Assembly: GCF_003918875.1 (NCBI RefSeq)
Contig: NW_025766955.1
Span: forward strand, 372,001 to 436,000
Length of the DNA: 64,000 nucleotides
Source of the DNA: Haliotis rubra
Taxonomy: Eukaryota
Direction: 5' to 3'
Of this stretch, positions 1 to 64,000 are shown in pieces; the stretch's first letter is position 1, and each line of letters begins with the position of its first letter. The position numbers and the translations under genes are program-made. The notes beneath the pieces were generated by a model. That model saw nothing but the letters and a program-made list of their open reading frames with translations, searched no databases and was not told the DNA's origin.

Positions 1-386
1 ATAGCATGAATCAAGCCCTAGCTAGCCCGTCAATATGTCAGTCTTGTATTTTTCGTGATATCAGCCATCAAAAATAAACTCCAGTTTCACAGCCTAAATT
101 CATCATGTTCCTCATGAACAAGCCACCTTCTTATTTAACAAAGTTGCCACCTTATCCTACCAGGTACCCATCCACTGCTGGGAAGTCTGTACACCACCTT
201 GTTGATGAAGGTGTAAGGATCTTCTGCAAAATGTGGCTTCTGTTGTAGTAAAGACAATAACCCATCCACACTAACCTTCTGTAGCTACACAACCATGCTC
301 TAGGTACACATCATCACCAAGTAGTGGAATGCTGCACTACTCTCATATTTTGTTGTATAAACATGAAAAAACATTAATTTCTTTAA

Positions 387-461
387 TTTATTAGAAATAT
401 TTTGAAAAACAGTAATAAGGAAACTGGAAATTAAATAACATGATAACAGATACAGTTTATT
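387..461 (-). promoter_or_regulatory. Candidate polyadenylation signals of gene A
   Basis: AATAAA on the minus strand at 456-461 and 387-392, about 1.3 kb after the stop, in AT-rich sequence. Confidence 0.45.
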
Positions 462-728
462 GTCATGCAGCAGTTTCCTCCCTTTGGGAACATCTATTTC
501 AGGTCAGTGACGGTAATTATTTATCAAAATATTAAGTTTGTTCAGAAACAGACATAAAATGATGAATTGTTGATGGTGGTGGCAATAGAGAATTTCAGGT
601 TTGGTGTTGAACACCCAGAGATGGTCTCTGTGAACACCCAACTGCCAAACCGGTCTTAACAGTAAAAAATGAATGAATTACTTGCTGCATGAACACTATG
701 AGTGAACTGGATGCTCCCTCAGAGGGAT

Positions 729-753
729 CACACACACACACACACACACACAC
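729..753. repeat. (CA)n microsatellite
   Basis: Direct reading. Confidence 0.9.
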
Positions 754-1738
754 AACACCCTTCTGAATGTACCTCCTGCTCAAACATCACATACAAATAT
801 CAAACATAAACTGATGTCACGAGGCAGGTGAAATTGTCCCATGAAAACTTCTAAAATATGAATCCTCTGGTGAAAAGCCTGAAGTATGATGTTGGTAAAG
901 GAAATTGGTTTTCTGTCTGAAGGAATGTATTCTAAACATCTACAAACAGACAACTGAAGGAATGTATTCTAAACATCTACAAAAAAGACAAGTGCTGCAA
1001 TTCTGTGACAAATAAGCCTTGTAATGCAATTTTGTAACCAACTTGTATTCACGCCACAAGGACGACAGTAGATTCCGACCAGTTTCACCTAGGAATGTGA
1101 AAAAGTCATAAGTATGTTACTGCCTTTCAGAACCCTCCAGAAACAAACAAACCTCCCACAGTTTGCCCTGGTGCCCAAGTACAGATTAAGCCACTGGATA
1201 TATTAACTGATTGGACTACTAGGGACATACTGGATCTTGTGGAGAATAAAGAATCATGTTGAGTGAAGGCTATTGTTTGATGTGATGAAATCGTATCATC
1301 AGATGTGGTGAAGTTAAGGCCCCTTTCATACATGGCAGTGGTTTAGCTAGCACCACAATATCTTGCAGTGTCTTTAGACCACTTGAAAACACAGTTCCTG
1401 AAATGTCATGAAAATTGCTTGAAACATTTCAAAACTTTTTAAGTTAAAATGAAATATATATTCTTGTTGTTATCACAGAACTGAGTGGCGCTGGCTAGTC
1501 TGTTAGATCTCACCGATCCTGCAGTGCTTCCAGTACAGAGCTTCAGGTCATGTTCTCAATGCCTTCTTGTCAAATGATTTCTGGCACAAAACACAAACAC
1601 ACAGTGCATAAAACATCCAAGATGACAGTTATACAAACTACAGTCTAGTGCACACTTAATGATGGGAATTGATCTGATCTGAACACTGGTGCTGTCCGTC
1701 CTCAGCTCATCTCAAACCAATTGTTTCTCCAAACTTCT

Positions 1739-2374
1739 CTATCGCCTCTTCTTTGCCCCTCCTCTTCCTCTTCCCCCAACCTTGGCCTCCTCGGCTGTCC
1801 TCTTCACTCCTCTTCCTCTTCCTCTGGCTGGCTTCACAACCTCCATCTCTTCCTCCTCTGGTTCCGACTCTTCCACTTTCTTCCCCTTCTTCCCCTTTAC
1901 GACCGCCTTCCCCTTGGCAGGACCTTTACCCTTGCCTCGCCCCTTTGGCTTCTTCACTTCCTCCTCCTCCTCTTCTTCTTCATCTTCTTCAACTGCTGCT
2001 GCCTTCCCCTTGGCAGGACCTTTACCCTTGCCTCGCCCCTTTGGCTTCTTCACTTCCTCTTCCTCCTCCTCTTCTTCTTCATCTTCTTCAACTGCTGCTG
2101 CCTTCCCCTTGGCAGGACCTTTACCCTTGCCTCGCCCCGTTGGCTTCTTCACTTCCTCTTCCTCTGCCTTCTTCCCTTTACCTTTGGGTTCTTTCTTGGG
2201 TGGATCTGGTTCCCCTGGAATCTTGCCACCTGGATAACGTTTGAGGACCTGGTTCCACCCACCTGCAGTCTTCCAAAATGTCCACTTATAGCCATCGGTC
2301 TGGATAGAGAACTTGACAGCCTTGACCAGTCGGTCGAACAGTTCCTTCTTGGTTGGGGGCTTCAGCTTCAGGAG
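1739..2374 (-). CDS. Gene A last coding exon: end of globular domain, K/G-rich and poly-E repeat tail, ends RGRGGAKKRR*
   Basis: cttacag|CTC acceptor; 212 codons including stop, open from LLKLKPPTKKELFDRL to TAG; internal 96- and 99-bp coding repeats. Confidence 0.88.
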   Translation of the reverse strand, partial: LLKLKPPTKKELFDRLVKAVKFSIQTDGYKWTFWKTAGGWNQVLKRYPGGKIPGEPDPPKKEPKGKGKKAEEEEVKKPTGRGKGKGPAKGKAAAVEEDEEEEEEEEEVKKPKGRGKGKGPAKGKAAAVEEDEEEEEEEEVKKPKGRGKGKGPAKGKAVVKGKKGKKVEESEPEEEEMEVVKPARGRGRGVKRTAEEAKVGGRGRGGAKKRR

Positions 2375-2708
2375 CTGTAAGATGATGATATATTTCTGTC
2401 ACCAAGATAACTTCGATCATATATTTAGCATTACTGACCTGGGCACCGTTCCTCAAGGTGACTGTAATGCTACTGTTGTCATGGGTCTAAGGCCTTAGAG
2501 TTAGGATATGAGAAGATCGTCTTAGACTCACTCATTTTAATACACCACTTTTAGTTCTGCGTAAGTCATCATATGTCTATTGCTCTGATTGTCAAGCCTA
2601 CTTTGCCCCTGATTGTCAAACCTACCTCATACAAGTCATTGTAAGTCTAAATGTCGTATGTTACACTGATCATCAAAAGTACCATGTACAAGTCATCGTA
2701 AGTCTCAC

Positions 2709-2870
2709 CTTGTACCAGTCATCGTAAGTGTTCATGTCGTTGATCTGCTGCACGGCTCCTTTCATCTGCTTCACCATGTCTGGTGAGGGGAATCCGTGGT
2801 TTTCATCGTAGCGTTTCAGGAGCTCCTTTCGGGATTTTCCAGCAGGCATTGCAATATCCAGGAACAGCAC
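2709..2870 (-). CDS. Gene A coding exon 4 (VLFLDIAMP...YDENHGFPSPDMVKQMKGAVQQINDMNTYDDWYK)
   Basis: ctccag|GTG acceptor and AAG|GTGAGA donor; 162 nt, phase 0->0. Confidence 0.88.
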
Positions 2871-2937
2871 CTGGAGTTGAAATAGTGTTTAAAAAACAAA
2901 TCTTCACAAATTTATCCTGCCCAATGACAGTTTTTCT

Positions 2938-3530
2938 TGGACCTCTCTGCATGGATATCTAATGACACCTCTCTGCATGGACATCTAATGACACCTCTCT
3001 ACATGGACATCTAATGACACCTCTCTGCATGGATATCTAATGACACCTCACTACATGGACATCTAATGACACCTCTCTGCATGGACATCTAGTGACACCT
3101 CTCTACATGGACATCTAATGACACCTCTCTACATGGACATCTAATGACACCTCTCTACATGGACATCTAATGACATCTCTCTACATGGACATCTAATGAC
3201 ACCTCCCTGTATGGACATCTAATGACACCTCTCTGTATGGACATCTAATGACACCTCCCTGTATTGACATCTAATGACACCTCCCTGTATGGACATCTAA
3301 TGACACCTCCCTGTATGGACATCTAATGACACCTCTCTGTATGGACATCTAATGACATCTCTGTATGGACATCTAATGACACCTCCCTGCATAGACATCT
3401 AATGACACCTGTATTGACATCTCACCTCCCTGCATAGACATCTAATGACACCTCTCTGCATAGACATCTAATGACACCTCCCTGTATGGACATCTAATGA
3501 TACTTCTCTGTATGGACATCTAATGACATC
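2938..3530. repeat. 26-bp minisatellite (GACACCTCTCTGCATGGACATCTAAT), ~22 copies
   Basis: Period measured 2962->2988. Confidence 0.92.
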
Positions 3531-3934
3531 TCTAAACGAAATCTTACCCTGTATGGAGTCTGAATTTCAGAGGAGATGGTTTCAGATCCAGAAATGTATT
3601 TTGCAATAGCACTGTCAACGTAAGCTCCACATTTAAACTATTTACAAAATGAAGCACCACTACCAACTAAACACATGCCAAATTTCTGAACAGTTTTTAA
3701 GTTAAGGCCTCAAATAAACACAATATATGGCATTGGTTCAACCCACTTGCACAAACTCAGGCAGGAGGGAGGGTGGAATCATTGACCTTCACTGACAGAA
3801 TAGTTTCTGAGGGGAAGACGTTGATGGAGATTACTGACAAGTAAGTCATGACAAAAATATCATTTTCAGTCAGGACAGGTAAAATCACAAAGATATGAGC
3901 ATGTTTTTTAATGGCGTGTGACAACCTCCAGTAC

Positions 3935-4100
3935 CTGGAAGGCGAGGAGCTTCCTGCTGACGGCGGTGCGGGTGAGGGTGTTGGTCAGGCGGTAGTCCAT
4001 GTCGGTGTCCACATAACCCAGCTGTGCATCGTCCTTCACGTACCACATCACGTTCCGCTTGAATGACTCTGACAGGTAGGCATGAGCTGCATCCGACCAT
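3935..4100 (-). CDS. Gene A coding exon 3 (RWSDAAHAYLSESFKRNVMWYVKDDAQLGYVDTDMDYRLTNTLTRTAVSRKLLAFQ)
   Basis: ttgacag|A acceptor and CAG|GTACTG donor; 166 nt, phase 2->0. The true frame differs from the ORF-track call 3885..4100. Confidence 0.85.
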
Positions 4101-4523
4101 CTGTCAACACACCGTCAAGATGAAAACAGCAACAACAGCAACAGCAACAACAACAACAGCAACAACACTGCCTCTACTACCAATGATGACTCTGACAGGT
4201 AGGCATGAGCTGCATCTGACCATCTGTCAACACACCGTCAAGATGAAAACAGCAACAACAGCAACAGCAACAACAACAACAGCAACAACACTGGCTCTAC
4301 TACCAATGATGACTCTAACACTGCATCTGACCATCTGTCAACACAAGATGAAAACAGCAACAACAGCAACAGCAATAACAACACAACCACCAATGATGAC
4401 TCTGACAGGTAGGCATGAGCTGCATCTGACCATCTGTCAACACACCGTCAAGATGAAAACAGCAACAACAGCAACAGCAATAACAACAGCAACAACACTG
4501 GCTCTACTACCAGTGATGACTCT
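4063..4523. repeat. ~100-123-bp tandem repeat that includes the 3' splice site and start of gene A exon 3
   Basis: Four GACCATCTGTCAACAC copies with (CAA/CAG)n tracts. Confidence 0.9.
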
Positions 4524-5445
4524 TCAAGAGAGTGCAAGGGAGCTGTTGTAACCACATCTCTGTGCTGCTCTCTGTAAACGTTACACTTCACTAGTGACCA
4601 CGCAGAGCTATGGGCTGTCCTACAGAGTTAATGTAACCACAGTTGACTCCATAACAGCACCCTGTAGATGTGGATGAATGCATTCTCTACTCCCTGGGGA
4701 GTATACAGCCCAAGCTGGCATATGTGTGAATTTACCTCACAGCCTCATCTTATTGGGAACCCATTCACTGGGTATCTGGGGCAACTTGAAGTCACTTGCC
4801 TCACGCAAACTGACCACAGTCCCAGAAACTCTAAGGAGCTGGCTACTCATTGTACCCCCCCCTCTCTCCCCCAACTGTAACTGTGACCAGCTGGGTCTGT
4901 CAACATCCCCTTCACCATTGGATGGCCGATCACTGCTTCAATACTCAAGCACAGTCCAGGCAAGAATGTGTTATCAAGAAACGGTTATGTTAGTTCAACA
5001 ATTCAGTGTTATTCAGCATCCTAAATATGATATACTATGAATACCAAACCGCGAGGAATGGTGTGTTCCGAGAAAATTTCAATTTTGCCTTGTGAATTCA
5101 CATGTACAGACAATTTGTAACTCTGAACTAACTTTTGGTATTGACCATGGCCTTCCTTTTGGGAATTTTGTAGACAATAAAATTGATTGAGTCAAAACGA
5201 ACGATGGATGACATCATCGTCAATGATTTGTACTGATGAGGTCACATGACATCACACTGGGCAATAGTTGTTAAACAAGCAGACATCACACTGATGTATG
5301 GAGTTAATGTTACAAGGAGTCTCTGATAAACTCATTTGCATATTTATCACACAGTGATGCCAAGCTGATTGGTTCGGTTTATTACATTGATACACCCCGG
5401 GTCCATATGTTAATGTCTAGCAGGGCTATGTTGTCATGGCAGTAC

Positions 5446-5537
5446 CTGTACTTGCTGGATGCTGTGAGAAGAAGAAGCCATTCCCCAATATGAGGACACG
5501 CTCTCTTGGTTCGATTTGTCTCAGAATCAATGAAGAC
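5446..5537 (-). CDS. Gene A coding exon 2 (VFIDSETNRTKRACPHIGEWLLLLTASSKY)
   Basis: ttctgcag|GTC acceptor and AG|GTACTG donor; 92 nt, phase 0->2, in frame with both neighbours. Confidence 0.85.
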
Positions 5538-5649
5538 CTGCAGAAAATATAATTGGACAGTTAAATTGTTATCTTTAAATGATGTAACAGACACAGATTT
5601 ATCCAACACAAAATGGTGTGGTTTGGGATGTGATTATGTTTGAGAATAT

Positions 5650-8092
5650 ATAGACATTCTTGCTACTACTGGCATCTAGGATGGGTACATGTTTGAGGAT
5701 ATAGAGACATTCTTGCTACTACTGGCATCTAGGATGGGTACATGTTTGAGGAAATAGAGACATTCTTGCTACTACTGGCATCTAGGATGGGTACATGTTT
5801 GAGGATATAGAGACATTCTTGCTACTACTGACATCTAGGATGGGTACATGTTTGAGGATATAGAGACATTCTTGCTACTACTGGCATCTAGGATGGGTAC
5901 ATGTTTGAGGATATAGAGACACTCTTGCTACTACTGGCATCTAGGATGGGTACATGTTTGAGGATATAGAGACTCTCTTGCTACTACTGGCATCTAGGAT
6001 GGGTACATGTTTGAGGATATAGAGACATTCTTGCTACTACTGGCATCTAGGAAGGGTACATGTTTGAGGATATAGAGACACTCTTGCTACTACTGGCATC
6101 TAGGATGGGTACATGTTTGAGGATATAGAGACATTCTTGCTACTACTGGCATCTAGGATGGGTACATGTTTGAGGATATAGAGACATTCTTGCTACTACT
6201 GGCATCTAGGATGGGTACATGTTTGAGGATATAGAGACACTCTTGCTACTACTGGCATCTAGGATGGGTACATGTTTGAGGATATAGAGACACTCTTGCT
6301 ACTACTGGCATCTAGGATGGGTACATGTTTGAGGATATAGAGACATTCTTGCCACTACTGACATCTAGGATGGGTACATGATTGAGGATATAGAGACATT
6401 CTTGCTACTACTGGCATCTAGGATGGGTACATGTTTGAGGATATAGAGACATTCTTGCTACTACTGGCATCTAGGATGGGTACATGTTTGAGGATATAGA
6501 GACACTCTTGCTACTACTGGCATCTAGGATGGGTACATGTTTGAGGATATAGAGACTCTCTTGCTACTACTGGCATCTAGGATGCGTACATGTTTGAGGA
6601 TATAAAGACATTCTTGCTACTACTGGCATCTAGGATGGGTACATGTTTGAGGATATAGAGACTCTCTTGCTACTACTGGCATCTAGGATGCGTACATGTT
6701 TGAGGATATAAAGACATTCTTGCTACTACTGGCATCTAGGATGGGTACATGTTTGAGGATATAGAGACACTCTTGCTACTACTGGCATCTAGGATGGGTA
6801 CATGTTTGAGGATATAGAGACACTCTTGCTACTACTGGCATCCAGGATGGGTACATGTTTGAGGATATAGAGACTCTCTTGCTACTACTGGCATCTAGGA
6901 TGCGTACATGTTTGAGGATATAAGGACATTCTTGCTACTACTGGCATCTAGGATGGGTACATGTTTGAGGATATAGAGACACTCTTGCTACTACTGGCAT
7001 CTAGGATGGGTACATGTTTGAGGATATAGAGACATTCTTGCTACTACTGGCATCTAGGATGGGTACATGTTTGAGGATATAGAGACATTCTTGCTACTAC
7101 TGACATCTAGGATGGGTACATGTTTGAGGATATAAAGACATTCTTGCTACTACTGGCATCTAGGATGGGTACATGTTTGAGGATCATTATAGAGACATTC
7201 TTGCTACTACTGACATCTAGGATGGGTACATGTTTGAGGATATAGAGACATTCTTGCTACTACTGACATCTAGGATGGGTACATGTTTGAGGATATAAAG
7301 ACATTCTTGCTACTACTGGCATCTAGGATGGGTACATGTTTGAGGATATAGAGACATTCTTGCTACTACTGACATCTAGGATGGGTACATGTTTGAGGAT
7401 ATAGAGACATTCTTGCTACTACTGACATCTAGGATGGGTACATGTTTGAGGATATAAAGACATTCTTGCTACTACTGGCATCTAGGATGGGTACATGTTT
7501 GAGGATCATTATAGAGACATTCTTGCTACTACTGACATCTAGGATGGGTACATGTTTGAGGATATAGAGACACTCTTGCTACTACTGGCATCTAGGATGG
7601 GTACATGTTTGAGGATATAGAGACACTCTTGCTACTACTGGCATCTAGGATGGGTACATGTTTGAGGATATAGAGACACTCTTGCTACTACTGGCATCTA
7701 GGATGGGTACATGTTTGAGGATATAGAGACATTCTTGCTACTACTGGCATCTAGGATGGGTACATGTTTGAGGATATAGAGACATTCTTGCTACTACTGG
7801 CATCTAGGATGGGTACATGTTTGAGGATATAGAGACATTCTTGCTACTACTGGCATCTAGGATGGGTACATGTTTGAGGATATAGAGACATTCTTGCTAC
7901 TACTGACATCTAGGATGGGTACATGTTTGAGGATATAGAGACATTCTTGCTACTACTGGCATCTAGGAAGGGTACATGTTTGAGGATATAGAGACACTCT
8001 TGCTACTACTGGCATCTAGGATGGGTACATGTTTGAGGATATAGAGACATTCTTGCTACCACTGGCATCTAGGATGGGTACATGTTTGAGGA
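5650..8092. repeat. 53-bp minisatellite, ~46 copies
   Basis: GACATTCTTGCTACTACTGGCATCTAGGATGGGTACATGTTTGAGGATATAGA; period 5706->5759. Confidence 0.95.
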
Positions 8093-8481
8093 CTGACCCC
8101 ATGACCTGCAGGAAGAATGACCACAGTCACCACTGTTACAGATAGGACAGTTTTACATATGTGCCACTGCCAGTGACAGAGTGAGGCACTGTTGGGTGGA
8201 AGCTCATGACCTTCAGGTGAGTTGCCAAACCCAGAAACATCTCAACAAAGATGGAAACATATTACCTTGACCCATGGCCAGATAATCCAATTTCCATTAA
8301 GAATCTCTTTTAAATCAATTTCCAGGAAAGACAAATGACTTAAGGGCCTAAATACTTACCATTAACTTATGGCTGATAAATCTCACCTTCAGAATCTCTT
8401 TCACAATAATTTATATTAAAGCCAAAGAAAGTAAGAACCTAAAGTGTTACCTTCAGGCAAGGGTAGATAATCCAACCTCAC

Positions 8482-9552
8482 CTTCAGCCTCTCTTCTACA
8501 ATGTCCTGCAGTTCGGTGTAGATCTCCATAGCCCACAGCAGTAGCCGGTGCAGAGCAAAATAGCCATTGAGACTGTTCTCACTGGTGTGCTGGGTTCCCT
8601 TGGAGAACTCAACAACGGTGGCACTCATGAGGTTTGGTATGACTTTCAGAACCATCTCGGCCACCGTCTTTCTCTTGCAGCTTAGCAACAGCTGGGCCAA
8701 CTCCTTCATCGTGGCTTCAAATGTTGGCTGGATCTCGTTGCCATGGAGAGGGTGGATGTAGAGAGGGAGGAAGTACTTCAGGTCCTCCTTCATCACACTC
8801 TGAACCTTACCCATGGACTTCAGCATCCCGCAGTAGGACTCTCCCGTCAGGAACTCACATGGCGTGGTCAGGGAGGGTCTACTTGGAGGGCCCGACACAA
8901 CCAGCCCATAACCGTACAAATCATTCTGTGATTTTGGCTTCGCAACTTTAAACCGATCCTTAGAGATGTAGTCGACAATTTCAGGCTTACCATCATCCTT
9001 GACCTTCGGGGCTTTAGCAGCTGGTTTGGTTTCTAAAGAAGGATAGGGCTTCTTGTATGTGTGGCCACATTCTTTACACGTGAAGCTTTTGGACAGTTTG
9101 AGGTTGTGGCTATTGGCTTCCTTCATCCAAGCCCAGTCAGATGCCTGAGTCTCAGCCAGAAATGAGATGACGTTCATCAGAACAGTCTGGACGGTATATC
9201 CAGGGGACCATCCAAGGGCCTTCTGATCAGCCCATTCTGTATGAATGTCAGCAAAGTCACTGAAAATGTTCAGACATATTTTTGTCCCTCGTTTTCCTGG
9301 TTTGGTTGCTCCACTGTTGTACTGGAAGCCAGAAGGAACAAACTCAGCACTTGGGGAGTCGTATGGATAGTTGTTGGGGAAGAACAGCAGCAGGTGGTAT
9401 ATGATGTCATCTTGTTTAATGTTACAGTGCCACTCAAACATGTCTTCATCCAGCGGTACAGCTGAAACATTCTCAACAGGGTTCTTGTTGAGCTCATCTT
9501 GGTCGAACATCAGGCGACGCATCGACCTCTTTCGTACTACATCAGCGCACAT
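8482..9552 (-). CDS. Gene A coding exon 1: atypical ubiquitin-conjugating (UBC/E2)-fold domain, CxxC-G-H motif and start of an unassigned domain
   Basis: 357 codons from ATG (context AAGATG) to donor AAG|GTGAGG at 8481. E2 hallmarks: RRLMFD helix, SAVPLDEDMFEWH, FPNNYPYDSP, KICLNI (Cys93 at 9274-9276), GWSPGYTVQTVLMNVISFL. An acceptor ttttgtttcag| precedes 9571, so an upstream exon exists. Confidence 0.9.
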
Positions 9553-9699
9553 CTTGAATACTTGGGCAAAACTGAAACAAAACTGAGAATTGCCACAAAA
9601 AATGTGTATAATTTCAAACAGTCTCTTGAACTGTTCATCTTGTCTAAGGTCTAGAGCTACTGCCCCATGATTTGTACATGATAAATTAAGGAGAATAAG

Positions 9700-9757
9700 T
9701 TAGCTGAGTGGTTAGAGTGACAACCCCATGTGCTAAAGGCACAGGTTCAATTCCCCT
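9700..9757 (+). mobile_element. Degenerate tRNA-derived SINE head
   Basis: A box TAGCTGAGTGG and B box GGTTCAATTCC with tRNA-like spacing; no intact cloverleaf. Confidence 0.5.
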
Positions 9758-9769
9758 TGGTCACAAGGG

Positions 9770-10335
9770 AGAGAGAAAAAGGTGTGGGCGGAATGTGGGT
9801 GTGGAGTAAGTATGGTGTGGTATGGGTGAAGTCGACAAGGATGGACACGGAACGACGGAATGAAGGTGGAAATAATGGAATGGACACAGGAAAGGAATGG
9901 ACAGGAGCCAAGGAGGAACGGAAGAATATAGCATGGACATATAATATAATGATGGACGGAGACGGAAAGGACCAAAGATGGAATATCTGAATGGAAGGAA
10001 ATGGACAGGGAATGGACGGAGGAGGAAAAGGAGAAATGAAGGATGGATGGAACGGACCGGATGGAAGGAAACGGAACGAAGGATAAATAGTGGAAATGGA
10101 CACATGGACCCGACACGGAAGAAGGACCACGAAGAACAAATGGAAGAGCCCAGGAATGGAAACGGACGGACGGAATAAAGAAGGAAAGGAGATGGAATGG
10201 AAGGAAAAGAAAGATGGAAAGAATGGAAAATGGAAAGAATATATGAAAGAATGGATAAATGGAATGGATGGAAGAATGGATAGATTCTGGACAATGGCCC
10301 CAGGAACACACAAATGGAATGGAAGAGACGGAAGG
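9770..10335. repeat. Purine-rich degenerate GGAA/ATGGA/ACGGA low-complexity tract
   Basis: Strong purine skew on the plus strand; generates spurious ORFs. Confidence 0.8.
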
Positions 10336-10439
10336 TAATTTGTACTATACGATGTCTAGAGTATGCAGATTAAGGACTTACATGTTCACTATTTAGCTTT
10401 CTGTTGTTTCCAACTGTATTTTTGTGTTTGACAAATGTA

Positions 10440-11027
10440 ATGACGTATCGTTGCAAAGAATGTACTTTTGAGACCTCTATCTTACGTCAGTATGTCAGAC
10501 ATTATCGTTTACACAGAAACGTACCAAACATTGTGTTTCCATGTTGTCAGGAGCTTTGTGTAAGACAATTTCACACGTACAGTGCGTTTCGAGCACACGT
10601 ACTGCGTGATCATGGGCGCAACACAAACACGAGTCAGTCAAGGTCAGTAAATGGCCAGTCACATGTGAATGTGCATCTTGTATGTAGGCAAAGCTTTTGT
10701 GACAGTACATTCTCTCGTATCGAGGAGCTCTTGAAACATTTGCGTCAGCATTTAGACAGAAGGGATCCCATTGTTTGTCCATTTAGATCATGCAATACCA
10801 AAATTGTACATAAATAAACATTCTCATCTCATATAAGTAGAAAGCACAAGCACCACACATTATCGGAGTTATCAGATTCAGTTCTTGAAGCAAATAACAC
10901 ACATACAAATACAGATGAAGGACAGCTCTGCATATCTATACAAACAGACAACAGATTGGTTGAAGCTGATCTTGAAGAAAGTGAAATGGTAGTCTGTTTG
11001 CGTTTAGTGTTTTTCTGTTTCATGTAA
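10440..11027 (+). pseudogene. Four C2H2 zinc fingers, the N-terminal relic of a CACTA/EnSpm-type transposon ORF, with a premature TAA at 10815-10817
   Basis: CKEC-x12-H-x3-H, CQELC-x12-H-x4-H, CRQSFC-x12-H-x3-H and CPFRSC-NTKIVHK*TFSS-H-ISRK-H. The frame stays open 69 codons past the stop, and a CACTG terminus lies downstream. Confidence 0.75.
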
Positions 11028-11514
11028 TGTTTTCAGACAGATCACTGTTTATATCAGTCCACGTGGATTAGTTATATTGTTAGAGACCTATATTGTCATC
11101 AGGACATAGGAAATGTTTCTTTTGTTTGCTGTTAATGCACATCATTTTGTCGCCTCTTTTCCCCAGCTTAAACAAAGTACGAGGGGGTATAGCTGTATAC
11201 AGCATATACTATGCCAACTTAGGTTAACATCGTTATACTAACTCTGATGATGTAAGAAAAAGACCAGCTTCACACTGAAAACAATAAAATCTGAATCATC
11301 TGGTTCAAAGATTCATCTAACACAGTTGTATTCTTTTATTTGAATAGCATATGTTCGCAGCATTAAAAGCAAGACAATTATAGATATAGTTCCCATGTTG
11401 TAGCTAACATTCCAATGCTGTTGCCTTTCAGCTGTTATGTGCAGGTAACCCCAGTAAATGGTTATTACTTTATTTGGCTATACATGCACAGGAATTCTAC
11501 CGACTGCAACAATT

Positions 11515-11795
11515 TCATCGTATATTTTACGGTATGAATACATTCGGTACACCGTAAAGCTACTGGTTTTGTACCGGCAGCACGGCTGCCAAACTATTAC
11601 CGTATATTTTACGGTATGAATTATTACGGTATCCCGTAAAGCTACTGGTTTTGTACCGGCAGCATGGCTGCCAGAGTTTTACCGTATATTTTACGGTATG
11701 AATTTATTACGGTATCCCGTAAAGCTACTGAGTTTTTACCGGCAGCATGGCTGCCAAACTTTTACCGTAAAAATTAACGGTAAAGTTTTACAGTG
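11515..11795 (+). mobile_element. Right end of a CACTA/EnSpm-type DNA transposon with subterminal repeats
   Basis: Ends TTTTACAGTG (CACTGTAAAA on the minus strand); about three ~80-bp repeats carrying the palindromes ACCGTAtatttTACGGT and GGCAGCatgGCTGCC. Confidence 0.75.
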
Positions 11796-12500
11796 CAAGA
11801 GCTGCTTTAGCTGCAGCATCGGCCTTAGTGTTACCTGCTATGCCGACGTGACCCGGCGACCAGCAGAGGACGATGTCACATTGGCCAGTAGATAGGTCGT
11901 TGAAAAGTTCTAAAATGTCCAGGATGATTGGGTGACTTGAAGTAACATTTTGAAGTGCTTGAAGGCAAGATAATGAATCTGTAAAAACGATGACGTTTTT
12001 GGAATGATTTTGCTGTTTAATGTAGGTAAAAGCTGAGAAGATAGCTTTGGCATCAGCGGTGAAAATGGAAATGTTGTCGGGAATCCTAGAGGAGACAGTC
12101 TTGGATTCTATAACTGTAGCACTGGCAACTTGGCCATGGTCCTTGGATCCGTCTGTGAAAATGGATGTGTTATACTTAGGACGTAACTGGTTGTATTCCT
12201 GTTGGAACACCAAGGGATTTGTTTCAGACTTTCTGAGTTTGGTGAGGGTAAGATCGACCTGTGGTTTCACCATCTGCCAGGGTAGTGAAGACAGAAGTCG
12301 GTAAGGTAATGATATTGAGATCGAGTTTAGCTGCAGATATGTGTGGTTGAATTCTGATTCCAAGTGGTGGAACCAGGCTTGGCAGATTAGGAAACGTTTT
12401 CATAGAGAGGGCTGAAAACACAATTGTATGCTGGATTGGACTCATTTGAACGTAATTTAGTGATATACTGCAGTGAAAGTTTAATGCGGCGTTGTTCTGA
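11796..12500 (-). mobile_element. Decayed non-LTR retrotransposon (I-group-like) pol fragment with RNase H domain
   Basis: IFTDGSK...SIFTAD(E)AKAI...VFTDSLS...WSPGHVGIAGNTKADAAAK. Upstream EQRRIKLSLQYITKL..NPAYNCVF..PPLGIRI is broken by frameshifts and stops. Confidence 0.9.
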
Positions 12501-12502
12501 GG

Positions 12503-12845
12503 TGAGGTGAAATTGGGTTTAACGTCGTGCTTGAGAATATTTCGCTCATATGACGACGTGCATGCGTGTGTATGTGTATGTGCGGCTGCTTGTACTAGCC
12601 CAGTGAGGTTTTATAGTGCTAGTCCACTGAGATACCACGCCGCAGTGAAGCATGAATACCCCACTCAAACACATTATACTGACTCCGAGCCGACCAGTCC
12701 TTGTTGTACCCATTAATGCCGAGCGCCAGGCAGGGACCAACAAGTACCAAATTTTAACGTCTTTTGGTATGACGCGGCCGGGGATCGAACCCGCGACCTT
12801 CCGCTCTCCGGGCAGACGCTCTAACCACTACACCACGGAGGCGGT
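12503..12845 (-). mobile_element. Full-length tRNA-derived SINE (family 3; body resembles the Meta-SINE domain, from memory) with 16-bp TSD
   Basis: A box TGGTGTAGTGG, B box GGTTCGATCC, (CACCT)n tail; TSD CGGCGTTGTTCTGAGG at 12487-12502 and 12846-12861. Confidence 0.88.
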
Positions 12846-12858
12846 CGGCGTTGTTCTG

Positions 12859-13300
12859 AGGCTATGTTGGCGGGTAATGGGACTTTAGTCCTACCCAAAG
12901 CTAGGCCACTCTGGCAGGTGCTGGGTCTCTGTTCCTACCCCAAACTAGGCTGTGTTGGCGGGTGCTGGGTCTCTGGTCCTACCCCAAACTAGGCCACTTT
13001 GGTGGGTAATGGGACTTTAGTCCTACCCCAAACTAGGCCACTTTGGTGGGTAATGGGACTCTGGTATTACCCCAAACTAGGCCACTTTGGTGGGTAATGG
13101 GACTCTGGTCCTACCCCAAACTAGGCCACTTTGGTGGGTAATGGGACTCTGGTCCTACCCCAAACTAGGCCACTTTGGTGGGTGCTGGGTCTCTAGTCCT
13201 ACCCCAAGCTAGGCTGTGTTGGCAGGTGCTGGGTCTCTGTTCCTACCCCAAGCTAGGCTGTGTTGGCGGGTGATGGTTCTCTAGTCCTACCCCAAGCTAC
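12859..13300. repeat. 44-bp minisatellite, ~10 copies
   Basis: AGGCCACTTTGGTGGGTAATGGGACTCTGGTCCTACCCCAAACT; period 12991->13035. Confidence 0.9.
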
Positions 13301-13581
13301 GCCTTATTCTGGCATTATGAATATGGAATGAATCCCTTGAAACACATTTAAACCAGATTTAGAACAACACCTTTCAGGTTGATCTGACTTCTCTAATATT
13401 CACAGCACAAATATACCGGATCACTGGCTGAGTTCAGTCTTTCCTCTTCAGTTCTGACAAACGATGTATATATGTAGATGTACGCTTTCCAAGATGCCTG
13501 AGAGGCTGTGTAACTGCTGTAATGCTGTCCTTGAACATAATTCAAGCAAACCCGACTCAATGTTTATCATGTTGAAATACC

Positions 13582-13587
13582 TTTATT
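13582..13587 (-). promoter_or_regulatory. Candidate distal poly(A) signal of the FERM gene (other AATAAA at 16892-16897 and 17289-17294)
   Basis: AATAAA on the minus strand at the end of a ~4.8-kb repeat-poor stretch following the stop codon. Confidence 0.35.
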
Positions 13588-16500
13588 GTCTTAAAGGGAA
13601 GACAACTCTGTCAACCCCAGTTGTTACCATGACAGTGCTAGGGCTGTCACCAACAGACGGATCATAGTTATGTACAGACACAATATACAGAGTAGGTTGA
13701 CAGAGCGGGAGACTGGAAGGTCAGCATTCATCCCAACAGGAGACCAGCAATACACAGCAGGTCACAAAAAACCATAGATTAACTGAAATCTTTAAATACA
13801 TGTTCCAGTGCTCAACAGGATGTACCGTGGTATATTGGATTTATCCCATCCCGTCATCCAGTGATATATAATGGTCTTTACTTCAAGTCCAGCAAAAGGT
13901 TTTAAATTAAAGGAAAAGTACACAAGCTGTTTGAAGGTCTCCTCTTGGTGATGCGTGCTGCCTGAACATCAACACTGACGGAACCAGGCTGGGTGTGGCG
14001 GCAACAACATGTCTACATCAATGTACACAACAGACATGTTGTCCACCTCTTTGTTAATTTAGTGTAGAAGTTTAACGTACATGATATAAAGGTGAAGGAC
14101 ATCAAAACATTTAATGAGCAATGAAATATTAAAATTGATAGGTATTAATCATTAACAAGATTTAGACCTCACACATGCCACAATGCTGATATTGTTATGT
14201 TCTTTTCATCAACTCAATTACAGCTTGCATCCAATATTTTACCTGAAATATGATATGATGCATTTGACATTCTTCAGGAATCTAACTGGTCAAATACACA
14301 CAACTTTGTGAAGGATAAAATGTCTTTGCTATTAATTATAGTTACCAGAAAAGAGAAAAGTGTCCAAAGTGTGTTACCCAGTAAAATCTCATCCAATGAG
14401 ATTCCAGTGAACATACCCCGAGATACAGATGTGACATGTTGGTGGCTGGGAAACAGTGAAAGGCACAGTTCTCTAAATCAGCACCACACATTGATAAAAA
14501 CAAAAAATATATTGCCCATAATGAAATATAGTCAACGGTATAGATCTGATAAATATGATTTTGAGAGATGTCTTTTGTTCCAGAATGGCTACAGAATACA
14601 TCCACTGACTGGGAAGATGACATTTGACACAAATCCTCCTCTTGTAAGTGAAATACAAATACTCCGTTGTTCCTTGCACATGCACAAAGTGATGTGAGCA
14701 AGTTTGTTAGACTTGATACATTTCAATACCAGCCTTGGCAGCACCAACGTAAGATCCACACTGTAGTGGACCTCCGAACACTGACAGACACAAGGATGGG
14801 AAGAGGCATCAGATATTTGGTAAATTTACACATTAGTAAGAGCAAGGTTGCTGAACGACCTTGAGCTGGACAATGAGCTGGTCAGTTTTCTTTGTAGTTT
14901 CGTACAAGAAAACAGAAAATCTGGCTTGAGTCAAAATTATAAATAAATATCACAATTGGAAAAGTTTATAAACAGATAATTTACGATTTCAACAGTACAC
15001 TAGAATACAGATATGTATGCAGGACAAAGTTTTTTGAGGAAAAAGTTGAATGAAGATGAAGATGACAACAATGACAAATGTACTAAAGCATCAAAACACA
15101 GTAATATGCACACTATGAGTCTGTGTTACTGAAAGCGTAGAAGGAATTCAAAATATAAGTATAAAAAATATTGCGTGAAAATTGTCAGAAAGGACCTTCA
15201 TCTTTGAATGCCAGAAATTACTTGCTCATTTGTACGTGTTAGTAAATACCTACATTCAACAACATCTAAAAATATCACATTTCCCTCCCCAACTCCACCG
15301 AGCTACCTTGACTCAGTGAACTATTTCACGATGGAATGCCACATAACATATCGGCCACTACCCAGTGTATAGACTGTATGGCTAAAACAGCAAATTCTCC
15401 CCCCCGTAACAACCAGGGTTACAACCATGATGACAACCAGGAATGTCCACCATTGTCAGCGAATGTCAAGGTGTAACTTGTGTACAGCTAGCTAAATCAG
15501 AAAATAACTCCTCGCCTTATAAACAAACATAGTGTATCATGTAACAACGTAAATTTTCCTACCTCTACTATCTACGTCGAAGCAGTAGTTAACCTGTTTT
15601 TGTTGAAGTGTAATGAAAACCGCAATCAAGATTCATAAGTAAACACCAAGAAGTCACAACCCCTTTCAATGACAGCTACTTAAAAAAAAATATCTGTTCA
15701 CATTAAAGTTAAAAAAATGGCAACAAGTAACAATTAAAACTTACTTACACAATGTACAGAAGACCCTGGTTTGTGCAACTTCCCCCCAACAGACAGATTG
15801 AAGTTATTCACTAGCTTGTCTGCAACATTCAGCAATATTCCAGCTACGTGACGACGGTCTGTAAACATTCATGTCTACACCAGACAATCCAGTGACCGAT
15901 GCAATGAGAATCGATCTACGATTAATTTGCCTCTAATGACAAATTTAGTTGCTAGGGACCAATTGTAACCTAAATCTTCACACGACAAATTCCCAAACTG
16001 GGGTTGGACAACTTTTTATACATGAGACGTTGATCGTCTTTGCAACCAAATATCCCAACCTCTTACGTATTGTCTGCCATTAAACAATCATGACACAGTT
16101 GCTCAGCTGAAGCAAGCACATGTATATACATCTCTAAACAACGACCCCAGGGTCTGTCTTCACTGATGGCTAATGTTTCCTCACAATTCTGGTGAATACA
16201 TCAACCGTAATGCCTGTGGAATCCATCGCCACAATTCAAACATGACTCAACACTCTGTGTGTCCACTCGATGTGTCTTCCACTGAATAGTTCCTGTATGT
16301 AGGTAGATAAAATAAAATACAAAAAAATATTTGTAAGAACCTTTCTGTTGAATAACATCTTAGTTGAAAATAAGCATAAGGCCCACATTGAGTCGACGGA
16401 ATCGGGCAGCTGGACAAGAGGAATAGTGCTGATATGTCTTCATGAAGTAAGGCATGCTTCGGGATATGTCAAACATCGGAATAGCAAACATGCATAGACT

Positions 16501-18341
16501 ATGATTAGAACAAATCTGATTACACAGTGGCAAGAAGTTCAAATATATGTTCAATTACATTGTGTAGACAGAAATACACGCCGCTAGTTAGTGTTACTAT
16601 AAATAACATGCACGATGACATCCACAAACTATACAAAACCGGTAAATGCGTAACAATACTGACAACAGGGCAGCCTGCTAAATTCCCAAACTGACGTTAA
16701 GAAACGACCCTCACGATAAGCCTAATAATATTGTCATAAGCAGCACAAGTGCACACAAGCTTAAAATATAGAGCACTGAATATTTAAAAAACCCACACAC
16801 TACCACGACTGCATTTCTCAGTCACAAAGAAATATTTTTTTTAAATTATATTCCCCCCAAACCATAACAAGGTAAAATTTGACTATATTCCTTTATTTGA
16901 ACTCAGTTTAATTTACCAACAAAAAATAGCCATTTAAGATTTTTCAGTTAGCTGATTCTTGTGCTTACGCTAGAACTAATGACCTGTTGTCTAGAGCACC
17001 TGACTCAACGTGGATACATTGTTAAACATGTCACCTACCCACCGACCTTCACACGGCGAGGGCTAGAAGCAACACGTATGGTCATGTACTACAGAAAGCA
17101 CTGCCAGACAGAGCACCCTACCAGCTGAGCTAGAAGCAATACGTAGTCACGTTAAACAGTAAGCTAGTTAACATACACATAGCATATTATGGCCACCTTG
17201 TTGAACAGAGGGACCATGTCAACAGTACACAGAGGAGATGTAAGCCCATTCCTGTTGTTGCATTTAAAAAACAAAACAATAGGGATAATTTATTAGGTGC
17301 TGTATAAAACTGTTTTGAAAATAACATGCCACATGGAAGTCAGAAAATGGTGCGCGGATGTGGCTGTTTCCAATACATCTTAACCACTTCCACACTGCCA
17401 CGTCAGATTGTGGAAAAAGAGTTCTTAATATGGCCCCTCCTGAAGTTCCCCAAATGCAAGCACTCACATGGAATCAGTTGTGGCAACCCTCCTGGTTTTG
17501 CTGCAGCAATATTTCAACAGCAGTCTCAAGTATGCAGGTTTGGGGATCACTGTATTATCAACCAGCCCTAAACCAGCATACACGTTTATACACACATTCA
17601 TCTCACCTCAAGACAGAGAAACCTGCTTGTTATCAAGAGCAAAACATTAAAACTTGAGACGCATCATCTTGATGCCCACAAAGCATCTTTCCTGCTTCCA
17701 AAATCTTTTTGCAACCAAATTCCATTCTAGTGAAAAAACTTGTTTCCATCGCTCCAGTAGCTGTAATGGTGGGGACTTGCGTGCCATTCTATAGAACAGG
17801 AACAAATATCCACATAACTTGAACAGATATCCATAGAACATGAACAAATATCCACATGACTTGAAAACATTATGAGAAGAGAATGATTCAAAATGATCTG
17901 TTCTTCATGCAATTATTTTGTTTTTAAAAAAGATTTGCTGAATATGCAATTTGAAAACTCACATGCATTGTCGGTAATGGTCAATATTTTTCGAAAGTTG
18001 ATGACGAATATAAAGAGATTAGAAATCCATTTCTGTCGTGGGTTAGAAAATGTAATCAGAAGGCCATAGTCCCACACACAGCAATAATTATGAAGGATAA
18101 AATATGCCATAAAATCATGAAATCCATTGTCTTCTTGAAATATCTTCCCTACACGTTTCCTGCATTGCTCTTCTCTATGTATCCTACATCGTAGATCTAC
18201 ACACAATATATCCACAGATATTCATTCTGGCAAATTTAAGTCTCTTCCAAGAAGAATTTGTCCAAATAGTCACATCTCTAAAACACTCTCCTTCGGAAGT
18301 CTCTTGTCTGAATCATTATTATTCACGTGTTCCATTGCACT

Positions 18342-18554
18342 TCACAATTCTGTAGTTAGAGTTATCTTCCTTTCCACTTTCTTCTCAGGTGGAGCCACCT
18401 GCCAGGGTGAAAGGTCATTGCCATTGGCATGAGAAGCGTTTGACTCTGACACAGATCGTTTGTTCACTGTAACCACGTGACTCACTGTTGTCTTAGCACT
18501 TGAAGAAGAGGGATTCTTGCGGTTTGCTGCTTTTGTTCCGGTAAAGGATGTTTC
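18342..18554 (-). CDS. EPB41L5: Terminal exon ETSF...LSPWQVAPPEKKVERKITLTTEL*
   Basis: tcttttcag|GAA acceptor, phase 0; 71 codons. The C-terminal TTEL is a class I PDZ-binding motif like the end of vertebrate EPB41L5. Confidence 0.88.
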   Translation of the reverse strand, partial: ETSFTGTKAANRKNPSSSSAKTTVSHVVTVNKRSVSESNASHANGNDLSPWQVAPPEKKVERKITLTTEL

Positions 18555-18641
18555 CTGAAAAGAATACAATGAGACTACTGTATTTCTTATACCATTTGTA
18601 GGGGTGAAATGGTTAATAAGCATATAGTCTTGACGTTAAAC

Positions 18642-18809
18642 TGACTGACTGAGTGAGTTTAGTTTTACGTCGCTTTTAGCAATATTCCAGCAATATTACG
18701 GCAGCGGACACCAGAAATGGGCTTAACACATTGTGCCCATGTGGGGAATCGAACCCGGGTCTTCGGAGTGACGAGCCAACGCTTTAACCACTTGGCTACC
18801 CCACCGCCC
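18642..18809 (-). mobile_element. Short tRNA-derived SINE (family 1) with 12-bp TSD
   Basis: Head GGGCGGTGGGGTAGCCAAGTGG..GGTTCGATTCC, (ACTC/AGTC)n tail; TSD TTGACGTTAAAC at 18630-18641 and 18812-18823. Confidence 0.9.
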
Positions 18810-20074
18810 TTTTGACGTTAAACAATCAGTGCTGATGTGTCTTAGGGAGAAATGTACATTACCTTCATATTCATGTTGGTTATTTATGAATCAAATTTTT
18901 TAATCTTAAAATTGTCTTTAAGGGAATTTCAATAGTGTACAATTTCAAAAGACTGCTTTCATTTAGAAACATGAAACATGAAACATGAAACCAGAGCTTG
19001 AACAGTCAACTGTTGTCATTAAATACACAGTAAGTACACATGCACTTTCTGACCATGCAGAATACAGGTGAAGGGATATACAGGCTAGCTACTGTATGAG
19101 GTGGCCACTGGGGTATCGGAATATCAGAATAGTCCAACACAGAGAAAACACTAGCATTAGTAAACCTGTAGCTACAGTGGACTGCCAGAGAGCTGTACAT
19201 TGCCTCGTCTTCAGGCAAAAGTGCAGTGTTAAACATTATCATACAGCATAGACACTTAGTAGCTGCAACTGGAAATGAGATGGTTATGTTTGGGTTCAAA
19301 TGATGGCTAAGTTACGATGTATCAATTCAGTCATTCCATCACTGCAGGTCCCGTGCTCTTCCATGCAAACCTCGTCACGACCTTTCACTCGGATACAACA
19401 CCCATCTGTCTGCAGATCTGAGGACATCGCCACACAGTGAGGACTGCACTGGTTTTTGAGCCAATCAGATGTCAGTTTTTTAAAACAATATAGCTTCACT
19501 TTGATTCGTAAACTGTGACCTTAGGAAAAGAAACCTACAGAACACAAATACACATTGATAGTGGATGGTCGGAGTTGACTCGGGGTCATCCTGAGATGAC
19601 CTTGTATTGTATCGTCCTCAGACCTTGCTGCAGAGCGGTATCCTATCTGCACAAAACATCTGGAATGAGAATTCTTCCTAGTAAACCTCAGACGTATCAA
19701 TAATCTGCCGTGTACCTCATGCTGGAAACCCTCCACCCATCCCCCGGCACAAGAAGTCGTACCTGTCATTCCGTAATTTACTGTAGTGATAACCTTTCCT
19801 GATTTTATTAGTAAGTGAAAAAGTTAATTTTGTGCTTATGCAACAATTACAATATTTCAAATGTAAACCCACAGACTGTAAATACATTCAGTCTTGAACG
19901 AGCGAACAGTGGGTGACGGCATAAGTATGAGCCTTTGTTGTCAGAGTATGATGACCAGCCAACTGACCTTCAGACTCATGACCAGCAATGATTACAGGCA
20001 AACATTAACCACATCATCCCCCTTTGTCCATTCCTGTCATGCAGGTAGTATCGCCATGGTTACATGCTACTACT

Positions 20075-22396
20075 CACAACCAACAAGCATCTAGTCACAC
20101 AACCAGCATCTAGTCACACAACCAACAAGCGTCTAGTCACACAACCAACAAGCATCTAGTCACACAACCAACAAACAAGTCACACAACCAACAAGCATCT
20201 AGTCACACAACCAGCATCTAGTCACACAACCAACAAGCGTCTAGTCACACAACCAACAAGCGTCTAGTCACACAACCAACAAGCATCTAGTCACACAACC
20301 AACAAGCGTCTAGTCACACAACCAACAAGCATCTAGTCACACAACCAACAAGCATCTAGTCACACAACCCAACATCTAGTCACACAACCAACATCTAGTC
20401 ACACAACCAACAAGCATCTAGTCACACAACCAACAAACATCTAGTCACACAACCAACAAGCATCTAGTCACACAACCAACAAGCATCTAGTCACACAACC
20501 AGCATCTAGTCACACAACCAACAAGCATCTAGTCACACAACCAAACAACACCAACAAGCGTCCTAGTCACACAACCAACAAGCATCTAGTCATCACACAA
20601 CCAACAAGCATCTAGTCACACAACCAACAAGCATCTAGTCACACAACCAACAAGCATCTAGTCACACAACCAACAAGCATCTAGTCACACAACCAACAAG
20701 CGTCTAGTCACACAACCAACAAGCATCTAGTCACACAACCAACAAGCATCTATCTAGCGCCACACAACCAACAAGCATCTAGTCAACACAACCAACAAGC
20801 ATCTAGTCACACAACCAACATCAACCAACAAGCATCTAGTCACACAACCAACAAGCATCTAGTCACACAACCAACAAGCATCTAGTCACACAACCAACAA
20901 GCATCTAGTCACACAACCAACACACAACCAACAAGCATCTAGTCACACACAACCAACAAGCATCTAGTCACACAACAAGCATCTAGTCACAACCAACAAG
21001 CATCTAGTCACACAACCAACAAGCATCTAGTCACACAACCAACAAGCATCTAGTCACACAACCAACAAGCATCTAGTCACACAACCAACAAGCATCTAGT
21101 CACACAACCAACAAGCATCTAGTCACACAACCAACAAGCATCTAGTCACACAACCAACAAGCATCTAGTCTAGTCACACAACCAACAAGCATCTAGTCAC
21201 ACAACCAACAACATCTAGTCACGTCAACAAGTCTAGTCACACAACCAACAAGCATCTAGTCACACAACCAACAAGCATCTAGTCACACAACCAACAAGCA
21301 TCTAGTCACACAACCAACAAGCATCCAACAAGCACCTAGTCACACAACCAACAAGCATCTAGTCACACAACCAACATCTAGTCACACAACCAACAAGCAT
21401 CTAGTCACACAACCAACAAGCATCTAGTCACACAACCAACAAGCATCTAGTCACACAACCAACAAGCATCTAGTCACACAACCAACAAGCATCTAGTCAC
21501 ACAACCAACAAGCATCTAGTCACACAACCAACAAGCATCTAGTCACACAACCAACAAGCATCTAGTCACACAACCAACAAGCATCTAGTCACACAACCAA
21601 CAAGCATCTAGTCACACAACCAACAAGCATCTAGTCACACAACCAACAAGCATCTAGTCACACAACCAACAACCAACAAGCATCTAGTCACACACACAAC
21701 AAGCATCTAGTCACACAACCAACAAGCATCTAGTCACACAACCAACAAGCATCTAGTCACACAACCAAGGCATCTAGTCACACAACCAACAAGCATCTAG
21801 TCACACAACCAACAACTAGTCACACAACCAACAATCTAGTCACACAACCAACAAGCATCTAGTCACACAACCAACAAGCATCTAGTCCAACACACAACTA
21901 GTCAACAAGCATCTAGCATCTAGTCACACAACCAACAAGCATCTAGTCACACAACCAACAAGCATCTAGTCACACACACAACCAACAAGCATCTAGTCTA
22001 GTCACACAGTCTAGTCACACAACCAACAAGCATCTAGTCACACAACCAACAAGCATCTAGTCACACAACCAACAAGCATCTAGTCACACAACCAACAAGC
22101 ATCTAGTCACAAAAACTAGTCACACAACCAACAAGCATCTAGTCACACAACCAAGTCACACAACCAAGCAACAACCAGCATCTAGTCACACAACCAACAA
22201 GCATCTAGTCACACAACCAACAAGCATCTAGTCACACAACCAACAAGCATCTAGTCACACAACCAACAAGCATCTAGTCACACAACCAACAAGCATCTAG
22301 TCACACAACCAGCATCTAGTCACACAACCAACAAGCATCTAGTCACACAACCAACAAGCATCTAGTCACACAACCAACAAGCATCTAGTCACACAA
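20075..22396. repeat. 23-bp minisatellite (CACACAACCAACAAGCATCTAGT), ~100 copies
   Basis: Direct reading. Confidence 0.95.
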
Positions 22397-23283
22397 AGGC
22401 ACACAATGATTACATTAAACGTTAGTCAATGAAACAATGAAGATATCAAATATAACATGATGCAAATTTTCTCATGCTAAATCTATTCAGGTCCACAGAA
22501 ATTTTAACAGTGATAAAATTGAGGTTCAACGAGTTTCTGATCAGAGTTTGCACAGCCATAGGACAATCTTCATAAATGTTAATAAACATCATCAGCTATC
22601 TGTAGTCTGTCTAATATCAGTTTTCTCAACAACTTCCAATGATAAATATTGATATGTAAACAATTCTGCGACTTCATCTTATGCCTAAATACAGGATATA
22701 GGATCTTCTACTCAAGGAGAATTTCCTGTATTTAATTTCAGTTTTGTGCCAAACAGAAAGAGTTCAGGTTCAGGTCACTTAAAGCTGGACCTGTTTCCAC
22801 ATCCTGGTGTCTTTCCTCTGTCACTGAATTTTCAATTAGCTCTCCTGAACAGATCTGAAACACCTGGGATTCCAACCAATCATCTTCAGTTTCTGGCATG
22901 TCAAAGGGATGAATCTCTGCACGATGAATTGTGGTGGCTAAGCCTCTATCGATACTCTGACCAAACTGAGATCCTAAGCTGAGAGCTGGGAGAGAGTTCA
23001 CACGTGGTATCAGTGAGTGTTAATCTGGCTTGTGCTTCAGGAATTACCTGCCTGTGTCAACAAACTCTGACCAGGGGCAACAGAACATTGTTAGTGAGGG
23101 AACTCAGAAACACTTCAACGTTTCAATTCTGTCAATCTTCAACAGGGTTGTCATGCCAACTTACCATGCATAGTTAGTGAGGTTCTAAAATGCAAATTTG
23201 AAAGAACACGTTCCACAAGGAAAACTTGGCAATCTTGTTTGTTCAACGAGTGCAGGGACCTGAATAGTGTTGAGAAAACTTAC

Positions 23284-24544
23284 AATGAAGACAGGCGGCC
23301 CTTCTCCCACATTGCTGTCTGTGCAGACATCTGCAGCCGCCATCTTGGATGGGCTAGGGGCAGGGGAGATAACTCTATATGCTGGATGTGACTGATGATG
23401 AGCAAAGACTGGGTTACAGGGTTGGGCCGGGGGGTGGGACTGGACTCTACCAGTTGGCTGGGAGGGGGTGAAGGACTCAATGTCTAATGGAAAGGGCCTT
23501 GGAGCCACAGAGTTGGAAACAGGGGAGACAGGTTTGAATATTGCTGGATCAATTGCCATGGCTGCCTCCTTCTCTACAGCAGCAATAGCAGCATTCAGGT
23601 CAAGGGGGAATGGTTTGACGTCCTTGTCGTCCACAGGCAAGGCCATCTCGTCATCGAAACTTTCAGAGGACTCCATTGCTCCAGATGTTCTCTTGGTGCC
23701 GCCAACCCTTGTGAGAGCATCACTTTCAGAGACCGGAACTGGGAAGGGATTGTCCTCCTTCATGTTTAGCGGGGCAGCAGCTGTCTGGAATGGTTCTGTC
23801 ACTTCTCCACTATCTCCAGCTGCTTGTGGTGGAAGTGTTGGAACGGCAGCATGTTCGGCTGCTGGGCTGATCACACACTCAGACTCCGATGTCGGACTGG
23901 TGAGGGTGATGGCAGGAATCAGTCCGGGGCCGGACAGTCTCCGGGATTCAGTCCAGGCAACTCCGCTCTCAGGACCATGTGTAGAATTCATGCTAGAAGT
24001 GGGCTGCTTACTCTCCACAGAGGTAGAATCCGAGAAGGGATTTGTCGAAACAGGAGCATCAGTGGTGGAGAACTTAGAACCAGAATGGAACGCATGTGAT
24101 GCTTGAGGAGCACTAGCTGGGTATGTAACTGAAGCTGGTGTTGTGACAGTGGACGGGGTGGGGGTGGAGGCAGGGTTAGAGGAACATGGAACAGTGATGT
24201 TGGAAGGGAGGATGGTTGTAGGGTTTGAGGGGAGAGTGATTGTAGGGTCTGAAGGGGAGGGTGGGTGTAGGGTTTGAGGGGAGGGTGGTTGTAGAGTCTG
24301 AGGGGAGGATGGGTGTGGGATTGGTGGTTGTCTGGGAGGTGGCAGGGAAGTCAATGAGTATCTCATCCCCTTCTGAACCCTGGGTTAGCGGAGCATGAAG
24401 CTGGGTTAGCTCTGGAGGAGCACACATGCCCTGCCCCTCCTCCTGGGAGGGGTCTGTCTGGGGGTGGGGAAGAAGCACCTTTTGGGGAACTTTGGGTCTA
24501 GCAGGAACTGGAGGTGGCTGCTTAGCTTTGGCTTTCTCTGGAGG
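23284..24544 (-). CDS. EPB41L5: Large Pro/Ser/Thr-rich exon (PPEKAKAKQPPPVPARP...GPPVFI) with an apparent +1 frameshift at 24252-24253
   Basis: ttcatcag|CCT acceptor and ATT|GTAAGT donor; length 1261 = 3n+1. ORFs 24176..24649 and 23185..24366 are the two halves. Confidence 0.75.
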
Positions 24545-24988
24545 CTGATGAAAGGAGCAAAATGAAACGAAATGTGAAGACAACGAAGACAATATAACAG
24601 AACAATCATGGCACATCACACGGAAATGAAAGTTACAGAAAAGCAACAAAATTTACAAAGATGATGGAACTGAAATTTAAGAGCTGGATCCCATTCCACA
24701 AAGTAGTCTTAATTCTACCACAGCTGTAGTTCCAACACTGAGAGAGTGCTATGACTGCTTTGTGAATCAGGGCCCTGGTGTTCTTCATATAAAGCACTTA
24801 AGACACAAACCTACAACAGAACATTACTCCTGAACATAACATACATACAGATATACAAAGGTCAGAGCCCTGCATTGCCTATATGGCTATACATAAGCTT
24901 GACAGTCATGAGTTCAAGCCAACTATTAAATTTTATGTGTTACAACAAAAAAAGCAGAAGTGCCCCCTCCACCTACAAAGCACACTCC

Positions 24989-25225
24989 TCGATCTATACA
25001 CAACATCTGCATGTAACACCCTCCACTATCACAGCACACCCCTCAAACTACACAGGTCAAGTTCGATCTATACACGACAACATCTGCATGTAACACCCTC
25101 CACTATCACAGCACACCCCTCAAACTACACAGGACAAGTTCGATCTATACACGACAACATCTGCATGTAACACCCTCCACTATCACAGCACACCCCTCAA
25201 ACTACACAGGACAAGTTCGATCTAT
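24989..25225. repeat. 77-bp tandem repeat x3
   Basis: Period 25063->25140. Confidence 0.85.
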
Positions 25226-25246
25226 GCAGGATGACCTGCTCACCTC

Positions 25247-28200
25247 GATATATACACCATACCTTGATCTATACTTGACATGTCAATACACAGCACCGCT
25301 TGATATACACCATACCTTGATCTATACTTGACATGTCAATACACAGCACTGCTTGATATACACCATACCTTGATCTATACTTGACATGTCAATACACAGC
25401 ATCGCTTGATATACACCATACCTTGATCTATACTTGACATGTCAATACACAGCACTGCTTGATATACACCATACCTTGATCTATACTTGACATGTCAATA
25501 CACAGCACTGCTTGATATACACCATACCTTGATCTATACTTGACATGTCAATACACAGCACTGCTTGATATACACCATACCTTGATCTATACTTGACATG
25601 TCAATACACAGCATCGCTTGATATACACCATACCTTGATCTATACTTGACATGTCAATACACAGCACTGCTTGATATACACCATACCTTGATCTATACTT
25701 GACATGTCAATACACAGCACCGCTTGATATACATCATACCTTGATCTATACTTGACATGTCTATACACAGCATCGCTTGATATACACCATACCTTGATCT
25801 ATACTTACTTGACATGTCAATACACAGCATCGCTTGATATACACCATACCTTGATCTATACTTGACATGTCAATACACAGCATCGCTTGATATACACCAT
25901 ACCTTGATCTATACTTGACATGTCAATACACAGCATCGCTTGATATACACCATACCTTGATCTATACTTGACATGTCAATACACAGCATCGCTTGATATA
26001 CACCATACCTTGATCTATACTTGACATGTCAATACACAGCACGCTTGATATACACCATACCTTGATCTATACCTTGACATGTCTATACACAGCACACAGC
26101 TTGATATACACCATACCTTGATCTATACTTGACATGTCAATACACAGCACTGCTTGATATACATCATACCTTGATCTATACTTGACATGTCAATACACAG
26201 CATCGCTTGATATACACCATACCTTGATCTATACTTGACATGTCAATACACAGCATCGCTTGATATACACCATACCTTGATCTATACTTGACATGTCAAT
26301 ACACAGCATCGCTTGATATACACCATACCTTGATCTATACTTGACATGTCAATACACAGCACCGCTTGATATACACCATACCTTGATCTATACTTGACAT
26401 GTCAATACACAGCACCGCTTGATATACACCATACCTTGATCTATACTTGACATGTCAATACACAGCACCGCTTGATATACATCATACCTTGATCTATACT
26501 TGACATGTCAATACACAGCATCGCTTGATATACACCATACCTTGATCTATACTTGACATGTCAATACACAGCACTGCTTGATATACACCATACCTTGATC
26601 TATACTTGACATGTCAATACACAGCACCGCTTGATATACACCATACCTTGATCTATACTTGACATGTCTATACACAGCACCGCTTGATATACACCATACC
26701 TTGATCTATACTTGACATGTCAATACACAGCACTGCTTGATATACACCATACCTTGATCTATACTTGACATGTCAATACACAGCACTGCTTGATATACAC
26801 CATACCTTGATCTATACTTGACATGTCAATACACAGCATCGCTTGATATACACCATACCTTGATCTATACTTGACATGTCAATACACAGCACTGCTTGAT
26901 ATACACCATACCTTGATCTATACTTGACATGTCTATACACAGCAGCTTGATATACACCATACCTTGATCTATACTTGACATGTCAATACACAGCACGCTT
27001 GATATACACCATACCTTGATCTATACTTGACATGTCAATACACAGCACTGCTTGATATACACCATACCTTGATCTATACTTGACATGTCAATACACAGCA
27101 CCGCTTGATATACACCATACCTTGATCTATACTTGACATGTCTATACACAGCACTGCTTGATATACACCATACCTTGATCTATACTTGACATGTCAATAC
27201 ACAGCATCGCTTGATATACACCATACCTTGATCTATACTTGACATGTCAATACACAGCACAGCTTGATATACACCATACCTTGATCTATACTTGACATGT
27301 CAATACACAGCACGCTTTGATATACACCATACCTTGATCTATACTTGACATGTCAATACACAGCACCGCTTGATATACACCATACCTTGATCTATACTTG
27401 ACATGTCAATACACAGCACCGCTTGATATACACCATACCTTGATCTATACTTGACATGTCAATACACAGCATCGCTTGATATACACCATACCTTGATCTA
27501 TACTTGACATGTCAATACACAGCATCGCTTGATATACACCATACCTTGATCTATACTTGACATGTCAATACACAGCACCGCTTGATATACACCATACCCT
27601 TGATCTATACTTGACATGTCAATACACAGCACTGCTTGATATACACCATACCTTGATCTATACTTGACATGTCTATACACAGCACTGCTTGATATACACC
27701 ATACCTTGATCTATACTTGACATGTCAATACACAGCACCGCTTGATATACACCATACCTTGATCTATACTTGACATGTCTATACACAGCACTGCTTGATA
27801 TACACCATACCTTGATCTATGCTACTTGACATGTCTATACACAGCGCGCTTGATATACACCATACCTTGATCTATACTTGACATGTCAATACACAGCACA
27901 GCTTGATATACACCATACCTTGATCTATACTTGACATGTCAATACACAGCATCGCTTGATATACACCATACCTTGATCTATACTTGACATGTCAATACAC
28001 AGCACTGCTTGATATACACCATACCTTGATCTATACTTGACATGTCAATACACAGCACTGCTTGATATACACCATACCTTGATCTATACTTGACATGTCT
28101 ATACACAGCACTGCTTGATATACACCATACCTTGATCTATGCTTGACATAATCTATACACAGCACCGCTTGATATACACCATACCTTGATCTATACTTGA

Positions 28201-31200
28201 CATGTCAATACACAGCGCATAGCTTGATATACACCATACCTTGATCTATACTTGACATGTCTATGCAGCACAGCGCTGCAGCGATATACACCATACCTTG
28301 ATCTATGCTTGACATGTCTATACACAGCACGCTTGATATACACCATACCTTGATCTATACTTGACATGTCAATACACAGCACTGCTTGATATACACACCA
28401 TACCTTGATCTATACTTGACATGTCATATACACAGCAAGCGCTTGATATACACCATACCTTGATCTATACTTGACATGTCAATACACAGCACGCTTGATA
28501 TACACCATACCTTGATCTATACTTGACATGTCAATACACAGCACTGCTTGATATACACCATACCTTGATCTATACTTGACATGTCTATACACAGCACTGC
28601 TTGATATACACCATACCTTGATCTATACTTGACATGTCAATACACAGCACGCTTGATATACACCATACCTTGATCTATACTTGACATGTCAATACACAGC
28701 ACGCTTGATATACACCATACCTTGATCTATACTTGACATGTCAATACACAGCACCGCTTGATATACACCATACCTTGATCTATACTTGACATGTCAATAC
28801 ACAGCACGCTTGATATACACCATACCTTGATCTATACTTGACATGTCTATACACAGCATCGCTTGATATACACCATACCTTGATCTATACTTGACATGTC
28901 AATACACAGCATCGCTTGATATACACCATACCTTGATCTATACTTGACATGTCTATACACAGCACCGCTTGATATACACCATACCTTGATCTATACTTGA
29001 CATGTCAATACACAGCACTGCTTGATATACACCATACCTTGATCTATACTTGACATGTCAATACACAGCATCGCTTGATATACACCATACCTTGATCTAT
29101 ACTTGACATGTCTATACACAGCACGCGCTTGATATACACCATACCTTGATCTATGCTTGACATGTCAATACACAGCACTGCTTGATATACACCATACCTT
29201 GATCTATACTTGACATGTCAATACACAGCACTGCTTGATATACACCATACCTTGATCTATACTTGACATGTCTATACACAGCACTGCTTGATATACACCA
29301 TACCTTGATCTATACTTGACATGTCAATACACAGCACTGCTTGATATACACCATACCTTGATCTATACTTGACATGTCTATACACAGCACCGCTTGATAT
29401 ACACCATACCTTGATCTATACTTGACATGTCTATACACAGCACTGCTTGATATACACCATACCTTGATCTATACTTGACATGTCAATACACAGCATCGCT
29501 TGATATACACCATACCTTGATCTATACTTGACATGTCAATACACAGCACTGCTTGATATACACCATACCTTGATCTATACTTGACATGTCTATACACAGC
29601 ATCTGCTTGATATACACCATACCTTGATCTATACTTGACATGTCAATACACACAGCACCGCTTGATATACACCATACCTTGATCTATACTTGACATGTCA
29701 ATACACAGCACTGCTTGATATACACCATACCTTGATCTATACTTGACATGTCTATACACAGCACGCTTGATATACACCATACCTTGATCTATACTTGACA
29801 TGTCAATACACAGCACTGCTTGATATACACCATACCTTGATCTATGCTTGACATGTCAATACACAGCAGCGCTTGATATACACCATACCTTGATCTATAC
29901 TTGACATGTCAATACACAGCACCGCTTGATATACACCATACCTTGATCTATACTTGACATGTCAATACACAGCACTCGCTTGATATATACACCATACCTT
30001 GATCTATACTTGACATGTCAATACACAGCATCGCTTGATATACACCATACCTTGATCTATACTTGACTTGACATGTCAATACAATGCACGCGCAGCGATA
30101 TACACCATGCACCTTGATCTATATTGACATGTCAATACACAGCACGCTTGATATATACACCATACCTTGATCTATACTTGACATGTCAATACACAGCACT
30201 GCTTGATATACACCATACCTTGATCTATACTTGACATGTCAATACACAGCACGCTTGATATACACCATACCTTGATCTATACTTGACATGTCAATACACA
30301 GCACCGCTTGATATACACCATACCTTGATCTATACTTGACATGTCAATACACAGCACTGCTTGATATACACCATACCTTGATCTATACTTGACATGTCTA
30401 TACACAGCACTGCTTGATATACACCATACCTTGATCTATACTTGACATGTCAATACACAGCACGCTTGATATACACCATACCTTGATCTATGCTTGACAT
30501 GTCAATACACAGCACGGCTTGATATACACCATACCTTGATCTATACTTGACATGTCTATACACAGCACAGCTTGATATACACCATACCTTGATCTATACT
30601 TGACATGTCAATACACAGCATAAAGCTTGATATACACCATACCTTGATCTATACTTGACATGTCTATTAACTTGATATACACCATACCTTGATCTATACT
30701 TGACATGTCTATACACAGCACCGCTTGATATACACCATACCTTGATCTATACTTGACATGTCTATACACAGCATCGCTTGATATACACCATACCTTGATC
30801 TATACTTGACATGTCTATACACAGCACTGCTTGATATACACCATACCTTGATCTATGCTTGACATGTCTATACACAGCACGCTTGATATACACCATACCT
30901 TGATCTATACTTGACATGTCAATACACAGCATCGCTTGATATACACCATACCTTGATCTATACTTGACATGTCAATACACAGCACGCTTGATATACACCA
31001 TACCTTGATCTATACTTGACATGTCTATACACAGCACAGCTTGATATACACCATACCTTGATCTATACTTGACATGTCAATACACAGCACCGCTTGATAT
31101 ACACCATACCTTGATCTATACTTGACATGTCTATACACAGCACGCTTGATATACACCATACCTTGATCTATACTTGACATGTCAATACACAGCACGCTTG

Positions 31201-34200
31201 ATATACACCATACCTTGATCTATACTTGACATGTCTATACACAGCACTGCTTTGATATACACCATACCTTGATCTATACTTGACATGTCAATACACAGCA
31301 CGCTTTGATATACACCATACCTTGATCTATGCTTGACATGTCAATACACAGCACGCTTGATATACACCATACCTTGATCTATGCTTGACATGTCAATACA
31401 CAGCACTGCTTGATATACACCATACCTTGATCTATACTTGACATGTCAATACACAGCACTGCTTGATATACACCATACCTTGATCTATACTTGACATGTC
31501 AATACACAGCACAGCTTGATATACACCATACCTTGATCTATACTTGACATGTCAATACACAGCACGCTTGATATACACCATACCTTGATCTATACTTGAC
31601 ATGTCAATACACAGCACGCTTGATATACACCATACCTTGATCTATACTTGACATGTCAATACACAGCACGCTTTGATATACACCATACCTTGATCTATAC
31701 TTGACATGTCAATACACAGCACAGCTTGATATACACCATACCTTGATCTATACTTGACATGTCAATACACAGCACGCTTGATATACACCATACCTTGATC
31801 TATACTTGACATGTCAATACACAGCATCGCTTGATATACACCATACCTTGATCTATACTTGACATGTCTATACACAGCACTGCTTGATATACACCATACC
31901 TTGATCTATACTTGACATGTCTATACACAGCATCGCTTGATATACACCATACCTTGATCTATACTTGACATGTCTATACACAGCACGCGCTTGATATACA
32001 CCATACCTTGATCTATACTTGACATGTCTATACACAGCATCGCTTGATATACACCATACCTTGATCTATACTTGACATGTCAATACACAGCACGCTTGAT
32101 ATACACCATACCTTGATCTATACTTGACATGTCTATACACAGCATCGCTTGATATACACCATACCTTGATCTATACTTGACATGTCTATACACAGCACGC
32201 TTGATATACACCATACCTTGATCTATACTTGACATGTCTATACACAGCACGCTTTGATATACACCATACCTTGATCTATACTTGACATGTCAATACACAG
32301 CACTGCTTGATATACACCATACCTTGATCTATACTTGACATGTCAATACACAGCACTGCTTGATATACACCATACCTTGATCTATACTTGACATGTCTAT
32401 ACACAGCACGCTTGATATACACCATACCTTGATCTATACTTGACATGTCTATACACAGCACCGCTTGATATACACCATACCTTGATCTATACTTGACATG
32501 TCAATACACAGCACTGCTTGATATACACCATACCTTGATCTATACTACTTGACATGTCAATACACAGCACCGCTTGATATACACCATACCTTGATCTATA
32601 CTTGACATGTCTATACACAGCACTGCTTGATATACACCATACCTTGATCTATACTTGACATGTCAATACACAGCACTGCTTGATATACACCATACCTTGA
32701 TCTATACTTGACATGTCAATACACAGCATCGCTTGATATACACCATACCTTGATCTATACTTGACATGTCAATACACAGCACTGCTTGATATACACCATA
32801 CCTTGATCTATACTTGACATGTCAATACACAGCACTGCTTGATATACACCATACCTTGATCTATACTTGACATGTCAATACACAGCACTGCTTGATATAC
32901 ACCATACCTTGATCTATACTTGACATGTCAATACACAGCACTGCTTGATATACACCATACCTTGATCTATACTTGACATGTCAATACACAGCACGCTTGA
33001 TATACACCATACCTTGATCTATACTTGACATGTCAATACACAGCACCGCTTGATATACACCATACCTTGATCTATACTTGACATGTCAATACACAGCACT
33101 GCTTGATATACACCATACCTTGATCTATACTTGACATGTCAATACACAGCACTGCTTGATATACACCATACCTTGATCTATACTTGACATGTCAATACAC
33201 AGCACCGCTTGATATACACCATACCTTGATCTATACTTGACATGTCAATACACAGCACGCTTGATATACACCATACCTTGATCTATACTTGACATGTCAA
33301 TACACAGCACCGCTTGATATACACCATACCTTGATCTATACTTGACATGTCAATACACAGCACGCTTGATATACACCATACCTTGATCTATACTTGACAT
33401 GTCAATACACAGCATCGCTTGATATACACCATACCTTGATCTATACTTGACATGTCAATACACAGCATCGCTTTGATATACACCATACCTTGATCTATAC
33501 TTGACATGTCAATACACAGCACGCTTGATATACACCATACCTTGATCTATACTTGACATGTCAATACACAGCACGCTTGATATACACCATACCTTGATCT
33601 ATACTTGACATGTCTATACACAGCATCGCTTGATATACACCATACCTTGATCTATACTTGACATGTCAATACACAGCATCGCTTGATATACACCATACCT
33701 TGATCTATACTTGACATGTCAATACACAGCATCGCTTGATATACACCATACCTTGATCTATACTTGACATGTCAATACACAGCACTGCTTGATATACACC
33801 ATACCTTGATCTATACTTGACATGTCTATACACAGCACTGCTTGATATACACCATACCTTGATCTATACTTGACATGTCTATACACAGCACTGCTTGATA
33901 TACACCATACCTTGATCTATACTTGACATGTCAATACACAGCACTGCTTGATATACACCATACCTTGATCTATACTTGACATGTCAATACACAGCACTGC
34001 TTGATATACACCATACCTTGATCTATACTTGACATGTCAATACACAGCACTGCTTGATATACACCATACCTTGATCTATACTTGACATGTCAATACACAG
34101 CATCGCTTGATATACACCATACCTTGATCTATACTTGACATGTCAATACACAGCACCGCTTGATATACACCATACCTTGATCTATACTTGACATGTCTAT

Positions 34201-34418
34201 ACACAGCATCGCTTGATATACACCACACCTTGATCTATACTTGACATGTCAATACACAGCACTGCTTGATATACACCACACCTTGATCTATACTTGACAT
34301 GTCAATACACAGCACTGCTTGATATACACCATACCTTGATCTATACTTGACATGTCAATACACAGCACCGCTTGATATATACACCATACCTTGATCTATA
34401 CTTGACATGTCAATACAC
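25247..34418. repeat. 9.2-kb 53-bp minisatellite, ~170 copies
   Basis: GCTTGATATACACCATACCTTGATCTATACTTGACATGTCAATACACAGCACT. Confidence 0.97.
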
Positions 34419-34466
34419 AAGACAACACTAACACCCTCCACCAACACAGAATATGTCAAGCTCTGA

Positions 34467-35105
34467 GGCCACCCCTGCTCAAACACAGGACATCCCCACT
34501 CAGGCCACACAGGAAATCCTGTCCAACACAGGCCACCCTGCTCAAACACAGGGCCACTGCTCCCAACACAGGCCACCCCTGCTCCAACACAGGCCAACCC
34601 TGCTCCAACAACACAGGCCACCCCTGCTCCAACACGGGCCACCCCTGCTCCAACACGGGCCATCCCTGCTCCAACACGGGCCACCCTGCTCCAACACGGG
34701 CCACCCCTGCTCCCTGCTCCAACACAGGCCACCCCCTGCTCCAACACGGGCCACCCCTGCCAACAGGCCACCCCTGCTCCAACGCGGGCCACCCCCTGTT
34801 CCAACACGGGCCACCCCTGCTCCAACACGGGCCACCCCTGCTCCAACATGGGCCACCCCTGCTCCAACACGGGCCACCCCTGCTCCAACACGGGCCACCC
34901 CTGCTCCAACAGGACACCCCTGCAACACAGGACACCCCTGCCACACAGGACCCTGCTCCAACACGGGCCTTCCCCAGGACACCCCTGCTCCAACACAGGA
35001 CACCCCTGCTCCAACACAGGACACCCCTGCTCCAACACAGGACACCCCTGCACCAACACGGGCCACCCCTCCACAAACACAGGACACCCCTGCTCCAACA
35101 CAGGA
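34467..35105. repeat. 21-bp GC-rich minisatellite (GGCCACCCCTGCTCCAACACG)
   Basis: Direct reading; a unit length divisible by 3 explains the ORFs on both strands. Confidence 0.92.
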
Positions 35106-35233
35106 CCTGCACCTTTACATTCACCAACACCAGAACACCCTCCACCTATAGACCTGGTACCTTTACATTTACTAACAAGGACACCCTCCACCTTGACAGG
35201 TGTTACCCAGTGATATGCTTGGAAGTGATTTAC

Positions 35234-35417
35234 CTGTGGAACACCAATAACACTGTTCGGACTGATGCTGACGAAAACGTCACTATTCTGACTTAGTTTG
35301 CGATTCTTCTCCGTGGTGTCACTTGTCTGACTGAGAGTGCGATTGTGTGAGGTGTGTGACGTGTGCGAGGAGGTGCTTGATGTGCTCGGCTTACTGCGTC
35401 TCTCCATACTGCTGTAG
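35234..35417 (-). CDS. EPB41L5: Ser/Thr-rich exon YSSMERRSKPST...VIGVPQ
   Basis: gtttcag| and CAG|GTAAAT; 184 nt, phase 2->0. Confidence 0.8.
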
Positions 35418-35552
35418 CTGAAACAGACCATTACAGTGTCAGCAGAACGTGTCTCACAACATGGGAATAGTCAGGAAAGTTTTGGTCTGGCAAGAAGAGT
35501 TGAAGGAGCTTGCTGCCTCAAGAACATAGATAATGTGCCCTGGTGGCTCAGG

Positions 35553-36352
35553 ACCTTGAATACTGGATCTTGGTGCAACACAGACCCTTAATACAGGATC
35601 TTGGTGCAACTACAACCCCTAAAACTGGATCTTGGTGCAACACAGACCCTTAATACTGGATCTTGGTGCAACACAGACCCTTAATACTGGATCTTGGTGC
35701 AACACAGACCCTTAATACTGGATCTTGGTGCAACACAGACCCTTAATACTGGATCTTGGTGCAACACAGACCCTTAATACTGGATCTTGGTGCAACACAG
35801 ACCCTTAATACTGGATCTTGGTGCAACTACAACCCCTAATACTGGATCTTGGTGCAACACAGACCCTTAATACTGGATCTTGGTGCAACACAGACCCTTA
35901 ATACTGGATCTTGGTGCAACACAGACCCTTAATACTGGATCTTGGTGCAACACAGACCCTTAATACTGGATCTTGGTGCAACACAGACCCTTAATACTGG
36001 ATCTTGGTGCAACACAGACCCTTAATACTGGATCTTGGTGCAATACAGACCCTTAATACTGGATCTTGGTGCAACACAGACCCTTAATACTGGATCTTGG
36101 TGCAACACAGACCCTTAATACTTGATCTTGGTGCAACACAGACCCTTAATACTGGATCTTGGTGCAAAACAGACCCTTAATACTGGATCTTGGTGCAACA
36201 CAGACCCTTAATACTGGATCTTGGTGCAACACAGACCCTTAATACTGGATCTTGGTGCAACACAGACCCTTAATGCTGGATCTTGGTGCAATACAGACCC
36301 TTAATACTGGATCTTGGTGCAACACAGACCCTTAATACTGGATCTTGGTGCA
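35553..36352. repeat. 31-bp minisatellite, ~26 copies
   Basis: CTTAATACTGGATCTTGGTGCAACACAGACC. Confidence 0.93.
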
Positions 36353-36526
36353 TCATGGACACCTAAATAGTGGAACTTGGTACATCAATATACTGAATTC
36401 TCAAGGACCTTCAATACAGATCTTGGTGCCTCAAAGACATCTGGATGGTGGTTCTTGGAGCATTATGGACAATGAATACTGGACTGAATACCTCATTTCC
36501 AGAAATTTTAAGTATGGTCACATGAT

Positions 36527-37382
36527 CACTGTACCTAAGGTGATGCTGGTAACGCACGTTACCAGCATCCTAACATGGATGGCAGGTAAGATCGCTTGGC
36601 GATTATTCACCTCGAATTAGCAGTCTTCCACGTGTATACAATCAACATTATCTTTATAGCTATGTTTATTTTTTCCTGATTGTTTTGATCAACTCAGTCT
36701 GGGTTCATTTGATGTCTGACAGGTGACAGACACAGGTGCAAAATATGCAGTCCCTAAAGTTGAGCTGACAGACTATATAGCTTTATATATTCAACCCTAC
36801 CCAATAAATACACGATGTCAAATGTATTTAAAACATCAATATTGCAACGAAATCAGCATGTCAAATGTCCGAATTGAAGAGGGACAGAGAAAAAGGTCTT
36901 AGCGTAATGGACAATGGGCACACACATCCAATCCATTCAAGTTCAATGAAACGCCACAACAACTCTCTGGCGCATAGAAAAAGTCGCTCATACTGTAAAG
37001 GTAGCAGCAGTACACATCTGTGTAAAACATAACAACTGATATTTGTATCTCCTTTGTATTTCAACAAAACTCGACAGTTTCTGTTTACCGACTAAAGCAG
37101 GACAGAATGTGTTACCAGCATCATTCATTGCAAGTTACCGACATCCAGACTTTGAGTTACCGACATCCTCGCACGATTTTATAAATGCTTTTTTCTTGAA
37201 CACGTAGACACTAATAAGCAAATTCAGTGCATTCAATGTATTCCCACCATCAAAGTTTATCAGTGTGCTAAATAATGTTGATTGTATACATGTGGAAGAC
37301 TGCTAATTCAAGGGGAATAATTACCTGCCGCCATGTTGGGATGCTGCTAACGTGCGTTACCAGCATCACCTTAGGTACAGTG
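36527..37382. mobile_element. Non-autonomous CACTG-ended DNA transposon (MITE), ~120-bp TIRs, 2-bp AT TSD
   Basis: CACTGTACCTAAGGTGATGCTGGTAACGCACGTTA at 36527 and its reverse complement ending at 37382; AT flanks both ends; no ORF. Confidence 0.88.
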
Positions 37383-37402
37383 ATGATATAAGACTGACTG
37401 AC

Positions 37403-37525
37403 CCGTTCTGCACAACAGGCATGGTGATGGTGGGTGCAGCTGGCACTATCTTGACCGGCTTGACCAAGTGCACTACATCGTCTGGTGCCACACTGGATGC
37501 ATTGAGAGAAGCATTCAACGATGGA
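37403..37525 (-). CDS. EPB41L5: Exon PSLNASLNASSVAPDDVVHLVKPVKIVPAAPTITMPVVQN (possible cassette)
   Basis: tgtttcag| and GG|GTCAGT; 123 nt, phase 2->2. Confidence 0.7.
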
Positions 37526-37654
37526 CTGAAACAAACCACAATGAAACCATGTACATCTACGCCAACAAAAGATGGCTGCAGTTCTCCTGCCCCCAGTTTG
37601 GGCACCATGATCTACTTTCCACCATCATCAGTCTAGGGCAACTGGAGAAATGCC

Positions 37655-38275
37655 ACCATAGTAAGTCTACGCCTTACTAGAGTTCTAACCTATCGTGAAT
37701 CTAGTCTCCCCTCCTCTTGATTCACCACATCGTAAGTCTACGCCTTACTACAGTTCTAACATATCGTGAATCTAGTCTCCCCTCCTCTAGATTCACCACA
37801 TCATAAGTCTATGCCTTACTAGAGTTCTACCATACTAATATAGTTCTAGCATTTACATCATAAGTCTATGCCTTACTAGAGTTCTAGCATATCGCGAATC
37901 TAGTCTCCTCGTACTGTAGATCTACCACAATGTAAGTCTACGCATAATGTAGTTCTAACATACTGTTAGTCTAAATGTTACTCTAGTTCTAATACATCGT
38001 AAGTCTACCTCCCACTGGAAATCTACCAAACTGCAAGTCTAGTCTAGCCCTCATTGGAGATCTAAAACATCGTAAGTCTATACCTTACTGGAATTCTAAT
38101 GTACGTAAGTCTACCTCTTACTGCAGATCTACCAAACTGCAAATCTAAGTTTGCCCTCACTGGATTCCTAACACATCGTAAGTTTATGCCTTATTGGAGT
38201 TCAACCACATCGTAAGTTTATGCCTTATTTGAGTTCTACCACATCGTAAGTCTATGCCTTAGTGGAGTTCTACCA
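37655..38275. repeat. Degenerate tandem repeat (CATCGTAAGTCTATGCCTTACTAGAGTTCTA core)
   Basis: Recurrent GTAAGTCTA / GTTCTA motifs. Confidence 0.7.
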
Positions 38276-38423
38276 CAACAGCATGAGCATCGATCTGCGC
38301 AATTTGGAACCGATGACATGTGTCAACCAAGTCAGCGAGCCTGACCACCCGATCCCATTAGTTGCCTCTTACAACAAGCATGGGTTACTGAAGATCAATA
38401 TTCTAACCCGGACCTTCACGGGT
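38274..38423 (-). mobile_element. Family 2 retroposon, 5' half
   Basis: Aligns by eye to 57311-57455. Confidence 0.8.
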
Positions 38424-38543
38424 AATCTGATGATTGAGATGTGATACTGCATGATCTGATGATTGAGATGTGATACTGCATGATCTGATGATTGAGATGT
38501 GATACTGCATGATCTGATGATTGAGATGTGATACTGCATGATG
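38424..38543. repeat. 29-bp repeat x4 (also x2 at 57457-57517)
   Basis: ATCTGATGATTGAGATGTGATACTGCATG. Confidence 0.9.
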
Positions 38544-38995
38544 CTGCATCCTAATACACCCTGTCCAGCACTGCATCACCCACAGGTATATAGTAACACA
38601 TCTGAAATACAATTGTCCAAGATGCTGCTATATGTTACACCATGCACACCCTACACATGACAATATAAGGGTTATACACACATCACATACATGCATGCTT
38701 TATGGGAGCAATCATCACACCATGTTGGCCTTAATAACCCATCTAGTGTTCCCCAACACATCAATCTTCTGTGTTAATTCATTAAGCTACAATGGGTAGT
38801 TCTTGTTAACTTGTCCAACCATGCAGGGTGTTTATCTACAAGGGAAGGCAGGCTTTCCTTATACATGTATAACTTGTATTAACATTCCAACAAGTGTTGT
38901 CATCATCAGCAACTGTTTTAACTACTGACAAGTAGGTTCAATTTCATTCATCAAAGAAATATTGAGACAGATTTATACATGTCTCGCACTGTTGG

Positions 38996-39165
38996 CTGAC
39001 TGACTGACTGAGTTTGGTTTTACGCCGCTTTTAGCAACATTCCAGCAACATCACGGCGGGGGACACCAGAAATGGGCTTCACACATTGTACCCATGTGGG
39101 GATTCGAACTCGGGTCTTCGGCATGACGAGACAACGCTTTAACCATTAGGCTACCCCACCGCCCC
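38996..39165 (-). mobile_element. Short tRNA-derived SINE (family 1) with 14-bp TSD
   Basis: Near-identical to 18642-18809; TSD TCTCGCACTGTTGG at 38982-38995 and 39166-39179. Fragments also near 42480, 55960 and 56095. Confidence 0.9.
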
Positions 39166-40353
39166 TCTCGCACTGTTGGATAACCATCCAAACACAGTTT
39201 CTACAGGAGATATAACATGAGATCAAGTGATGTCCTCCATTGTCACAATGTTGGCAACAGTGACATCACTGACCACTATGACATCACAACCACATGACAT
39301 CAATATATCTGCTACGGAAGCTGGTTAGGACAGAACATTTAAGACACTAGTTGTGTTATTATTAATTACAAACTGAACACGCTGAAGAATTACATATCCG
39401 CATGATAAACAGAATCTGACCTGTGAGTCTCTTGATGTCAAATACAAGAACGCATGTTGATAAACGATTATAACTTGTTGACATGCAAGGTTTGACTGAC
39501 ATGCTTAGATACATTTGATATCAAAGAACCCTGGGGTGAGATTCTTTAAACATTGTAGGGAAACCCTTCGAACAACATAAGACCAAATGGACACAAACTG
39601 GTTAATCTTAGTTACACAAAACATGGCAATCCTGGAGACTGTCGTCTATTAGGAAAAATCTCTTTACTATAAGAATATATATTTGAATGAAAAATGACAT
39701 AAAAATGATTACAGATCAGAGTGTAACTGTGAAAGTTTTGATGGAAATTGTGAAAAGATGTGCTGTTGTTGGCTATAATACAGATGTTTATATGCGAAAT
39801 AACTCATGAAATACAGAGAGCATACATGACTGCAGATTGTAAAGATGTTATGCTGAAATGAGAGTTGGATCTTAGAGAATAAATACTAGGATGTCAGAAA
39901 TGTCTGCATAAAAACACTGGAAGGTTAGTTTCCCATGAGTTTCCCTCCACACGACTGAATTATGGAAATGTAAAATAATCGTCATGAATGACTGGGACAC
40001 CAAAATATGTACACAATGTCCAGAACACATGTGTATCTATCACACCCTCCCAACCAGAATTGTTACTTTGTAGCTTTTAACGAAGACATTTCTCCTAATG
40101 CTATTATCGGGCATCTGTGACAAGTAGCTTTAATAGACAGTGAATTCAGATACTCCATATCTTGAATCTCATGACACAATCAGTAAGATATTTCAGTCAA
40201 AGGAGATAATTCGGTCAAGGGAGATAATTCAGTCAAGGGAGAGAACTCATGGTCACTAAAGTTTGTTAATTAATAGAACCATGCTTGTTAGTAAAACTCC
40301 CATGCTGTAGTACTGTGTTACAGATTAGAACATCACAGTGGCATCTGGTCTAC

Positions 40354-40422
40354 CTTTCCTCTTCCTCACTCTCCGAATTTACGTCCTCATTTTCATCGGC
40401 ATCACTCTCACTGTTCTTATCA
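40354..40422 (-). CDS. EPB41L5: Acidic small exon DKNSESDADENEDVNSESEEEE (possible cassette)
   Basis: cttccag| and AG|GTAGAC; 69 nt, phase 2->2. Confidence 0.65.
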
Positions 40423-41794
40423 CTGGAAGCAAGTACATCATGCAGGGTCAGTTGCCATAGAAACATGCAGTTGATGGGTAACCTGTGGTAAAACTGGCTC
40501 GCTACCAAATGTCGACGGCTCAGTGGAGATTAATGTGAGTTAAATACACTTCTAAAAAGCAAAGTCAACAGTCGGACAGAATGATGGTGTTAAATGTTAA
40601 CACACCAAGCAATATATTTGTTTGAGGTATGGAAAATATAAATGTTATTCAAGGGTGTCAGCTCTGAGAATGTAAACAGAGCAACAGAACTGAAGAGCAG
40701 TTGGTGTAGAGACAACGTCACAGCGTTTCAAATAGAAAACAAAATCAACTCGTTGCTGAAAAAATTGACAAAGAAACCTGACAGATTACTTTTTGTTTGA
40801 GTGAGTGCATGTTGTTTGATGTAGTCAGCAATATTCCAGCCACATAAGTGTGGCCTGTAAAGTATGGGGAAGTCTTACAGGTCACATGACCCACAACCAG
40901 GCAGGTCACATGACTACAATGACTACTTGTCTCGGTCAATTTGAAAAGCTGCAACTGAACAGTTTTACCACAGGTATCGGAGACACTGGATTTCTCCCAT
41001 TTTACATTAAAACTCACAGGAACATTTTCACTGATAGAAACACATCAGTATCATCAAACTACAAGTCACAATGTCATAATCACACAAAACATCACCACAA
41101 TTGACAACATCATAAAACATAAAACAGAAAACATAAAATTTGTCAGTGAGTTGGTTCACAAACCATGGATTCTAAGCAAGGCAATTTTGGAATTTGAGTC
41201 CACTTTAAGTGGATCTTTGTAAAAGTAAGGGAGACAATCCTGTACAACAAATCAACTTACATTTACTGATGACACAAATGATGTAAGTACCAAAGAGACA
41301 ACAACAAAAATATTGATGAAAAAGGTTTTGACTGCAAAACCAGGCTGCCTAAGAGACATCAATGAATGATATCACTTAGGGAGACAAACTATATGCACAC
41401 AAATATTTTAGAGTGTCAACATGTTACTTATAAATAGATACTTTGAAAACTTAACAAACACTACACAAATAAACATGCAATATATAAGCACTATGGAAGC
41501 AAAATATTCAAACGAACAAGTTCAGACAAATACAAAACACATGTAATACAGCTGATATCCTGTAAAGCTTTCTGTCATGAAGCGGAATGATAATTACTGA
41601 CACAAGAATCAACATAAAATACAGTACACTTCAAATGCTGTAATCGCAGCACAGAAACTGTATCTCTGACAATACAACTAAAATAAATAAAAAAACCCCA
41701 ATGTTTTAATGTGACTGTTGTCAAAATGCCATTTGTCATCTAAGAAATTGGTTGTTCTTTAATTTTTCTGAGGATATAGACTCTACAAGTGAAG

Positions 41795-41957
41795 TGAGTG
41801 ATTGAGTGAGTTTAGTTATAAGCTGTATGGCAGCGATCTGTCAATAATCAAGTCTGGACCAGACAATCCAGTGGTCAACAGCATTAGCATCGTTTTACGC
41901 AACTGGGATATGATGACACATGTGAACCAAGTCAGTGAGCCTGACCACCTGATCCTA
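41795..41957 (-). mobile_element. Family 2 retroposon, 5'-truncated
   Basis: GAGTGAGTTTAGT tail, GTCTGGACCAGACAATCC, AACCAAGTCAGTGAGCCTGACCAC. Confidence 0.75.
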
Positions 41958-42268
41958 TGAAAGTATTACAGTATTATTGCCCTACTAAAGCTGCCTGACC
42001 TACTGATCCTATGAAAGTATTACAGTATTATTGCCCTACTAAAGCTGCCTGACCTACTGATCCTATGAAAGTATTACAGTATTATTGCCCTACTGAAGCT
42101 GCCTGACCACCTGATCCTATGAAAGTATTACAGTATTATTGCCCTACTAAAGCTGCCTGACCTACTGATCCTATGAAAGTATCACAGTATTATTGCCCTA
42201 CTAAAGCTGCTGACCTACTGATCCTATGAAAGTATCACAGTGTTATTGCCCTACTAAAGCTGCTGACC
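41939..42268. repeat. 54-bp tandem repeat x6 seeded at a retroposon end
   Basis: GCCTGACC(TA)CTGATCCTATGAAAGTATTACAGTATTATTGCCCTACTAAAGCT. Confidence 0.88.
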
Positions 42269-42915
42269 TGTCTGGCTACACTACAGAAGCAAGTCAAGGA
42301 GGATGCCTATTTGTTCTGATGTTAGATTTAATATTGCATGTTGGTTTAATGTGGAGCTTGTTTAAACATCTTTCATTCATGTACTCTGACGGTGGTGTCT
42401 CAAGTAGGTTAGTTCATATTTATTTCCTTAAGACATTCTTCTTGAACAAAAAGAAGTCCTGAACTGAAGTCAACTAGAGGGGACACCAGAAATGGGCTTC
42501 ACACATTCTGCCCATGTATTGAACCAATATTGTCAATCTGCTACTAGGATCAGGTGATAAGTCCTAGAACACCCTATTCTCTCATATCAATATTGTCAAT
42601 CTGCTATAGGATCAGGTGATATTTAACTGTCCCTGCAATGCAACTAATGCTTGACTTCAAGATGGTAAGAAGCTGTCAGCTGACATGATTACTTCTCCAA
42701 ACTAACAATATTCTCAGCAGCTGATAAACACAGTGTGAAGGTGTTGAGACATTAATGGTGTGAACAAACGTGTTAAATACACATCATACATGGTGAGTGA
42801 GATCAGTGTTATATCTACAAGATACACATTCAGTAGGATGTCTACCATGCAGATACAAGTTGTACAGTACAACATACAACGTGAGACAGAACACAGGCGA
42901 GAGATACAGCCATAC

Positions 42916-42991
42916 CTCTCCTTATCGTCGTCGTCCTCCGCCTCAGATACAACCTTCACTGGTCCTGGCGGCAACGCAACCACTTCATTAT
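42916..42991 (-). CDS. EPB41L5: Exon DNEVVALPPGPVKVVSEAEDDDDKE
   Basis: ttccccag| and AG|GTATGG; 76 nt, phase 1->2. Confidence 0.75.
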
Positions 42992-43124
42992 CTGGGGAAG
43001 TAAATCACAGCCACTTGTAAACAGACATTGGTATAGATACAACCTTCACTGGTCCTGGCGGCAACGCAACCACTTCATTATCTGGGGAAGTAAATCACAG
43101 CCACTTGTAAACAGACATTGGTAT
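42945..43124. repeat. Exact 90-bp tandem duplication spanning an exon-intron junction
   Basis: 42945-43034 equals 43035-43124. Confidence 0.92.
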
Positions 43125-43399
43125 GTGCTGGTGTAAGTCTGTTTCTGATAAGTAGGGGCAGATAACTCAGGTGCTCACAAAGCAGAGTGACTTCCCTTAG
43201 TTGAAAGAATCCTGACCCATGACAGTATAGACAGATAAGTTGTGATGAGTGGTCAGTCAGGTTACTTCAGTGACCAAGCTCATCATTCGAGATGTGTGAC
43301 GAGATAACAGTTTCTGGAAGTTTACCTCTCCCTACATCAGAGCAAGACCAGGGTGATTCAAGTGTTCTACAACCAGACCTAAGACAATCAGAAATGAGG

Positions 43400-44570
43400 T
43401 ACTCCTCCTATCTGACAACTAGACCAAAGTCAGTCAAAGCCAGTCCTCCTATCTGACACCTAGATCAAAGTCAGTCAAAGTCAGTCCTCCTATCTGACAC
43501 CTAGATCAAAGTCAGTCCTCCTATCTGACAACTAGATCAAAGTCAGTCAAAGAGAGTCCTCCTATCTGACAACTAGATCCAAGTCAGTCAAAGCCAGTCC
43601 TCCTATCTGACAACTAGATCAAAGTCAGTCAAAGCCAGTCCTCCTATCTGACAACTAGACCAAAGTCAGTCAAAGCCAGTCCTCCTGTCTGACAACTAGA
43701 TCAAAGTCAGTCAAAGCCAGTCCTCCTATCTGACAACTAGACCAAAGTCAGTCAAAGTCAGTCTTCCAAACTGACAATCAGACCAAAGTCAGTCAAAGCC
43801 AGTCCTCCTATCTGACAACTAGACCAAAGTCAGTCCTCCTATCTGACAACTAGACCAAAGTCAGTCAAAGCCAGTCCTCCAAACTGACAATCAGACCAAA
43901 GTCAGTCCTCCAAACTGACAATCAGACCAAAAGTCAGTCAAAGCCAGTCCTCCAAACTGACAATCAGACCAAAGTCAGTCCTCCAAACTGACAATCAGAC
44001 CAAAGTCAGTCCTCCAAACTGACAATTAGACCAAAGTCAGTCCTCCTAACTGACAATCAGACCAAAGTCAGTCAAAGCCAGTCCTCCTAACTGACAATCA
44101 GACCAAAGTCAGTCAAAGCCAGTCCTCCTATCTGACAACTAGATCAAAGTCAGTCAAAGCCAGTCCTCCAAACTGACAATCAGACCAAAGTCAGTCAAAG
44201 TCAGTCACAGCCAGTCCTCCAAACTGACAATCAGACCAAAGTCAGTCCTCCAAACTGACAATCAGACCAAAGTCAGTCAAAGCCAGTCCTCCAAACTGAC
44301 AATCAGACCAAAGTCAGTCAAAGACAGTCTTCCAAGCTGACAATCAGACCAAAGTCAGTGAAAATCGGTCCTCCAAGCTGACAATCAGACCAAAGTCAGT
44401 CCTCCAAGCTGACAATGAGACCAAAGTCAGTCCTCCAAGCTGACAATCAGACCAAAGTCAGTGAAAATCAGTCCTCCAAGCTGACAATGAGACCAAAGTC
44501 AGTCAAAGTCAGTCCTCCTATCTGACAATGAGACCAAAGTCAGTCAAAGTCAGTCCTCCTATCTGACAGT
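43400..44570. repeat. ~31-41-bp minisatellite (AAAGTCAGTC / CTCCTATCTGACAA)
   Basis: Direct reading. Confidence 0.9.
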
Positions 44571-44610
44571 CAGTCAGAAACTGATGTTTCCTGACACAGT
44601 CTTGCCTCAC

Positions 44611-44805
44611 CTTTCTTCAAGTCTTCTTCATGCCTCGCCTTGAAGATGTTGCACTTCATCTGGTCGGGAGGAATGGTGGCCGTGCTGGTTGATGCAAACT
44701 TGACCTGGTTGTTCTGGAATGTGTTTACATCTGGCTTGGGTTTGAGCACCACCGGCGCTGTGTCGTCCAACACCTTCATCCGCGCCATCGCAAACTCTGA
44801 TGCCT
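44611..44805 (-). CDS. EPB41L5: Variable-region exon with IPPDQMKCNIFKAR motif
   Basis: ttacag| and |GTGAGG; 195 nt, phase 1->1. Confidence 0.85.
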
Positions 44806-45328
44806 CTGTAACAGATTAACATCAGCTCTGTACCAAGGTTTGTTCAGATGCACCTGGCTAGAACTCACAGGAAATGCTTCAGATATCAGAATTCTTACAT
44901 GTGGTAAATCTTGGCATATCTCAACAAAAGCAAGACCTAAATGTCTGCAGATTAGTACGGCAATCTATACTGATACAAGTCTGTCCCTTAGACCTTACTA
45001 CTAGTGTGAGAGCTGTCAGAATTGTTGAGGTCGTCAACACTGACACACAGAGGGAACAAATGTGAAGGTTATGGTTCTAGGCAGCTGGATTCCATTCCTT
45101 GTACAACTTAGTATGGACAGCTGATGATGAAGAGACTTCAGTTGAAAAAAGAAAGACTTAAATATTATGATTTTGGCCAGAATTCAGGATTTAGGTAAAT
45201 GATGGTTAGATTCAAGAATGGGGAAGGTCAGGCTTGTCTACATATCACATTCTATACATCAAACTAACGCTAAGCTTAGTCCTAGCCTGACAACATTTCC
45301 AGTGTTGCTATTCATGAATTGAACAAAC

Positions 45329-45777
45329 CTCGTATGGAAACATCATTGGCAGCTGTAGAACTGGTTGATGGTCGTGGAGATTTGGGTTTCCTGTTGAGAG
45401 AGTTCATTGAAGTGTCTGCCGCCGTTCCTTTGATTAAGGTGTCTAATCTATCGAGAGCTGAGGTGTTGGTCGGGCCGTCGGCGACATCAACAGTCACAGT
45501 TGGTGCAGCAGCAGCAGCAGCAGCTCCTGGAGCCACAACCACAGTTGTTACTCTGGGTTCGTCTATTGTTGTTTCTTTCTTCTCTGCTCGGATAGCTTCC
45601 CGACTCTGTTGGGCCACCTTCTTTCTGTCTGCTCTCTCTTGAGCCAGTTTCATCTTCTCTTCTCGTTCTGCTCGCTCGAAAGTTGCCCGGCGAGAGTAGC
45701 GGTGACTAGGCTTCCGTTCGAATCTAACGCTGCGGCGAGCTCGACTCACGGTGGCTGTCTGGTATTCTGTTCGACCA
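45329..45777 (-). CDS. EPB41L5: FA-domain end and start of variable region (SGRTEYQT...FERKPSHRYSRR...)
   Basis: tttcag| acceptor; the GAG|GTTTGT donor gives phase 1, matching the next exon; 449 nt. Confidence 0.85.
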
Positions 45778-46227
45778 CTGAAAGGAAACAGTGTCCATGA
45801 AACATTGATGTCCGGCCAAACACCCACCAATAGGGATTCAGATTTAACCCTTATTGACAAATACAACAAAACATATCTAATACAACCATCCCGACAATTA
45901 CCGATGGGAAACTCCACTGATGGCTTTGTGAGTATTATCATACAGTTCCTCATCCCCACTCCAACTTGCCACATTGCTCTCTTCTTCCAATAACACGTCC
46001 TCCTTTATTTAATCAGCCATCACCTACCTTGTGAACGTTGAGATCTGATTGGTTCACATGATCTTAATTAGACACTGTGTATCCTGGTGCAGAGGAATAT
46101 CAATTTCTGAGAGGGACAATACATCTCTTGCTACAAGCTGTGTAGGAGTCAATGAAAGTTGCATGACAGAGCAAGCTAGCCTCATCTAAATCAAACATCT
46201 CCCTGACTTCTTCTCAGCAAGTGTTAC

Positions 46228-46397
46228 CTGTATCTGAACCTGGACCCGAGCCGGAAGAAGTTCTGTCTGGCATTGCCCTCCTTGACAGGGCCTTTCAGTC
46301 GGAAGAAGGCGTGGTGTTCTACTGCACACTTCCACAGGTGCTTGCACGCCTTGTCGCTGGCCAGTCGGAACACGAACACATGGTCCTGACTTGCACC
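46228..46397 (-). CDS. EPB41L5: FERM end / FERM-adjacent (FA) exon ...[19 protein letters not shown]...RLGSRFRY
   Basis: ttacag| and |GTAACA; 170 nt, phase 0->2. Confidence 0.95.
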
Positions 46398-46499
46398 CTG
46401 TAATAGTCCATGCTCATCATACAGTCGTACAACATGGGTGTAACATCCATCTTACCCTGGCCTACCTAGGTGAGATGAGTGAGTTGAGTTAACAATGTC

Positions 46500-46845
46500 C
46501 CAGGTACAGTCTTGTCACTAAAGAGGACATCATATTTATCTTACACTGGCCTTCCTAGGTACAGTCTCGTCACTAACAAGGCTGTCATATCCATCTTACC
46601 CCGGCCTCCCTAGGTACAGTCTCGTCACTAACAAGGCCGTCATATCCATCTTACCCTGGCCTTCCTAGGTACAGTCTTGTCACTAACAAGGCCGTCATAT
46701 CCATCTTACACTGGCCTTCCTAGGTACAGTCTCGTCACTAACAAGGCCGTCATATCCATCTTACCCTGGTCTTCCTAGGTACAGTCTCGTCACTAACAAG
46801 GCTGTCATATCCATCTTACCCTGGCCTTCCTAGGTACAGTCTCAC
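46500..46845. repeat. 55-bp minisatellite x~6
   Basis: Period 46586->46641. Confidence 0.88.
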
Positions 46846-46959
46846 CAATAAAGAGGGCTAAGAGGGACTCTGCCTGTCTCTACACTTTGACTACAGTTTC
46901 AGCAGGACATAGAATCCGTTCTCGACCTAGTATTGATATTGACATGAAGCCCTACTCAC

Positions 46960-47029
46960 GGTTTCATCGTCTTCAACAGCCACAAGTGTGAGTTTCTTTC
47001 CCTTGAAGTCCAGCTTCGTCATCTTTGGC
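46960..47029 (-). CDS. EPB41L5: FERM F3 exon PKMTKLDFKGKKLTLVAVEDDET
   Basis: cttcag| and |GTGAGT; 70 nt, phase 2->0. Confidence 0.94.
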
Positions 47030-47168
47030 CTGAAGGATAAGACATTAGATTTTGTAAATGTGTCTGCATGCTACAAAAAAACCCCACATTATTTCTGGCA
47101 TATAGTAGCTAAACAGTGAGACGACTCTAAGTCATTCATTTTTTCTATCCTTAACACTTGCTTCTTAC

Positions 47169-47257
47169 CAGAAGAAGAGACCAATCTTCTGCTTGCCCTC
47201 AAACACTAGGACTCCGGTGGGTGTGAGGCCCAGGCTGTACTCGTTGCCGTCTCGACC
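47169..47257 (-). CDS. EPB41L5: FERM F3 exon [30 protein letters not shown]
   Basis: cttcag| and |GTAAGA; 89 nt, phase 0->2. Confidence 0.95.
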
Positions 47258-47484
47258 CTGAAGAACACAAGCAAACAATGCTACACTTCTATACTTCCTC
47301 GGGGACATATGTAACTAAATGTCCTCTAAATAAGAAACTCTGAAGTGAAATCATGGATGTTCCATGTGATATTTGACTGTATAATGTCCTGTCAGGAGGT
47401 AAATCAAGTCTGTGAAACAATGTGTCAGCATTGTCACATGCAATCAGCTGCCTCGGGTTGAGAATGAAGATGGGGAACACCCAC

Positions 47485-47572
47485 CATGACCATGTGCATG
47501 TCCACTCCGTACATCTCCAGCCACTTGGCCTTGTTCAGGTACGCCAGCTCTGCCAGGGCCGGCGTCATCCCA
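47485..47572 (-). CDS. EPB41L5: FERM exon [29 protein letters not shown]
   Basis: ttgcag| and |GTGGGT; 88 nt, phase 2->0; [16 protein letters not shown] motif. Confidence 0.95.
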
Positions 47573-47584
47573 CTGCAACACAAC

Positions 47585-48460
47585 ACAGGATCTTACAGGT
47601 CAACAGGTCGAGGATCTTACAGGACAACAGACAGAGGATCTTACAGGTCAACAGAGAGCATCTTACAGGTCAGCAGAGAGAGGAACTTACAGGTCAACAG
47701 ACCAAGGATCTTACAGGTCAACAGACAGAGGATCTTACATGTCAGCAGAGAGAGGATCTTACAGGTCAACAGAGAGTGGATCTTACAGGTCAACAGACCG
47801 AGGATCTTACAGGTCAACAGAGAGGGGATCTTAGAGGTCAACAGAGAGAGGGGATCTTAGAGGTCAACAGAGAGGATCTTACAGGTCAACAGAGAGTGGA
47901 TCTTACAGGTCAACAGAGAGGATCTTACAGGTCAACAGGGAGAGGATCTTACAGGTCAACAGGTAGTGTATCTTACAGGTCAACAGGGAGAGGATCTTAT
48001 CTTACAGGTCAACAGAGAGAGGATCTTCCAGGTCAACAGAGAGGATCTTAGAGGTCAACAGAGAGGATCTTAGAGGTCAACAGAGAGGGGATCTTACAGG
48101 TCAACAGAGAGGATCTTACAGGTCAACAGAGAGGGGATCTTACAGGTCAACAGAGAGGGGATCTTACAGGTCAACAGAGAGGGGATCTTACAGGTCAACA
48201 GAGAGGGGATCTTACAGGTCAACAGAGAGGATCTTACAGGTCAACAGAGAGGATCTTACAGGTCAACATCTTACAGAGAGGATCTTACAGGTCAACAGAG
48301 AGAGTCAACAGAGGGAGGAGAGGATCTTACAGGTCAACAGAGAGGGGATCTTACAGGTCAACAGAGAGGGGATCTTACAGGTCAACAGAGAGGATCTTAC
48401 AGGTCAACAGAGAGAGGATCTTTCAGGTGATATGAAACAGCACAGCATCTTACAGGTAAA
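47585..48460. repeat. ~23-27-bp minisatellite (GAGGATCTTACAGGTCAACAGA)
   Basis: Direct reading. Confidence 0.92.
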
Positions 48461-48561
48461 CTGTCACGGCACAGGATGTTACTGTGTTTGCAGTAAGCCT
48501 GTTATCCCTGCATTGCCAGCATCCCACGTTAAGGACAGATGCAGACACTGCATGTACTCAC

Positions 48562-48682
48562 CCACACTTCTTGAACTGTTCATGGATGGCTAGTTCCATG
48601 TCCTCGGACTGGTTGGGGATGAACCGGAACTCGGAGATGTACCCTGGAGTGTGGACCTCGGGGTCATAGTCTCCCAGCTCAG
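48562..48682 (-). CDS. EPB41L5: FERM exon SELGDYDPEVHTPGYISEFRFIPNQSEDMELAIHEQFKKC
   Basis: tttcag| and |GTGAGT; 121 nt, phase 1->2; ELGDY motif. Confidence 0.95.
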
Positions 48683-48859
48683 CTGAAACAACATACAACA
48701 ATGTAGGTAATTTCCTCAGGCTCAATTATGGAATGCCTGTCAAGTCTTAACACTCTACCTGGAGTATTTTGGGTGCATGACATGCATTGTATCCTACCAT
48801 GTGCTAGAATTAGGAGTGCGGCTTTAGATTCAAGGTCCTAAGTGTAAAGCAGTATAAAA

Positions 48860-49765
48860 CATCACCTGACTAAAGTTTTGTATCACACAAGTATTTGCAC
48901 CTGGCTAAAGCCTGGCATCACCTGAAATATTTCCACCTGACTAAAGCCTTGTATCACCTGAGTATTGCACCTGACTACTGCATTGTATCACCTGTAACAT
49001 GCACCTGGCTAATGCCTTGCATCACCTGAGTATTTGCACCTGACTTACGCCTTGTATTACCTGAGTATTTGCACCTGACTTCAGCCTTGTACCACCTGAG
49101 TATTTGCACCTGACTTAAGCCTTGCATCACCTGAGTATTTGCACCTGGCTAAAGCCTTGCATCACCTGAGCATTTGCACCTGACTTATGCTTTGCATCAC
49201 CTGAGTATTTGCACCTGGCTAATGCCTTGGATCATCTGAGTATTTGCACCTGACTAAAGCCTTGTATCACCTGAGTATTTGCACCTGGCTAATGCTTTGC
49301 ATCACCTGAGTATTTGCACCTGACTTATGCTTTGCATCACCTGAGTATTTGCACCTGGCTAATGCCTTGCATCACCTGAGTATTTGCACCTGGCTAAAGC
49401 CTTGTATCAACTGAGTATTTGCACTTGACTAAAGCCTTGTATCACCTGAGTATTTGCACCTGGCTAATGCTTTGCATCACCTGAGTATTTGCACCTGGCT
49501 AATGCCTTGTATCACCTGAGTATTTGCACCTGGTTAAAGCCTTGTATCACCTGAGTATTTGCACCTGGCTAATGCCTTGTATCACCTGAGTATTGCACCT
49601 GACTATTGCATTGTATCACCTGTAACATGCACCGTTTGCTAATGCCTTGCATCACACGAGTATTTGCACCTGACTATTGCCTTGTATCACACGAGTATTA
49701 GCACCTGACTATTGCCTTGTATCACCTGTAATATGCACCTGGTTAATGCCTTGTATCACCTGTGA
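48860..49765. repeat. 35/36-bp minisatellite
   Basis: ATCACCTGAGTATTTGCACCTGGCTAATGCCTTGT. Confidence 0.9.
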
Positions 49766-51389
49766 TATGCAGTTGTAACAATACAGATCAAACACAACCC
49801 AATTCACAGGAGTATTTTCCTCTGACAAGTGTTTCCTGCATGGCAAGTTTTCCTGTAGATCTATTTCCTTATACCTGCATTGTTCATTGTCCGCACGCAG
49901 AGAACTACCTCAACACAGCAATTCATCAACTTCCCAAACAGCCCTTCTCAGTGTTGGAGACACTTACTACAGTGTTGTAAAGCTGATATCCCCCAACTCA
50001 CAGGCTTCCTTTCCTCACACTCTAGATAACACCAATCTCACAAAAGACTCCACAACAATCCACAGCAATATCTGTTCTGTCTTTGATCAAGTCCATTCAG
50101 CAGTAAAGTAAACACATACAGTTGGCCATGGTCACAGGTCAATGTGGAGAATTATCTCCCTTTGTGCTGATTATGACGAAGCATGGAATTAGAAGTTACC
50201 ATGGTAACATGTTTTAGAACTTTAAGAAACTTTGTGTGGTGTGGTGCCCTGGGATCTTTGTCGTTCCTTGATAAGAGTTAAAAGTTGGTGATTGACCATG
50301 TGGTCTTCAAAATGATCAGCAAATTGATGACCACTGTCCCTGTCCCGAATGGACAATGTGAATCTCAGTGAATTTCTGGTGACAGCTCAATACAACAGCT
50401 GACACACAGATCTGATCAATAACAGTGGGACTTTATGTAGTCAGTAGAACTGGAAACATGGGATTCCACCGCGACCTGTTCACAACAGTACATAACTTGG
50501 ACTTGATTCTATTCACAGTACAAGTTAATACAAAGTCATTGCTTGTGCTTCGAAATGAGTGAGTGAGTGAGTGAATGAGTGAGTGGGAGTTATTCTATCC
50601 CGCAGTCTGGACTAGGCAAACCTATAGGGCTCACTGGATTTACATTATTGCACATGATATTATTACATTATTACACAGTACCACCCATCTTCCTCCTGTG
50701 ATTCTGATTATCTGACATAACCATTTCAATGAGACACACCACCCAAAAGGCTATATTCTATTTTAAGACAAATTCTGGACATTTTCTGCTAAAATCTAAA
50801 TGCAGTGTTAACGTAAGACAGGTCCTTGAGACCAAGTCCTGCAACATTAGAGGAGTGTTGAAGGTAGCCATTACCACCAAACCACAGCCTCTTGGAACTT
50901 GTACCTGGGAGGACACAGTATTGATTACAAGAGCAGTGCCATGGTGACAGGAGTTGTACCACCTGGGACGATAGGGAACCAAACTCTGCCCCACCTAGTG
51001 AACATATTGTATGCTCCCGTTACACCGATGATGGCTCATCAACTATACAGCCCAGCTCTGTGATCCTTCCCTTCTGTGATAGATGCATTGAATGAGCAGC
51101 CAGATACCATTATTCTGGCACCAGCGCCATGCAGGGTCCTGAGGTCACAGTATCACCTACTAATGTATTTACTCCTCATAGATTCTGTGTTACTGTTTGT
51201 AACAGCTGTATCCAGAGGCTGAACCTCACAGAATGTGGACATTTATCGTGCACAGTTTATTACCTCCTTGTTACAATACTGCTCATACAAAAACACGTAA
51301 CAACCCAACAGAGCAGTACCAGATGTTTCAGATTTGTTAGAACTCACTGCATGCTACTGTTTTGCAAGGTTTGAATGAGGACAGCGAGA

Positions 51390-52099
51390 GTGTACTCATA
51401 CAGTGTACACTGCACAACCTGGGTGTACTTATACAGTGTACTTCAATCTGGATGTACTAACACAGTACACTTCAATCTGGGTGCACTAACACAGTACACT
51501 TCAATCTGGGTGCACTAACACAATACACTTCAATCTGGGTGTACTAACACAGTACACTTCAATATGGGTGTACTTATACAGTGTACTTTAATATGGGTGT
51601 ACTAACACAGTACACTTCAATCCGGGTGTACTAACACAGTACACTTCAATATGGGTGTACTAACACAGTACACTTCAATCTGGGTGCACTAACACAATAC
51701 ACTTCAATCTGGGTGCACTAACACAATACACTTCAATCTGGGTGTACTAACACAGTACACTTTAATATGGGTGTACTTACACAGTACACTTCAATGGGGG
51801 TGCACTAACGCAGTACACTTCAATCTGGGTGTAATAACACCGTACACTTCAATCTGGGTGTACTAACACAGTACACTTCAATGGGGGTGCACTAACACAG
51901 TACACTTCAATGGGGGTGCACTAACACAGTACACTTCAATCTGGGTGTACTAACACCGTACACTTCAATCTGGGTGTACTTATACAGTGTACTTCAATCT
52001 GGGTGTACTAACACCGTACACTTCAATCTGGGTGTTCTTATACAGTGTACTTCAATGTGGGTGTACTTATACAGTGTACTTCAAACTGGGTGTACTTAC
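51390..52099. repeat. 29-bp minisatellite abutting a 5' splice site
   Basis: TACACTTCAATCTGGGTGTACTAACACAG. Confidence 0.9.
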
Positions 52100-52197
52100 A
52101 TTGTAATGCTAAAGCACAGAGTTCAATGAGGGTTTCTTCAGCCAGAGGCAAACGGTTGTGGAAAATGTCCTGCTTCAACTGGAGGAAGAACTGGTAT
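52100..52197 (-). CDS. EPB41L5: FERM exon YQFFLQLKQDIFHNRLPLAEETLIELCALALQ
   Basis: ttgcag| and |GTAAGT; 98 nt, phase 2->1. Confidence 0.93.
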
Positions 52198-52230
52198 CTG
52201 CAATAAAGAGCAAACTGTGACTTGGATCAT

Positions 52231-52884
52231 CCACCTCCTTCCCTCCCGGACCATCCCCATAATCCGAGACCATGGGGAGCCTGAGTATTCCACCTCCTTC
52301 CCTCCCGGACCATCCCCATAACCCGAGACCATGGGGAGCCTGAGTATTCCACCTCCTTCCCTCCCGGACCATCCCCATAACCCGAGACTATGGGGAGCCT
52401 GAGTATTCTCCCTCCTTCCCTCCCAGACCATCCCCATAACCCGAGACCATGGGGAGCCTGAGTATTCTCCCTCCTTCCCTCCCAGACCATCCCCATAACC
52501 CGACACCATGGGGAGCTTGAGTATTCCACCCCCTTCCCTCCCGGACCATCCCCATAACCCGACACCAGGGGGAGCTTGAGTATTCCACCTCCTTCCCTCC
52601 CAGACCATCCCCATAACCCGACACCAGGGGGAGCTTGAGTATTCCACCCCCTTCCCTCCCGGACCATCCCCATAACCCGACACCAGGGGGAGCTTGAGTA
52701 TTCCACCTCCTCCCCTCCCAGACCATCCCCATAACCCGAGACCATGGGGAGCCTGAGTATTCTCCCTCCTTCCCTCCCAGACCATCCCCATAACCCGAGA
52801 CCATGGGGAGCCTGAGTATTCTCCCTCCTTCCCTCCCAGACCATCCCCATAACCCGAGACTATGGGGAGCCTGAGTATTCTCCC
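52231..52884. repeat. 59-bp minisatellite x11, G-rich on the minus strand
   Basis: CCACCTCCTTCCCTCCCGGACCATCCCCATAACCCGAGACCATGGGGAGCCTGAGTATT. Confidence 0.92.
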
Positions 52885-53489
52885 AATTGGCAGTGATAAT
52901 GCAGCACATTGCTTCTATTGGCAATACAGACAAACCGCATTGGGACAAGACTTTAATCAAAAACTGACGGGACTTTCTTACCCAATTTGAAAAAAGAAAT
53001 ATAAAAAGAAAACAAGCACAAAAACATGAGGTTGGTAGGAACCAATTTTCCACAGCAATCATGGAAGTTCACACAAAAGCAGTTTAATTAAATAAGTATC
53101 AGTACATTTTGTGATTCAATTGTCACAACATGAAACTTCAGTTAGCACACTCTAGTAAACATGGCAGCTAAATCGGTCATACGTTTTCATAGCTGCTTGA
53201 TACCTGTTATTTCCCAGGCCTGAATGAAGCCAGTAACTAATCTGATCACTGGTGTTAAACTTCTCAAATATAACAGTTATTGTCCTGTAGAGGAACCTAG
53301 TAGAGAAGCTACTGGAACACAACATACTGGGACCATTAGCTGTGATCCATGAAGTGAGACCTGGGTTGTGCCAGGACGGACGCTGTAGGACATTAACACT
53401 CTCACTCTTTGATAAACCCTCTAATACCTCTACAATACTCCCGTAATACCCTTAACAGCTGAATAAAACTCCCAATACAAACAACTTAC

Positions 53490-53568
53490 CTTGTTAATTC
53501 TTCCCGGAGGTTATTTGGCTCAGATGAATAAAACTTGACTCGAAATCGGAATGTATAAGGAGGGCCAA
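53490..53568 (-). CDS. EPB41L5: FERM exon [27 protein letters not shown]
   Basis: tttgcag| and |GTAAGT; 79 nt, phase 1->2; [18 protein letters not shown] is characteristic of EPB41L5/EPB41L4B/Yurt. Confidence 0.95.
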
Positions 53569-56184
53569 CTGCAAACAAAATATCCAATGATGAGTCCAGA
53601 GATTCTTTTTCTAGCAACCATCAAAGCTCCCATGATAATCTTTGAAATACAGACGGACTATGATAAAGACTGAAAATAATTGTCAAATTAAATTGAAATA
53701 ATAACAAAGAAATAATTACAGCTTGACATGCTTAATAAAGATGAACAATTCAAATTTCCATTATCATATTACAGATATAATAAAATATGTAAAATATAAA
53801 TGTCAAGAGAAGTTAAAAATGGTGAGTTGATTGTGATGGGTGAATGTTCTCTACTCTAGTACTGGTGTCTTGACTTGCACTGAAGATCTATGCACAAACA
53901 TGCTAAACTGGCAACCAACAACAAAAAATACTTTATTATTCAATAATTCTGTCATGAATTACCATAAACGTTAATAAGGGGGAAGGGACATGCAATTATT
54001 AACCTTATTTGGCCCTGTTAATTCCCTAGGGGTTTGGATCAAGAACAAAACGAGTAGAAAGGAGAAAATTACAAACATTACGTTCAGGAAGGTTAAAGAC
54101 TCATTGACTTATTGATCAAGTTTCACTGGGTAACACAATATCATCACATCAACCCTGGAATAGACAAAGAACTTGAAAATGTTCAAAACAAAACCGAACT
54201 CTAAGGCCACAGCAATTTTTAATTGTACCAATATGTAAAATTAAAAATATAACAGGTTAAAACAAAAGGGAAAGAAATCTAATAAACAAGTCACAAAAAT
54301 ACAACAAACAGGTAAATCATTCTAGCAAAATGTGCATAACCTACGGCTAAAGACGTTTTCATGTGATCAAAGTTTTTGTGTGTGTAGCTGTTTCCATGGC
54401 AACTGTCACGTCAACCTAGGCATGTTAATCAATGCACTGCTTATTTAGAGCAAGGTGAGAATTATTTCAGGTGACCAGACTTTGAATGTTAGTAAGCAGA
54501 ATCGTGTGTGTGACCTGGTGAGCTCCAACATTACCATGCATGCTCACACTCTTCCTCTCAAAGGGTTCCCTCTAGAGAAGAAAAGTAAGGAAACCCATTG
54601 TGACCTCTATATATGTACCTGGTTGTTTTGTCGAAGGCTTCAAGAGTCTGTATTGATTAAACCATTTTCATATTAACTCACTAGTTTTGAAAGGTCAGAA
54701 CACGTTTTCTTATTTGAAACTTTCATGGAAGACCAAAGTCAGCAAACCATGAACCTATCAGGACCTGCTGAGAGCCTGTCAACAGCTGAGTCTGACAGAC
54801 TTGTGACTGGCAATGTGAACACCTCCTTTATCATGGTTCATGAAAAGAATCATTTACACAAACAGTATCCACCCAAATCTAGTCAGCTGTGCAAGTATCA
54901 CACAAGTGTTTATTTGTTTCCCATTATATGTTACAATAAACCATATCTAGTGCAAGTACCATATATAGATTGTCATCACATCATTGAGTGATTTGCCCTT
55001 GCAAAATACAATCTCAGGGATTTACCTAGAGTCCTGTATTTGAGGGTCCCTGGGACTCATATACTTAATTTTCAGGGGTCCTGGACTACAAAATGGGGGG
55101 TTGCAGACACTTAAATATTATTATTAATACTGTTATTGTATTGTGTTACAGTAATTACATGGCAAATAATACCATAACCCAGCTAGAAGCAAACTCAGTG
55201 ATAACTTATTGTTACTTGATTGGAATTTATACAAAAAGCATTTGGACTTTTTCTACGTTCTTGTGGATGCGCTTATAAATTTCGTTGCGTCCATTGTCAA
55301 TTTTTATGAGTATAGGACGCAGGAATTGGTCCTGTAAACACTGCAAGACAAGTTGTCCCGAGTATTATCTTTACAGCATGTGGACTGTTGTTTAATGACA
55401 TACTCAGCAGTATTTCTGCTGTCGCCACTGGACCAGACAATCCAGTAAACATCAATCTAGACGACATGCCAGCAAGTTTAACCTGAGGCTGACTGCAGCA
55501 TGGAAAGGAAGACATATTTTGTGATATGAAATCTGAGTTGCCAACTTCACCCGACAAATGATATAGACAGCAAGATAGAGCTGGAAGGCTTACATCCTAC
55601 ATTGCAAGGTAGAGCTAGAGGCTTACCTCTGACACTGCAAGGTAGAGCTAGAGTAGATACAACAAACACAGCTGGAAAACATCAAAATCACTTCCAGGGA
55701 GTTGACCTGGGCAGACTGTTGGCAGGCTGTGATGCCGCACATATAGTATTCAAAATTATTGATAAATCCAAAAGGTCCCTTGTAGCCTTGTCTAACATAA
55801 CAAATCAAAGGCCCAACATTTTTTTAAACCAAAGTAAAAAACAAAAAACAAAATTACAAAAGTAATACACCTTGAGGACCAAGATTTCCCAGAACTCAAT
55901 AATTGAACACCGAAAACTGAACTGAAAACTCTTGCTTAACGTCACTAATGTCAAAGTGGAAATGGCATATTGTACTCATGTGGGGATTTGAACTCAGATC
56001 AACAACACTTTAACCACGCCACTAACCCGATCCTGTTCTACAGGAATCCTACACAACGTCCACCAATAACTCAGCAACTTAAATGGTAACTCTAGAAATG
56101 GGCTTTACACACTGTATCTATGTGGGGAATTCAACCCAGGCCATGGCATGACTAGCAAACACTTAAACCCCTGGGCTAACACAC

Positions 56185-56380
56185 TGCCCCTGTCCTACAC
56201 AGGAAATGACCTATACTACAGCTCACCCTGCCTTGTGGAAGAGTAGTCAGGACTATCGGAAGATTTAACCAAGAGATCCTCGTTGCCCCTGTCCTACACA
56301 GGAAATGACCTATACTACAGCTCACCCGGCCTTGTGGAAGAGTAGTCAGGACTATCGGAAGATTTAACCAAGAGATCCTC
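56185..56380. repeat. 99-bp direct duplication
   Basis: TGCCCCTGTCCTACACAGG...CAAGAGATCCTC at 56185 and 56284. Confidence 0.88.
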
Positions 56381-56917
56381 CTGCAAATCAACGGCCAGAA
56401 CAATCAAGCAAGGAGAAGAACTCACATTCATCTTAAGCTGTCAGAGACCAACATTAAGCCCAAGAAATCTCCATGACAAAATAACGATACAACCCAGCTG
56501 ATTCCAGAACAGAGCTTAATTTGAAAGCTGAGGAACTCAGACTTGCCAGATATTTAGGGACATGAGCTGGATGCATTCATCCTCTAGGATTGTGGAGAAA
56601 GCCGATGTGACACAGATGTTCCGTGTTGACGCATAACGCATGTAATACAACTAATTGTGACACTGAACACACAGATGACAGAAGCACAGCAGCAGTATTC
56701 ATTGCATGTTAGAAATTATCCCCGAAAGATTTCTACCTTTTGATGCTAAAATGTTCTTTGAAGCATAATGCCTGAAGCAAACATTGGGCAGATATGTTTC
56801 GAATACTGAGGAAGCTTGCACAGAATGATGTTGAACTGTAGCCCCTATGTTCATCAGATGGAAGATTTCAGTGGCAAAATACAGGTGATACTCCAGCCAT
56901 GTCACTTGTCTGTGGGC

Positions 56918-57155
56918 ATCAACAGTGGGCATCTTCCTACATCTTACAACAGGGGGCATCTTCCTACATCTTACAACAGTGGGCATCTTCCTACATCTTA
57001 CAACAGCGGGCATCTTCCTACATCTTACAACAGTGGGCATCTTCCTACATCTTACAACAGCGGGCATCTTCCTACATCTTACAACAGTGGGCATCTTCCT
57101 ACATCTTACAAGACAACGAGTCTGAACAGTGGACATCTTCCTACATCTTACAAGA
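56918..57155. repeat. 27-bp minisatellite x~8
   Basis: AACAGTGGGCATCTTCCTACATCTTAC. Confidence 0.9.
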
Positions 57156-57202
57156 CAGGAGCGGACACCTGTTCTCTGAATGAACCTTCCCTACAGTACT
57201 GA

Positions 57203-57455
57203 GAATGAGTGAGTGAGTGAGTGAGTTTAGTTTAAGCCGCACTCAGCAATATTCCAGCTATATGGTGGCGGTCTGGAAATAATCGAGTCTGGACCAGACA
57301 ATCCGGTGATCAACAGCATGATCAAGGATCTACGCAACTGGTAACCATTGACATGTGTCAACCAAGTCAGCGAGCCTGACCACCCGATCTTGTTAGTCGC
57401 CTCTTACAACAAGCATGGGTTGCTGAAGATCAATTCTAACCTGGACCTTCACGGG
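57203..57455 (-). mobile_element. SINE-like retroposon family 2 (no tRNA head), full-length copy
   Basis: Starts CCCGTGAAG, ends GCTGGAATATTGCT...AAACTAAA(CTCA)n; related copies at 15826-15920, 38274-38423, 41795-41957, 62590-62929 and 63145-63230 (opposite strand). Confidence 0.85.
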
Positions 57456-57524
57456 TAATCTGATGATTGAGATGTGATACTGCATGATCTGATGATTGAG
57501 ATGTGATACTGCATGATATGATCT

Positions 57525-58690
57525 TACCCCACCCCAGCTGATAGTCTGAACCTACTCCCCTACCCCACCCCAGCTGAGTGTCGGAACCTACTCCTCTACA
57601 CCACCCCAGCTGATAGTCTGAACCTACTCCTCTACACCACCCCAGCTGAGAGTCTGAACCTACTCATCTACCCCACCCCAGATGATAGTCTGAACGTTCT
57701 CCCAATCCCACCCTAGCTGAGTGTCTGAACCTACTCCCCTACCCCACCCTAGCTGAGTGTCGGAACCTACTCCTCTACACCACCCCAGCTGATAGTCTGA
57801 ACCTACTCCTCTACACCACCCCAGCTGAGAGTCTGAACCTACTCATCTACCCCACCCCAGATGATGATAGTCTGAACGTTCTCCCTATCCCACCCTAGCT
57901 GAGTGTCTGAACCTACTCCTCTACACCACCCCAGCTGAGTGTCGGAACCTACTCCTCTACCCCACCCCAGATGATAGTCTGAACGTACTCCCTATCCCAC
58001 CCTAGCTGAGAGTCTGAACCTACTCCTCTACACCACCCCAGCTGAGTGTCGGAACCTACTCCTCTACACCACCCCAGCTGAGTGTCTGAACCTACTCCTC
58101 TACACCACCCCAGCTGAGTGTCGGAACCTACTCCTCTACCCCACCCCAGCTGAGTGTCTGAACGTACTCCCTATCCCACCCTAGCTGAGTGTCTGAACCT
58201 ACTCCTCTACCCCACCCCAGATGATAGTCTGAACGTACTCCCTATCCCACCCTAGCTGAGAGTCTGAACCTACTCCTCTACACCACCCCAGCTGAGAGTC
58301 GGAACCTACTCCTCTACACCACCCCAGCTGAGTGTCTGAACCTACTCCTCTACACCACCCCAGCTGAGTGTCGGAACCTACTCCTCTACCCCACCCCAGA
58401 TGATAGTCTGAACGTACTCCCTATCCCACCCTAGCTGAGAGTCTGAACCTACTCCTCTACACCACCCCAGCTGAGTGTCTGAACCTACTCCTCTACCCCA
58501 CCCCAGATGATAGTCTGAACGTACTCCCTATCCCACCCTAGCTGAGTGTCTGAACCTACTCCTCTACCCCACCCCAGATGATAGTCTGAACGTACTCCCT
58601 ACCCCACCCCAGCTGAGAGTCTGAACGTACTCCCTATCCCACCCAAGCTGAGAGTCGGAACCTACTCCTCTACCCCACCCCAGCTGAGAG
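57525..58690. repeat. 36-bp minisatellite, ~32 copies
   Basis: CCACCCCAGCTGAGTGTCTGAACCTACTCCTCTACA. Confidence 0.92.
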
Positions 58691-60240
58691 TATTGTGTGA
58701 CCATTTGGTGGGAAGAATACAAATGTTGTCATCATATTTGACCTAGTGTTCTCTTTGTTCTGTTAATATCACGAAAATATAACTTGCTAGTGCAAGCACA
58801 AAACACACATTTTATTTCCAACATATGACATTTATGATAATGACAATATGGTTATGACATCAGCTTATACCATTTCTAAATTAATCAATCATTAACACAT
58901 ATATTGTTATTCAACGATTTACCTTTAGAAATAGTTTATGAACACATGTTTGAGAAAACTGCCCCATTGATCATAATATTCAGATCCCCTCAGATGTTGC
59001 AGCGTGCTGTACACAGCTATCACTAACACAACAGGAAGCCAAGGTCTCATTGAGACATCAGGTCCATATTTGGTAAAAGTTCATTTGCATATTTTTCAAA
59101 TACCAAGTTAATGATATTGCAGCACAGCATTTATAACACCTTACATATAATACGAAACCAATCAATCAAAAGTAATCTCCACTAAACATTGTACACAAGC
59201 CTTATCTGTCAAACGTGTTTAACTTCTTCAATTGGAAAAGTCTACTTTTCACAATGACACGAGAAATTGGCAAAATGGTAATAAATTACTCAAGGGTAAG
59301 TGATTGATGTAATTGGGCAGATAGCTTTAATCCTTGCTGCTAACATATCACTACGGATGGACGGACTGTTTGATGCCTGTTTTTTCCTATTCACATATTG
59401 CTATGGAGCCAATATTAGGTGATGAATGATCATTGACGAGTGAAGTGAAAAAGCCATACCACACGGAAAGCTGTGACAGCTAGATAAGACAGAAAAAAAG
59501 AAGATTTGTCAGAAATAGAAAGATATTAGAGAAGAAAACACCACAAAATGACCAAACAGCAAGCTGTGTCGTTACACACATGACTCTGAATAAGTGTCTG
59601 ATTGGTCAGGCTCGTTGGCATCGACATCAGTATCCAGCCAATAGGGATCTGTGTAAATAATCAGAATCAACCAATCAAAGGAGAGGTAACAGAAGAGCAT
59701 GCTGACACTGTACCTGCAAGACAAGCATGAGAGCAAAAGGCCCAGACACATCAAAACAGAAACAGAAATATCTGTGCAGTGAAATTTATTTAATTATTTA
59801 CTGCAAAGTAAAAACACCAAATACATTTTTGTGCTAAAAAAAAAAAAAAAATTATTTGTAGGAACGATATTTCAGATGATATAAGTCAAATTTTGCATGA
59901 AATCAAGTATCTTACTAAAACATATAAACATATTTTGTCAACATGGTAACAAGGTGGTAGGTGATATTATCAGACAGTTGTGTTGTTTCGAACATCTTTA
60001 CCACTGACATAAGCCAGAGGTAATCTGACCTTTACTGCAGCAGCTCAAGGTCACAACGTTCTGTGTTAGGAAATAGCCCCAGTCAATAGGCTGGCTGTAA
60101 TATATGTCAGGAAATAGCCCCAGTCAATAGGCTGGCTGTAATATATGTTGATAGGCATTTTTCAGGTGATAGGTGACAATTTATTGGTGACATCCTTTTT
60201 GGTCTGTAAAAGCGATGTTTTGGTATAGGTTCCTACCCCC

Positions 60241-60509
60241 CAAGGCTCGATTTAAGAGATGTTAGCCTACTTGCACCAGGTGCAACCTAAGATAAAAACA
60301 TAGTTGCACCAGCCAAATTCCAGTTGCACTGATTTTATTGCAATATGGAATGAAAGAAATGTGCTATTGAATTATTTTGATGTTTTATTCAGAAGTTTAC
60401 CCACTCAAAAATTGACTTGCACCAGGTGCAAGTTAGACTAATAACTAGGCTGCACTTTATCATATTGGGTTGCACCAGTGCAAGTAACAAAGCACTAAAT
60501 CGAGCCCTG
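60241..60509. mobile_element. Probable hAT-type MITE
   Basis: TIRs CAaGGCTCGATTTA / TAAATCGAGCCCTG; internal TTGCACCAGGTGCAA palindromes; degenerate 8-bp flanks CTACCccc / CTACCtat. Confidence 0.6.
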
Positions 60510-61159
60510 CTACCTATACTGTTGTCACGTTATTTGACGATCTATACTACACACTGCTATTACAGAAAAATACAGTTCTAAGTTATTATCTGTAAATTGT
60601 GCTACAATAAGTGGGTAGGCTTGTTTTACACCTAAAGTGGGGAAGTGGGACCCCACTGTCTAGACCCTGCATCCACCCCAGACTAGCTTTGTTAACATGG
60701 TGAATCTCTGTCTACTTCTGTGGTGAATTGTTGAGGTTCATAGCGTCAACAAGGAGATAGTATACATATTATAAAGCAACATGTTTTCCTGTGACAAACA
60801 AGGTGAATTCCGACAAACCACATTCCAAATAAGATAAGGAAGTAGACCTCAGTAAGACATGCCTTGCAAATATACATTTCATGTGATTTGGTCGAATAAA
60901 CTAAAGATTACACAAGGAGGTTGCTTAATTCTCTAGTTTTCCAATGATTAACCATACCCTCTGGGATAATGTATACTAAACAAATGCTAAGGAACACCCA
61001 TTTCTTTCATATTGAAATCGTTCACCTGCTGTGCAGGCCCTAACTTCTATGCAGTAGTGTAAAATTGTATGAATTTCTTCCCAAAAGGTTCCCACAACCA
61101 TATAATTCTCTATGAAGATATTACAGAATTATAGAACAAAGCATGTGAAGAAGATACCA

Positions 61160-61698
61160 GCTGCAGGTAGACTGTCACAGGTAGACTGCCACAGGTACAC
61201 TGCCACAGGTACACTGCTACAGGTAGACTGTCACAGGTAGACCGCTAGAGGTGCTCTGCCACAGGTAGACTGCTACAGGTAGACTTCCACAGGTAGACTG
61301 CTACAGGTACACTGCCGCAGGTAGACCGCTGCAGGTAGACTGCTAGAGGTGCTCTTCCACAGACAGAATGCCGCAGGTAGACTGCTACAGGTAGACTGTT
61401 ACAGGTAGACTGCTACAGGTAGACTGCTGCAGGTAGACCGCTAGAGGTGCTCTGCCACAGGTAGACTGCTACAGGTAGACTTCCACAGGTAGACTTCCAC
61501 AGGTAGACTGCTACAGGTACACTGCCGCAGGTAGACCGCTACAGGTACACTGCCGCAGGTAGACCGCTACAGGTAGACTGCTACAGGTAGACTTCCACAG
61601 GTAGACTGCTACAGGTAGACTGCTACAGGTACACTGCCGCAGGTAGACCGCTGCAGGTAGACTGCTAGAGGTGCTCTGCTACAGGTAGACTGCTACAG
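61160..61698. repeat. 14-bp minisatellite (ACAGGTAGACTGCT)
   Basis: Direct reading. Confidence 0.9.
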
Positions 61699-62243
61699 TA
61701 CAGTGGAAGGTGATATCTTGATCATGTGGTGCCCATCCAGTAACCAGCAAAACACCACCAGATGAAGATGGGGAAACATGGTATGGGAGAAGCTTGGGGA
61801 GTTATATTATGACCCAACTTGATCCGTATTTGTCTAATCTCACTGTCAATTTACAATGTCAATTTCAGCAGTCCAGCCAAGTTTGTTTTGCCAATTGCCA
61901 AACAAATACCTCCTCATCTTGCTGGTGCTTGTGAACTGAACCTCTAACATCACTCACTTGACGATCGGAAACACATCCCACTCGCAGGATTTCACCCACG
62001 AGATTTCACATGCGATTGCCATACCGGTTAACATCTAAGCCTGAAGTTAATGACAAAATTGTTATTTTGTTTAAAAGTACTGAGAACGTAAATTTAAAAC
62101 CCCCCAAAACACTGCTACAGTGAACTTCAAAAACAGCAAAATATCATAATTTTGAATTTGATATCAATGACGGTGATTATATTCTGTTTCGGTTCCCCCA
62201 GACAACGGCCATGTTTGTTTGAGCAAGGTGAAGACATACTTAC

Positions 62244-62286
62244 TCTTGACTTGCTTGCGGATCTGTTTGGTGGGATCCAGCCAGTG
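62244..62286 (-). CDS. EPB41L5: FERM exon HWLDPTKQIRKQVK
   Basis: ttgcag| and |GTAAGT; 43 nt, phase 0->1; canonical WLD motif. Confidence 0.92.
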
Positions 62287-62589
62287 CTGCAACAACCATA
62301 CATGGACAATACAACACGGGACATGTTACAGGTATATTACAGGTATATTACAGCAGGGCACACACGGCTTTACTTCTGGAATTAAACCATAGCATTCAGC
62401 CCGACAAGAACACCTGACCAATAGGGCTACCCCACTGTTACTGTCCCAGTTACAGCAGCAAGTTGCCAGCCATCAGCTATATCCCAGCCTGGCTGTGACA
62501 GGACAAGGAAACTGGTGGCTGATAGCATAAACAACATACAGGTGCTATCACAAACAACACTGGTTTGTCAACAGCTGTGTTTGTTGCCA

Positions 62590-62929
62590 CACTCACCAAT
62601 ATTCCTGCTACATGGCAGCAGTCTGTAAATGTTCATGTCTGGACCAGACAATCTGGTTATCGACATCATGAACTATTTGTGCAGTTGGGATACAATGACA
62701 TGTGTCAACCAACCCGTTAGTCGCCTCTTACGACAAGCATGGGTTACTGAAGATCAATTCTAACCCGCATCTTCATGGGGAGACAAGCATGGGTTGCTGA
62801 AGATCAATTCTAACCCAGATCTTCACGGGGCGACAAGCATGGGTTGCTGAAGACCAGTTCTAATCCGGATCTACACGGGGCGACAAGCATGGGTTGCTGA
62901 AAACCAAATCTAACCCGCATCTTCACGGG
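62590..62929 (-). mobile_element. Family 2 retroposon with its 5' 50 bp repeated four times
   Basis: Body matches family 2; 50-bp units at 62731, 62781, 62831 and 62881. Confidence 0.8.
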
Positions 62930-63258
62930 TGTCAACAGTTGTGACAGTGTAACATAAGCCTTTAATCAAGTACAGCTGAGACAGACCAGTGGTTGACAGC
63001 ATGAACAACCTTAAGGAGGGATGTTGGTTAGCACTGGATTTTCTGCAAACGATGCTGTCAGAGTACAACTTGGTTGGTCAGGCTCACAGCACGGTTGACT
63101 CATATCTTCACACCACAATTACATAATTACATAAATTGGTGTTCATCACTGGATTATCTGGTCCAAACTTGATTATCTAGACCGCTGTTATACAGCCAGG
63201 GTATTGCGACATGCAGCGTTAAACAACAACAGACACTCAGTCAGCCAGGTAGACTCAC

Positions 63259-63363
63259 ATTGACGTTGTGGACGTCTGTGTATTGTAGCCCGAAGTAGTC
63301 CTTCTCTATTATGTCCAGGTAGTAGAAGATCTGCTCCATCAGCTCACCACCGTTGGCCTTTTT
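63259..63363 (-). CDS. EPB41L5: Yurt/EPB41L5-like FERM protein exon (F1 lobe: KKANGGELMEQIFYYLDIIEKDYFGLQYTDVHNVN); upstream exons lie outside the window
   Basis: DYFGL FERM motif; tacag| acceptor and |GTGAGT donor; 105 nt, phase 0->0. Confidence 0.92.
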
Positions 63364-64000
63364 CTGTAATACAAACATCGATCGTTACTTCAAGTACTCG
63401 CTTGTTGTGTGCGGGGAACATGACAGTAATTATTCCATCTGACGCCAACTGATCCGACCAAATATGTGCTGTGTCAACACTAGTTGTGTTCCGATTAATT
63501 AAAATGATCAAAGACTGGACTCAGTGACCAAACGACCAAGCAATCAGTCACATTTTCTCTTAATTGAACTTGAACGATTTTGGAACTACTGTTTTAGTAT
63601 TTGAAACACTTGATGATGGAACATATTTTAGACGTTGTCAGGGTATGAAAATGAACTAAATTCCCAGAGAACTCACACCTCACTTACTGAAAAGTCATGA
63701 CTAAATATTTCTTGAAGACTCCAGGAAGTTTATGTTCATGATATATTAGAGTTCACTTTTAAGTCGTAAGTTGCATCATTTCACATTTGATGTGAAATTT
63801 GCAAATGCATTTTCTAAATAAATAAAAACAACAGATAACTTCATACTTATCTGCAATAACAGGAAAATCTGAAAAATGATGCCAATGATTGCTCTTTGTT
63901 TATGAACCAATCATCAATTGTGAGATTTCAACCAGTTCCCAAAACTAGTCATCATTTATCATGATTTTCAGCTGTTAGCAACAGTTAATGCTGTATAGAT

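Follow-up and report, generated by a model that had tools for sequence, protein, structure and literature searches.

A candidate single-chain E2-E3 ligase of abalone that pairs a UBC domain lacking the HPN triad with a predicted UBR4-like module

The 64,000-nt stretch of Haliotis rubra DNA analyzed here (the window) carries a gene of five exons on the minus strand (1739..9552; all features described below lie on this strand), which encodes a protein of 708 aa. In our estimation this protein is probably a single-chain E2-E3 ligase, in which a UBC domain lacking the HPN triad is joined to a module of the UBR4-type hemiRING-UZI fold. The sequence-only reading of this locus had proposed an uncharacterized E2 fusion with an appended E3-like or substrate-recognition domain, and this proposal is supported by the match of that domain to the fold of the UBR4 module and by a conserved candidate active-site cysteine, Cys93.

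The exons (9552-8482, 5537-5446, 4100-3935, 2870-2709 and 2374-1739) splice to 2127 nt, comprising 708 codons and a stop with 0 internal stops, and each intron opens with GT and closes with AG. This agrees with the gene structure first read from the sequence, five exons joined in frame into a product of ~708 aa, and every sequence motif quoted in that reading was found in the translation. In spliced transcript contigs (X1 and X2 from organism A, X8 from organism B), the introns at joins 2374>2709, 2868/70>3933/35 and 4100>5446 are skipped exactly with CT..AC ends, and there is a loose transcript end at 5543 whose reverse complement gives TELQDIVEER, the last residues encoded by exon 1. The three exact joins and the loose end reading into exon 1 therefore provide transcript support for 4/4 junctions, the outcome sought when a check by transcript reads was first suggested, and contigs from two species use all four. 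In a DNA run (X15), the introns were covered and none of the splice joints was present. Residues 1-622 are identical to the NCBI "uncharacterized protein LOC124281679" isoform X2 of Haliotis rubra, and the abalone gene is an orthologue of, or the same gene as, LOC124281679. The gene is present as one copy in this genome, and it is real and expressed. Viral insertion was considered as an origin and rejected, as the introns are spliced and the orthologues roughly track mollusc phylogeny.

The N-terminal part of the protein (aa 8-157; 9082..9531) has the UBC alpha/beta fold of the UBC/E2 superfamily, as had been claimed, with a Pfam UQ_con (PF00179) match over aa 13-144 (E 1.8e-13). Cys93 (codon 9274..9276), the presumed thioester cysteine, aligns with the active-site Cys of Ubc7 and Cdc34. 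The retention of this residue, and its conservation in homologues as a check, had both been raised from the sequence; of 96 relatives drawn from animals, protists and viruses, 95 have Cys at position 93, and the flanking motif I/V-C-L-N/D-I-F is likewise conserved across the family. This conservation bears on the possibility that the protein is a catalytically dead, UEV-like scaffold whose UBC fold only binds ubiquitin or partners. Loss of HPN does mark some inactive E2 variants; however, such variants typically lose the Cys, and with both Cys93 and its flanking motif kept we consider a dead scaffold highly improbable.

Most active E2s need the HPN triad. At its canonical position (aa 77-79; 9316..9324) the abalone protein has QYN, which HMMER alignment to Cdc34 and Ubc7 places at the HPN of Cdc34, with 6 extra residues ahead of Cys93; the replacement of HPN first noticed by eye is thus borne out by alignment. 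Across the 96 relatives there is no conserved His or Pro at this site, position 78 being Y in 63, H in 13 and F in 13, and position 79 being N in only 28/96. A post-Cys insertion loop (aa 98-113, SDFADIHTEWADQKAL; 9214..9261) occupies the position of the Ubc7/Cdc34 loop and is conserved at H104 (79/96), E106 (76/96) and W107 (78/96). The ~14 extra residues previously counted between Cys and WSP amount to 13-14 and correspond in the alignment to the loop inserted in Ubc7/UBE2G2 and Cdc34; the loop typical of the Ubc7/UBE2G and Cdc34/UBE2R enzymes (12-13 residues after the Cys) is found here, gapless relative to Ubc7 and with a 2-residue gap relative to Cdc34.

The family-wide replacement of HPN and the lengthening and conservation of two active-site loops could also indicate a conjugating enzyme for a ubiquitin-like modifier, or a modifier of non-lysine acceptors, with QYN, the extra loops and the HTEW loop reflecting such chemistry. 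E2s for other ubiquitin-like proteins and serine-targeting E2s are known to depart from HPN (PMC12032130, PMC11649903). Nothing in the present data identifies a modifier, however, and the E2s nearest to the abalone UBC domain are the ubiquitin E2s Ubc7/UBE2G, Cdc34 and Rad6, so that we regard this reading as improbable; it is nonetheless compatible with a single-chain E2-E3 ligase. Membership in the Ubc6/UBE2J group was rejected, as there is no membrane anchor, the charged tail has no hydrophobic segment, and UBE2J2 and Ubc6 score more weakly (~E 1e-6) than Ubc7 (2e-9). Orthologues are named "UB2J1-like" or "E2 6" in some databases.

The UBC domain is followed by a C159-x2-C162-x-H164 knuckle (CKECGH; 9061..9078), a candidate set of zinc ligands given its conservation (C159 in 86, C162 in 79 and H164 in 87 of the 96 relatives), and then by a K/P-rich linker (aa 165-190; 8983..9060; pLDDT about 79-82). 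The position of this linker is the site where long relatives carry insertions of 300-700 aa, and in P0036, P0044, P0052 and P0050 the two conserved halves are separated by F-box-like or S1 domains. The second domain begins with a hemiRING-like beta/alpha subdomain (aa 191-296; 8665..8982), which forms the N-terminal part of the match to UBR4 4835-5183 and contains D194 (Cys in 55/96 relatives), G214, G216, C232, P263 and H267-x2-H270. It continues as a UZI-like helical bundle (aa 297-521; 2303..8664, coordinates that include introns) whose coding sequence runs from the end of exon 1 through exons 2-4 into the start of exon 5, and closes with a short conserved C-terminal cap (aa 522-545, GYKW..GGW; 2231..2302; pLDDT 93-94) in which Y526 is nearly invariant. 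The remaining residues form a charged, low-complexity tail (aa 546-708; 1742..2230) of K/G/E 33-aa repeats, RG/RGG motifs and a basic KKRR end, part of which is encoded by a 99-bp repeat present 2.7 times at 1905-2164. Tails of like make-up, with K+R of about 30%, RG motifs and a basic end, are found in mollusc and brachiopod orthologues, and a Pelomyxa relative ends in a GR repeat. Searches of domain 2 and the tail against Pfam and PHROGs gave no significant match.

A structure model and a fold search had been called for at the outset. The model predicted from the 96-sequence alignment has a pLDDT of 93.7 and a pTM of 0.90, values at which the model sets the two halves together as a single body; an AlphaFold model of exon 1 from the single sequence (pLDDT 32.6) was set aside. 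By VIA-align, domain 2 of the model matches the human UBR4 E3 module (4835-5183) with 9% identity and an rmsd of 4.6, and the predicted model has the fold that defines this type of module, a RING-related subdomain packed on an 11-helix UZI bundle. The UBR4 match surfaced with VIA-align only. When the whole model was compared to the PDB by Foldseek, all 50 matches listed were E2s and UBR4 was absent among them. One structure, 8v0d_A, a UbcH5B-MIB1 RING3 fusion whose RINGs each bind a UbcH5B via conserved RING-E2 contacts, aligns over 184 residues of model positions 8-265, and this alignment hints that the hemiRING-like part may sit where a RING sits on an E2. The putative in-cis geometry of the two halves is based on the pTM and this one indirect alignment; prediction of a complex between the UBC half and the domain-2 half, in which the alignment was not used, scored 0.14, which counts neither for nor against that geometry.

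Sequence comparison did not recover the UBR4 relationship. PF13764 (E3_UbLigase_R4) had no match in 67 members at E up to 1, nor in six segments at E up to 10, a PDB profile search with the domain-2 alignment returned no UBR4 match, and the family HMM, run over the exons of the abalone's own UBR4 locus translated in six frames, scored 4 bits at best, which is no signal. As no sequence method ties domain 2 to UBR4, the proposed homology rests on predicted structure, at the identity and rmsd given above. The UBR4 zinc ligand pattern CxxC...HxxC is not kept at the aligned start, where C or D occupies position 194 and S or T position 197; the conserved zinc ligand candidates of the family are C159, C162, H164, C/D194 and H270, with H267 added in lophotrochozoans. 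The same PDB profile search gave only a weak match (E 0.16), to the MazG-like YpjD; the acidic helix motifs that bind metal show no conservation across the family, and the match was rejected on that ground. A language-model comparison placed the ARM domain of FBXO47 among the neighbours of domain 2, a weak similarity (0.80, chance level) for which no Pfam or profile support was found and which stays a lead.

These results leave some room for an ordinary E2 that carries its own regulatory or scaffold domain. Domain 2 would then lack E3 activity, serving instead to bind partners or substrates or to mask the RING-binding face, and transfer would need a separate E3. Proteins of one fold need not share a function, no sequence similarity to UBR4 was found, and the zinc ligands of UBR4 are not kept in register. 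An F-box-like domain, normally the part that connects to a cullin-RING ligase, is also present in several relatives; such relatives could use an SCF-type complex as their E3. Against this, the best structural match is to a catalytic E3 module known to bind and activate an E2, and domain 2 is strictly paired with this UBC domain in very distant lineages and in giant viruses, which speaks for a functional unit. We consider an E2 of this ordinary kind unlikely.

The pairing is a property of the family as a whole. The UBC domain, knuckle and domain-2 core define a large uncharacterized family of lophotrochozoans, amoebozoans, other protists, fungi and giant viruses, which was not found in other animals in this analysis. 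The two halves co-occur in 139 of the 224 relatives collected, even with 300-700 aa inserted between them. A homologue search with the domain-2 profile found no full-length protein having domain 2 without UBC, and the domain-2 matches without UQ_con were fragments on short contigs. The independently predicted models of Hyperionvirus A0A3G5A9Q2 (TM 0.84, 24% identity), Tetraselmis virus 1 A0A2P0VP69 (TM 0.70) and Terrestrivirus A0A3G4ZRM4 (TM 0.73) all match that of the abalone protein over its full length, and rotifer and ascomycete cluster models share the two-domain shape (TM 0.68 and 0.65). Annotated only as "E2 ubiquitin-conjugating enzyme", these three giant-virus proteins are equally uncharacterized members of the family that differ from the abalone protein in their sequence (17-24% identity), their lack of introns and the absence of a mollusc-type tail. 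P0030, a sequence relative, is located on a giant-virus-like contig of 57 kb. Variable add-on domains occur among the relatives (F-box-like, LRR, VWA, TerD, CCCH, S1, RRM and CLU), and those of the long relatives are typical target or adaptor binders.

A full-length match to a characterized E2 family, named beforehand as a finding that would count against a new type of fusion, did not emerge: the protein has neither the Ubc7/Cdc34 architecture nor the features of Ubc6/UBE2J or UBE2O/BIRC6. Ubc7/UBE2G2 and Cdc34/UBE2R share the post-Cys insertion loop, but they have HPN, are small single-domain proteins (with an acidic tail in Cdc34) and need separate RING E3s, whereas the abalone protein has QYN and a 390-aa extra module. 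The human UBR4 E3 module (hemiRING and UZI, 4835-5183; PDB 8B5W, 8BTL) works with the separate E2s UBE2A and UBE2B. The abalone protein, with no detectable sequence similarity to UBR4, has no UBR box and no giant scaffold, and its E2 is covalently attached and not of the Rad6 type; the ligands of the UBR4 C2HC site (C4838, C4841, H4887, C4890) are not kept in register, and the CxxCxH knuckle is a separate element further upstream. The abalone genome also has its own separate UBR4 gene. The match to the RING and cap-helical domain of yeast Ubr1 (PDB 7MEY, 1218-1641) is much weaker than that to UBR4, and Ubr1 differs from the abalone protein in its full two-zinc RING and in its partnership in trans with Ubc2. 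UBE2O and BIRC6 are known natural E2/E3 hybrid enzymes of animals, in which one polypeptide is thought to do the work of both E2 and E3, as proposed here; the UBC domain of their type and their flanking regions are not found in the abalone protein.

In the mechanism we propose, E1 would load ubiquitin or a ubiquitin-like protein onto Cys93, and the hemiRING/UZI-like module would dock on its own UBC domain and prime the thioester for discharge, a docking in cis modelled on that of the UBR4 module on UBE2A in trans. Lineage-specific appendages would then bring in targets. In molluscs the appendage would be the basic/acidic, RG-rich tail, a make-up suggestive of targets that are nuclear or associated with nucleic acids. 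For the abalone protein, it is catalysis, cis docking, the identity of the modifier (ubiquitin or ubiquitin-like) and the substrates that we infer. Counting against the mechanism, the HPN that most active E2s need is absent; moreover, the E1 and E3 sites on E2s overlap, and a permanently docked RING-like module would cover the face used by E1.

No paper describing a fusion of an E2 with a UBR4-like module was found. The UBR4 E3 module was reportedly defined in 2024, inside a 574-kDa protein that is hard to work with, and its fold was reported in that year as without relatives beyond UBR1-3. The boldest interpretation, to which we give slightly less than an even chance, is that a dedicated HPN-lacking E2 and a UBR-type hemiRING-UZI module are fused into a natural single-chain ubiquitin ligase. 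It would be the first UZI fold seen outside the UBR N-recognins, and would belong to an old eukaryotic family that survives in the lineages named above. If true, this would extend the hemiRING-UZI fold beyond N-degron ligases and bring a third type of natural E2-E3 hybrid to join UBE2O and BIRC6. It would also offer a minimal system of 545 residues for how a UBR4-type module activates an E2, and a tractable model for the priming of E2~ubiquitin by a linchpin-less RING-like module. Many family proteins annotated as "UBC core domain-containing" have RNA-binding or adaptor domains. For hundreds of proteins so annotated in protists, molluscs and giant viruses, the present analysis provides a functional lead.

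The five minus-strand exons proposed by the sequence-only reading (window 9552-8482, 5537-5446, 4100-3935, 2870-2709 and 2374-1739) join in frame to 2127 nt, giving a reading frame of 708 codons plus a stop with GT..AG at all introns, and every motif quoted in that reading was found in the product. To check the junctions, public contigs were aligned to window 1700-5600. Contigs from three small transcript sets with two species labels (X1 and X2 from organism A, X8 from organism B) omit exactly the three introns within this interval, with CT..AC ends, and the reverse complement of a contig loose end at 5543 runs on into TELQDIVEER, the end of exon 1. None of these splice joints was seen in X15, a large DNA set, which spans the introns. 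Because the intron-skipping contigs and the exon-1 end together cover them all, four of four exon junctions are used in RNA. Residues 1-622 match isoform X2 of LOC124281679, an NCBI "uncharacterized protein" of Haliotis rubra, at 100%, so an independent annotation arrived at the same gene model; the sole difference is one added 33-residue tail repeat in the window protein. The gene is present in one copy in this assembly.

The tail contains a 99-bp coding repeat (1905-2164, 2.7 copies) of variable copy number, where transcript contigs break or drop 6 bases. A 123-bp tandem duplication at 4063-4320 overlaps the first 38 nt of exon 3 and its acceptor, so that the acceptor region is found once more within the intron; transcript contigs use the acceptor at 4100. 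Introns 1 and 3 carry tandem arrays at 5636-8092 (46 copies of 53 bp, 96% alike) and 2941-3533 (18 copies of 26 bp).

Pfam detects a UQ_con domain at aa 13-144 (E 1.8e-13). In the HMMER alignment, QYN (aa 77-79) occupies the HPN position, six residues more than in reference E2s lie ahead of Cys93, and the extra post-Cys residues noted earlier form an insertion at the position of the Ubc7/Cdc34 loop. Across an alignment of 96 sequences HPN was found in no family member and H104, E106 and W107 of the post-Cys loop are conserved and family-specific. Cys93, which the sequence-only reading had staked on conservation in homologues, is present in 95/96 and is thus strongly constrained, evidence against a dead UEV-like fold. 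The protein belongs to the UBC superfamily by fold and Cys, not by HPN.

Domain 2 (aa 191-545) had no match by sequence methods. AlphaFold, supplied with the 96-sequence alignment, predicted aa 1-545 as a single compact body (pLDDT 93.7, pTM 0.90), with strands and a short helix at aa 191-296 and 11-12 helices at aa 297-521. The order of elements in this predicted model matches that of the human UBR4 hemiRING-UZI E3 module (residues 4835-5183). Unrelated helical proteins were absent from the best 50 structure matches, and we therefore take the modeled UBR4 match as specific. A family HMM gave no signal against the abalone's own UBR4 exons, and the predicted resemblance to the UBR4 module is one of fold only. 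The abalone UBR4 gene is separate (G000:C1158:477246-489741), and its C-terminal region is divided among many exons of 30-70 codons. Language-model neighbors of domain 2 (P0162 aa 193-545) were F-box only protein 47 clusters (ARM_FBXO47) at a score of 0.80, which is chance level, and no sequence support for this relation was found. Since some relatives have an F-box-like domain directly ahead of domain 2, a structural comparison with ARM_FBXO47 could be worthwhile.

An exhaustive search with the exon 1 product returned 1018 relatives at E <=0.001 and 394 at E <=1e-10, many of them 500-2300 aa long and aligned across all 357 residues. Both halves are covered in 139 of 224 collected proteins. 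Molluscs, the brachiopod Lingula and the annelid Dimorphilus have members with 45-70% identity to the abalone protein; the amoebozoans Pelomyxa (P0008) and Physarum (P0225) show 42% over ~525 residues, which almost equals the 46% of the annelid orthologue. Gefionella, Soliformovum and Pyxidicula have remoter members, and cluster and structure libraries added rotifers, diatoms, ascomycetes and giant viruses; a giant-virus-like 57-kb contig, dense and free of introns, encodes one relative. A quick maximum-likelihood tree places the lophotrochozoan sequences in a single clade (support 99), in roughly taxonomic order, and its sister (support 100) is the group holding Pelomyxa and the amoebozoan members. 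This topology does not decide whether the family is ancient and was lost in some lineages or was spread by gene transfer. At most, members are named "uncharacterized", "UBC core domain-containing", "UB2J1-like" or "E2 6" in their sources. Literature searches covering hemiRING, UZI and E2-E3 fusions or hybrids found no paper on this UBC plus domain-2 family, returning only UBR4/SIFI, UBE2O, BIRC6 and engineered fusions. We rate the abalone protein as a new form of known kinds, the E2-E3 hybrid and the hemiRING-UZI module.

The two conserved halves always occur together, and in long relatives 300-700 inserted residues part them at the site of the abalone K/P-rich linker. These inserts contain F-box-like or S1 domains, and other add-ons are VWA, LRR, TerD, CCCH, RRM and CLU (CLU/eIF3-p135), as seen among P0036, P0044, P0052, P0050, P0046, P0082 and P0123. 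The arrangement of the halves recurs in an independent predicted model of a Hyperionvirus protein (TM 0.84, 24% identity) and in Atlas predicted models of distant relatives (TM 0.65-0.68). The crystal structure of a UbcH5B-MIB1 RING3 fusion, in which each RING contacts a UbcH5B via conserved RING-E2 contacts, aligns over 184 residues across abalone model 8-265. This exceeds what an E2 alone could yield and hints that the hemiRING-like part is located where a RING sits on an E2.

Conserved Cys/His candidates for a zinc site are C159, C162 and H164 of the FTCKECGH knuckle, position 194, C232 and H270 (present in 87/96). Position 194 is Cys in 55/96 and Asp in 41/96, with D194 paired with H267 in lophotrochozoans and C194 with a non-His 267 in most others. 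Such a distribution would be expected if these residues were alternative ligands of the same site, but it reflects a single clade-level event and is weak evidence.

Downstream of the E2 gene, satellite-like arrays at 20075-22396 (23-bp, 102 copies), 25250-34419 (9.2 kb; 53-bp, 173 copies, 95% alike), 34518-35101 (21-bp, 22 copies) and 35554-36381 (31-bp, 27 copies) explain the strong local GC skew. Directly upstream lies a short plus-strand ORF with weak C2H2 zinc-finger likeness (10404-10817; E 0.0025, under the Pfam cut-off), and a minus-strand RNase H-domain ORF (11788-12363; E 9e-9) is a retroelement fragment. A minus-strand ORF with a FERM-adjacent (FA) motif (45312-45974; E 2.5e-5, under the Pfam cut-off) is probably an exon of a neighboring gene.

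The anatomy of the abalone protein is established, and its catalysis, modifier, acceptor chemistry and targets we infer. One chain would serve as both E2 and E3: E1 would load Cys93, the built-in hemiRING/UZI-like module would prime the thioester, and variable appendages would choose the targets. A fixed RING-like dock on an E2 would hide its E1-binding face; the flexible linker may let the module go on and off the E2. Mollusc and Lingula members carry, as their appendage, a tail of 100-240 residues with a basic stretch at its end, ~30% K+R, 15-25% D+E and RG/RGG motifs, a composition that suggests nuclear or RNA-associated targets, and RNA-binding domains in several protist relatives point in the same direction.
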